41,207 nucleotides of DNA from the sequence record DRR723986_10642. One strand, given 5' to 3'. Below the pieces are notes generated by a model that searched no databases, was not told the DNA's origin, and worked only from the letters and a program-made list of their open reading frames with translations. The first letter of the stretch is position 1. Each line of letters starts with the position of its first letter. Positions 1 to 41,207 of the stretch are shown here, in pieces. A program made the position numbers and the translations under genes.

Positions 1-1
1 G

Positions 2-160
2 CTTGAAATTGCGGGTGTACACAACGTACTCGCCAAGTGCTATGGGTCTACCAACCCGGTAAACGTAGTGCGTGCAACAATTAAGGCACTGCAAAGTATC
101 TCTTCTCCTGAAGAAGTCGCAGCGAAGCGCGGCAAATCGGTAGAAGATATCCTGGGCTAA
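2..160 (+). CDS. rpsE: 30S ribosomal protein S5, C-terminal part (truncated by window start)
   Basis: Manual translation of frame 2: [31 protein letters not shown]...[14 protein letters not shown]; lies directly before rpmD-rplO. Confidence 0.96.
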
Positions 161-179
161 AAAAGGGGCAGGATTCATT

Positions 180-356
180 ATGAGCAAGATTAAAGTTACA
201 CAGGTCCGCTCAGTAGCGGGCCGATTGAAGGCTCACAAAGCCTGCGTTGCGGGCCTGGGTCTGCGTCGCATTGGTCACACTGTCGAAGTGGAAGACACTC
301 CTTCAGTACGTGGCATGATCAATAAAGTTAACTATCTGATTCGTGTTGAGGGTTAA
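180..356 (+). CDS. rpmD: 50S ribosomal protein L30 (58 aa, not in ORF track)
   Basis: Manual translation [58 protein letters not shown]; spc operon position. Confidence 0.97.
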
Positions 357-359
357 AAA

Positions 360-803
360 ATGAGCGAGTTGCGTTTAAACACGCTGAGCCCCGCCCCAGG
401 TCGTGTTAAAGACGGCAAGCGGGTCGGACGCGGTATCGGTAGCGGCTTGGGTAAAACTGCGGGTCGTGGCCACAAAGGCCTGAAGTCTCGTTCAGGCGGT
501 AGCGTACGTCCCGGTTTCGAAGGCGGCCAAATGCCTTTGCAGAAACGCCTGCCGAAGTATGGTTTTACTTCTCGCATGGCCTCTGTAACCGCACAGATTC
601 GTACTTCTGAGCTGAATGCTGTTGGCGAAGATGTTGTCGATCTGGATGCGTTGAAGCGTGCCGACCTGGTGTCAAACAACATCGAGAGAGCGAAAGTCTT
701 TCTTTCTGGTGATGTGACCAAGGCTGTTACAGTTAAAGGTTTGGCTGTGACTAAAGGCGCCCGCGAAGCTATCGAAAAAGCTGGCGGCAAAGTCGAAGAA
801 TAG
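360..803 (+). CDS. rplO: 50S ribosomal protein L15
   Basis: [20 protein letters not shown] and GFEGGQMPL motifs; operon order. Confidence 0.98.
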
Positions 804-816
804 GGAACTATAACCC

Positions 817-2145
817 ATGGCGAAATCCAGTCCTTTGACAACTGGAAAGCAGTCCGGACTAGGCGAGCTTATGGCTCGCCTTCGTTTTCTGTTGTTGGCG
901 ATAATTGTCTATCGCATCGGCACCCACATTCCGGTGCCCGGCATCAACCCGGATCAACTCGCCGCCCTGTTTAATCAAAATCAGGGTACGGTTCTTGGCC
1001 TGTTTAATATGTTCTCTGGTGGTGCACTAGAGCGCATGAGTATTCTGGCTTTGGGTATCATGCCTTACATTTCTGCATCCATTATTATGCAGCTAATGTC
1101 CGCCGTGAGCCCGCAGCTGGAAGCCCTTAAGAAGGAAGGTGAAGCCGGCCGCAGACAAATCAGTCAGTACACCCGTTATTTGACGGTGGTGTTGGCCTTG
1201 TTGCAAGCGACAGGTATGACGGTTGGCCTGGCTAACCAGGGCCTCGCCTTTAATGCGGATATCAGCTTTTACTTCACCGCGGTGGTTTCTCTGGTAACGG
1301 GCGCTGTCTTCATGATGTGGCTCGGCGAGCAAGTCACCGAGCGAGGTATCGGTAACGGTATTTCTATGCTGATTTTCGCCGGTATTGTTGCAGGGCTGCC
1401 TTCGGCTGTTGGGCAATCTTTAGAGCAGGCTCGTCAAGGCGAGTTGAATGTACTGGTGTTGCTGGCGATTTTGGTTCTGGCAGTTGCGGTAATTTACTTG
1501 GTGGTCTTCATCGAGCGTGGCCAGCGCCGCATCACGGTGAACTACGCCAAGCAGCAACGCGGCAATCGGATGTATCAGGCTCAGTCAAGCCATTTGCCTC
1601 TGAAGGTGAACATGGCCGGTGTTATACCTGCTATTTTCGCATCCTCGATTCTGCTGTTTCCTGCGTCTATCGCGCAGTGGGTAGGACAAAGTAATGAGGG
1701 TATGGAGTGGCTGCAAGAGTTGGCATTGGCTATTGGCCCCGGTCAACCACTCAATATCATTCTATTTACAGCCTTGATTGTCTTCTTCTGCTTCTTCTAC
1801 ACCGCGTTGATGTTTAACCCGGATGAAGTCGCGGATAACTTGAAGCGTTCAGGTGCTTTTTTGCCAGGTATTCGCCCTGGTAAGCAGACGGCAAGTTACA
1901 TTGATGATGTGCTTACTCGCCTGACAATGTTTGGTTCGCTATATATCGCCGGTGTCTGCCTGCTGCCACAGTTTTTGGTAGTTATGTGGAACGTTCCGTT
2001 CTATCTGGGTGGTACATCGCTGCTGATCGTAGTGGTCGTGGTTATGGACTTCATGGCACAAGTACAGTCGCACATGATGTCTCACCAATACGACTCGGTG
2101 ATGAAAAAAGCTAACCTGAAAAATTACGGTAGCGGCGCCCGCTAA
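817..2145 (+). CDS. secY: Preprotein translocase subunit SecY
   Basis: Multi-TM protein with [47 protein letters not shown]. Confidence 0.99.
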
Positions 2146-2177
2146 TCGCGGCGCAGCAATTTGTTTGGAGTGTCGTC

Positions 2178-2294
2178 ATGAAAGTTCGTGCATCGGTAAA
2201 GAAAATTTGCCGCAACTGCAAAATCGTTCGTCGCAAAGGTGTTGTTCGCGTTATCTGTAGCGCAGAGCCACGTCATAAGCAGCGGCAGGGCTGA
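2178..2294 (+). CDS. rpmJ: 50S ribosomal protein L36, Zn-binding (C+) type (38 aa, not in ORF track)
   Basis: Manual translation [44 protein letters not shown] upstream. Confidence 0.98.
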
Positions 2295-2314
2295 GCAAAA
2301 TTTGGTCGCTGGGC

Positions 2315-2343
2315 TTGAAACCCGGCCCGGTTGTAGATAGACT
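2315..2343 (+). promoter_or_regulatory. Candidate sigma70 promoter of the alpha operon
   Basis: TTGAAA (2315-2320), 17 bp, TAGACT (2338-2343), then GC-rich discriminator-like ACGGCGCC; expected position upstream of rpsM. Confidence 0.6.
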
Positions 2344-2426
2344 ACGGCGCCTTTCGCGCGGGGTCTGTTCATCTGGCCAGATTTTGTCAAGCGTTAAAAG
2401 TTAAAGCTTTAATTGGAGTAATCTGA

Positions 2427-2783
2427 ATGGCTCGTATTGCGGGTGTTAACATACCAGATAACAAGCATGCCGTTATTTCGTTGACTTATATCTACGGAAT
2501 TGGTCGCACAACTGCTAAAAAATTGTGCGCGGGCAACAACATTGCGGAAGACGCGAAAATCGCTGACCTGACTGAAGAGCAGCTCGATTCACTGCGTAAC
2601 GCAATTGCCAAAATGACGGTAGAAGGCGATCTGCGCCGCGAAGTATCTATGAACATCAAGCGTCTGCTGGACCTTGGCTGTTTCCGTGGGCTGCGTCACC
2701 GTAAGGGTCTTCCCCTGCGTGGTCAGCGTACGAAAACTAACGCGCGTACTCGCAAGGGTCCACGTAAGCCGATTCGCAAGTAA
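2427..2783 (+). CDS. rpsM: 30S ribosomal protein S13
   Basis: [10 protein letters not shown]...[25 protein letters not shown]. Confidence 0.99.
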
Positions 2784-2857
2784 TTGCGAAGCAGCAAAGC
2801 GCCTTTAGTGTAGCTACACCACTAGTGTAGTGTTGATATTAGAAGCAGGAAGTAAAC

Positions 2858-3250
2858 ATGGCTAAACCAGGCAAGCAAGCGCCTCGCAAGAAGGTCAAAA
2901 AGACCGTTGTCGATGGCGTCGCGCATATTCATGCGTCATTCAACAACACCATCATCACCATTACAGACCGCCAAGGAAACACTCTGAGCTGGGCAACAGC
3001 TGGTGGTAGTGGTTTCCGCGGTTCGCGTAAAAGCACCCCCTTTGCTGCACAGGTTGCAGCAGAGCGCGCGGGTAATGCTGCGAAAGACTACGGTCTTAAA
3101 AATCTTGACGTAGAAGTTAAAGGTCCCGGACCTGGCCGTGAGTCGGCTGTTCGCGCTTTGAACAACTGCGGCTACAAGATCACCAACATCACAGACGTGA
3201 CGCCCATCCCCCATAATGGTTGCCGTCCTCCCAAGAAACGTCGCGTGTAA
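2858..3250 (+). CDS. rpsK: 30S ribosomal protein S11
   Basis: [37 protein letters not shown]. Confidence 0.99.
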
Positions 3251-3273
3251 TTAACAGTTGAGGAATAGTTAAC

Positions 3274-3894
3274 ATGGCTAGATATTTAGGCCCGAGCTGT
3301 AAATTAGCAAGACGGGAAGGCACTGACCTGTTTTTGAAGAGTGGCGTTCGTCCTCTGGATTCTAAGTGCAAAGCCGAAAACGCTCCCGGTATGCACGGTG
3401 CGCGTCGCGGACGTTTGTCCGACTACGGCGTTCAGCTTCGCGAAAAGCAAAAAGTTCGTCGTATGTACGGTGTTCTGGAAAAGCAATTCCGTAGCTACTA
3501 CAAGAAAGCGGCAAGCAAGAAGGGCGCAACTGGTGAAAACCTGCTGCAATACCTCGAAGGCCGTTTGGACAATGTTGTATACCGTATTGGTTTCGGTTCT
3601 ACTCGTGCCGAAGCGCGTCAGTTGGTATCACATAAAGGTATCCTCGTTAATGGCCAGACCGTTAACGTACCGTCTTATCAGGTTCAGCCTGGTGACGTGA
3701 TTAGCCTGCGTGAAAAAGCGAAGAAGCAACTTCGTGTTCAGTCCGCACTTGCACTTGCAGCACAGCGCGGCGACGTGTCTTGGATTGATGTAAACAGCGA
3801 CAAAATGGAAGCCGTTTACAAAAATGCACCAGACCGTAGCGACTTGTCTTCAGAGATCAATGAACAGCTGATCGTTGAGCTTTACTCGAAGTAA
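3274..3894 (+). CDS. rpsD: 30S ribosomal protein S4
   Basis: [42 protein letters not shown]. Confidence 0.99.
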
Positions 3895-3927
3895 GTTATT
3901 TCCGGACATTCTCACTACAGGTGATCT

Positions 3928-4929
3928 ATGCAAAGTGCAGTGAATGAATTTTTAACACCGCGAGTGATCCAGGTTGAAGAGCAGGGTCAAACTCGCGCGA
4001 AAGTCACCTTGGAGCCGCTTGAGCGTGGTTTTGGGCATACCCTGGGTAACGCCTTGCGCCGTATTTTGCTGTCTTCAATGCCTGGTTGTGCGGTGACCGA
4101 AGCTGAAATCGACGGTGTGTTGCACGAATACAGCGCAATGGAAGGTGTTCAGGAAGACGTTATCGAAATCCTGCTTAACCTGAAAGAAGTGGCGGTGATT
4201 CTTCATGGTAAAGACCAAGCTGTATTAACACTCAGTAAAAAAGGCGAAGGCCCGGTAACTGCTGGTGATATTCAGACTGACCATGAAGTTGAAATCGTCA
4301 ACCAGGATCACGTCATCGCCAACCTGAATTCTGGTGGCGAGCTGAATATGCGCCTCACGGTTGCTCGCGGTCGTGGCTATGTCCCCGCCGACGTTCGCAA
4401 CGGTGGCGAGGAAGAGACACGCTCTATCGGTCGTTTGCAGTTGGATGCTAGCTACAGCCCAATCAGCCGCGTTAGCTACGTTGTAGAAAATGCGCGGGTA
4501 GAGCAGCGCACCGACCTCGACAAGTTGGTACTGGATCTCGAAACCAACGGCACCATTGATCCTGAAGAGGCGATCCGTCGCGCGGCGACTATTCTTCAGC
4601 AGCAGCTGGCGGTGTTCGTTGATCTTGAAAGCGAAGGTGAGAAAGAGCCCTCGCGTGAAGAGAACGAAGTTGATCCTATCCTGCTTCGCCCTGTCGACGA
4701 TCTCGAGTTGACCGTGCGCAGTGCGAACTGTCTGAAAGCTGAAAATATTTACTACATCGGTGACCTGGTACAGCGTACCGAAGTTGAGCTTCTGAAAACG
4801 CCGAACCTCGGCAAGAAGTCTCTGACTGAGATCAAAGATGTATTGGCTTCTCGTGGCTTGTCTTTGGGCTTGCGCCTAGACAATTGGCCACCGGCTAGCC
4901 TGAGAAACGACGACCGGGTTCTTGCGTAA
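3928..4929 (+). CDS. rpoA: RNA polymerase subunit alpha
   Basis: [23 protein letters not shown]; alpha-[14 protein letters not shown]...[12 protein letters not shown]. Confidence 0.99.
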
Positions 4930-4985
4930 GCATTGAACCGAAGATTATTTTGCTGAGATAGCAACGTTTATTAAAGGAAAAAGCC

Positions 4986-5375
4986 ATGCGTCATCGTCAT
5001 AGCGGCCGTCAACTGAACCGCAATAGCTCGCATCGCAAAGCGATGTTTCGCAATATGACGGCTTCATTGGTAGAGCACGAATTGATTAAAACGACTCTGC
5101 CTAAAGCCAAGGAACTTCGCCGTCACGCGGAGCCACTGATTACTCTCGCAAAAACAGATAGTGTTGCAAACCGCCGTTTGGCCTTTGCGCGTCTGCGTAG
5201 CGACGAGGCAGTGGGTAAGTTGTTCAACGAGCTTGGCCCGCGTTACGCGGCTCGCCCAGGCGGTTACATTCGCATTATGAAGTGTGGTCTGCGTACTGGC
5301 GACAAAGCTCCTATGGCTTACGTCGAGCTAGTTGATCGCCCAGTTGCGGATGAGATCGAAGACGACGAAGAGTAA
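4986..5375 (+). CDS. rplQ: 50S ribosomal protein L17
   Basis: [43 protein letters not shown]. Confidence 0.99.
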
Positions 5376-5394
5376 GCTCTTCGCTGTTTCGACA

Positions 5395-5431
5395 GCATAA
5401 AAAAAGCCGGCTATGCCGGCTTTTTTTATGC
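5395..5431. terminator. Bidirectional rho-independent terminator between rplQ and uvrA
   Basis: GCATAAAAAAAGCCGG-CTATG-CCGGCTTTTTTTATGC: inverted repeat with A- and T-tracts, between convergent genes. Confidence 0.9.
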
Positions 5432-5457
5432 CTGTTGATTAGTAATAGCTTGCCGTA

Positions 5458-8283
5458 TTACTTGAGCATGGGTTTTAAAAAGCGCCCGGTGTGGGACGCG
5501 GCAACTTGTGCAAGTGTTTCAGGGCTTCCCTCGGCGATGATTTGACCGCCACCGCTGCCGCCCTCGGGCCCCAGATCAACAAGCCAGTCGGCGGTCTTAA
5601 TAACATCGAGATTGTGTTCGATGACCACCACGGTGTTACCGTGGTCACGCAGCCGGTGGAGTACCGTCAATAGCAGTTGAATGTCCTCGAAGTGCAGGCC
5701 GGTGGTTGGCTCATCGAGAATGTAAAGGGTTTTGCCGGTGTCGCGCTTGGAGAGTTCTTTGGCAAGCTTTACGCGCTGCGCTTCACCACCCGACAGGGTT
5801 GTTGCCGCCTGGCCCAGGCGAATATAGCTCAGGCCGACGTCCATTAGCGTTTGAAGCTTTTTCGCAATAGCTGGCACATTTTCGAAGAAGCTGTTGGCGT
5901 CTTCGACGGTCATCTCCAGCACTTCGTGGATGTTTTTTCCTTTGTATAAAATGTCGAGTGTCTCGCGATTATAGCGTTTGCCCTGGCAAACCTCGCAGGC
6001 GACGTAGATGTCTGGCAGGAAGTGCATCTCTACCTTAGTAACCCCGTCACCTTGGCAGGCTTCGCAGCGGCCGCCCTTGACGTTAAAGCTAAAGCGGCCA
6101 ACTTTGTAGCCTCTGGATCGCGCCTCCTGAGTGCCGGCAAAAAGCTCTCGGATGGGGGTAAAGATTCCGGTATAGGTCGCCGGGTTGGAGCGAGGGGTTC
6201 GGCCTATTGGGCTCTGGTCGATGTCGATGCATTTATCGACGAGATCCAAGCCCTTGATGTCGCTATATGGTGCGGGTTTCAGCGTGGTGGCGCCGTTCAA
6301 CACAGTCGCCGCAATCGGGTATAGGGTGTGGTTGATCAGCGTTGATTTCCCTGAGCCTGAGACACCGGTAATGCAGGTCATCAAGCCCAAGGGGATATGC
6401 AAGTCGACGTCTTGGAGGTTGTTGCCTATGGCGCCTTCTAGGTGAATGTAGCGTTCGGGATCCGGTTGGTGACGCGCTGTGGGGATCGCGATACAGCGTT
6501 TCCCGGACAAATAATCGCCAGTAAGGGATTGGTCACTGCTTAGTATGTCGTCCAAGCTTCCCTCTGCCACGACTTGGCCGCCGTGAACACCTGCCCCGGG
6601 GCCGATATCAATAATGTGGTCGGCAGTGCGTATCGCATCTTCATCATGTTCAACAACAATGACGGTATTTCCGATATCGCGCAGGTGGCGCAGGGTGTTG
6701 AGAAGTCGTTCGTTGTCGCGTTGGTGCAGGCCTATCGACGGTTCATCCAGGATATACATCACGCCTACGAGGCCTGCGCCGATCTGACTGGCGAGACGGA
6801 TGCGCTGTGCCTCACCCCCTGAAAGGGTATCGGCGCTGCGGTCGAGGCTCAGGTAATTCAGGCCAACATCCACCAGAAAGCGCAGGCGGTCGTTGATCTC
6901 TTTCAATATTTTTTCAGCTATTTGTGCCCGGCGACCGCTCAGCGCTAAATTTTCGAAATACTGTTTGGCGGCGCCCACCGGCATCGAGGCAATATCGGGC
7001 AGCGTTTGCTCTTCGATAAAGACATGTCTGGCTTCCTTGCGCAGCCGCGTGCCCTGACAGTCCGGGCACGCGTGAGTGCTCAGGAATTTACTCAGGTCTT
7101 CGCGTACGGTCTGCGATTCGGTGTCTCGATAGCGGCGTTCCATATTGGGAATAACGCCTTCGAAGCGGTGCTTGCGTTGGAAGCTGTCGCCGCGATCATT
7201 GATATAGGTAAAGCTGATCTCCTCGTTACCGCTGCCGTGCAAAATGCGCTGCTTATTTGCTTTGCTCAGGGATTCGAAGGGTGCGTCAATGTCGAAATCA
7301 TAGTGTTCGGCCAGTGACTTCAACATATGAAAATAATAAACGCTGCGCCGATCCCAGCCGCGGATCGCCCCAGTGGAGAGGCTGGCCTCGGGATGCTGCA
7401 CAATGCGTGACTCATCAAAGAATTGTCTAACGCCGAGTCCGTCGCAGCTGCCACATGCGCCAAGCGGGCTGTTGAAGGAAAACAGTCTGGGCTCTAATTC
7501 GCTTAAGCTATAGCCACAGTGAGGGCAGGCAAATTTAGCGGAAAAGCTAAGCTCTGCTTTGCTTGGGTCATCCATGTCGGCAACGCTGGCAATGCCGTCG
7601 GTGAGCTCCAGGGCGGTCTCGAAAGACTCGGCCAGACGTTGGGCTAAATCGCTGCGCACTTTGAAGCGGTCGACTACCACGTCAATGGAATGTTTCTTTT
7701 TCTTATCGAGCGTGGGGGCGTCATCCAAATCGACGACGATGCCGTCGATACGCGCACGCACGAAACCCTGGCTGCGCAGTTTGTCTAGCACATGAAGGTG
7801 TTCGCCTTTGCGGTTTTTGATCACTGGGGCGAGCATCATCATCTTGCTGCCCTCGGGAAGAGATAAAACGGTGTCGACCATTTGGCTCACCGTCTGTGCG
7901 GCCAGTGGCGCGTCGTGATCGGGGCAGCGCGGTTCGCCGGCGCGGGCGAACAGCAGGCGCAAGTAGTCGTAGATCTCGGTGATGGTGCCCACGGTCGAGC
8001 GCGGGTTGTGAGAGGTCGACTTTTGCTCAATAGAAATGGCTGGCGACAAGCCGTCGATGTGGTCGACATCGGGCTTTTCCATCATGGACAGGAACTGCCG
8101 TGCATAGGTCGACAGCGACTCAACGTAACGCCGCTGGCCTTCAGCGTACAGCGTGTCAAAGGCGAGGGACGATTTGCCAGAGCCAGACAGGCCGGTGATG
8201 ACAACCAGCTTGTCACGGGGAATCTCCAGGTCGATATTCTTCAGATTGTGGGTGCGAGCACCGCGAACGATAATCCGATCCAT
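5458..8283 (-). CDS. uvrA: Excinuclease ABC subunit UvrA
   Basis: [16 protein letters not shown]; two Walker A motifs ([18 protein letters not shown]), LSGGEAQR twice, Zn-finger CxxC pairs; start placed at ATG 8283 rather than the ORF-track 8340. Confidence 0.98.
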
Positions 8284-8436
8284 TACAAACCCCGATAAAA
8301 CAAACCCAACATTATACGGGGCGGAATCAAGGCGGCGCAAAGGCCAACTGGTTTTTTAGGGGGCGGCAAACTGGTAGACTACTGGCCGTTACTTCATTGA
8401 TCACCGCTCGGGAATTTTCCGCACTTGAACTCCTCC

Positions 8437-9786
8437 ATGTCTGCGCTGGAGCGTCGCGCTGTTGCAGCGTTGGCCTGTTTATACGTATTCCGCATGCTCG
8501 GCTTGTTTATGCTGCTGCCGGTTTTACCTCTCTATGCTGCGGACTACGCTTTTAGCACACCGGTTTTGGTTGGTCTTGCGCTGGGTATCTATGGCCTCGG
8601 GCAGGCTGTGCTGCAAATTCCGCTCGGTATGCTGTCGGACAGGATTGGTCGCAAGCCGGTTATCGTGGCGGGCTTATTATTGTTCGCCGCTGGCGGTGTG
8701 CTTGCAGCATCTGCTGAATCGATATTTACGGTGATATTTGGTCGGCTTATGCAGGGGGGCGGGGCAATAGCCAGTACGCTGACGGCGACCGTTGCCGACT
8801 TAACGCGAGAGCAGCACCGCAGTAAGGCGATGGCCGCCATCGGTGTCAGCATTGGGGTTTCCTTCGCGGTAGCAATGGTGGTTGGCCCCGGCGTCGCGGC
8901 CAGCTTTGGTGTTCCGGCGTTATTCTTGTTGACCTCGGCGCTCGCCATACTTGGCGTGGTGGTGGCCGTCTTTGTGGTGCCGTCCTCGCGCATCCAGTCT
9001 CGCGACCCGAGCGCCCGACCACTGGCAAGCTTGTTGTTGCGCTGTATTCGCAGTCCGTCTTTGATGCGTTTGAATGTGGGGGTTTTCGTCCTGCATATGG
9101 CCATGATGGCACTATTTTTGGTGTTGCCAGCCCGCCTTACGGAGCTGGGGCTGGCGCCTGCCGAGCATTGGATGGTGTACTTGCCTGTTATGGCCGCCGC
9201 GTTTGTATTGATGGTTCCGGCATTAATTGTCGCCGAGAAAAAGTCATGGCAGGCGCTGATTTTGCGCCTTGCGATCGCCCTCTTAGCGGGGGTATTGCTG
9301 CTCGCGTCGGTATTGCCGTTCTCTTTGGTTTCGGTCTTGGCAGTGTTGCTGCTGTTCTTTACGGCTTTTAACTACCTCGAAGCATCGTTGCCTGCATTGT
9401 TGAGTCGCAGCGTATATGCGGGGGGCAAGGGCACGGCGATGGGCGTTTTTGCCAGCTTCCAATTCATGGGCGCGTTTTGCGGCGGTGCGCTAGGGGGATG
9501 GGTGCTGGGACACTGGGGAGAAGCTGCAGTGTTTCTTGCGGCGGGTCTTGCCGGTTTACTTTGGCTGGCGTGCACCGTCGGCATGGTGCTTCCTGTTCAG
9601 AATATTAGCGTTACCCTAAGCTGGCCGCAGGGCGGTTGGGGGTATGAGCGTTTGCGAAACGAGGTATTGTGTCTGCCGGGCACATTAGACGTGACGGTCT
9701 TTGAGGACGAGCGCCAGGCCTATCTGCGAGTATCCAAGGGCTTTGATTTAGCTCAGTTGCCCGCTGAGCTTTACCGCCGGGACTAA
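8437..9786 (+). CDS. MFS transporter, YajR-like
   Basis: About 12 hydrophobic segments, motif A-like GMLSDRIGRKP, small soluble C-terminal domain; conserved uvrA-MFS-ssb synteny; start could be TTG 8425 or ATG 8437. Confidence 0.88.
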   Translation: MSALERRAVAALACLYVFRMLGLFMLLPVLPLYAADYAFSTPVLVGLALGIYGLGQAVLQIPLGMLSDRIGRKPVIVAGLLLFAAGGVLAASAESIFTVIFGRLMQGGGAIASTLTATVADLTREQHRSKAMAAIGVSIGVSFAVAMVVGPGVAASFGVPALFLLTSALAILGVVVAVFVVPSSRIQSRDPSARPLASLLLRCIRSPSLMRLNVGVFVLHMAMMALFLVLPARLTELGLAPAEHWMVYLPVMAAAFVLMVPALIVAEKKSWQALILRLAIALLAGVLLLASVLPFSLVSVLAVLLLFFTAFNYLEASLPALLSRSVYAGGKGTAMGVFASFQFMGAFCGGALGGWVLGHWGEAAVFLAAGLAGLLWLACTVGMVLPVQNISVTLSWPQGGWGYERLRNEVLCLPGTLDVTVFEDERQAYLRVSKGFDLAQLPAELYRRD

Positions 9787-9864
9787 TGACGGGTTCCGGC
9801 AGAATCCGGTATAGTGGTGACTGTCATTTGGCAGGCCGCAGACAGTAATAATAGGAGAGTGCGC

Positions 9865-10392
9865 ATGGCGCGAGGTATCAACAAAGTTATCTTGGTGGGG
9901 AATCTTGGCCAAGACCCAGAGACTCGATATATGCCTTCTGGGGGAGCCGTGACAAATGTCACCATCGCGACCAGTGAGACGTGGAAGGACAAGCAAACTG
10001 GCCAGCCGCAAGAGCGTACAGAATGGCACCGGGTGGTGTTCTTCAATCGGCTGGCTGAAATCGCGGGTGAGTATTTGAAAAAAGGCTCAAAGGTCTACGT
10101 TGAGGGATCTCTGCGCACTCGCAAATGGCAGGATCAAAGTGGCCAAGACCGTTACACCACCGAGATTGTTGCTGCTGAAATGCAAATGCTCGACAGCCGT
10201 AGCGGTGGTGGCATGTCTGGTGGTTATGGCGACGATGGCTACTCCCAAGCGCAGGCGCCTCAGCAGCGTCGCCAAGCAGCACCTGCTCCATCAGCACCGC
10301 AGCGCCAAGCCCCTCCGCAACAGCAGGCGCCCGCCCAGCAAAACGCTCCTGCTCCTGGTTTTGACGACTTTGATGACGATATTCCGTTCTAA
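9865..10392 (+). CDS. ssb: Single-stranded DNA-binding protein
   Basis: [29 protein letters not shown]-rich linker, C-terminal DDDIPF; SD AGGAG before ATG 9865. Confidence 0.98.
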
Positions 10393-10397
10393 AAAAT
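10384..10397 (+). repeat. attL candidate (imperfect direct repeat covering the last ssb codons)
   Basis: CCGTTCTAAAAAAT, an 11/14 match to 19138-19151. Confidence 0.75.
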
Positions 10398-10409
10398 ACC
10401 ATTGATTTT

Positions 10410-10524
10410 AATGTAAAGAATATTCATGTTAGCCCCGTAATTAGGGGCTTCCTTGATTTTTGCAGTGTAAAATATTTCTTGCAGGTCTCATGGTTCTCGG
10501 CTACCTTTATAAAATGTAAAGAAT
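10410..10524 (+). repeat. Left-end 12-bp direct repeats (candidate recombinase-binding sites)
   Basis: AATGTAAAGAAT at 10410-10421 and 10513-10524; degenerate TGTAAAATAT near 10466. Confidence 0.6.
10431..10461 (+). terminator. Possible island-supplied terminator downstream of ssb
   Basis: AGCCCC-GTAATTA-GGGGCT hairpin followed by TCCTTGATTTTT (interrupted T-tract). Confidence 0.4.
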
Positions 10525-10533
10525 GGTGCCTGT

Positions 10534-11778
10534 ATGACCGGCTTAGTGACCAAGCATATTGTCAGTGCAACTGGGGAGAGGCAAAAGCTTCTTGTGGACG
10601 GCTGTTCTGGTATTCCGCTGTTTTATCCCAACCTGTACATAACCTCTCAAATCCGTGGTAGCGCAAAATCTGTAGCCACCATCCAAAGTTTCATTACGTC
10701 AATGAAAGTCCTTCACTCTTGGTCGGCGGAGTATTCGGTCGATATTGAAGGGCGCTGGAGAAGAGCCGAATGGCTGAGAATCTGGGAAGTTGATTCCTTA
10801 AGAGATTTTTGTTCTTTAGCATTGCGGCAGGCGTTGGCTCTACAAGGGAAAGTCGTAAATATAAAGCAAGGCCGCCCTGTCGCTGCAAATGTGAATTCGC
10901 CAACGAAGTATGTTCGTATGACTTTTATTGCAGATTATCTGCGTTGGCTCGCTGAAGTGCTTAATACGGAGCCCGGTGAGGGGCGGAAAATTGAAATAGA
11001 CGAGATGTATAAAAGCATCAAGTCACATCGGCCTAAGAAAAAAGGGAGGTCGGATGCCTCTCGAGAAGATAAAGGGCTTGACCCAGGATTGTTGCAGGAA
11101 GTCATGGAGGCCTCTAAGCCTGGACATGAGCGCAATCCTTATCACGGTTACTCTCTTCAGGTGCGAAATGCAGCGATTATGGCTTTGTTGCATTTTCTTG
11201 GTATACGAAGGGGGGAGCTCCTTAATCTGAGAGTTGATGATATAGACTTTATTGCCAATGAACTCCGAGTCGTCAGGCGGGCCGATAGCTCTATAGACAG
11301 TCGGATATATCAGCCGTTGGTAAAAACAGAAGAACGCATACTGCCGATAAGTAACAGGTTGGCTGAAATATTGAGCGAATATGTAACAGAGCTCCGTTCA
11401 GCATTTCCTCGAGCCAGAAAACACCCGTATTTGTTTGTGACACATAAGTCAGGCCCATATCAAGGGGAGCCTCTATCTAACAGTGGTTTTGGTAAGTTGA
11501 TGTCGGCTATGCAGGGCGTCGCGGAGGAATTCTCGCTCGTCCACGCGCATGCGTTCAGGCATAGCTGGAACTACCGCTTTTCAAAGGCTTTGGATGAAGC
11601 TGGTGATGCTCATGGCCCAGAGCGAGAAGAGCAAATGAGGTCGTACCTCATGGGTTGGAAAGAAACTTCAGGTACGGCGGCTACCTATAACAGACGGCAT
11701 ATAAAGGAAAAAGCCAAAGAAGCGATCTTGGTATATCAGCGTGGTATCGGGCGATCAGGAGTGGCTTCTGATGAATAG
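10534..11778 (+). CDS. Tyrosine recombinase/integrase, GinA-like
   Basis: Catalytic set: GIRRGELLNL (Arg), VKT (Lys), HAFRH (His-x-x-Arg), MGW, AATYN (Tyr). Confidence 0.9.
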   Translation: MTGLVTKHIVSATGERQKLLVDGCSGIPLFYPNLYITSQIRGSAKSVATIQSFITSMKVLHSWSAEYSVDIEGRWRRAEWLRIWEVDSLRDFCSLALRQALALQGKVVNIKQGRPVAANVNSPTKYVRMTFIADYLRWLAEVLNTEPGEGRKIEIDEMYKSIKSHRPKKKGRSDASREDKGLDPGLLQEVMEASKPGHERNPYHGYSLQVRNAAIMALLHFLGIRRGELLNLRVDDIDFIANELRVVRRADSSIDSRIYQPLVKTEERILPISNRLAEILSEYVTELRSAFPRARKHPYLFVTHKSGPYQGEPLSNSGFGKLMSAMQGVAEEFSLVHAHAFRHSWNYRFSKALDEAGDAHGPEREEQMRSYLMGWKETSGTAATYNRRHIKEKAKEAILVYQRGIGRSGVASDE

Positions 11779-13315
11779 TTCTACAGGGTTCAAGGTAAGC
11801 TATAAGAAAAAGTTATTCATCTCCCGGGATAATAGAGCATTTAATATAGACGATGACTCCTGGAGATTAAATAAGAATGTTGTAGTTGCCGTTAAATGGA
11901 TGTCGAGATTGGCTCCAATGGTTGAGGCTTCCTTAAAGAGTGTGCTGGCGCGCAGTGCGGAGGAGTACGCGGCGGAAACGGTAAGGGGACTCAACGATGA
12001 AACTAGGCGGTACTTCAACATCACGGGAGATAGCGAGTTTCTTGTTGACTCACTCATTTCGTATCGATCAGTCTTGTCTCGCGATGAGGAGCAAAAGCTA
12101 GCCACAATAAGGATGCTGGTGAGAAATTGGTCTGACTGGGGGTACCCGGGTATTTCTCATGACGTTATGAAACTGCTAGATGGATGGCGCCTGAGGGGGA
12201 TGGAGAAAGGAAAGGCGATAAAAAGGCTGGATCCAAAAGAGGGGCCTTTAACAGAGATCGAGATGAGTGCCCTGACTGATGCAATGTTGCAGGCCTATAT
12301 TTCTGGTCAGATAAGCCTTTCGGCTTACGCACTATCGGCAGTTCTTGTCTATACAGGTCGCAGACCAATACAAATTACAAGCCTGAAGATTAAGGATATT
12401 TGTTCACGAAAAGAGGGTGAGGTTACCGAATACTGGATAAATTTCCCAAGAGCTAAGCAGAGATTCTCGAAGTGGCGAACGGAGTTTAATGCCTACCCAA
12501 TAACAGAAGATCTCTGGAATCTGTTAAGCCTGCACGCAAGTAAAATATCGGAAAAAGCCGCGGAACTTGTTGGCGGGGAGCTAACGGGTCAGGCAGTACA
12601 AGAGCTGCCTCTATTTCCAGACTTTGATGCAGTAAGAGAGTGTAACGATACCAGCGAATTGTTGGCTGCATCCCTTGGTGATGAACTTCATTCTGAGCGA
12701 GATTTGTGCAATGAAGTGATGAGGAGGCTGGAGAATCAGCTTGATGTCTATTCGGAGCGAACAGGAAAGAAGCTGAATCTATCCACTCGGCGGTTTAGGT
12801 ACACTCTGGGGAGCAATATCGCTCGCGAGGGGAAAGGTGAGCTAATCATCGCGGAAGCGTTAGATCATTCCGACACGCAGAATGTGGGGGTTTATGTGAA
12901 AAATCTCCCTGATGTGGTGGAGCGCATCGATCGGGCGGTGGCTCTACAGCTAGCGCCATTGGCACAGGCTTTCCAGGGTGTATTGATACAGTCGGAAGCT
13001 GAGGCGGAGCGCGGTGGCGACTTAAGTAGTCGCGTTGGCAATGCTGAAGTAAATGTCGGTAATTGCGGGAGTTATGGCTTTTGTGGCGCTATGGCGCCGA
13101 TTGCGTGTTACACATGTAGGCACTTTCAGCCCTGGGTGGATGGGCCGCATGAGATCATTCTGGATGAGTTAATCGACAAGCGCGATCAAGTGTTACGTAA
13201 TACCCGTGATATTAAAGTTGCTTCCTCCAATGACCGTTTGATACTGGCCGTCGCTCAGGTTATTCAACGCTGTAATGCGAAAAAAGCCGAACGACTGCAG
13301 TTGGAGGAATGCTGA
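11771..13315 (+). CDS. Tyrosine recombinase-like protein with C-terminal Cys cluster, GinB-like
   Basis: YTGRRPIQI (Arg), RRFRYT (box II with His replaced by Arg), LDHSD...GVYV (Tyr), then GNCGSYGFC...ACYTC; ATG 11771 with AGGAG SD overlaps the upstream stop. Confidence 0.85.
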   Translation: MNSSTGFKVSYKKKLFISRDNRAFNIDDDSWRLNKNVVVAVKWMSRLAPMVEASLKSVLARSAEEYAAETVRGLNDETRRYFNITGDSEFLVDSLISYRSVLSRDEEQKLATIRMLVRNWSDWGYPGISHDVMKLLDGWRLRGMEKGKAIKRLDPKEGPLTEIEMSALTDAMLQAYISGQISLSAYALSAVLVYTGRRPIQITSLKIKDICSRKEGEVTEYWINFPRAKQRFSKWRTEFNAYPITEDLWNLLSLHASKISEKAAELVGGELTGQAVQELPLFPDFDAVRECNDTSELLAASLGDELHSERDLCNEVMRRLENQLDVYSERTGKKLNLSTRRFRYTLGSNIAREGKGELIIAEALDHSDTQNVGVYVKNLPDVVERIDRAVALQLAPLAQAFQGVLIQSEAEAERGGDLSSRVGNAEVNVGNCGSYGFCGAMAPIACYTCRHFQPWVDGPHEIILDELIDKRDQVLRNTRDIKVASSNDRLILAVAQVIQRCNAKKAERLQLEEC

Positions 13316-15339
13316 TGGGCGAGATCTTCCAGTTTATACCTAAGGCTGAATTGGATGCTAAGGCGAATGTTGATGAATTCATCCGCCGTTGTCGCCATGA
13401 TTTAACAGTCTTTGGCAATACCCTTGATTGGAATAGCTGGAATTGGAAAGGGGTGGTCAACTACACGAAAATCGGTGCACCAAGCCGAGGTATAAAACCT
13501 GAACATTTACTTGATGAAGAAATTCAGAGCTTTGCGAAAGCCTATATTCGTTACCAGCAAGGGCATAATCCGACAAAAAATATTCAAGAGATTAAAGCCA
13601 TTCGGTGTATCGAGCCTGCCTTAATCAAGGTAAAGGGGGTGGCAGATATTACTAAGGTCGAGGTGTGTGTTCTTGATGAGGCTGCAGTAGTTGCTCGAGA
13701 GCAATATGGCAGTTCTGGTTATCACGCGGGTGCGCATCTGGAGAAGCTGTCTAAGTTTTTGTCAGATAATGGGATGATCAAATCTCCCGTAATTTGGAAA
13801 AACCCTATCCCTCGATATGAGGACAGAAACCGTACAGGTGAAAAAGGCAGAGCCCATAGGGAGAAGAGGCTACCTAAAGACTATCAGTTGGAATACATGG
13901 CTGAAATGTTCGCAAATGATCTGCAGGAGCCGCGTGATCGATTTACGACTTCAATGTTCGCGCTAGGTATGTGCGCGCCGGGCCGTGTGTCCGAATTTCA
14001 GGATTTGTCGGTCGACTGCGTTCATGAGGAAATTGATAGAAAAGGGGTAAATAGGCTCGGACTGCGTTTTTATGCGGGAAAGGGTTTCGGCGCAGATATA
14101 AAGTGGGTTAGTTCACCGTTTGTTTCTATTGCGAGAGAAGCGATATCAAGGTTAATGGAACTTTCGGCTGAGGGACGAAAACTCGCCAGTTGGCTGGAAG
14201 CCCAGCCGGATAAATTTTATCGCCATGAACTGTGTCCTGATGTTGGAGAGGATGAGCCGTTATCTGCTGAGCAGATTTGTCAGGCTATGGGTTGGGTCGT
14301 CCGTGACGGAAAGTCTGCGATGTCGGTGGCTTTTAATCCGAGCAAAAAGAAAATATTGGCTATTCGACAAGCGAAGGGCGCTATTACTCTAAGGGACTTG
14401 AATAAGATCGTTCATGCGGAGCTTCCTGCAGGCTGGCCTTGGAAGAATAGAGAGCGCGGTGTGAGGTATTCGGACGCTCTGTTGTGCCTCAGAATGAATG
14501 AGCTCCACGCTAATAGGGGGGTGTCACCAGTACAGCTATGGACGCCAGATAACGCGACGTTTACATATGATCTAGGGCCAAGAAAAGGTGCGAACCAAAA
14601 GAGCATCTGGCAGCGTCATGGCTACAAAAATCCCGATGGTTCAGAAATAAAGTTTACCTCGCACCAGCTGAGGCACCTCCTGAATACAGTAGCGCAACGT
14701 GGTGATCTCGGTCAGCTGGATATTGCGATGTGGTCTGGTCGTGCCAATATCCACCAAAATCGCACGTACAATCATATGTCTGAGTATGAGGTGATAGATA
14801 AGGTCAAAAGGGTGCCTGGCTTGGTGGCGATGATGGGGCCTCTGGAAAAGGTTAAAAGTCATATGCCTGTAACCCTCGAGGACTTGGATGCTATTGGTGA
14901 GGGTATTGCTCATGTGACTGAATATGGGTTTTGTGTGCATGATTTTTCGATGGTGCCGTGCCAGAAGCATCGAGACTGCATCAACTGCACCGAACAGGTA
15001 TGTGTGAAGGGAGATGAGGAAAAGCTGGCTCGCCTCAAGATGCAGCGGGATATGACGCAAGCGCAGTTGGATAAAGCGGAGTCTGGGGTGGCTGAGGGAT
15101 TTTATGGGGCAGGACGATGGTACGAACATCAAAAGCAGACGCTGGCGCGAGCAATTGAGCTGATTCAGCTCCTTGAGTCGGATGATATTGAGGATGGCGC
15201 GATAATTCGGTTGCGCAATGACAACGAGTTTAGCCCATTGAGGCGTGAAATAGCTGCAAAGGAATCACAGCCTAGATTAGGGGCTGGCAATGCAAATAAT
15301 GAGGAAATGAGAGCTTTATTAGGAGGCGATATTGGCTAA
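13315..15339 (+). CDS. Large tyrosine recombinase-like protein with C-terminal Cys cluster, GinC-like
   Basis: APGRVSE (Arg), HQLRH, SGR...RTYNH (Tyr), then GFCVHDFSMVPCQKHRDCINC; TGATG overlap with upstream gene and GGAGGA SD. Confidence 0.85.
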   Translation: MGEIFQFIPKAELDAKANVDEFIRRCRHDLTVFGNTLDWNSWNWKGVVNYTKIGAPSRGIKPEHLLDEEIQSFAKAYIRYQQGHNPTKNIQEIKAIRCIEPALIKVKGVADITKVEVCVLDEAAVVAREQYGSSGYHAGAHLEKLSKFLSDNGMIKSPVIWKNPIPRYEDRNRTGEKGRAHREKRLPKDYQLEYMAEMFANDLQEPRDRFTTSMFALGMCAPGRVSEFQDLSVDCVHEEIDRKGVNRLGLRFYAGKGFGADIKWVSSPFVSIAREAISRLMELSAEGRKLASWLEAQPDKFYRHELCPDVGEDEPLSAEQICQAMGWVVRDGKSAMSVAFNPSKKKILAIRQAKGAITLRDLNKIVHAELPAGWPWKNRERGVRYSDALLCLRMNELHANRGVSPVQLWTPDNATFTYDLGPRKGANQKSIWQRHGYKNPDGSEIKFTSHQLRHLLNTVAQRGDLGQLDIAMWSGRANIHQNRTYNHMSEYEVIDKVKRVPGLVAMMGPLEKVKSHMPVTLEDLDAIGEGIAHVTEYGFCVHDFSMVPCQKHRDCINCTEQVCVKGDEEKLARLKMQRDMTQAQLDKAESGVAEGFYGAGRWYEHQKQTLARAIELIQLLESDDIEDGAIIRLRNDNEFSPLRREIAAKESQPRLGAGNANNEEMRALLGGDIG

Positions 15340-15736
15340 GCACCTGACTGAGCTGGATATAGAAAAAATTCTTGGTGTTATAGACGGTTGGCAAGGTAAG
15401 CTGACGTGGGACAGGCTATGTGATGCGGTCATAGGGCAAATAGGTAAGCGTCCAACTCGACAGTCGTTAAATGCGAACAAGCGGATCAAGCAGGCTTTTC
15501 TTGATAAGAAAACTAGGTTAAAGGGCGACTTTCAAGAGACAAAGACCCCGCCATCCTTGGCAATCGCAGGTCAGCGAATAAAACGCTTGGAAGAAGAGAA
15601 TCTTCGACTGAAAGCTGAGAATGCCAGGCTTCTTGAGCAGTATATCGTTTGGCAGTACAACGCTTATCGGCATGGTTTAACTGAAGAGCAGCTCAACTCT
15701 GAGCTGCCAGTTATCGATAGAGAAGCTAGTCGATAG
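15332..15736 (+). CDS. Small helical/coiled-coil accessory protein, GinD-like (TnpC-like)
   Basis: TTG start with AGGAGG SD overlapping the upstream stop; N-terminal helical segment (LTWDRLCDAV...PTRQSL) and heptad RIKRLEEENLRLKAENARLLEQ. Confidence 0.75.
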   Translation: MAKHLTELDIEKILGVIDGWQGKLTWDRLCDAVIGQIGKRPTRQSLNANKRIKQAFLDKKTRLKGDFQETKTPPSLAIAGQRIKRLEEENLRLKAENARLLEQYIVWQYNAYRHGLTEEQLNSELPVIDREASR

Positions 15737-15749
15737 TTGTTACTGTGTT

Positions 15750-16826
15750 TTACTCATTTATTACAATGATCGGGTGGGCTCTATCATTCGGCGAGCCAGG
15801 AAAGCTTGAGTAATAAACGGAGTTTTTGTCTGTTGTGTTTGGCCTGTCGGGGCCGTAGACGCTTTCCATGCTGAAAAATCTTTGGCCCGTTTCAGAGGTT
15901 ATAAATCCACTGTAGTTATTTTGAATAAGGTTGTTTACAGTGCCGACTTCGCGCTCTACAGATAAATAGCATAGCTGCTCGCATTGCTTTGCTATCTCTG
16001 TAGCGTTTGGGCGTGATTTGTCGTCGTATTCCAAGCAGCTTTCTATGACGGTTTGAAGCTCTTTCGACAATGGTGAGAGCTGGGGGTTGTTTGTCATGAA
16101 TGCCGGCCATTCTTTCCTGTTTCTGTTCTTTACATTTACAGCGGCTTCGAGATAAACGCCAAATGGGAACTCACCCGTCAAAAGTTTGAACATCATCGCG
16201 CCTAGTGACCATATGTCTACACTTTGTCCAACCTGTTCGCCTGAGTTTCGGAACATCATCTCAGGGGCCATAAAAGGAAGGGCTCCTTTTATTGTGCCAG
16301 AGTTTGACTGAGTTATTTCCCCAGCCTCTGCGGCTTCGTCAAATACCTGCTCAGTCAGGGTTGCGATTCCGAAGTCTGTGATTTTTAGCTCATTGATATT
16401 TACACCGGAAGTTGTCATCACATTACTTGGTTTTAGATCGCGGTGTATGACTCCTGCACGATGTGATGCTTCAACACCTTTAGCTAAGAGATGGAGTATT
16501 TGTGCTCCTAGATGGGGGTCAAATATGCCCAATTTCTGCTGTTTTTCATCTAGAGTTTCCCCTTCTATAAATTCTTCAATGAGGAATTCGGCTGCTTCCG
16601 TGTCAAGGTAGTCTAGGGTTTTAGCTATGTTGTGGTGGTTTACCTTGGCGGCCACGATAGCGCTACTTCGGAACCTTTTGGCAGATTGTTCGTTTTGAGG
16701 TGTTTTGAGGGCGACGTCAATTTCCAGGAGGGTGTCTAATGCGAGATATACATCCTGCATACCACCTCGGCCTATGTGTCCTTTGACTATGTATCTTCCG
16801 TCTATTTCTGTTCCGGGCTTTATCAT
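15750..16826 (-). CDS. Hanks-type Ser/Thr protein kinase with C-terminal cold-shock/OB-like domain
   Basis: GRGGMQDVY, VALKT, HRDLKPSN, DFG, FMAPE, DIWSLG; tail REVGTV...YSGFI...RFFS; start ATG 16826 in an ATGA overlap with the upstream kinase. Confidence 0.9.
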   Translation of the reverse strand: MIKPGTEIDGRYIVKGHIGRGGMQDVYLALDTLLEIDVALKTPQNEQSAKRFRSSAIVAAKVNHHNIAKTLDYLDTEAAEFLIEEFIEGETLDEKQQKLGIFDPHLGAQILHLLAKGVEASHRAGVIHRDLKPSNVMTTSGVNINELKITDFGIATLTEQVFDEAAEAGEITQSNSGTIKGALPFMAPEMMFRNSGEQVGQSVDIWSLGAMMFKLLTGEFPFGVYLEAAVNVKNRNRKEWPAFMTNNPQLSPLSKELQTVIESCLEYDDKSRPNATEIAKQCEQLCYLSVEREVGTVNNLIQNNYSGFITSETGQRFFSMESVYGPDRPNTTDKNSVYYSSFPGSPNDRAHPIIVINE

Positions 16827-17896
16827 GCTGTGACCTCCGGGTTTGAAACATCGAATGTCATAAATTTGCGGTGCTTCGCGTTGCCGAAAGCAATTACACA
16901 GCATGCGGGTAATTCGCTGCCCGCAGTGGCCAGTTTGTTGTTAATTTTCACCGTTCCTGATAGCTGGCCGACATTGAAAGAGGTGCCGTCGTAGTGGATT
17001 TGCATAGTTCCTAGAGTGCCGCATGTAACATTAACGGAAGGCGTTTGAGCATCGATCTCATGAGTATTTCCGTTCATCACTAATAAGGCGCGGTGTTGGC
17101 CGGCTACGATGTGGCGTCTAATCAGCGCCTCCACATCGCGCATTTCTGGTCTTCGCTCGGGGTTACTGTCGATGCATCGTATTATGATTTCTATGACTTC
17201 TTTTGGTGCGCCAGATAGGAGCGACTCGATGCTATCTGCTGGGGCTGGAACTGGGGGTCTGTCGAACAACTCTTGGGGGAGTTTGTTGCTGATTAGATTT
17301 AGTGCAGTTATGCCAAATGCGTATACGTCCACAGCTCTGTCGAAGGCTATATTAGCTTCGCGCTTCCACAGCTCTGGAGCCATAAATATCGGTGTTCCAA
17401 TAACATTTACGGTTGAGGCTTCCGGTCCTTCGTGTCTTGCCAATCCGAAATCTAGAATCTTAATTACATTGTCAGAGTTCACCAGTAGATTATTGGGTTT
17501 GATATCTCGGTGAATAACGCCTGCTGCGTGTATTTCGCTCAGCCCGCATGCGATCTGCCATAGACTCCTAAGGTAATGCTCGTCTGAAGAGTATGACCCT
17601 GGAGTCAGTTGATTGCCCCTGATGCACTCTAGTACAAGAGCCTTTCTGCTTTCGCCATTCTCATCTATATTTACGACATCGAAAAGCTGGACGACATGTT
17701 TTGAGCGAACCTTGATTAGGGCCTTTTGTTCGTCGAGTAGCCTTCTTTGATCTTCACCTGGTTTCAGTAACTTAAGGACTACATTTCGTTGTAAGTGATT
17801 ATCAATGCAGTGAATGATGTCGCCCATCCCTCCTTGTTCTGATTGACCTGTCGGGCTGTACCGTTCAGGGAATATCACGATCGGACTCCTTTCCAC
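16823..17896 (-). CDS. Hanks-type Ser/Thr protein kinase with C-terminal beta-rich (FHA-like) domain
   Basis: QGGMGDI, VVLKL, alphaC Glu in LLDEQKAL, HRDIKPNN, DFG, GTPIFMAPE, DVYAFG; GTG start overlaps the phosphatase TAG (TAGTG). Confidence 0.9.
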   Translation of the reverse strand: MERSPIVIFPERYSPTGQSEQGGMGDIIHCIDNHLQRNVVLKLLKPGEDQRRLLDEQKALIKVRSKHVVQLFDVVNIDENGESRKALVLECIRGNQLTPGSYSSDEHYLRSLWQIACGLSEIHAAGVIHRDIKPNNLLVNSDNVIKILDFGLARHEGPEASTVNVIGTPIFMAPELWKREANIAFDRAVDVYAFGITALNLISNKLPQELFDRPPVPAPADSIESLLSGAPKEVIEIIIRCIDSNPERRPEMRDVEALIRRHIVAGQHRALLVMNGNTHEIDAQTPSVNVTCGTLGTMQIHYDGTSFNVGQLSGTVKINNKLATAGSELPACCVIAFGNAKHRKFMTFDVSNPEVTA

Positions 17897-18921
17897 TATT
17901 TGTCTTTGGGGGTGGGCATAACGTCTATTTCAAATTGTTCATGCTTAGAGCTCTTTGTATTTTCCTTCGTTGCCTTTCGTGGTCGTTTTTTTTGTGGTGG
18001 CTTCAGGGGCTCTAATTTGGGATCTGGTGGCGTGGTGCTCAGCTTGTTTGGGAGCGCAGCTCCACCCTTGGTGTCCTGTTTTGTCCAAGTGATTATGAGT
18101 GACCCGAAAGGGTCATGTATTTCGATGCCTGGTGAAGGCTCTTGCAGTGCTTCTGTCAATTTATTTATCGATACATAAGCGGCTGTCGCATTGTCGGGGC
18201 CTCCTCTCCATTTTGCATATGCTAGCAATTGTTGGACAGATGTTGCCGGTGTTGATGCATTTAGGGCAATGTCGCTGAGAACAGCCTGATCAATAAAATG
18301 AACGCCGTCCGATGTAAGTATCAAGCTCTCTAGGTTGTCTGAGACAACGCGGGTGTGGGCGTCTAATCCCTCGCCCATCCCAATAAATTGTATGAGTGCG
18401 CGCCCGTGCCCTCCAACAGCCTCCTCGAGTGAGTCATCCGTCGTTAGTCGTAGCAGCTTTGTTTGAGCTTTAGGCTGAGTCGCATAAATGCGGCTGTCGC
18501 CAACGTTAACTGTATATGTTCTGTTTTTATCAGTAAAAATGACAGCTGATAGTGTGGCTCCGCCGGAGCCTTGGCAGAAGTCGAAAACCGTTGAGTTGGC
18601 AGTATTTGCAGCAAGTTTGAGTCTTTCTTCTGGGGGGCGGTTCCTGTGACTTATTAGACAGTTGAAAAATGACCCAATCGCCAACGCGGCGCACTCTTCT
18701 CCATTATTCATTCCCCCCATGCCGTCTGTTAACGCAATTGCCGTAAATCTTGGGAAGTTTGGTGAATTAGAGTCTACTTTCAGCATCGCAATGCGATCCT
18801 GGTTTTCCTTTCTGATTAGCCCGATGTCGGTGCCTAATGCAGTAGAATGGTTCTCAAGCAAGGAGTCTCCGGATTCTGGTACGGCCCTGAGTAACCAGCG
18901 CGATATTTTATCTGTTAACAT
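17896..18921 (-). CDS. PP2C/PPM-family Ser/Thr phosphatase
   Basis: TDIGLIRKENQD, DGMGG, GATL, NVGDSRIY, LTSDGV, GPDNAT; Pro/Lys-rich C-terminal tail; likely start ATG 18921 (341 aa). Confidence 0.92.
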   Translation of the reverse strand: MLTDKISRWLLRAVPESGDSLLENHSTALGTDIGLIRKENQDRIAMLKVDSNSPNFPRFTAIALTDGMGGMNNGEECAALAIGSFFNCLISHRNRPPEERLKLAANTANSTVFDFCQGSGGATLSAVIFTDKNRTYTVNVGDSRIYATQPKAQTKLLRLTTDDSLEEAVGGHGRALIQFIGMGEGLDAHTRVVSDNLESLILTSDGVHFIDQAVLSDIALNASTPATSVQQLLAYAKWRGGPDNATAAYVSINKLTEALQEPSPGIEIHDPFGSLIITWTKQDTKGGAALPNKLSTTPPDPKLEPLKPPQKKRPRKATKENTKSSKHEQFEIDVMPTPKDK

Positions 18922-18999
18922 AACTGTCCAGTCTTGTTGGTTGCAGGTCGTTAGCCAAAGTCCATGGTCGTCTGTTGGTGACTCTCGGAATGTTGGAAG

Positions 19000-19028
19000 A
19001 TAGTATGTTGTGGTTATAGAACTGTAAA
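19000..19028 (-). promoter_or_regulatory. Candidate sigma70 promoter of the phosphatase-kinase-kinase operon
   Basis: Minus strand TTTACA (19028-19023), 17 bp, TACTAT (19005-19000), about 80 bp upstream of ATG 18921. Confidence 0.6.
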
Positions 19029-19052
19029 GTTTGGCGGGCGAAAAATAGATTG

Positions 19053-19064
19053 CTTTACATTTTA
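19053..19064 (-). repeat. Right-end inverted copy of the left-end motif
   Basis: CTTTACATTTTA is the exact reverse complement of TAAAATGTAAAG at 10510-10521. Confidence 0.55.
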
Positions 19065-19137
19065 ATGTATTTTCGTACCGTTTTGAGGGATAAGTCATTA
19101 ATTGTATTAATGTTTTTGTTTTGTTAGGTAGTTGCAA

Positions 19138-19151
19138 CCATTCTAAGAGAT
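19138..19151 (+). repeat. attR candidate (imperfect direct repeat)
   Basis: CCATTCTAAGAGAT; sits exactly at the switch from AT-rich island end to GC-rich host DNA. Confidence 0.75.
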
Positions 19152-19225
19152 GTCTTCGCAGTTAGTGAGCGCCGATGGGACGGCGGCGGGATTAACGTCC
19201 CAGAAAAGTGTTGTGCAATGTCTAG

Positions 19226-20086
19226 ATGAAGGCGGCAGTGGGCGAAACGGTGAGCGTGTTACTACTCTGTGAAGACTCCGCGTTAGCGGCGGCCCTGCAA
19301 GCGCAGCTGAACTCCCGGGGCCGGGAATTGCTGCAACTAAAGCCCTCTGAATTATTGGCGCAACCGCACTTGGCCGACGGTGCGATTCTCGTTAACGCCC
19401 TTTTAACACCGGGCGAACCCGTCACCGACGCCGTCGTTGATATTCAGGCGGAGCTAATAAGTGCTGTAGGCCCGAAACTGCGGTGTTATTTGGGGCTGAG
19501 TGATGCCCGGGTTGTCGCGGAGTTGGATCGCGAAGAGCCGGTGGCAGAAAATGCCACCCCAGCCCCTCAAGGTCAGGATGCTGTCCGTCTGGCGGCAATG
19601 GAAGAGCAGCTGCTATCTGCGCCATTGCAGGCGCTTATCCTGCGCACGGGGCCACTTATTGCGACCGACGGTGATAATTTACTGTCTGCCTTTATCAAGG
19701 CGCTTAAAGCGGGCCAAGCGCTTGGTCTTGATGATTCTCAGCAGAGTGCTCCGACGCCGGTTGGTGACCTTGCCCGGGTGTTGTCGGCAATGATTGACCA
19801 GCTTTCCTGTGGTGCGCTGTGCCGGGGTATCTATCACTATCAAAGCAGCGGTGCCACTAGCGCCTATGCTTTTGCCGAAGTGGCCTACGCTCATGCCGGG
19901 CAATATCTGGCGACTCCCCCCGATATTTCAATTGATGGCGATGGCTGGGGGTGGGTGATGGATTCGCGGGTACTCCGCTGTGAGCGTTTATTACGTAATT
20001 TCGGCATTAAGCAATTAGCGTGGCGATCCTGGTTGCCCAAAATGATTAAAACCCTTTGTGAGGATGATTGCGATGAGCGCCTCTGA
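19226..20086 (+). CDS. RmlD-like sugar-nucleotide-binding domain protein (degenerate SDR fold)
   Basis: RmlD-like C-terminal half (LILRTG, APTPVGDLARV, GIYHY...SAYAFA, FGIKQLAWRSWL); canonical GxxGxxG and YxxxK absent. Confidence 0.7.
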   Translation: MKAAVGETVSVLLLCEDSALAAALQAQLNSRGRELLQLKPSELLAQPHLADGAILVNALLTPGEPVTDAVVDIQAELISAVGPKLRCYLGLSDARVVAELDREEPVAENATPAPQGQDAVRLAAMEEQLLSAPLQALILRTGPLIATDGDNLLSAFIKALKAGQALGLDDSQQSAPTPVGDLARVLSAMIDQLSCGALCRGIYHYQSSGATSAYAFAEVAYAHAGQYLATPPDISIDGDGWGWVMDSRVLRCERLLRNFGIKQLAWRSWLPKMIKTLCEDDCDERL

Positions 20087-20594
20087 CGCGTTTTCAGCTC
20101 TGTCGATCGCGGTGCTGACCGTATCGGATACTCGAGATGAGGCTTCTGATAGCTCTGGGCACTACCTATGTACTGCTCTGCAAGAGGCCGGTCACCGGCA
20201 GGCGGATAAGCAGATAGTGAAAGACGATATTTATCAAATTCGCGCTGCACTATCCGCTTGGATCGCCGATGAAAACATTGACGCTGTGCTGGTCACTGGT
20301 GGCACCGGATTTTCTGGCCGGGACTCCACGCCAGAGGCGGTGTCGGTGCTTTTTGACAAGCACATTGAAGGCTTTGGCGAGGTCTTTCGCGCCGTGTCTT
20401 ACGAAGAAATTGGCTCGTCGACCATCCAGTCGCGAGCCCTTGCCGGCTTTGCTAATAATACCGTGATATTTTGCATGCCAGGTTCTACGGGGGCATGCCG
20501 AACCGCGTGGACGCGGCTTATCGCGGAGCAGCTCGATAGCCGTCATCGCCCCTGCAATTTTGTGGGTGTGTTAAATACTCGCAGAGGTCACTAA
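20073..20594 (+). CDS. moaB: Molybdenum cofactor biosynthesis protein MoaB
   Basis: IAVLTVSDTR, TGGTGFSGRDSTPEA, GFGEVFR, IQSRA, MPGSTGAC, HRPCNF. Confidence 0.93.
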   Translation: MSASDAFSALSIAVLTVSDTRDEASDSSGHYLCTALQEAGHRQADKQIVKDDIYQIRAALSAWIADENIDAVLVTGGTGFSGRDSTPEAVSVLFDKHIEGFGEVFRAVSYEEIGSSTIQSRALAGFANNTVIFCMPGSTGACRTAWTRLIAEQLDSRHRPCNFVGVLNTRRGH

Positions 20595-20596
20595 TA

Positions 20597-21787
20597 ATGG
20601 CGCTGCGCCCGGTGGCGGAAGTGCAGGCTGAGTTACTGGCAGATGCGAGCCTGTGTGGGGATGAGCGCTGTGACCTGAATGCCGCATTTGGGCGCATTCT
20701 TCGGGAGGATATTGTCGCGGCAACAGATGTGCCGCCGGCGGCCAATAGCGCGATGGACGGCTATGCGTTGCGGGTCGCTGATCTTGCCGAAGGGCGGGCC
20801 CTGCCTATAAGCCAGCGTATAGCGGCGGGCCATGCCCCCGATGCCTTGCTGCCGGGAACCGCGGCGCGAATCTTTACCGGTGCGGTTATCCCGCCGGGGG
20901 CAGACTGTGTTGTTGCTCAGGAGGATTGCCGGCAATCCGACGAGGGCGTTGAGATTGCGATAACGCCAGTATCTGGCCAGCATATTCGCCCGCGTGGCCA
21001 GGACATCGCTAAGGGGACTGTTGTTGTAGCACGCGGTCGCAAGCTAGGCGCCGCGGACCTCGGCTTGTTGGCCTCCGTTGGGGTGCCGGCCTGTCGTGTT
21101 GCCAAACGCTTAAAAGTTGCCTTGATGTCGACCGGGGATGAATTGCGAGAGCCCGGCGAGGCGCTCGGCATCGCGCAAATTTACAATTCCAATCGGCCGA
21201 TGCTGGCTGCGCTGGTTTCAGCAATGGGCGGTGAGCTTATCGACCTGGGAATTGTCCCCGATACGGCAGAGGCGACTGCGGGGGCCTTGTCTCAAGCAGC
21301 TGAGTTGGCCGATGTGGTAATAAGCAGTGGTGGTGTCTCTGTCGGTGAGGAGGATCATGTTAAGGCGCAGATAGAGCGCTTGGGTGAGCTCAAGGTGTGG
21401 AAACTGGCGATTAAGCCGGGTAAGCCCCTGGCCTACGGCCGAATTGCAGGCGTGCCGTTTTTTGGTTTGCCGGGCAACCCGGTGTCGAGTTTTGTCACCT
21501 TCTGCCTGCTCGTCAGGCCGTATTTGTTGGCCATGCAAGGCATCAGCGACCCGATGCCCGACGTCGTTCAGGCGACGGTGGACTTCGAATGGCTAAAGCC
21601 AGGTAGTCGGCAGGAGTATCTGCGTGTGCGCCTTAAGGGGGGCGTGCTGAGTTTGCATCCGCAGCAAAGCTCCGGGGCGCTAAGTTCAGTGGCGTGGGCG
21701 AATGCATTGGCAATTGTGCCGCCGGGTACGATCTTTGGGCGTGGAGAGGTTATCGATTGCCTTTCTTTCGCTGAGTTGGGTGCCTAG
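20597..21787 (+). CDS. moeA: Molybdopterin molybdenumtransferase MoeA
   Basis: NSAMDGYA, RIFTGA, STGDEL, SSGGVSVGEED, KPGKP, GLPGNPVS. Confidence 0.96.
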   Translation: MALRPVAEVQAELLADASLCGDERCDLNAAFGRILREDIVAATDVPPAANSAMDGYALRVADLAEGRALPISQRIAAGHAPDALLPGTAARIFTGAVIPPGADCVVAQEDCRQSDEGVEIAITPVSGQHIRPRGQDIAKGTVVVARGRKLGAADLGLLASVGVPACRVAKRLKVALMSTGDELREPGEALGIAQIYNSNRPMLAALVSAMGGELIDLGIVPDTAEATAGALSQAAELADVVISSGGVSVGEEDHVKAQIERLGELKVWKLAIKPGKPLAYGRIAGVPFFGLPGNPVSSFVTFCLLVRPYLLAMQGISDPMPDVVQATVDFEWLKPGSRQEYLRVRLKGGVLSLHPQQSSGALSSVAWANALAIVPPGTIFGRGEVIDCLSFAELGA

Positions 21788-21810
21788 AGCGAAAAGAATA
21801 ACCGTACTTG

Positions 21811-21848
21811 GCATACAAAAAAGCCCGCAGAAGCGGGCTTTTTTATGC
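21811..21848. terminator. Bidirectional terminator between moeA and fabB
   Basis: AAAAAAGCCCGC-AGAA-GCGGGCTTTTTT inverted repeat. Confidence 0.88.
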
Positions 21849-21863
21849 GCAAGTGCTTTTGGG

Positions 21864-23087
21864 TTAGTCGTTAACTCGACTAAACACCAGGCTCGCGTTA
21901 GTGCCACCAAAGCCAAAGCTGTTAGACATAATGGTATTGAGCGTCACGTTTTCGCGCTTTTCTGTCGCAATTGGAATGCCGGCGGCTTCCGAATCCAGCT
22001 CCTCGATATTGGCGGAGGCGGCAATGAAGTTATTTTGCATCATCAGTAGCGAGAAGATGGCTTCTTGAACGCCGGTAGCCCCCAGAGAGTGCCCGGCCAG
22101 TGACTTGGTTGAACCGATAACGGGGATGGGGTGTTCACCATAGGCCTGTTTAATGGCCTTGAGCTCCTGCATATCGCCGGCCGGCGTCGAGGTGCCATGT
22201 GAGTTGATGTAGTCGACCTCACTGCTGACATTTTGCAGGGCCAGGCGCATGCATCGCGCCGCGCCTTCGCCACTCGGGGCAACCATGTCATAGCCGTCGG
22301 AGGTGGCGCCGTAGCCGACTAATTCGCCATAAATTTTTGCGCCGCGCGCTTTGGCGTGCTCGAGTTCTTCCAGAACGATCATGCCGGCACCGCCAGCAAT
22401 AACAAAGCCGTCGCGGTTAGCGTCGTAGGGTCGGGAGGCCTGCTGGGGGGTGTCGTTGTACTTCGTAGACAGCGCGCCCATGGCATCAAACAGGCAGCTC
22501 AGCGACCAGTGTTCTTCTTCGCCGCCGCCGGCAAAAACAACATCTTGTTTGCCCAGCTGAATCAGTTCAGCAGCGTTGCCAATGCAGTGTGCGCTGGTGG
22601 CGCAAGCTGAAGAGATAGAGTAGTTCACACCTTTTATTTTAAAGGGGGTGGCCAGACAGGCAGATACGGTGCTGCCCATGGTTTGGGTAACCCGGTAGGG
22701 CCCAATACGTTTTACGCCGCGCTCGCGCAGTGTATCGGCAGACTCAATGAGGTTGGCCGAAGAGGCACCACCAGAGCCGGCAATAATGCCAGTACGCTCG
22801 TTGTCGATATCCTTGTCTTCAAGTCCGGAGTCGGCAATCGCTTCTTGCATGGCGATGTAAGCATAGGCTGCCGCGTCGCCCATGAAGCGCAGTTGCTTGC
22901 GATCAATGTGGGCTTTTAAATCCAGGTCTTTAATGGAGCCTGAAATATGGCTGCGAAAGCCCATTTCTTTGTAGGTGTCGTTATGTGTGATGCCGGATGC
23001 ACCATTTTGGAGCGAAGCCAAAGCTTGTTTGATGTCGTTGCCAATGCTGGAGACGATACCCATCCCCGTAACTACAACACGTTTCAT
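21864..23087 (-). CDS. fabB: Beta-ketoacyl-ACP synthase I
   Basis: [20 protein letters not shown] (catalytic Cys), [21 protein letters not shown]; downstream of fabA. Confidence 0.96.
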
Positions 23088-23152
23088 GTCTACCTCGTAG
23101 CGTATATTTGTTCTGTCAGTGAGTCTTGTTTGCCACGCTAGTGGCATTGTTA

Positions 23153-23677
23153 TTACGCGAAGCTGGCGTCGTCTTTGAACAGGCCAACCCGCAGATCTTT
23201 AGCGGTGTAGATAACTTTCCCGTCGACAGCGACCTCGCCGTCGGCGATACCCATAACCAGTTTGCGTTCAATGAGTCGCTTGAAGTTGAGTGTGTAGGTA
23301 ACGAGTTTGGTGTCGGGTAAAATTTGTCCAGTGAACTTAATTTCGCCGGCACCCAGCGCGCGGCCTTTGCCACTGTTGCCGCGCCACCCGAGGAAAAAGC
23401 CCACCAGCTGCCACATGGCATCGAGCCCCAGGCAGCCGGGCATGACCGGGTCGCCAACAAAGTGGCAGTCGAAAAACCATAGGTCGGGGTTGATATCGAG
23501 CTCGGCGATCAGTTGGCCTTTGCCGTATTCGCCACCTTCGCCGCTAATATGCGTGATGCGGTCTAACATGAGCATATTGTCGACGGGAAGGCGGGGGTTG
23601 CCCGGGCCAAAGAGCCGGCCGTGGCCGCAATCAATGAGTTCTTCTTTTGTAAAGCTATTTTTATGGGTAAGAGACAT
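23153..23677 (-). CDS. fabA: 3-hydroxydecanoyl-ACP dehydratase/isomerase
   Basis: [26 protein letters not shown]; start ATG 23677. Confidence 0.96.
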
Positions 23678-23904
23678 AAGAAAAAGACTTGCCAGTGAGA
23701 AATTTGTAGCGCGCATAGTAGCATAAGGGCCTGCTGAGCACACAAAAATGTCAACATTGGCCTGATCATTGCTGTAATAATTTGGTAAGCAGGGCAAAGT
23801 AGGCTACGCGGTGATTGCGAATCTGCTGCACTGCTGGGAAAATTCGTTCACAAGGCTCGTTACGGACTGAGCTATTTCAAAAAAACACAGGATGCACAAG
23901 TAAT

Positions 23905-24741
23905 ATGATCAGGAAATGTCTCTTTCCGGTTGCCGGCTACGGTACCCGCTTCCTACCCGCGACGAAGTCGATGCCCAAAGAAATGCTGCCGATCGTCAAC
24001 AAGCCACTGGTTCAGTACGGTGTTGAGGAGTCTATTGAGGCGGGGCTTAAGCAAATTGCTCTGGTAACGGGGCGCGGTAAGCGCGCCATTGCTGATCACT
24101 TCGACATTAGTTTTGAGCTTGAAAACCAAATAGCGGGCACCAGCAAAGAGTCCTACCTGACCAGTATTCGGAAAGTGTTGAGCGAAGGCACTTTCATGAT
24201 GACGCGCCAGCGCGAAATGAAAGGCTTGGGGCACGCCATTCTTACCGGTGAAAGCCTGGTGGGCAATGAGGCCTTCGGCGTTATTCTTTCCGATGACCTG
24301 TGCGTGAATCCGGGCGAAGATGGTGTGATGGCGCAAATGGTGAAGCTGTATAACCAGTTCCGCTGTAGCATTGTCGCCATCCAGGAAGTGCCAATGGAGA
24401 ACATCGAGAAATACGGTGTTATTGCCGGCGATGATATGGGTGGTGGTCTCTACCGAGTAAAAGATATGGTTGAGAAGCCCAAGGCTGAAGACGCGCCGAG
24501 TAACCTCGCCGTTATTGGTCGCTATATTCTAACGCCCGATATTTTCGATATTTTGCGCGACACTCCTCCGGGTAAAAACGGCGAAATTCAGCTGACAGAT
24601 GCACTGATGACCCAGGCGCAAAACGGCTGCGTGCTGGCGTATAAATTCCAAGGCCGCCGATTTGACTGCGGCAGCGTGCCCGGATTTATCGAAGCGACAA
24701 ACTACGTCTACGAAAACATCTATCAAGACGGGCAGGGTTGA
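23905..24741 (+). CDS. galU: UTP-glucose-1-phosphate uridylyltransferase
   Basis: PVAGYGTRFLPATKSMPKEMLP, VEKP, GEIQLTDA, FDCGS; start ATG 23905. Confidence 0.96.
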   Translation: MIRKCLFPVAGYGTRFLPATKSMPKEMLPIVNKPLVQYGVEESIEAGLKQIALVTGRGKRAIADHFDISFELENQIAGTSKESYLTSIRKVLSEGTFMMTRQREMKGLGHAILTGESLVGNEAFGVILSDDLCVNPGEDGVMAQMVKLYNQFRCSIVAIQEVPMENIEKYGVIAGDDMGGGLYRVKDMVEKPKAEDAPSNLAVIGRYILTPDIFDILRDTPPGKNGEIQLTDALMTQAQNGCVLAYKFQGRRFDCGSVPGFIEATNYVYENIYQDGQG

Positions 24742-24744
24742 TTC

Positions 24745-26094
24745 ATGGTGCAAGAACTAAGCTGTTTTAAGGCCTACGATGTTCGCGGTCGCATCCCCGA
24801 TCAGCTCAACGAAGATATTGCCTACCGCATTGGTCGCGCCTTTGCTGAGGTGATCAAGCCAAAGAAGGTTGTCGTTGGGCACGATATTCGCCTGAGTAGT
24901 GAGGCAATAAAAGCAGCCGTTTCTAACGGCTTGCGCGATGCAGGGGTCGATGTGTACGACATCGGCCTGTGTGGAACAGAAGAAATTTACTTTGCCACGT
25001 CGCATGCAGAAATGGATGGCGGTATTGCCGTCACCGCGAGCCATAATCCCAAAGATTATAACGGCATGAAGTTCGTGCGTGAGGAGTCGAAGCCAATCAG
25101 CGGCGACACTGGCCTGTTGGATATTAAAGCCCTTGCTGAGAAGAATGAATTTTCAGCCCCGGCAGCGGTGCGTGGCCAGCTTCAGTCGCTTGATACGAGT
25201 GCGGCCTATGTCGAGCACTTGTTGAGCTACGTAGATGTATCTGCCCTCAAGCCGCTCAAAATCGTCGTCAATGCCGGTAATGGTGGCGCTGGGCGCGTGG
25301 TTGACCTGCTGGAACCGCATTTGCCGTTTGAATTTATTCGTGTTCATCACGAAGCTGATGGCAACTTCCCGAACGGCGTGCCGAACCCTCTTTTGGTGGA
25401 GAATCGTCAACCCACTATTGATGCCATTAAGGCGCACGGTGCTGATCTGGGTATTGCCTGGGACGGTGACTTTGATCGCTGTTTCTTTTTCGATGAGCGC
25501 GGCGAGTTCATCGAAGGCTATTACGTTGTGGGCTTGCTTGCCGAGACCTTCCTGCTGAATGCTCCAGGCGAAAAAGTGGTTCACGACCCGCGTTTAACCT
25601 GGAATACCGTCGACATTGTTCAGGCGCGCGGCGGCGAGGCGGTACAGAGCAAAACCGGTCATGCCTTTATTAAAGAGCGAATGCGCAAGGAAAATGCGGT
25701 TTACGGCGGTGAAATGAGTGCCCACCACTACTTCAGGGACTTTGCTTACTGCGATAGTGGCATGATTCCCTGGTTGCTGGTTACTCAGCTGATGTCGGTG
25801 AGGTCTGCGGCCTTGTCGTCGCTGGTCGAAGAGCGCGTTGCCAAGTTTCCCTGCAGTGGTGAAATTAATCGCGAGGTCGACGATGCGCGCGCCAGTATTG
25901 CTGCCATTGAAGCAAAATATGCCGAGCAGGCTAGCAGCGTTGATTATACCGACGGTCTGAGTATGGATTTTGACGGCTGGCGGTTTAATGTGCGCATGTC
26001 CAACACCGAGCCGGTTGTACGCTTGAATGTTGAGAGTGAGGCGGACATGGCGCTGATGAAGCAGAAAACAGAGGAGCTGCTAACCCAGCTATAA
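24745..26094 (+). CDS. manB: Phosphomannomutase/phosphoglucomutase (CpsG/ManB family)
   Basis: [15 protein letters not shown] (phosphoserine site), DGDFDR, GGEMSAH, RMSNTEP. Confidence 0.92.
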
Positions 26095-26117
26095 GCGCGG
26101 TCTCTGTTGCTTGTTAG

Positions 26118-26143
26118 AAAGCCGGGCATAGCCCGGCTTTTTT
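26118..26143 (+). terminator. Rho-independent terminator after manB
   Basis: AAAGCCGGGC-ATA-GCCCGGCTTTTTT. Confidence 0.85.
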
Positions 26144-26169
26144 GTTTCTGTGGTGAGTGCGTCCGGTTA

Positions 26170-27807
26170 TTAGCTATTGGCGCGTCGGGCTCGCTCGATG
26201 AGTTGCGCTGTCGAGCTGTCGGGGGTGGTGTCGCTGTCTGTGTCGCCTCGGAGGCTCCCCAGTAGTTGGTGGCTTAACTGCTTGCCAAGTTCTACCCCCC
26301 ATTGGTCAAAGGGGTTGATGTCCCAGATGAAGCTCGCGCAGATCAGTCGATATTCGTACAGCGCGATCAAATTGCCGAGTGCGCGGGGGCTGAGCTCGTC
26401 CATCAAAATTGTGGTACTGGGGCGGTTGCCTGGCATGGCTTTATGTTTGGCAAGTTGTGCGGCCTCGTCAGGGCTGAAGCCGTCCCGTAGTAGCTCTTGC
26501 TCCACCTCTTTGGCAGATTTGCCCTGCATAAGCGCCAGGCTTTGTGCAAAGCAGTTCGCCAGTAAGGCTTGCTGTTGGTCGAGAGCTTTGCCACTGTTTT
26601 TGAGCGTGGCAATAAAGTCGCAGGGAATGATGTCGCTGCCTTGGTGGAGTAATTGGTGGAAGGAATGCTGGCCATTGGTGCCTTCGCTACCCCATATTAC
26701 GCCGCCGCTCTGTTGCGGCAGGGCGTCGCCGCTACGGTCCACCGTTTTTCCGGCGCTTTCCATAAACAGCTGCTGGAGATAGTCGGGGAGCTGCTTGAGG
26801 CGGTTGCAGTAGGGCAGGATGGCGTGAGAGCTGATATTCCAGCTGTTGCGATACCACACATCCAATAGCGCGAGTGTAGCGGGCAGGTTGCTCTCAAGGC
26901 TGCTGCTTGCCATGTGCTCGTCAACTTCCGCGCCGCCTAATAATACTTCTGAGAAGCAGGGCCAGCCGTAGTTGGCGGCGACGATAAGGCCAAAGCCAGA
27001 CCAGACGGAAAAGCGCCCGCCTACCCAGCTCGGCACGGCGAGGGTGAGGTCTGGTGCAACCCCCAGCTTGGCGGCGGCGTCGGGGTTGGCGGTTATGGCA
27101 ATAAAATGCCTGCCGATATCCTGCCCCGGTAGAGCCTGTTCCAACCAGCGCTTTGCCGCTGCGGCATTGGCTAAGGTTTCTTGCGTGCCGAAAGATTTCG
27201 AGGCAACGATGAAGAGGGTGCTCTCGGCGGGCAAATCGGCGAGGGCTTCGTTGGTGCAACTCGGGTCAATATTGGCTAAAAAGCGGCATTCAAAAGCGGC
27301 TTCTGCACCCTCTTTCAGGGCTTCGGTAAACAGGCGCGGGCCAAAGTCAGAGCCGCCGATACCGATATTGACGATATGGCTGTAGGGTTTGCCGGTGCAG
27401 CCGCGCAGTTCGCCGCTGCGCAGGCCTGCGCTGATCGCCGCCATGTTTTCGTACATTGTGTGAATCGCGGGGTCGCTGCTGTGTTGGGAGTGCGCCCACG
27501 TTCGCAGTGCGGCGTAATTTGCACTGCGTTGTTCGGTGTTGTTGCACAGCGCGCCGCTGCGCATAGCGCTAAGCTTTTCGGGCAGGCCTGCATCGAGGGC
27601 GAGGGCATGCAGGGCTTTGGCAATGTCGCTATCGATATGCTGCTTTGAGTAATCGATAAACAGGGCGCCCAACTCCGCGCTGAATTGCGTGCTGCGATCC
27701 GCATGTTCGGCGAAGCGTTGTTTTAATGGTTGCTTTGAGCACGCACTCTTGAGTGAGGCGAGTGTCTGCCAGATTTCGCCTCGGCGACTCGGTGTTGCTG
27801 GTGTCAC
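26170..27807 (-). CDS. pgi: Glucose-6-phosphate isomerase
   Basis: IGIGGSDFGP, SKSFGTQET, VGGRFSVWS, QQLFMESAGK, GTNGQHSF, DQWGVELGK; GTG 27807 with GGAG SD preferred over ATG 27846. Confidence 0.93.
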   Translation of the reverse strand: MTPATPSRRGEIWQTLASLKSACSKQPLKQRFAEHADRSTQFSAELGALFIDYSKQHIDSDIAKALHALALDAGLPEKLSAMRSGALCNNTEQRSANYAALRTWAHSQHSSDPAIHTMYENMAAISAGLRSGELRGCTGKPYSHIVNIGIGGSDFGPRLFTEALKEGAEAAFECRFLANIDPSCTNEALADLPAESTLFIVASKSFGTQETLANAAAAKRWLEQALPGQDIGRHFIAITANPDAAAKLGVAPDLTLAVPSWVGGRFSVWSGFGLIVAANYGWPCFSEVLLGGAEVDEHMASSSLESNLPATLALLDVWYRNSWNISSHAILPYCNRLKQLPDYLQQLFMESAGKTVDRSGDALPQQSGGVIWGSEGTNGQHSFHQLLHQGSDIIPCDFIATLKNSGKALDQQQALLANCFAQSLALMQGKSAKEVEQELLRDGFSPDEAAQLAKHKAMPGNRPSTTILMDELSPRALGNLIALYEYRLICASFIWDINPFDQWGVELGKQLSHQLLGSLRGDTDSDTTPDSSTAQLIERARRANS

Positions 27808-27924
27808 TGATTTCTCCCGTTCTTCCGTGGTGGGCGCTCTTCGCATTATCGCAGCCCATTACTGCCGATAATAACGCAATATTCATACCGTTATATGAAA
27901 TCGCCGTCCTTTTGCGACCGCTGC

Positions 27925-28884
27925 CTAGCTTTTTCTTTGAAGGGCCAGTTCGCACAGCTTGCTAAGAGCGTCTTTGTGGGCGCTCGGCGGGAGGGACTGT
28001 AGTGCGTGAATAGCAGCCTGGCTGTATTTCTGGGCGGCATCTCGGCAATAGTCTAGAGCGCCGCTTTGCTTAACGGCTGCAACAATGCTGTCAAGCTCGT
28101 CCGCCGATTTTTCACTAATGGCGCGTTGAACTTGCTGCTTTTGTGTGGCACTGCCGTTCTGCAATATGAAGATCAGTGGCAGGGTCGGTTTGCCCTCTGC
28201 CAGGTCGTCGCCAACATTCTTGCCAGTCTCGGCGGGGTCGCCTTCGTAGTCCAGAATGTCATCAATCAGCTGGAAGGCAATGCCGAGATTTAAGCCGTAG
28301 TCATACAGTGCTTGTTGTTGGCTATTTTGTCCTGACAGCAGTGCGGCGCCTGAGCACGCGGCCGCGAATAACACAGCGGTTTTGCTGCGAATGACATTGA
28401 AGTAAGTGTCTTCATCGGTGTCGGGGTTGCCTGCCCTCGCGAGCTGAAGTACCTCGCCCTCGGCAACGGTATTGGTCGTGTCAGACAGCAATGCCATGAG
28501 CGGCATGTTGCCAATGCTAACCAATACCTGAAACGCGCGTGAGTAAAGGAAGTCGCCAACCAGCACGCTGGGTGCATTGCCGAATTCAGCGTTGGCCGTC
28601 GGTCGTCCCCGGCGCAGTGCAGAAAGGTCTACAACGTCGTCGTGCAGCAAGGTCGCAGTGTGGATAAATTCAATAACGGCTGCTAGGCGAATGTGGTCGT
28701 GGTCAATCTTGCCGAGCGCGCCGGCGCTCAGCAGGCTGAGAAGGGGGCGCAGGCGTTTGCCGCCAGCATCAATAATGTAGTGGCCAATGTTCTCCACAAG
28801 GGCGACTCGGGAGTGCAATTGCTCGACGATAAAATCGTTGACGGAGTTGAACTCGCTATCTACGACCTGGCGGATATGTTGCAT
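27925..28884 (-). CDS. ispB: Octaprenyl-diphosphate synthase
   Basis: GGKRLRP, FARM LLHDDVVD, SARM FQLIDDILD, GDDLAEGKPT; divergent from rplU. Confidence 0.94.
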   Translation of the reverse strand: MQHIRQVVDSEFNSVNDFIVEQLHSRVALVENIGHYIIDAGGKRLRPLLSLLSAGALGKIDHDHIRLAAVIEFIHTATLLHDDVVDLSALRRGRPTANAEFGNAPSVLVGDFLYSRAFQVLVSIGNMPLMALLSDTTNTVAEGEVLQLARAGNPDTDEDTYFNVIRSKTAVLFAAACSGAALLSGQNSQQQALYDYGLNLGIAFQLIDDILDYEGDPAETGKNVGDDLAEGKPTLPLIFILQNGSATQKQQVQRAISEKSADELDSIVAAVKQSGALDYCRDAAQKYSQAAIHALQSLPPSAHKDALSKLCELALQRKS

Positions 28885-28919
28885 GGACTTATTGACTTGC
28901 GGCGGTGGAATCGGCTGGC

Positions 28920-28948
28920 ATCGTATGGGGGGTGGGCTAGGCTGTCAA
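28920..28948 (-). promoter_or_regulatory. Candidate sigma70 promoter of ispB
   Basis: Minus strand TTGACA, 17 bp, TACGAT. Confidence 0.6.
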
Positions 28949-28985
28949 GTTGAGCGTACCTGAGGCTGAACGCTGGATAAAGCAC

Positions 28986-29014
28986 TTGTGTTTATTGGCT
29001 GGAGCCAGTAAAAT
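28986..29014 (+). promoter_or_regulatory. Candidate sigma70 promoter of rplU-rpmA
   Basis: TTGTGT, 17 bp, TAAAAT, followed by GC-rich discriminator TCGCGCCC. Confidence 0.6.
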
Positions 29015-29155
29015 TCGCGCCCCTGAAGCAAAACCGCCCAGCCCGGCTGAAAAGTGAGGTTGCAGCGGTGCCTGGACTTGTCCCACGGCCGGTAAAAACT
29101 GGTGGTGGCCAAACACTCAATATGCATTGCAAGCAGGCTCTTGGAGATTATGCCC

Positions 29156-29467
29156 ATGTACGCAGTTATTGAAAGCGGTGGTAAGCAGCACCGTGTAGTT
29201 GAGGGTGAAACCCTCAAGTTGGAAAAAATTGAAGTCGCCACTGGTGAAGCCATTACTTTTGATAAAGTACTGATGGTTAAGAACGGTGAAGAACTCAAAA
29301 TCGGTGCGCCCTATGTTGAGGGTGGTAAAGTGACTGCAGAGGTTATCTCTCAAGGTCGTCACGCTAAGGTGAAAATCGTTAAGTTTCGCCGCCGTAAGCA
29401 CAGCATGAAACAAGCCGGTCACCGCCAGTGGTTCACGGAAGTGAAAATCACTGGTATCAGCGGCTAA
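29156..29467 (+). CDS. rplU: 50S ribosomal protein L21
   Basis: [14 protein letters not shown]...[11 protein letters not shown]. Confidence 0.98.
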
Positions 29468-29485
29468 GAATACGAGGAGAGACTC

Positions 29486-29743
29486 ATGGCTCACAAGAAA
29501 GCTGGTGGTAGTACCCGTAACGGACGCGATTCCGAGAGTAAACGCCTTGGTGTTAAGCGCTACGGCGGTCAGGCTGTTAGCGCAGGTAGCATCATCGTGC
29601 GTCAGCGTGGCACCAAGTTCCATGCGGGCGAAAACGTAGGCTGCGGAACAGACCACACGTTGTTTGCAAAAGCAGATGGTGTAGTGAAGTTTGAAGTTAA
29701 AGGCCCTAAGAACCGCAAGTTCGTCAGCATCGTCGCTGCGTAA
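29486..29743 (+). CDS. rpmA: 50S ribosomal protein L27
   Basis: [24 protein letters not shown]. Confidence 0.99.
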
Positions 29744-29764
29744 TTTCCGGCTCTACTGGTTCGC

Positions 29765-29793
29765 AAAGCCTCGTCGGTTGACGGGGCTTTTTT
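29765..29793 (+). terminator. Terminator/attenuator between rpmA and obgE
   Basis: AAAGCCTCGTC-GGTT-GACGGGGCTTTTTT (one G-U pair). Confidence 0.75.
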
Positions 29794-29812
29794 GTTTCTG
29801 TACACAACATAA

Positions 29813-31045
<1,233 letters not shown>

Positions 31046-31054
31046 GGTGATGGT

Positions 31055-32185
31055 GTGACAGAGGGGCGGCAGCAGCTCTCGCGTGCGACGCGTATTGTTG
31101 TAAAGATCGGTTCGGCATTGCTTACCAACGATGGTCAGGGGCTCTGCGTTGAAGGCCTGGACGCCTGGGTGGCACAGATAGTGGGCCTGCGAGCAAAAGG
31201 CTGTGAGATTGTGCTGGTGTCTTCCGGGGCGGTGGCTGAGGGAATGACCCGTCTCGGGTGGTCGCGCCGCCCAGAGGACCTGCATCACCTGCAGGCAGCG
31301 GCGGCTGTGGGGCAGATGGGCTTGGTTCAGGCTTACGAGGCGCGATTCCGAGAGCACGGCTTGCAGACGGCGCAAATCCTGTTGGGGCATGACGATATTT
31401 CCGCGCGGGATCGCTACTTGAATGCTCGGGGCACCTTGTTGACCCTGCTGGGGCTTTCCGTGCTGCCGATCGTCAACGAAAATGATAGCGTGGTGACCGA
31501 TGAAATCCGCTTTGGTGACAATGACACCTTGGCTGCACTGGTTGCCAACTTAATTGATGCTGATGCGCTGCTGATCCTGACGGACCAGAGCGGCCTGTAT
31601 AGCAGTGACCCCCGCTACAACCCCGAGGCTGAGCTTGTCAGTGAAGCCGATGCTGCCGATAAGTCTCTGGATGCGATGGTCGGTGGCAGTGCCGGGAGTT
31701 TGGGGCGTGGCGGTATGATGACCAAGTTGCGGGCGGCGCGTTTGGCGGCGCGCTCGGGTGCAAATACCCTGATCGCGGGCGGGCGTGAGCCCGATGTGCT
31801 GTCCCGCGCCTTGTCGGGAGAGTCGCTGGGTACTCTGTTGCTTGCCAAGGAGCCGCCGATGACGGCGCGCAAGAAATGGTTGGCGGGGCAGTTGCGGCTG
31901 CGCGGCAGTGTTGTGGTGGATGACGGCGCGGCGCGGGTATTGCGACAACAGGGGCGCAGCCTCCTTTCTGTTGGGGTGGTTGCCGCTCGGGGGCAGTTTG
32001 AGCGCGGTGATTTGGTGAGCTGTATTGATGCGGAAGGTAGGGAAGTTGCGCGGGGCTTGGTTAATTACCGTGCGGATGAGGTTGTTCGAATTGCTGGAAA
32101 GCCGACTGCTGAGATCGCCGAGATTTTGGGTTATCTCGCTGAGCCGGAGCTGATCCACCGCGATAATATGGTCGTGATGTCGTAA
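31055..32185 (+). CDS. proB: Glutamate 5-kinase
   Basis: [33 protein letters not shown]-terminal PUA domain. Confidence 0.97.
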
Positions 32186-32196
32186 CCGTAAACGCT

Positions 32197-32237
32197 AGGC
32201 ATAAAAAAACCCGCATAAAGCGGGTTTTTTTATGCCT
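32197..32237. terminator. Bidirectional terminator between proB and rpsT
   Basis: AGGCATAAAAAAACCCGC-ATAAA-GCGGGTTTTTTTATGCCT. Confidence 0.9.
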
Positions 32238-32249
32238 GGCTTGCTGGTT

Positions 32250-32522
32250 TTACGCAGCTTCGCCCATGGCTTTAATGCGAGCGTTCAGGCGGCTCTTATG
32301 ACGAGCAGCTTTGTTCTTGTGGAAAATGCCTTTGTCGGCAGTGCGGTCAAGAACAGGTACTGCGGCTGCGTAGGCTGCTTTTGCCGCTTCTTGGTCGCCA
32401 GACTCGATTGCAGCAATAACCTTCTTCAGGTAAGTGCGAACCATTGAGCGCAGACTGGCGTTATGAGTGCGACGTTTCTCCGCCTGACGTGCGCGTTTTC
32501 TTGCTTGCGGGGAATTTGCCAC
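32250..32522 (-). CDS. rpsT: 30S ribosomal protein S20
   Basis: (M)[17 protein letters not shown]...[15 protein letters not shown] start with GAGGAG SD. Confidence 0.98.
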
Positions 32523-32566
32523 CCTTATTACTCCTCTAGAACTTGCGCTGAAAATTTAGGCCGTGG

Positions 32567-32595
32567 ATTATTCAGTTTTGCGCCGCCTATGTCAA
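32567..32595 (-). promoter_or_regulatory. Candidate sigma70 promoter of rpsT
   Basis: Minus strand TTGACA, 17 bp, AATAAT. Confidence 0.55.
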
Positions 32596-32652
32596 GGGAA
32601 AACGGGGCTTGGCTGGGGATTATTTGCGAGGGAAGGTGAGGCCGCCTGGCCC

Positions 32653-33027
32653 TCAGCGCAATCGCTCGACGATCTGCAGGCCCCAGCACGTTACGCAAAG
32701 CATCAGACTGATCATCACGGCGGCTGAACCGATATCTTTGGCCTGCCCAGAGAGTGGGTGGCGATCGGTGCCAATACGGTCTATCGCTGCTTCTATCGCC
32801 GAGTTTACCAGCTCGACGATCAAGACCAGCAAAACCGGGATAATGAGCAGGCTGCGCTCGATCGCATTTTCCCCCAGCCAAAACGCTGCGGGTAGCAGAA
32901 TGGCGGCCAGCATGCACTCTTGTCTGAAGGCCTCTTCATGGCGCCACGCGGCGGCGAGCCCCTTGCGAGAATAGAGAGTGGCGTCAATCAGTCGCCAGAG
33001 GCCGTGTCGGCCGGGCTTATTCATCAT
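32653..33027 (-). CDS. dgkA: Diacylglycerol kinase (integral membrane)
   Basis: YSRKGL...EEAFRQE, VELVNSAIEAAIDRIG, AKDIGSAAV. Confidence 0.93.
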   Translation of the reverse strand: MMNKPGRHGLWRLIDATLYSRKGLAAAWRHEEAFRQECMLAAILLPAAFWLGENAIERSLLIIPVLLVLIVELVNSAIEAAIDRIGTDRHPLSGQAKDIGSAAVMISLMLCVTCWGLQIVERLR

Positions 33028-33175
33028 GGTAATTTCACAGCTGTTAGCCAGGTCTGTGTCTCAATCGGTGTACAATACTCAGCGCTATGCTTATGCAGGG
33101 CTGTTATATAAGGGCGTAGGCGCGCGAGCTCCGGTAGAACCGCCTGCCGAGAAGACACAGTGTAATAGCAGGACG

Positions 33176-34066
33176 ATGACAATTCAGAGACAACTCTTAC
33201 ATCCGCGCTACTGGCCAACCTGGCTGGGTGTGGCATTTATGTTCGTGCTGGCAAAGTTGCCTCAGCGATTGAACTACCTTGTCGGCAAGCTGCTGGGCAG
33301 TTTGTTTTACTATTTTGCCGGTGGTCGACGCCATGTTGCCGCGCGAAATCTGGCGCTGTGTTTTCCGGAACTTACCGAGGCGGAACGTCGTCGCCTGCTC
33401 AAAAAAACCATGCAGGATCAGGGTATCGGTTTGCTCGAAATGCTGCGAACGTGGTTTACCCCAATTGACAAGCTGGGCGTCGAGTTGGAATTCGTCGGTG
33501 AAGAGCATCTCGACGGCGACGACCAGGGCGTCATCGTATTGGGCGCGCATTTCACCTTTATCGATTTGAGCGCAGCCTTAATTGCGCGCAGTAAGCGTTC
33601 TGACTCGTTCTATCGCAAGCAAAAGAACCCGGTGATCGAGTGGATTTTGAGTCGAGCGCGCGGGCGTTATGGTGAGCCGATTCACCGGCGCGATTTTAAA
33701 CGCGCACTAAAATCCCTTCGCAAAGGGAACCGGCTGTTCTACCTGCCGGATCAAGATTACGGCCGCAAGTCGGCGGCATTTGTTGAGTTTTTCAATAACC
33801 CTGCCGCCACTACCGTGGCGACGTCTACCCTGGCTAAGGGTGGGCGCGCGAAAGTGGTATATATCGACCAACAGCGCTTAGAGAAAGGGCGCCGAATTCG
33901 CCTGGAGGCCATTCCGCTGGAAAATATTCCCAGTGGCGATCCCGATGCCGATGCGCGGGCGGTGAACGCTGTGATTGAAGAGAATATTCGCCGAGCGCCG
34001 GAGCAGTATATGTGGGTCCATCGCCGTTTCAAAACGCGCCCCGAAGGCGCTGCGAAGGTGTATTGA
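33176..34066 (+). CDS. lpxL: Lipid A biosynthesis late acyltransferase (LpxL/HtrB family)
   Basis: LLHPRYWPTWLG, ARNLALCFPE, HxxxxD (HFTFID), YLPDQDYG, PEQYMWVHRRFKTRP; start ATG 33176. Confidence 0.88.
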   Translation: MTIQRQLLHPRYWPTWLGVAFMFVLAKLPQRLNYLVGKLLGSLFYYFAGGRRHVAARNLALCFPELTEAERRRLLKKTMQDQGIGLLEMLRTWFTPIDKLGVELEFVGEEHLDGDDQGVIVLGAHFTFIDLSAALIARSKRSDSFYRKQKNPVIEWILSRARGRYGEPIHRRDFKRALKSLRKGNRLFYLPDQDYGRKSAAFVEFFNNPAATTVATSTLAKGGRAKVVYIDQQRLEKGRRIRLEAIPLENIPSGDPDADARAVNAVIEENIRRAPEQYMWVHRRFKTRPEGAAKVY

Positions 34067-34072
34067 GGCCCT

Positions 34073-34996
34073 ATGGCGACGACTTTGCGATTGTGGTTTA
34101 TCACTGACGGGCGCCCCGGCCACCTAAATCAGTTGCGCGGGCTTGCCGAGCGGCTCGAGGCAAAAGTACCGTGCCAAATTCACTGGTTGGATATTTCTCA
34201 GCAGGGGTTTCGCAAGGCTGGCCGCAGCGGGCTTTGCGGGCAGTTCGCTGCCAGCTCGCTCCCCGATTGGGTGGTGGCCGCCGGGAGTCGTTGTCACCTG
34301 CCCCTGCTGTGGACCGCGAAGGTGAGCGGCGCTCGCTCTTTGGTATTAATGAAACCCAGTCTGCCGCGATGCTTATTTGATGCCGCGATTATTCCCGAGC
34401 ATGATGCGCCGCCGGTATCACCGAAAATACTGGTTACTAGGGGCGTGCTCAATGTTATGCAGCCGACTTTTGAAAATAGGGATAAGCGGCGTGGCTTGAT
34501 TGTATTGGGCGGGGTAAACAAACACTTCGCCTGGGATAACGACGCAGTATTAGCGCAGGTGCTGGCGATTGCCAACGCGCGCTCAGACTTGCATTGGACC
34601 GTATCAGACTCGCCGCGTACTCCGCCCGGCCTACTGGAAGCATTGGCGTCAGAGGCGGTGGCCAATATAGATACCTTGCCCTTCAGTGATTGCCCACCCG
34701 GGTGGCTGAGAGCGCAGTTAGCCGCAGTTGCCGAGGCCTGGGTCAGTCGCGACAGCGTGTCGATGGTCTACGAGAGTATTACCTCGGCGGTGCCGACCGG
34801 CTTGTTAGCGCTTCCACCATTGCGAGATTCGCGGGTAACGCGAAGTATGGCGAGCGTGCTGGCGGCAGGTCTGGCGAAAGGGTATGAGTCTTGGTCCGCT
34901 GGCGAGCCATTGCCACCCCCTGCTGAACAGGTTTGGGAGGCAGATCGTGCCGCCGATTGGCTGCTCAACACCTTAGAAGGAAACAAACATGCTTGA
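34073..34996 (+). CDS. ELM1/GtrOC1-family putative glycosyltransferase
   Basis: N-terminal ITDGRPGHLNQLRGL, IIPEHD, SPRTP, VSRDSVSMVYE; LPS gene context. Confidence 0.75.
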   Translation: MATTLRLWFITDGRPGHLNQLRGLAERLEAKVPCQIHWLDISQQGFRKAGRSGLCGQFAASSLPDWVVAAGSRCHLPLLWTAKVSGARSLVLMKPSLPRCLFDAAIIPEHDAPPVSPKILVTRGVLNVMQPTFENRDKRRGLIVLGGVNKHFAWDNDAVLAQVLAIANARSDLHWTVSDSPRTPPGLLEALASEAVANIDTLPFSDCPPGWLRAQLAAVAEAWVSRDSVSMVYESITSAVPTGLLALPPLRDSRVTRSMASVLAAGLAKGYESWSAGEPLPPPAEQVWEADRAADWLLNTLEGNKHA

Positions 34997-36137
34997 TGCG
35001 GTTAACGAGACCGAGGCGATCCCCCGCGTGCTCAAGGTCGTGCAGTTGCTGCCCGCGCTAAATTCCGGCGGCGTTGAGCGTGGTACCGTCGAATTTGCGC
35101 GAGAGCTGGTTCGTCTGGGCCATCAATCGGTAGTCATTTCTCACGGTGGCCGCATGGTCGAGCAGCTAGAGGCCGAAGGTAGCCAGCATATTGCCATGCC
35201 CATTCATCGCAAGTCCCTGGGCTCGCTGTGGCAGGTTCGGCCCCTGCGGCGATTGCTGGAAACACTGCAGGCGGATGTGATCCATGTGCGCTCGCGTGTG
35301 CCGGCCTGGATAGCCTGGTTGGCGTGGCGAAAGATGGACCCGGCTAGCCGCCCCCGCTTGGTGAGCACGTTTCACGGCATGTATTCGGTAAACGCCTACA
35401 GTGCCATTATGGCAAAGGCGGAGCATTGCATTGCCATCTCACATTGCGTTAAGCGCTACATGGTCGATAATTACCAGATTCCCGAAAGCAAGATAACGCT
35501 GATTCCGCGGGGCTTGGATGCCGAGGCCTTCGTTCGTCAGGATGCCGATAGTCAGTGGTTGGAGGCGTTGTTTTCGGAGTATCCGCAGCTCAATGGCAAG
35601 CCGATAATATTAATGCCGGGGCGGCTGTCGCGGTGGAAGGGACAAGAGGCCTTCCTGCAAATGATGGCCCGTTTAGTGAGCTTGCGTCCGGATGTCCACG
35701 GGGTGGTGGTGGGAGATGCCGAGCCCGGCAAGCAGCACTATTTAGAAGAACTGCTTGCCATGCGTGAGTCGCTGGGCCTTACCGAGGCCGTCACCTTTGT
35801 TGGTCACCGCAGTGATATTGCCAATTTCTATCGCTTGGCTGCTGTTACGTGTCATCTTTCTAACAAAGAAGAACCCTTCGGTCGCACGGTGCCAGAGTCC
35901 CTCGCCTGTGGTACGCCGGTGGTAGCCTATGACCGCGGTGGCGCAAGTGAGTCACTGAACGCCGGTTTTCGTCAGGGGCTCGTCCCTGCCGACGATGTGG
36001 TGGCGTTTGCGGCGCGTGTTGCCGATTTGTTAGAGGCCGACAATCAGATTAGTCTGCCGCCTGAATACTATTTGGATCACCAAGTGGCCAGTACCCTGAA
36101 TGTGTACGAGCAATTACTTGGCAATTCTGCCCACTAG
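34989..36137 (+). CDS. Glycosyltransferase family 4
   Basis: LNSGGVERG, GRLSRWKG, EPFGRTVPES (Ex7E motif). Confidence 0.9.
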   Translation: MLDAVNETEAIPRVLKVVQLLPALNSGGVERGTVEFARELVRLGHQSVVISHGGRMVEQLEAEGSQHIAMPIHRKSLGSLWQVRPLRRLLETLQADVIHVRSRVPAWIAWLAWRKMDPASRPRLVSTFHGMYSVNAYSAIMAKAEHCIAISHCVKRYMVDNYQIPESKITLIPRGLDAEAFVRQDADSQWLEALFSEYPQLNGKPIILMPGRLSRWKGQEAFLQMMARLVSLRPDVHGVVVGDAEPGKQHYLEELLAMRESLGLTEAVTFVGHRSDIANFYRLAAVTCHLSNKEEPFGRTVPESLACGTPVVAYDRGGASESLNAGFRQGLVPADDVVAFAARVADLLEADNQISLPPEYYLDHQVASTLNVYEQLLGNSAH

Positions 36138-36237
36138 CGCGCCCTGACGCCGCGAGGTGGTGGTGATATAGTCGGCCGCTCCAGGGCGGCACTCCCTGGC
36201 AGCAATGCCGCGCAACAATGACAAGAACGAGATAACT

Positions 36238-37278
36238 ATGAGAGTACTGCACATCGCCTATCAACAGTTGCGCCGCTACGGCCAGACTCGGGTGAGTTGG
36301 GCGCAGAAACTCAGCTTTGGTCTGATTAAGAACGATCACTACCTGCAAACGTTCAGCGACCGAGATATCGCTGCCTTTGAGGCGCCCCTGGGCATTCGCG
36401 ATCTGGGGGTGGGCAAGGCCAACAAGCGCTTGCTGGAGATGGTCGATGCGATGGAGCCCGACCTTGTCATCGCCGGTCATTGCGACATGATCAGTAACGA
36501 CACTCTGCGAGAGGTAAAAAAACTCGCTCCGAATTGCTTTATTGCCCACTGCAATAATGACCCGCTGTTTGTGCCCAGTAATGTTGAGCGTATCGCTTCG
36601 CGCGCCTCGGTTAGCGATGCCGTTTTCGTCTCTACGGGTCGGCGCGAGCTCAAACAATTTGAAGGCATTGGTGCGCGGCTTTATCACATGCCTAACCCCG
36701 TGGAAGCCTCCGTTGAGGTGTTGGATAACTCGCGGAAAACTGATCTGCCCATCGATTTGTTGTTCTGTAGTAATGCCACCAAATTTACCCAGCGTCTTGA
36801 AATGGTCGGCCGTATAAAAGAGGCGGTAAAAGACCAAATGAATTTCAAAACCTATGGCAGTTTTGGCGAGGCGCCGGTGTGGGGGCGCGACTACGATCGC
36901 GCCTTAGCCGAAACAAAAATGGGGCTAAACCTGAACCGCCAAGAGGGTGACTATTGGTATTCATCCGCGCGAATGGCGCAGTTGGCGGGCAATGGCATTT
37001 TGCAGTTCACCCACAGTGGCCCGCGCTTCGACGAGCTTCTTCCCGAAGAGTCCGCCGTTTATTTTAATGATGAAGATGATCTGCTGGCGAAAATTCGCGA
37101 GTTTCATTTTGACGATGCTAAACGACAGCACTGGGCATCACGGGCGCGGCAGTTCTATCACCAGGAAATGAATTCACGGCTCTATGCTCAATATATCGTT
37201 GAAGCCAGTATGGGGATCCCCTTCAGCCATGACTATGTGTGGGCGCGGGATATCCACCTCGACGGGTCGATGAAATGA
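36238..37278 (+). CDS. GT-B-fold glycosyltransferase (CgeB/GT1_2-like)
   Basis: C-terminal KMGLNL...YSSARMAQLAGNG segment typical of CgeB-like GTs; operon context; start ATG 36238. Confidence 0.65.
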   Translation: MRVLHIAYQQLRRYGQTRVSWAQKLSFGLIKNDHYLQTFSDRDIAAFEAPLGIRDLGVGKANKRLLEMVDAMEPDLVIAGHCDMISNDTLREVKKLAPNCFIAHCNNDPLFVPSNVERIASRASVSDAVFVSTGRRELKQFEGIGARLYHMPNPVEASVEVLDNSRKTDLPIDLLFCSNATKFTQRLEMVGRIKEAVKDQMNFKTYGSFGEAPVWGRDYDRALAETKMGLNLNRQEGDYWYSSARMAQLAGNGILQFTHSGPRFDELLPEESAVYFNDEDDLLAKIREFHFDDAKRQHWASRARQFYHQEMNSRLYAQYIVEASMGIPFSHDYVWARDIHLDGSMK

Positions 37279-38021
37279 CAATTGCGCTGAGCTCGCAGAA
37301 ACCCTTTGCACAGGGCGGGAATCGACTGTGCTTTATCGACCCCGCTGATGCCGATCGCTGTATCAAAGTAAGGCGCCCCGACTTCACGCTCGAGGATTGT
37401 CGTCGAAAAAAGGGTTTTCCCAAGAACCTCAAGCCCCTGTCTAGTTTTGATGACAGTTTGGAAGAGTTTCACGTTATGCAGGGCTTTGAGCGCCACTATC
37501 CGGGGAGTATTTTCGATCACGTTAGTCGCTGCTTTGGCTTTGTCGACACCGATATGGGGCGCGGCCTTAGCTCGGAACTCATTCGCGACAGTGATGGGCG
37601 CATTTCCATCACCCTGAAACAATATGTCTGGGAGCGTGGTTATACGCCAGACTGCCAGGCCGCGGTTGACGTGCTATGCAAGCATTGGCTCGCTCATTGC
37701 GTGCCGTCGCGCGATATTCTTGTTCACAATGTTGTCGTGCAGCGCGACGTTAGCGAGGCCGGCGAGAATATTCGCCGGCTGGTTGTGATTGACGGCCTCG
37801 GTAGCTCCAACCTGATTCCGCTGCGGTGGCAGCCAAGAGCGCTGCAGCAGAAAAAGACGCAGCGGAAAATCGATAACTTCCACCAGAGAATAGATACTCT
37901 GATTCAAACCCGAAGTCGAGACAGCTTCCCTGGCACCCATGGCTTGCTGTTTCACGATGGGCTCAGCCAGAACGAGGCTGTGCCCTCGTCGACAAATATG
38001 AAGGACCCTGACGCATCATGA
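37275..38021 (+). CDS. YrbL-family kinase-like protein
   Basis: FAQGGNRLCF, RCIKV, GFVDTDMGRGL, RDILVHNVV, VVIDGLG; ATGA overlaps with both neighbours. Confidence 0.75.
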   Translation: MTIALSSQKPFAQGGNRLCFIDPADADRCIKVRRPDFTLEDCRRKKGFPKNLKPLSSFDDSLEEFHVMQGFERHYPGSIFDHVSRCFGFVDTDMGRGLSSELIRDSDGRISITLKQYVWERGYTPDCQAAVDVLCKHWLAHCVPSRDILVHNVVVQRDVSEAGENIRRLVVIDGLGSSNLIPLRWQPRALQQKKTQRKIDNFHQRIDTLIQTRSRDSFPGTHGLLFHDGLSQNEAVPSSTNMKDPDAS

Positions 38022-39061
38022 GTGGATCCCTGCGCATCGCCCAAGTTCTAGCGGGCGCCGAGCACGGCGGTGCCGAAAACTTTTTTGTACGCTTGAGTGC
38101 CGCACTGCAGGCATCGGGCAGTATTCACGAGCGCGCTTTTATTCGCCGCCATGCTCACCGCCTGGACGCCCTGCGTAGCCAGGGCGTGGAAGCAGAGGGT
38201 TTTCGCTTTGGCGGTAAATTCGATTTTTACGACGCCTGGGTGTATCGCCGTCGTCTGCGTGCTTTCAAGCCGGATGTGGTCATGACCTGGATGGGGCGCG
38301 CCAGCGATGCAACGCCAAAGGGTGATTACGTACTGGTGAACCGGCTCGGCCATTATTACAAACTGAAGTATTACCAGCAGGCTGACTACTGGGTGGGGAT
38401 CAGCAAAGGAATTTGCCAGCACCTGATCGAGGGGGGAATGCCGGAGGAGCGTGTGGTTCACATTCCCAATTTCGCCGATGAAACCCCGGTCGAGCCTCTG
38501 CCGCGAGACAGCTTTGACACGCCTGTTGATGTTCCATTGTTACTCGCTGCAGGGCGTCTCCACGTAAACAAGGGCTTTGATACCCTGCTGCGCGCATTGG
38601 TTAATGTGCCCGACGCAGTCTTGTGGCTGGCTGGCAGCGGCCCGGAAGAGCAGGCCTTAAAGTCGCTGTGTAGTGAACTGGGGCTGGATAAGCGTGTTCG
38701 CTTTTTGGGCTGGCGGAATGATGTTACTGCGCTTATGCGCAGCGTCGATGCCTTTATTTGCCCCTCTAGGCATGAGGGGTTGGGCTCAATCGTAATGGAG
38801 TCTTTTGCCCATCGCTGCCCGATTATCGCCACCCGTTCTCAGGGTCCTGGCGAGGTAATTGAACATGACTACTCGGGTTTACTGACGGATATTGACGACG
38901 TTGGCCAGCTTAGTGACGCGATGAACCTTGCGCTGACAGATGCAGCGCTTCGCGAGAGGCTGGTAGAAAATGCGACGCAGGTTTATGCCACAACATACAG
39001 CCGCCAGGTCATCGTGGATGCCTACCTCGATTTTTACCGCCGCATTGCTGAGCAGCGCTAA
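38018..39061 (+). CDS. Glycosyltransferase family 4
   Basis: GGAE, GRLHVNKG, FLGWR, PSRHEGLGSIVME. Confidence 0.9.
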   Translation: MSGSLRIAQVLAGAEHGGAENFFVRLSAALQASGSIHERAFIRRHAHRLDALRSQGVEAEGFRFGGKFDFYDAWVYRRRLRAFKPDVVMTWMGRASDATPKGDYVLVNRLGHYYKLKYYQQADYWVGISKGICQHLIEGGMPEERVVHIPNFADETPVEPLPRDSFDTPVDVPLLLAAGRLHVNKGFDTLLRALVNVPDAVLWLAGSGPEEQALKSLCSELGLDKRVRFLGWRNDVTALMRSVDAFICPSRHEGLGSIVMESFAHRCPIIATRSQGPGEVIEHDYSGLLTDIDDVGQLSDAMNLALTDAALRERLVENATQVYATTYSRQVIVDAYLDFYRRIAEQR

Positions 39062-39072
39062 CAGGCTTGCAG

Positions 39073-40008
39073 ATGATGACTGACACCAGCGTAGTGCGAA
39101 TTAATATTGCCATCTGCAGCTGCCAGCGGCCAAAGCTGCTGGCGAAGGCGTTGGCCAGTATTGCGGCGATGGCTTCTCCCGAGGGGGCGGAGGTTATCGT
39201 CAGCGTTATTGATAACGACCCTCAGCAGTCTGCAAAAACGGTATGTCGCGATTGGCAAACCAAACTGGGCGTTGCGCTGCACTATGAGCACGAGCCTCGG
39301 CGGGGTATCCCGCTTGCTCGCAATCGGGCTATAGATGTTGCCCATCAGCTCGGTGCCCACTATTTGGTATTTATCGACGATGACGAATGGGTGGAGTCCG
39401 ATTGGCTATGTGAACTTTACCGCTATGCTCTGTCGCTCGGTGGCAAAGCCGTTGTGCACGGCGCGGTAGTGCCCGAGCTGCCGCAAGGGGCACCCCAATA
39501 TATGGGGGAGATCTTTTTTGATAAAGGGCGTCCAACGGGTACAGCACTGGGCAGCTGCGCCACAAACAATGTGCTGATACCGATTTATGTGACCCAAGAG
39601 CTGGGCCTGCGATTTGATGAGAGTCGCCCGCTGGCTGGCGGCACCGATACCTTGTTTTTCTGTGCAGCGGTAGAGCGTGGCGTGGAAATTCTTGAGTGCG
39701 CAGAGGCGCGTGTTCACGAAGAGATCCCTACATCAAGGTTGAGCAGCCGTTGGTTAGCGAAACGGAAATATCGCGCGGGTATCACCTTGTCTCGGCGAAA
39801 ACGCGAAGCCGGCCGTTCGACGGTGGGTTTGTTGCTGTCGGCGACTTTCCAAGTCGTGCTAAACGGCCTGCTGGTATTGCTATCCGCTGTATTGTTTCAG
39901 CGCGTGGCGTACTACAAGGCGCTGATGAAAATGTCCCGCAATGCAGGGGTGTTGAGTGGGCTGATGGGCGCAACCACCGACAGCTACCAGAAAATTGAAG
40001 GGGCATAG
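39073..40008 (+). CDS. Glycosyltransferase family 2
   Basis: VIDND, GIPLARN, FIDDDE (DxD), GGTD. Confidence 0.88.
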
Positions 40009-40028
40009 GCCCTAGACGAGAAACGACG

Positions 40029-41105
40029 ATGAAAATAATGGTCACCGGCGGCGCTGGTTTTATTGGTTCGGCTGTTGTGAGGCACCTGCTAGCAAACACT
40101 GATCACAGCGTCGTCAATGTCGACAAACTAACATACGCGGGCAATCTAGAATCACTGCCCGGTGCAGAACAAAATCCGCGTTACCAGTTTGAGAAACTCG
40201 ATATTTGTGATGGCCAGGCGATGGCGCGGGTACTTCGAGAACATCAGCCTGACGCGGTAATGCACTTGGCGGCGGAGAGCCATGTCGACCGTTCGATAGA
40301 TGGCCCTGCAGCATTTATCGAAACCAATATCGTTGGTACATACCAGCTGCTCGAGGCCGTGCGCGGCTATTGGTCTGGCCTAGACGAAGAACGCAAACCG
40401 GCGTTCCGTTTTCATCACATATCTACCGACGAGGTTTACGGCGACCTCGAAGGACCAGAAGAGTTGTTTACAGAGCAGACGCCCTATGCCCCTAGCTCGC
40501 CTTATTCAGCGAGTAAAGCGAGCTCTGACCACCTAGTGCGCGCCTGGGGTCGCACATACGGCCTGCCCGTTATGCTGACGAATTGCTCTAATAACTACGG
40601 CCCATATCACTTCCCAGAGAAATTGATCCCGCTGGTGATTCTTAATGCGCTGGAAGGAAAGGCGCTACCGATATATGGCAAGGGCGATCAAGTGCGGGAC
40701 TGGTTGTATGTGGAAGATCACGCCCGAGCACTGGTGACGGTGCTCACAAAGGGAGCGGTTGGCCAGACTTACAACATCGGTGGCCACAATGAAAAAACGA
40801 ACCTTGAGGTGGTGGAGCGTATTTGTGATTTGCTTGATGCAAAGTGTCCGCAACACCCCCCAGGTGTCGCCAGTTATCGTCAGTTGATTTGTTTTGTTAC
40901 CGACCGTCCTGGCCATGATAAGCGCTACGCCATCGATGCAGGCAAAATCGAGCGCGAGTTGGGCTGGGTGCCGGTAGAGAGTTTTGAAAGTGGCCTGAAC
41001 AAGACTATAGATTGGTACTTGCAAAATACACAGTGGTGCCAGCGTGTTCAGGACGGTAGTTATCAGAGGCAGCGCTTAGGCGTTGGAGACGGAGACGTTT
41101 CGTGA
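40029..41105 (+). CDS. rfbB: dTDP-glucose 4,6-dehydratase
   Basis: [47 protein letters not shown]. Confidence 0.97.
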
Positions 41106-41207
41106 AGGGGATTGTATTAGCCGGGGGCAGCGGCACCCGATTGCACCCGATTACCAAAGGGGTGTCTAAGCAGCTGCTGCCAGTCTATGACAAGCCGATG
41201 ATTTATT
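41102..41207 (+). CDS. rfbA: Glucose-1-phosphate thymidylyltransferase, N-terminus (truncated by window end)
   Basis: Manual translation from GTG 41102: [39 protein letters not shown] overlap with rfbB. Confidence 0.95.

Follow-up and report, generated by a model that had tools for sequence, protein, structure and literature searches.

The 3' end of ssb was the target of six of the 11 GInts analyzed by Bardaji et al. (2017, Sci Rep, PMC5385486), with CCGTTCT as core. GInt repeats measure 10-17 nt, and for ssb-targeting elements they were printed as CCGTTCTAAT/CCGTTTTGAAT, CCGTTTTAATT/CCTTTTTAATT, and GTGCCGTTCT; attL overlaps the end of ssb and the gene product is unaltered (PMC5385486). The yjcB/ssb interval of Escherichia coli constitutes hotspot #39, which was occupied in 38 of 1292 genomes, and the occupants were described as GInts (Hochhauser et al. 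2023, PMC10121019). According to Idola et al. (PMC10214605), GinD carries a C-terminal coiled coil; in published papers, this one among them, GinC was considered non-catalytic or devoid of the first catalytic Arg.

The kinase-kinase-phosphatase (KKP) module of Pseudomonas phage Pf6 was described by Guo et al. (2024, Nat Commun, PMC11341870). In that paper, prophages account for the location of more than 90% of the KKP clusters, and the authors' own list includes a Spongiibacter KKP cluster with the neighbor class 'Transposase'. KKP clusters beside integrases or transposases and defense-carrying GInts are both already in print.

Results

The window analyzed here comprises 41,207 nucleotides of sequence record DRR723986_10642. 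An island of 8,754 bp (8.75 kb, positions 10393-19146) is located at the last codons of ssb in a Spongiibacter marinus-like strain and is missing from the closest relatives of this strain. It is flanked by an imperfect 9 bp direct repeat at the positions originally predicted, namely CCGTTCTAA on the left (attL core, 10384-10392, plus strand), which consists of the last two ssb codons and the stop, and CCATTCTAA on the right (attR core, 19138-19146, plus strand), with 8 of 9 nucleotides identical. The original prediction had proposed a search of related genomes for an empty site, and such a site was found in all five related loci (L001-L005), in which the ssb stop directly adjoins the sequence located right of position 19146 in the window. 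These relatives span 51-98% identity of the neighboring gene. The flanks of L001 are 99.1% and 98.7% identical to those of the window, and the two blocks of the alignment have exactly the 9 bp of the repeat in common. All five empty sites end with the same ssb codons as the left repeat; the junction core is present there in one copy and duplicated in the window. The insertion stands above chance because of these empty sites, not because of repeat statistics. Both junctions are exact without decayed flanks, and the SSB C-terminus ...DDDIPF is kept, leaving the protein unaltered. The GC content is about 47% in the island vs about 55-58% in the flanks, a gap of about 9 points. Presence and absence together with the intact genes suggest that the island is mobile.

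The island contains seven genes, four overlapping ones on the plus strand and three cargo genes on the minus strand. Neither phage structural nor relaxase nor replication genes were detected among the seven proteins by Pfam, NCBIfam, PADLOC, and PHROGs, as had been predicted. Furthermore, the window contains no tRNA, Rfam gave no match within 9500-20000, and long terminal inverted repeats are not present in the island.

The four overlapping genes encode proteins of 414, 524, 676, and 134 aa on one strand, in agreement with the operon predicted. The first, ginA-like gene (10534-11778, plus strand) encodes a tyrosine recombinase of 414 aa identified by Pfam Phage_integrase (E 2.1e-13) and by a PHROG integrase match (E 3e-20); the motifs GIRRGE, HAFRH, GW, and TYNRR were recognized by eye. 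The ginB-like recombinase is encoded by an ORF of 524 aa (11741-13315, plus strand), which matched NCBIfam NF041502 'site-specific integrase' with 594.7 bits (cut-off 350) and Pfam Phage_integrase with E 1.1e-5. Homology points to the Met at 11771 as the probable start, which would reduce the overlap with ginA to 8 nt. The protein contains the motifs TGRRP, RRFRY, LDH, and GVYVKN followed by a Cys cluster, and comparison by eye showed a resemblance to P. stutzeri GinB in the segment RFRHTLG of Fig. S1.

The large ginC-like protein (676 aa, 13309-15339, plus strand) matched no family in Pfam, NCBIfam, or PHROG. Its AlphaFold2 model (mean pLDDT 73.9) identified a tyrosine-recombinase fold, with Cre (top match, E 2e-4, probability 1.00), XerH, and IntI as best Foldseek matches. 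All 34 of the 34 sequences compared share R226, H452, R455, H456, W475, and Y487 as invariant residues, and a Cys/His cluster follows at 535-565. Hence, the protein has an invariant candidate at every catalytic position, unlike the published descriptions of GinC, and this difference counts against the assignment as a GInt. All three large proteins possess the recombinase fold that had been predicted, as demonstrated by Pfam for the first, NF041502 for the second, and comparison of the model with Cre and XerH for the third. The ginD-like gene (15332-15736, plus strand) overlaps ginC by 8 nt and encodes a protein of 134 aa, recognized by its full-length identity to the fourth genes of related elements. 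The C-terminal half of this protein is heptad-rich and coiled-coil-like, with weak Pfam coiled-coil matches only (E 0.027-0.12).

Two elements were compared with the island. The four genes of the E. coli MIN9 element, which is located between ssb and yjcB and carries Avs4 and AbiGi as cargo, encode proteins of 415, 520, 677, and 139 aa in the same order, with full-length identities of 39, 43, 46, and 50%. The closest annotated relative found is located after the plasmid ssb of pPAD8 (P. aeruginosa, NZ_CP061074.2); its proteins of 405, 504, 663, and 145 aa are 44, 49, 54, and 62% identical over the full length. The pPAD8 element, for which no description was found in the literature searched, differs from the island by its location on a plasmid, its size of about 11 kb, and its cargo of hypothetical proteins. 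Both elements show imperfect repeats at the same core, and the core of the island repeat matches those of the published ssb-targeting GInts, whereas its length of 9 nt falls below the published range. The E. coli GinC orthologue WP_000807724.1 (46% identity) is contained in the 'GInt_gammaproteobacteria' sheet of the GInt catalog of Idola et al.

The island resembles the published ssb GInts (PMC5385486, PMC10121019) in its four overlapping genes with their sizes and order, in insertion at the last ssb codons, and in the presence of defense cargo. It differs in its host, a member of the Spongiibacteraceae, whose four replicons in the survey of Idola et al. scored no GInts, and in its cargo, a single KKP-type operon; its size is near the small end, the smallest GInts in Table S3 being 8.3 and 9.7 kb (PMC5385486). 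The predicted GInt layout was recovered completely, with a gin-type operon at the 5' side, cargo right behind ginD, an AT-rich 3' end, imperfect repeats, and insertion at the ssb 3' end. These results support the assignment of the island as an intact GInt, a known kind of mobile island, an assignment which runs via the E. coli orthologues and reading of Fig. S1 by eye.

The left non-coding end (10393-10533, plus strand) contains ACCA at 10398-10401, 5 nt past the left repeat, three forward TGTAAA boxes (10412-10417, 10466-10471, and 10515-10520), and a terminator-like hairpin (10431-10449), which is now located 3' of ssb. Hairpin and boxes align in all three elements, the boxes having offsets of 20, 74, and 123 in the island vs 20, 74, and 115 in pPAD8; they are candidate binding sites. 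The right non-coding end (18922-19137) is AT-rich as predicted, with 70, 69, and 63% AT in the last 60, 120, and 250 bp, respectively, vs 53% in the whole island. On the minus strand, positions 19028 to 19000 resemble a promoter and could serve the cargo operon; the end also contains one forward (19023-19028) and one inverted (19054-19059) TGTAAA box. AGGT at 19126-19129, 8 nt before the right repeat, is kept beside the repeat in all three elements, and an AGGT/ACCT pair around the repeat is common to the island and pPAD8. Judging from the sequence, the motifs of the right end may be functional.

The cargo of about 3.2-3.4 kb, predicted as about 3.2 kb, starts 13 bp past ginD and converges on this gene. 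The PfpC-like PP2C phosphatase (17896-18921, minus strand) has 341 aa when counted from the Met at 18921, chosen by homology, and the ORF itself continues up to 19137; the alignment to the PP2C of Klebsiella phage Kp4865-2 starts at ORF residue 74. It contains the motifs NQD, DGMGG, SDG, and DNAT and matched PF13672 (E 2.6e-5, 24.3 bits, cut-off 24), NCBIfam Stp1 (E 1e-25), and phrog_17277 (E 4.3e-70). The PfkB-like Ser/Thr kinase (357 aa, 16823-17896, minus strand; Pkinase E 1.5e-36) has intact HRD and DFG motifs and matched phrog_2361 over its full length (E 3.9e-68). It ends in a conserved domain of about 100 aa, in which no FHA domain was detected by Pfam, PDB sequence search, PDB profile search, or Atlas, and PF00498 was present in none of the best 120 homologues. 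The PfkA-like Ser/Thr kinase (15750-16826, minus strand; Pkinase E 2e-44) has a length of 358 aa with the Met at 16826 taken as start, in an ORF extending to 16904; this ATG and the TGA of the kinase gene preceding it overlap. The protein contains the VALK Lys as well as HRD and DFG. Its last 76 aa were modeled by AlphaFold2 with a pLDDT of 92.8, and the top Foldseek matches of the C-terminus are cold-shock domains (E 7.5e-4, probability 1.00, TM up to 0.78). Pfam did not detect this domain, which contains SGFI, and PF00313 was found in none of the best 120 homologues. PADLOC returned generic matches for the kinases only (PD-T4-6, mad6) and none for the phosphatase.

The sole cargo of the island is a translationally coupled operon of the known KKP type in the order PP2C, kinase, and kinase with cold-shock domain. 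Both the order and the lengths of the genes agree with the search rule published for KKP. As compared to the Pf6 KKP described by Guo et al., the cargo has the same order of phosphatase, kinase, and kinase on one strand, genes within 900-1300 bp, a PP2C_2 domain, tight translational coupling, and a last kinase that ends, like PfkA, in a cold-shock domain with a GFI motif; likeness to PfkA, PfkB, and PfpC was judged by these features. The carrier is different, being a GInt instead of the prophage usual for KKP clusters. The cargo had been predicted to be KKP-like, which holds for gene order, sizes, and the kinase with the cold-shock domain, but the FHA domain expected in the middle kinase was not demonstrable.

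Discussion

We consider it likely that the island is a GInt of the clade targeting the ssb 3' end, which carries a KKP-type operon as its sole cargo, forms a circle, and provides abortive defense. Following published GInt work, recombination between attL and attR by GinA, GinB, GinC, and GinD acting jointly would produce a circle with attI, and this circle would re-integrate at attB, the last codons of ssb. During integration, staggered cuts of about 6 nt would be made within C(G/A)TTCTAA; we propose that the repeat is imperfect because attI and attB are mismatched in the overlap. Insertion would restore the ssb stop codon and provide ssb with a new terminator. Since transfer genes are lacking, the element would have to spread by transformation or as a passenger of other elements. 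The cargo is probably transcribed from the AT-rich right end toward ginD. As in the Pf6 KKP, the phosphatase may be the antitoxin restraining two jointly toxic Ser/Thr kinases; a phage protein blocking the phosphatase would free the kinases, and phosphorylation of numerous host proteins by them would halt growth and abort the infection. Activity of the cargo in phage defense is proposed purely by analogy.

The KKP operon of such a GInt could also be mainly an addiction module causing post-segregational killing, or a regulator acting on island excision or on host nucleoid proteins, comparable to KKP on Pf prophages acting via MvaU. According to Guo et al., the Pf6 KKP controls lysogeny via MvaU phosphorylation and is a tripartite toxin-antitoxin system, too. 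Addiction modules are frequent among GInt cargo (PMC5385486), and here the operon is the only cargo and lies tail to tail with ginD. We regard this role as unlikely: the same paper reports that three KKP modules gave phage defense in two hosts, homologous triads are located in defense neighborhoods at four of the six plasmid loci examined, adjoining Shedu, ABC-three-component, and toxin-antitoxin genes, and the kinases show no link here to the Gin proteins.

Two or three tyrosine recombinases along with site-specific insertion are likewise known from elements other than GInts, among them Gamma-Mobile-Trio, RIT, Tn554-like elements, and the strand-biased circularizing elements (SEs, intA-tfp-intB-srap; 2023, PMC10214605). 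It is improbable that the four-gene module belongs to one of these. As described in the SE paper, SEs resemble the island: their four core genes encode proteins with a recombinase fold and, as fourth, a small auxiliary protein with a coiled coil, they insert site-specifically and lack transfer genes, and their crossover covers about 6 bp; furthermore, the third protein of the island keeps the catalytic motif like the large SE IntB. However, SEs encode the non-catalytic protein at the second position, where the island protein, in contrast to Tfp, has candidates for R, R, H, and Y. Clustering in that paper separates SE proteins from the GInt list, in which the E. coli third-protein orthologue is placed. 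A GmtY match of the first protein was weak, its 31.3 bits being far below the cut-off of 340, and GmtZ and GmtX gave no match. RIT and Tn554 have three proteins instead of four (Table 1, PMC10214605); the lack of long terminal inverted repeats and the ssb target with its core also argue for a GInt.

The cargo proteins match prophage-derived PHROG families, in line with the prevalence of KKP clusters in prophages, and the closest annotated triad found belongs to a P2-like phage record, Kp4865-2 (PP2C 38%, middle kinase 48%, last kinase 61% identity), where it adjoins an integrase and a CI repressor; another triad was found in an E. coli P2-like phage-plasmid. That the block is what remains of a former KKP-carrying prophage or phage satellite is nevertheless very improbable, with no phage gene among the seven ORFs, exact junctions lacking decay, and an intact gin backbone common to elements with unrelated cargo such as Avs4 and AbiGi in E. 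coli. An ancestral origin of the block, with deletion in the relatives instead of an insertion in the window, can practically be dismissed: the relatives are five only and presence/absence by itself gives no direction, but the core is duplicated at the junction and single in the empty sites, the GC content is below that of the flanks, this ssb site also harbors homologous elements in E. coli and on a plasmid of Pseudomonas, and the empty state extends over all five relatives with their wide range of neighboring-gene identity.

A GInt carrying a KKP-type operon had been suggested to be possibly novel. We found no paper naming a GInt as carrier of a KKP module, but the suggestion is weaker than it seemed; its components are published, namely defense GInts, KKPs on mobile elements, and a KKP cluster of Spongiibacter itself. 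The island is a clean example of two known kinds, GInt and KKP, rather than a new type of system. In addition to abortive defense, the toxin-antitoxin logic of KKP would stabilize the island in its host.

Boundaries and insertion site of the island

The window is of chromosomal location and carries the core genes secY, rpsD, rpoA, uvrA, an MFS transporter gene, ssb, an RmlD-like gene, mog, moeA, fabB, fabA, pgi, obg, proB and LPS-core genes. Between ssb (9814-10392) as left and the RmlD-like gene (19226-20086) as right neighbour lies a block with a GC content of 46-49% as compared to about 55-58% in the flanks. It contains seven genes, namely four overlapping ORFs on the plus strand (414, 524, 676 and 134 aa) and three tightly coupled ORFs on the minus strand, which encode a PP2C phosphatase and two Ser/Thr kinases; all remaining ORFs of at least 60 aa are located within or antisense to these genes. 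No tRNA gene was detected in the window and no Rfam family in 9500-20000.

A genome scan with the RmlD-like neighbour as query returned 214 pattern matches, five of which encoded a relative, giving five loci. The ssb/RmlD-like site was empty at all five, the block being missing from each; all belong to Spongiibacter or close relatives. The empty site of S. marinus DSM 17750 was 99.1% identical to the window in the left and 98.7% in the right flank. Because the alignments of the left and the right flank share 9 bp in this locus, the insertion is read as ssb-island-CCATTCTAA-GAGATGTC: in the window, ssb ends in ...ATTCCGTTCTAA and is followed by the island and then by CCATTCTAA-GAGATGTC..., and the empty site reads ...ATTCCGTTCTAA-GAGATGTC.... 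The block is an insertion with exact ends (10393-19146), 8,754 bp in length including one repeat copy, and the C-terminus of SSB as well as its stop codon are kept after insertion.

The original prediction had placed the element at 10384..19146, flanked by imperfect direct repeats and devoid of phage structural, relaxase and replication genes. The junctions mapped against S. marinus matched these coordinates exactly. The repeats (attL, 10384-10392; attR, 19138-19146) are 9 nt long and identical at 8/9 positions, with a single copy at the empty sites, and family searches of the island block including Pfam, NCBIfam and PHROGs revealed no family of phage structural, relaxase or replication proteins. 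Published GInt repeats measure 10-17 nt; the window repeat is 1 nt below this range and has the same core as the ssb entries CCGTTCTAAT/CCGTTTTGAAT, CCGTTTTAATT/CCTTTTTAATT and GTGCCGTTCT in Table S3 of Bardaji et al. (2017; PMC5385486).

For the product of the RmlD-like gene itself, the match to the RmlD substrate-binding domain was confined to residues 102-277 (E 1e-20), and its first 100 residues gave no Pfam match. The gene is conserved and intact in the empty-site relatives and is therefore not truncated by the island.

Assignment to the ssb-targeting GInts

GInts were defined by a ginABCD operon encoding three integrase-like proteins together with a small fourth one, all of which are required, by cargo starting from the ginD stop codon, a short AT-rich 3' end and imperfect direct repeats; 6 of the 11 GInts analysed reside at the end of ssb "without altering the corresponding product" (Bardaji et al. 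2017; PMC5385486). The island carries a gin-type operon at its 5' end, in which three tyrosine-recombinase-like genes and a small fourth gene overlap on the same strand (proteins A, B, C and D). Only 13 bp separate ginD (end 15736) from the cargo (15750), and the right non-coding end comprises 216 bp with 63-70% AT.

Homologous elements were found elsewhere. A tblastn search of plasmids with the 676-aa protein C returned 88 records, the best being P. aeruginosa pPAD8, in which a plasmid ssb gene is followed by four genes of 405, 504, 663 and 145 aa. Furthermore, a weak blastn match of the gin region pointed to E. coli strain MIN9 with the order uvrA, ssb, four genes (415, 520, 677 and 139 aa), avs4, an AbiGi-family gene and yjcB. 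This blastn search of E. coli genomes hit only short conserved stretches with 5% coverage in 376 of 5426 genomes, a figure that is not a count of GInts. Over their full length, A, B, C and D are 39, 43, 46 and 50% identical to the MIN9 set and 44, 49, 54 and 62% to the pPAD8 set, and both elements have imperfect repeats at the same core as the window.

The third MIN9 protein, WP_000807724.1, appears in the sheet 'GInt_gammaproteobacteria', which was built via PSI-BLAST from reference GinC and GinD (Idola et al., PMC10214605). Hotspot #39, which corresponds to the yjcB/ssb interval, is filled in 38 of 1292 E. coli genomes, and its occupants were described as defence-carrying GInts (Hochhauser et al. 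2023; PMC10121019). In E. coli K-12 the ssb site is empty. Additionally, as judged by eye, the box II region of each of A, B and C has its counterpart, in the same order, in the GinA, GinB and GinC segments of P. stutzeri in Fig. S1 of Bardaji et al. (PMC5385486). Homology to the curated GinA-D proteins is indicated indirectly by these sequence comparisons, through the MIN9 set and the Fig. S1 motifs.

The island is a GInt of the ssb-targeting kind. A GInt architecture had been proposed originally, among other features from an overlapping four-gene operon and a short AT-rich right end, both of which were borne out: the ORFs overlap, A and B belong to integrase families, C has a Cre/XerH-type fold, D comprises 134 aa, and the composition of the right end agrees. 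The position of the cargo, the imperfect repeats, the ssb target and the orthologues in MIN9 and pPAD8 support the same assignment.

In MIN9, the ssb stop codon at attL is TAG, and TGA is found in the native copy displaced to attR (9690-9724 and 21613-21621 of the MIN9 locus); insertion of the GInt has changed the stop codon. Att-site variants of this kind were ascribed to heteroduplex resolution (PMC5385486).

Other classes of recombinase-trio elements were considered. Strand-biased circularizing elements (SE) have the order intA-tfp-intB-srap, a second protein without RHRY and proteins clustering apart from those of GInts (Idola et al., PMC10214605). In the second window protein, R, R, H and Y candidates are retained, and the orthologue of the third is found in the GInt list and not in the SE list of that study, so SE were rejected. 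A Gamma-Mobile-Trio island was rejected by NCBIfam models: ORF A scored 31.3 bits for GmtY against a cut-off of 340, and no island ORF matched GmtZ or GmtX, which together with GmtY make up the trio of these islands. RIT elements (RitABC) and the Tn554 family (TnpA, TnpB, TnpC) have three proteins each (Table 1 of Idola et al., PMC10214605) as compared to four conserved ones in the island, and were dismissed; no long terminal inverted repeats were found at the island.

The recombinase proteins

Protein A shows the usual integrase signature (Pfam, E 2e-13); a phmmer search with it against PDB sequences gave 0 matches. B matched NCBIfam NF041502 with 594.7 bits, and for D Pfam gave hints of a coiled coil. 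No sequence family matched C. An AlphaFold model of C built from 34 sequences (mean pLDDT 73.9, pTM 0.50) had Cre as its best PDB match (E 2e-4, prob 1.00) with low TM-scores of 0.20/0.36, followed by XerH, an integron integrase and the Tn1549 integrase.

GinC was described as being without the first Arg (Bardaji et al., PMC5385486) and as "lacking catalytic tyrosine / RHRY" (Idola et al., PMC10214605). In GinC of the window (13309-15339), R226 within APGRVSE, H452-x-x-R455-H456, W475 and Y487 are invariant in 34/34 homologues. These residues were put on the catalytic positions by motif pattern and not by superposition, and the model has pLDDT <50 at 462-484. The spacing of the H, R, W and Y residues resembles that of the H-R-W-Y series of Cre. 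If this assignment is correct, GinC of the ssb-targeting clade would keep a full catalytic signature, contrary to the literature, which we regard as a lead.

A conserved Cys/His cluster follows the putative catalytic Tyr in the C-terminal part of GinB (13050-13200) and in residues 535-565 of GinC (14910-15005). In GinC it is invariant across the 34 sequences, and AlphaFold confidence is low there. The cluster may be a metal-binding module.

Conserved motifs at the element ends

The ends of the window element (10393-10533 and 18922-19137) were compared with those of the pPAD8 (6149-6295 and 16985-17141) and MIN9 elements (9725-9882 and 21465-21621, each in locus coordinates). Three forward TGTAAA boxes are located in the left non-coding 141 bp (10393-10533) at offsets 20, 74 and 123 from the left junction. 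The pPAD8 element has such boxes at offsets 20, 74 and 115, and box variants occupy the same alignment columns in the E. coli element. The right 216 bp (18922-19137) contain one forward and one inverted box. Furthermore, all three elements carry short motifs close to the repeat: AGGT lies 8 nt ahead of the right-end copy, and ACC(T/A) lies 5 nt behind the left-end copy. In a circular junction, this pair would form a dyad around the repeat, arranged as core-type recombinase sites are on either side of a crossover region. The boxes and the AGGT...ACC(T/A) pair are candidate recombinase binding sites, of which we found no description in the GInt literature available to us. Throughout the window the 9-mer AATGTAAAG with one mismatch was not enriched (9 found, 8.07 expected); the case for the boxes is made by their conserved offsets in three elements.

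Promoter and terminator scans showed no enrichment over shuffled sequences and serve for annotation only. A terminator-like hairpin lies at 10431-10449, about 40 bp after the ssb stop codon, and both the pPAD8 and the E. coli element have a hairpin in the equivalent position; therefore, ssb apparently keeps a terminator after insertion.

The phosphatase-kinase-kinase cargo

The cargo operon on the minus strand begins with a PP2C phosphatase gene (17896-18921 by homology, the ORF extending to 19137), followed by genes for a PfkB-like kinase of 357 aa and a PfkA-like kinase of 358 aa, the latter from a Met at 16826. The phosphatase and PfkB-like kinase genes overlap by 1 nt and the two kinase genes by ATGA; the three genes measure 1026-1242, 1074 and 1077-1155 bp. 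The catalytic Lys, HRD and DFG are intact in both kinases, and the phosphatase keeps the PP2C metal-binding motifs. KKP clusters were searched for as PP2C, Pkinase and Pkinase in this order on one strand with 900-1300 bp each; in addition, PfkA is required to have a cold-shock domain (CSD) that carries a GFI/GFA motif, and PfkB an FHA domain (Guo et al. 2024; PMC11341870). The triplet follows the rule in order, strand and length.

The last 76 residues of the PfkA-like kinase were modelled together with 45 homologues by AF2 with a pLDDT of 92.8. The top Foldseek matches were cold-shock domains (Unr CSD9, Bc-Csp, CspA, YB-1; E from 7.5e-4, prob 1.00, TM up to 0.78), and the alignment shows a conserved SGF[I/A] motif. 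According to this model, the PfkA-like kinase ends in a cold-shock domain with the GFI/GFA motif. The PfkB-like kinase has a conserved C-terminal domain of about 100 aa, in which no FHA match was obtained with Pfam, PDB sequences, a 5-sequence profile against PDB or the ESM Atlas. With E values up to 10 allowed, Pfam searches of GinC, GinD and both kinase C-termini yielded noise-level matches only, with neither CSD (PF00313) nor FHA; for both kinase C-termini, phmmer against PDB gave chance matches only and the ESM Atlas no usable match. The KKP-like module originally proposed is upheld by gene order, lengths and the CSD with its GFI motif; an FHA domain was looked for in Pfam, PDB and the Atlas and not found. 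PADLOC matched generic kinase models only (PD-T4-6, mad6, MkoA, PglW), had no match to the phosphatase or to any gin protein, and consequently called no system.

Orthologous triads occur in a P2-like Klebsiella phage record (38, 48 and 61% identity), adjoining an integrase and a CI repressor gene, and in an E. coli P2-like phage-plasmid. Others are located on plasmids of Agrobacterium, Rhizobium and Xanthobacter, where ABC-three-component, Shedu and RelE genes are neighbours, and on a Pantoea plasmid with no defence gene among the annotated neighbours. Within 7-9 kb of the triad, gin genes were found at none of the six plasmid loci examined out of nine plasmid records with a PfkB-like match. 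The closest relative of GinC, from a Spongiibacteraceae MAG, is 94% identical, and the closest relatives of the two kinases are only 77-78% and 62% identical. This difference in sequence identity suggests that the same GInt backbone may carry other cargo elsewhere.

On the Agrobacterium and Rhizobium plasmids (L009, 9428-12981; L011, 9425-12978; L013, 6181-7629 and 11213-16218) the triad adjoins defence genes, annotated as 'ABC-three component system' or as a Shedu SduA-domain gene with an SbcCD-like pair. This setting is a recurring defence-island neighbourhood. On the Xanthobacter plasmid (L012, 6237-10754), an inserted IS5 transposase gene separates the phosphatase gene from the kinase pair, an insertion that could uncouple the antitoxin from the toxins.

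Discussion

The element type, the type of cargo module and the target site of the island are all known. Possible novelty of a KKP-carrying GInt had been raised originally. In a full-text search of the literature, none of the papers listed linked a GInt to KKP, and the two containing both 'gint' and 'kkp' were unrelated to the topic. However, defence-carrying GInts had been published (Hochhauser et al., PMC10121019), 70 of 114 non-prophage KKP clusters adjoin integrases or transposons, and Supplementary Data 2 lists a KKP cluster of Spongiibacter tropicus DSM 19543, not necessarily the window locus, with the neighbour class 'Transposase' (PMC11341870). The representative-island table of Hochhauser et al. 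(PMC10121019) has PD-T4-6, the PADLOC label given to these kinases, in only two rows, both P2-like prophages. In the survey of Idola et al. (PMC10214605), the four Spongiibacteraceae replicons had a GInt score of 0.

The island's structure, junctions, homologies and folds are shown here; how the Gin circle and the KKP module would act is inferred from published work. Following the GInt paper (PMC5385486), the four Gin proteins would recombine attL with attR into a circle, which would integrate at the ssb attB site through staggered cuts of about 6 nt; an attI/attB mismatch within the overlap could give rise to the G/A difference between the repeats. Following the KKP paper (PMC11341870), the phosphatase would restrain two jointly toxic kinases until a phage replication protein inhibits it, and the freed kinase activity would arrest the cell and block phage production. 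The same kinase/phosphatase logic may stabilise the island.

The KKP of Pf6 controls prophage activation through phosphorylation of a nucleoid silencer (PMC11341870). It seems improbable, on present grounds, that the KKP-type operon is the island's own switch instead of passive cargo. By analogy with Pf6, phage attack or stress tipping the kinase/phosphatase balance would, if there were such a switch, also change gin expression or Gin activity, and abortive defence would be coupled to excision and escape of the GInt. As a second, lesser novelty, GinC of the ssb clade would be a third active recombinase instead of a dead scaffold.

Full-length GInt transposition has not been reproduced in the laboratory (Idola et al., PMC10214605). 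The window GInt is very compact and cleanly bounded: it has seven genes and exact junctions, and a relative of 99% identity offers an isogenic-grade empty site. It is therefore a convenient model for GInt recombination and movement. It can also serve as a model for whether KKP-type modules work outside prophages. Current concepts are unchanged by this element. It extends the GInt range to Spongiibacteraceae and adds ssb-targeting GInts to the vehicles spreading KKP-type modules; its value lies in a compact model and in two leads, a possibly catalytic GinC and conserved end motifs.

Follow-up and report, generated by a model that had tools for sequence, protein, structure and literature searches.

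A kinase-kinase-phosphatase (KKP) family operon as the whole cargo of a small GInt-type island at the 3' end of ssb

The window, the whole stretch of 41,207 nucleotides analysed from sequence record DRR723986_10642, contains an island of 8.75 kb (10387-19146) which is inserted at the 3' end of ssb and resembles the integrative elements known as GInts. The cargo consists entirely of a single KKP-family operon, encoding a PP2C phosphatase and two Ser/Thr kinases, which by homology is likely to act as a tripartite toxin-antitoxin and growth-arrest phage defence system. The KKP system itself is known, and the new aspect is the GInt-type carrier; since the cargo belongs to an already published family, the finding is that of a known system, correctly read, in a new kind of carrier.

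Island Borders and Insertion Site

The borders are defined by two sites in which the island is not present. In the nearest genome (G001), whose flanks are 98% identical, window position 10392 is joined to 19138 and the empty site reads CCGTTCTAAGAGATG; in one metagenome contig, 10386 is joined to 19141, skipping 8754 bp, with 6 letters common at the joint. The flanking direct repeats are imperfect (CCGTTCTAA / CCATTCTAA) with a 6-nt core, and the insertion falls on the stop codon and 3' end of ssb, leaving the Ssb protein unchanged. The GC content is 45-48% in the island and 56-57% outside. The features of the two ends are as follows.

9814-10392: ssb, with the island inserted at its end
10384..10392: attL core CCGTTCTAA; overlaps the final codons and the stop of ssb; TTCTAA (6 nt) in common with attR
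10393..10533, plus strand: left non-coding end of the island, with two direct AATGTAAAGAAT copies (10410-10421 and 10513-10524)
18922..19137: AT-rich 3' end of the island, 216 bp, 37.5% GC
19138..19146: attR core CCATTCTAA, from the G001 and metagenome joints

The AATGTAAAGAAT copies are candidate recombinase-binding sites and the left non-coding end is a candidate promoter region of the gin operon. In the AT-rich 3' end, a TGTAAAG motif is found as an inverted pair (19020-19029 and 19053-19062), and the minus strand has, at 19028->19000, a site resembling a promoter of the cargo operon; such promoter-like sites are 5 against 4.4 expected, and the scan for promoters and terminators does not go beyond chance.

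The Recombinase Module

The left half of the island is occupied by a GInt-type tyrosine-recombinase operon of four genes, which overlap or abut; the element has a sister in another genus (G026).

10534..11778, plus strand: ginA-like tyrosine recombinase, 414 aa (PF00589, E 2.1e-13)
11741..13315, plus strand: ginB-like site-specific integrase, 524 aa (NCBIfam NF041502, 594.7 bits, cut-off 350)
13309..15339, plus strand: ginC-like large protein of the recombinase module, 676 aa (94% identical copy in G026)
15332..15736, plus strand: small ginD-like protein of 134 aa whose C-terminal stretch is heptad-like

The ginA-like protein has XerC/XerD-type NCBIfam matches, all under cut-off, and the ginB-like protein matches PF00589 with 25.7 bits, under the cut-off of that model. 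The ginC-like protein gave no match in Pfam, NCBIfam and PDB, and its hhalign comparison with the ginA-like protein is weak (E 0.09); its GRVxE, HQxRH, and YNH motifs, read by eye, are kept in a homologue at 33-39% identity. PDB sequence searches gave nothing useful for the ginB-like and ginC-like proteins, and the family models of Pfam and NCBIfam gave no match for the ginD-like protein, which is 89% identical in G026 and 38% identical in a distant element (G006), being the fourth gene each time. In fact, the four-gene order is kept in both of these elements, which are located at the same ssb end. Among the plasmid homologues of the ginC-like protein, Escherichia accounts for 37 of 88 records and Pseudomonas for 12, a distribution compatible with the published host range of GInts.

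The published GInt plan consists of the four-gene operon first, the cargo directly after the fourth gene, and a 3' end that is short and rich in AT; the ssb end is the target of 6 of the 11 gin operons analysed as GInts (PMC5385486). The island resembles GInts (PMC5385486) and SE elements (Idola et al. 2023, PMC10214605) in having four genes at the 5' end, of which three are recombinase-type and one, small, is coiled-coil-type, the cargo right after the fourth gene, an AT-rich 3' end, imperfect repeats, and an ssb-end target with Ssb intact. In contrast to a typical GInt, its length of 8.75 kb, of which 3.2 kb is cargo, places it at the small extreme of the published sizes, which comprise cargoes of 2.5-70 kb and a median GInt size of 34.9 kb (PMC5385486). 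The third gene keeps, by eye, the candidate Arg, His-x-x-Arg-His, and Tyr residues, whereas such residues are described as lacking in GinC and are retained in SE IntB, so that sequence does not decide between GInt and SE. The earlier note spoke of a mobile island, and rightly; more precisely, the empty sites, the repeats, and the four-gene recombinase operon identify it, as judged from sequence, as a GInt-type integrative element that is site-specific for the 3' end of ssb.

Organization of the Cargo Operon

The sole cargo is a minus-strand operon encoding, in order, a PP2C of 341 aa, a kinase of 351 aa, and a kinase of 358 aa; the open reading frames are 15750-16826, 16823-17896, and 17896-18921.

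17896..18921, minus strand: pfpC-like PP2C phosphatase, 341 aa, 1026 bp; catalytic domain at about residues 30-251
16823..17878, minus strand: pfkB-like Ser/Thr kinase (KinB), 351 aa, 1056 bp; Hanks domain and C-terminal all-beta domain (alternative start GTG 17896, 357 aa, 1074 bp)
15750..16826, minus strand: pfkA-like Ser/Thr kinase (KinA), 358 aa, 1077 bp; Hanks domain and C-terminal cold-shock-like domain with GFI at residue 307

From the end of the last gene of the recombinase operon (15736) up to 19137, the island holds just these three genes and the 216-bp AT-rich stretch; together with the joints in G001 and in the metagenome contig, this bears out the claim that they are the only cargo. 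An Rfam search of the cargo region gave no match. The description of three tightly coupled genes needs one correction: the ATGA overlap between KinB and KinA is present, with GGAGG 8 nt upstream, and TAGTG is seen as reported, but PP2C and KinB are probably separated by a gap of 17 nt and not joined by a 1-nt overlap, because the second in-frame GTG at 17878 has AAGGAG 7 nt before it and agrees with the start positions of the homologues. A spacing of 17 nt is still tight coupling. RNA sequencing runs with the locus are absent from the record, and one DNA metagenome run held 0.31 of the sampled words.

The Phosphatase and the Two Kinases

The PP2C matches PF13672 with 25.0 bits, only 1 bit above the cut-off of 24, and the NCBIfam Stp1/IreP model NF033484 with E 5.2e-26; in the alignment with the solved structure of tPphA (5d2u, E 2.8e-9), NQD40, DGMGG66, SDG204, and PDN242 are in place. 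The metal-binding motifs, first reported as intact from the letters, are confirmed by the tPphA alignment. The tail of the protein is Lys/Pro-rich and not conserved.

Both kinases contain PF00069 (E 1.5e-36 and 1.6e-44) with GGM, the catalytic Lys, HRD, DFG, and APE, and their highest 19-residue Kyte-Doolittle mean is 1.05-1.17, in line with the first description of two Hanks kinases with no evident transmembrane segments. Their C-terminal extra domains are different, as had also been noticed, with a five-strand barrel in the model of KinA and an all-beta domain of about 8 strands in that of KinB. In particular, hhalign of the KinA C-terminus against a cold-shock domain (CSD) alignment gives 84.9% (E 6.4e-6, 60 of 67 columns; FHA control 0.3%) and places GFI on the GFGFI motif of CSD, which supports a cold-shock-like assignment; PF00313 is matched by 2 of 31 KinA-family C-termini. 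The model of KinA is of low confidence in the activation segment (pLDDT <50 at 138-185).

The C-terminal domain of KinB is modelled with confidence (pLDDT 91), and its reading as FHA-like is unconfirmed. FHA gave no Pfam match in the window protein or in 31 homologues; the PDB profile search of the C-terminus did not return FHA, its best match being ribosomal protein uS19 (E 0.23); hhalign against FHA gives 12.3% (E 0.0024; control 0.3%), with the canonical FHA Ser/His positions unmatched. The isolated C-terminal pieces of both kinases matched neither FHA nor CSD in Pfam at E<=10 and gave no usable match in the ESM Atlas. When the whole KinB model was compared by Foldseek with PDB and BFVD, all that came back were kinase domains, so that this search could not judge the C-terminal domain.

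Comparison with KKP and Other Known Systems

KKP was described as PfpC/PfkB/PfkA of the P. aeruginosa Pf6 prophage, with more than 1200 relatives (Guo et al. 2024, PMC11341870). The published search looked for a PF13672/COG0631 phosphatase followed by two same-strand PF00069 kinases, each gene >900 and <1300 bp; PfkA is described with a cold-shock domain containing a GFI/GFA motif and PfkB with an FHA domain (PF00498) (PMC11341870). The cargo shares with KKP the order phosphatase, kinase, kinase on one strand, the tightly coupled genes of about 1 kb (1026, 1056-1074, 1077 bp), the location on a mobile element, PF13672 with two PF00069 domains, GGM, HRD, and DFG in both kinases, and the cold-shock-like domain with GFI in the last kinase. 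Two features differ: the FHA of the middle kinase is not detectable here by Pfam, and the carrier is a GInt-type island, whereas most KKP modules are found in prophages. Of 8000 proteins scored, 1698 fall in the KinA family at E<=1e-20, and the best 120 are 59-78% identical to KinA and 335-365 aa long. The published definition supports membership of the cargo in the KKP family, and the earlier proposal of a KKP-type candidate gains support from gene order, sizes, Pfam domains, motifs, and the CSD-like GFI domain.

More than 90% of the published KKP clusters are in prophages (PMC11341870) and the module of the island is not; hence, prophage-linked roles may not apply to it. The term GInt does not occur in the main text of the KKP paper (PMC11341870), whose supplementary cluster lists may already hold GInt-borne cases, and a literature search found no relevant paper joining GInts with KKP, PfkA, PfpC, or prpZ.

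A PADLOC run, suggested in the earlier note, returned generic kinase-domain matches (PD-T4-6, mad6) and none for the phosphatase, PADLOC 2023 being without a KKP model. PD-T4-6 has the Hanks kinase domain in common with the cargo (KinA E 1.7e-51 and KinB E 1.3e-36 to PD-T4-6 models); the matches span the kinase domain only, and PD-T4-6 is listed as a single protein, without a partner kinase or phosphatase among the matches. Another similar cluster is prpZ-prkY-prkX of Salmonella Typhi, carried by a P4-like phage in SPI-10 (PMC6267989, PMC11984733), in which a PP2C is likewise followed by two eukaryotic-type Ser/Thr kinases in tandem, on an element gained by horizontal transfer. These genes were studied for macrophage survival and PrkX is reported as secreted, a role that is not expected in a marine host.

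Proposed Role and Alternative Explanations

In the characterised system, the two kinases are jointly toxic and the phosphatase neutralises them, and all five modules tested, from five genera (Pf6, Shewanella W3-18-1, V. tasmaniensis, E. coli 15EC039, and S. Typhi CT18), gave protection against lytic phages (PMC11341870); the Typhi CT18 module is probably the prpZ-prkY-prkX cluster. The published triggers act on the phosphatase, since T4 Gp59 binds it and Pf4 RepG4 leads to its degradation (PMC11341870, PMC12328805). By homology with these systems, the two kinases of the island together would most likely be a dose-dependent toxin, able to phosphorylate many host proteins of replication, translation, and division and thereby to arrest growth, while the co-translated PP2C would restrain them through dephosphorylation. 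A protein of a phage or of another invading element that blocks or destabilises the phosphatase would unleash the kinases and halt the production of phage; the same release would follow if the island were lost, so that the module would also stabilise its carrier.

Another reading takes the cargo as an addiction (post-segregational killing) system only, which keeps the GInt in the chromosome and has no antiphage role. Such a reading, judged unlikely, agrees with the presence of the module as sole cargo of a very small island, with the action of KKP as a toxin-antitoxin system (PMC11341870), and with the report that addiction modules, e.g., restriction-modification (R-M), are frequent GInt cargo and probably aid fixation (Bardaji 2017, PMC5385486). 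Against it are the protection given by every KKP module tested, the first cargo gene of the sister GInt with 94% GinC identity, a type I R-M methylase and thus defence-type cargo, and the report that GInts carry defence in E. coli (PMC10121019); moreover, addiction and antiphage roles are compatible with each other.

Quite unlikely is also a mainly regulatory function, in which the module would be a phospho-switch acting on a host nucleoid protein and controlling excision or expression of the island or of co-resident prophages. In P. aeruginosa the kinase-to-phosphatase ratio sets prophage induction via phosphorylation of MvaU, a nucleoid protein through which KKP silences Pf prophages (PMC11341870), and the PfkA-type cold-shock-like domain suggests an association with nucleic acids; however, no prophage adjoins the module within the window, and the lysogeny role is demonstrated for Pf phages only. 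The tripartite toxin-antitoxin and growth-arrest phage defence stays the preferred, probable role of the cargo.

Distribution and Significance

The triplet is complete and in the same order at 32 of 36 related genome loci, and the GInt-type recombinases of this island are found at 0 of 37 related loci. The nearest link to a characterised KKP is a 357-aa protein of P. aeruginosa, 64% identical to KinA, which may or may not be PfkA itself. The same triplet is present in a Klebsiella Peduoviridae phage record (KinA identity 61.5%), and a scan of IMG/VR gave one related viral contig only (L140).

A further explanation would make the genes either a normal pair of chromosomal Ser/Thr signalling kinases together with their phosphatase, or a remnant without activity. 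Housekeeping pairs of a Hanks kinase and a PP2C are common, and generic kinases of 520-586 aa are found in G001, G006, and G026. Nevertheless, this explanation is very improbable: a KinA-like protein is encoded in just 1 of 40 genomes of the host's family, the module is missing from the 98% identical empty site, its GC content is unlike that of the flanks, and the three reading frames are uninterrupted, retain every catalytic motif, and share 41-78% identity with widely scattered homologues.

KKP, described in 2024 as a prophage module, is here the entire cargo of a minimal GInt; its clean, defined ends and natural empty site make the island a compact natural cassette of 8.75 kb, suited to asking if the carrier is stabilised by KKP and if a marine host gains protection from it. 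The island adds to the evidence for GInts moving defence systems and opens no new kind of mechanism. More tentatively, the GInt backbone may be a dedicated shuttle of defence or addiction cargo in marine Gammaproteobacteria, with KKP in one host and type I R-M in another genus; KKP might then serve an element that is neither phage nor conjugative, both as its stabiliser and as benefit to the host, and the published control of prophage lysogeny might generalise to control exerted by, or on, any integrative element.

The one KinA-like copy in the host's family lies in a different integrase island, together with RadC, DUF932, ParB_N, and YhcG; RadC and DUF1016/YhcG are also gene names in the figure of KKP neighbourhoods (PMC11341870).

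The cargo operon

The island (window 10387-19146) carries, as sole cargo, three minus-strand genes, convergent with the four genes of its recombinase module:

17896-18921, minus strand: PP2C phosphatase (pfpC-like); PF13672, 25.0 bits against a cut-off of 24
16823-17896 (ORF; annotated from 17878), minus strand: middle kinase, KinB (pfkB-like); Hanks kinase, E 1.5e-36
15750-16826, minus strand: last kinase, KinA (pfkA-like); Hanks kinase, E 1.6e-44

The phosphatase, credited in the earlier note with intact metal-binding motifs, indeed has all four metal-site motifs in place and matches the solved PP2C tPphA at E 2.8e-9; its match to the Stp1/IreP model (E 5.2e-26) lies under the equivalog cut-off. 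The final ~85 residues are Lys/Pro-rich and most homologues align only to residue ~246-295. Regarding the gene overlaps proposed previously, the ATGA between the two kinase genes is real and is preceded by GGAGG; the TAGTG is also present, but a GTG located 18 nt further in is the likelier start of the middle gene, which is annotated from 17878 because this codon is preceded by AAGGAG and fits the starts of the homologues.

Both kinases possess the GGM motif, the catalytic Lys, HRD, DFG and APE, and in either one the hydrophobic stretches are too short for a membrane span, in agreement with their description as Hanks kinases without evident transmembrane segments. The different C-terminal extra domains ascribed to them were likewise recovered, as a five-stranded cold-shock-like tail in the last kinase and an all-beta tail in the middle one; Pfam gave no match on either tail. 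In particular, the AlphaFold model of the last kinase has low overall confidence (pLDDT 68.6) and values of 74-88 in the tail, which is composed of five strands. A profile built from 31 such tails matches 22 cold-shock proteins over 60 columns (84.9% probability, E 6.4e-6; 0.3% in the control against FHA domains) and aligns the GFI of the last kinase with the cold-shock GFGFI motif; moreover, two of the 31 family tails match PF00313 directly. The model of the middle kinase is confident (pLDDT 91, pTM 0.87) and its tail matches the FHA profile weakly (12.3%, E 0.0024; control 0.3%); PF00498 is matched by none of the 31 tails of its family, and further approaches to an FHA domain, including a PDB profile search, found nothing. 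The FHA label of this kinase is therefore only tentatively suggested by the weak profile match.

Comparison with known kinase-kinase-phosphatase modules

The kinase-kinase-phosphatase (KKP) family PfpC/PfkB/PfkA is defined by the same triplet and Pfam families, by genes of 900-1300 bp, and by the extra domains of the kinases, FHA in PfkB and a GFI/GFA-containing CSD in PfkA (Guo 2024, PMC11341870). Leaving the FHA label aside, the window module displays all of these bioinformatic features, which supports its earlier designation as a candidate KKP-type module. More than 1200 KKP clusters are reported, over 90% of them in prophages, and 70 of the 114 non-prophage clusters are near mobile-element genes (PMC11341870). 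According to the same source, toxicity arises only with both kinases together, neutralisation requires the catalytic motifs of the phosphatase, many essential host proteins are phosphorylated, and protection from lytic phages is conferred by five KKP modules, each of a different genus; the phosphatase is a target of T4 Gp59, which binds it and inhibits it partly (PMC11341870). In addition, a Pf4 replication protein is reported to lead to degradation of the phosphatase and, in turn, to KKP toxicity (2025, PMC12328805). By homology, the window module would function in the same way. The same gene layout is described for the prpZ-prkY-prkX cluster of Salmonella Typhi, located on a P4-like phage (PMC6267989, PMC11984733).

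Borders and ends of the island

The GC content is 46-49% in the block ~10.0-19.0 kb and ~56% in its flanks; other lower-GC stretches of the window are 1-5000, 23000-25000 and 29000-30000 (50-52%, typical values being 55-58%). In the nearest genome, G001, the segments corresponding to window 6900-10392 and 19138-20646 are 98% identical and directly follow each other, with no sequence in between. Its empty site is CCGTTCTAAGAGATG; the left junction in the window is CCGTTCTAA, which supplies the final codons and stop of ssb, and the right junction is CCATTCTAA. A contig from one marine metagenome run, with flanks ~95% identical, joins 10386 straight to 19141, skipping 8754 bp, and 6 letters at this joint fit both sides; it represents a different but related genotype. 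The empty site of G001 and the metagenome joint together define an island of 8.75 kb with a TTCTAA core. Since this run may be the assembly source of the window itself, its low-depth island-identical fragments do not constitute independent support. In the run (X1), over window 9000-20000, the empty-site contig has a depth of 14.8 and the island-identical fragments of 2-4, where contig depth does not equal the share of cells.

The heptamer TGTAAAG occurs at both island ends: on the left (10410-10524) two direct copies lie inside the 12-nt repeat AATGTAAAGAAT, and on the right (19020-19062) two copies are inverted relative to each other. Nine copies are observed in the window and 4.1 are expected, nine being reached in 2 of 100 shuffles; the copies at the island ends are possible recombinase-binding (arm) sites.

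The carrier

The recombinase module comprises four plus-strand genes that overlap or abut one another:

10534-11778, plus strand: gene 1 (ginA-like), 414 aa; phage-integrase domain, E 2.1e-13
11741-13315, plus strand: gene 2 (ginB-like), 524 aa; NCBIfam NF041502 'site-specific integrase', 594.7 bits against a cut-off of 350
13309-15339, plus strand: gene 3 (ginC-like), 676 aa
15332-15736, plus strand: gene 4 (ginD-like), 134 aa

Genes 3 and 4 had no match in any family library searched; Escherichia (37) and Pseudomonas (12) are the main sources of the 88 plasmid records with a homologue of gene 3.

GInts are defined by a recombinase operon placed first, by cargo directly after the fourth gene, by a short AT-rich 3' end and by imperfect direct repeats, and the end of ssb, whose protein remains unchanged, is the site of 6 of the 11 gin operons analysed as GInts (Bardaji 2017, PMC5385486). 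The island likewise starts with the recombinase operon, has its cargo straight after the fourth gene, followed by a 216-bp end of 37.5% GC, shows imperfect direct repeats and is inserted at the end of ssb. GinC reportedly has no catalytic residues, whereas the gene 3 protein, read by eye, keeps Arg, His-x-x-Arg-His and Tyr candidates; for this reason, and because the comparison with GinA-D and with the similar SE elements (IntA/Tfp/IntB/Srap) is one of layout, 'GInt-type' is a structural assignment.

The window module is a member of the known KKP family in a carrier so far undescribed for KKP, and the novelty is the carrier. GInts are absent from the main text of PMC11341870, whose supplementary tables, outside the search, may list such cases, and a full-text literature search pairing GInts with KKP, PfkA, PfpC or prpZ returned nothing relevant.

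Related elements and distribution

A survey of 40 genomes from the host's family revealed two further elements of the same kind. The first, in another genus (G026:C22, 1-6206), occupies the same ssb end with 84% nucleotide identity, its ginA-D-like proteins being 81, 80, 94 and 89% identical. Here the cargo that follows the fourth recombinase gene opens with a type I R-M methylase, whose N-terminal part (HsdM_N at E 4.9e-10; PADLOC MTase_I at E 3.8e-21) is all that is present, since the contig stops 340 bp past the start of the cargo. A search of this genome, which is only 70% complete, gave no KKP kinase. Thus, the cargo on one backbone differs between two genera, being of defence type in both, and E. 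coli GInts have already been reported to carry defence (PMC10121019). The second element (G006:C38, ~480-6443 and beyond) has a 33-38% identical four-gene module directly after ssb; its right border was not found. Downstream of this module are a 145-aa ORF, a 723-aa RecD-like helicase (AAA_30, UvrD_C_2, HHH_RecD2) and, further on, small ORFs of unknown type together with a transposase of the IS110 family.

Relatives of the last kinase number at least 1698 at E<=1e-20 (8000 candidates scored); the best 120 of these are 59-78% identical, 335-365 aa long and belong to Alpha-, Beta- and Gammaproteobacteria. Species-representative genomes contain 36 loci with a relative (>=46% identity), 32 of which have the complete triplet in the same order and orientation. 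Among the four exceptions, L045 is cut by the contig end. L018 (953-2017) has only a KinA-like gene, the 950 bp upstream of which contain no KinB, and in L041 (9238-10648), which has lost the middle gene, the PP2C directly adjoins a KinA-like gene whose match begins only at residue 142. In L025, on a contig of a stink-bug symbiont, Pantoea sp. (10001-11065), neither PP2C nor KinB neighbours the KinA-like gene, whose C-terminal part is interrupted by an in-frame stop; this gene is probably a decaying orphan. A stop codon also lies inside the KinB-like match of L033 (8919-9983), which may be a pseudogene or a match extending upstream of the true start. The same triplet is present in a Klebsiella Peduoviridae phage record; the four recombinase-module proteins have no match at any of these 37 loci.

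Of the 40 genomes from the family of the host, one, G009, was found to contain the last kinase; it holds the sole other KKP-like triplet (C6, 9963-13148; KinA 61% identical). The neighbours of this triplet are RadC, DUF932, a ParB_N protein, a YhcG/DUF1016 nuclease and an integrase that has an Arm-DNA-binding domain, and the whole looks like a different integrative element, ~95 kb from the empty ssb site of that genome. The nuclease gene appears split into two ORFs.
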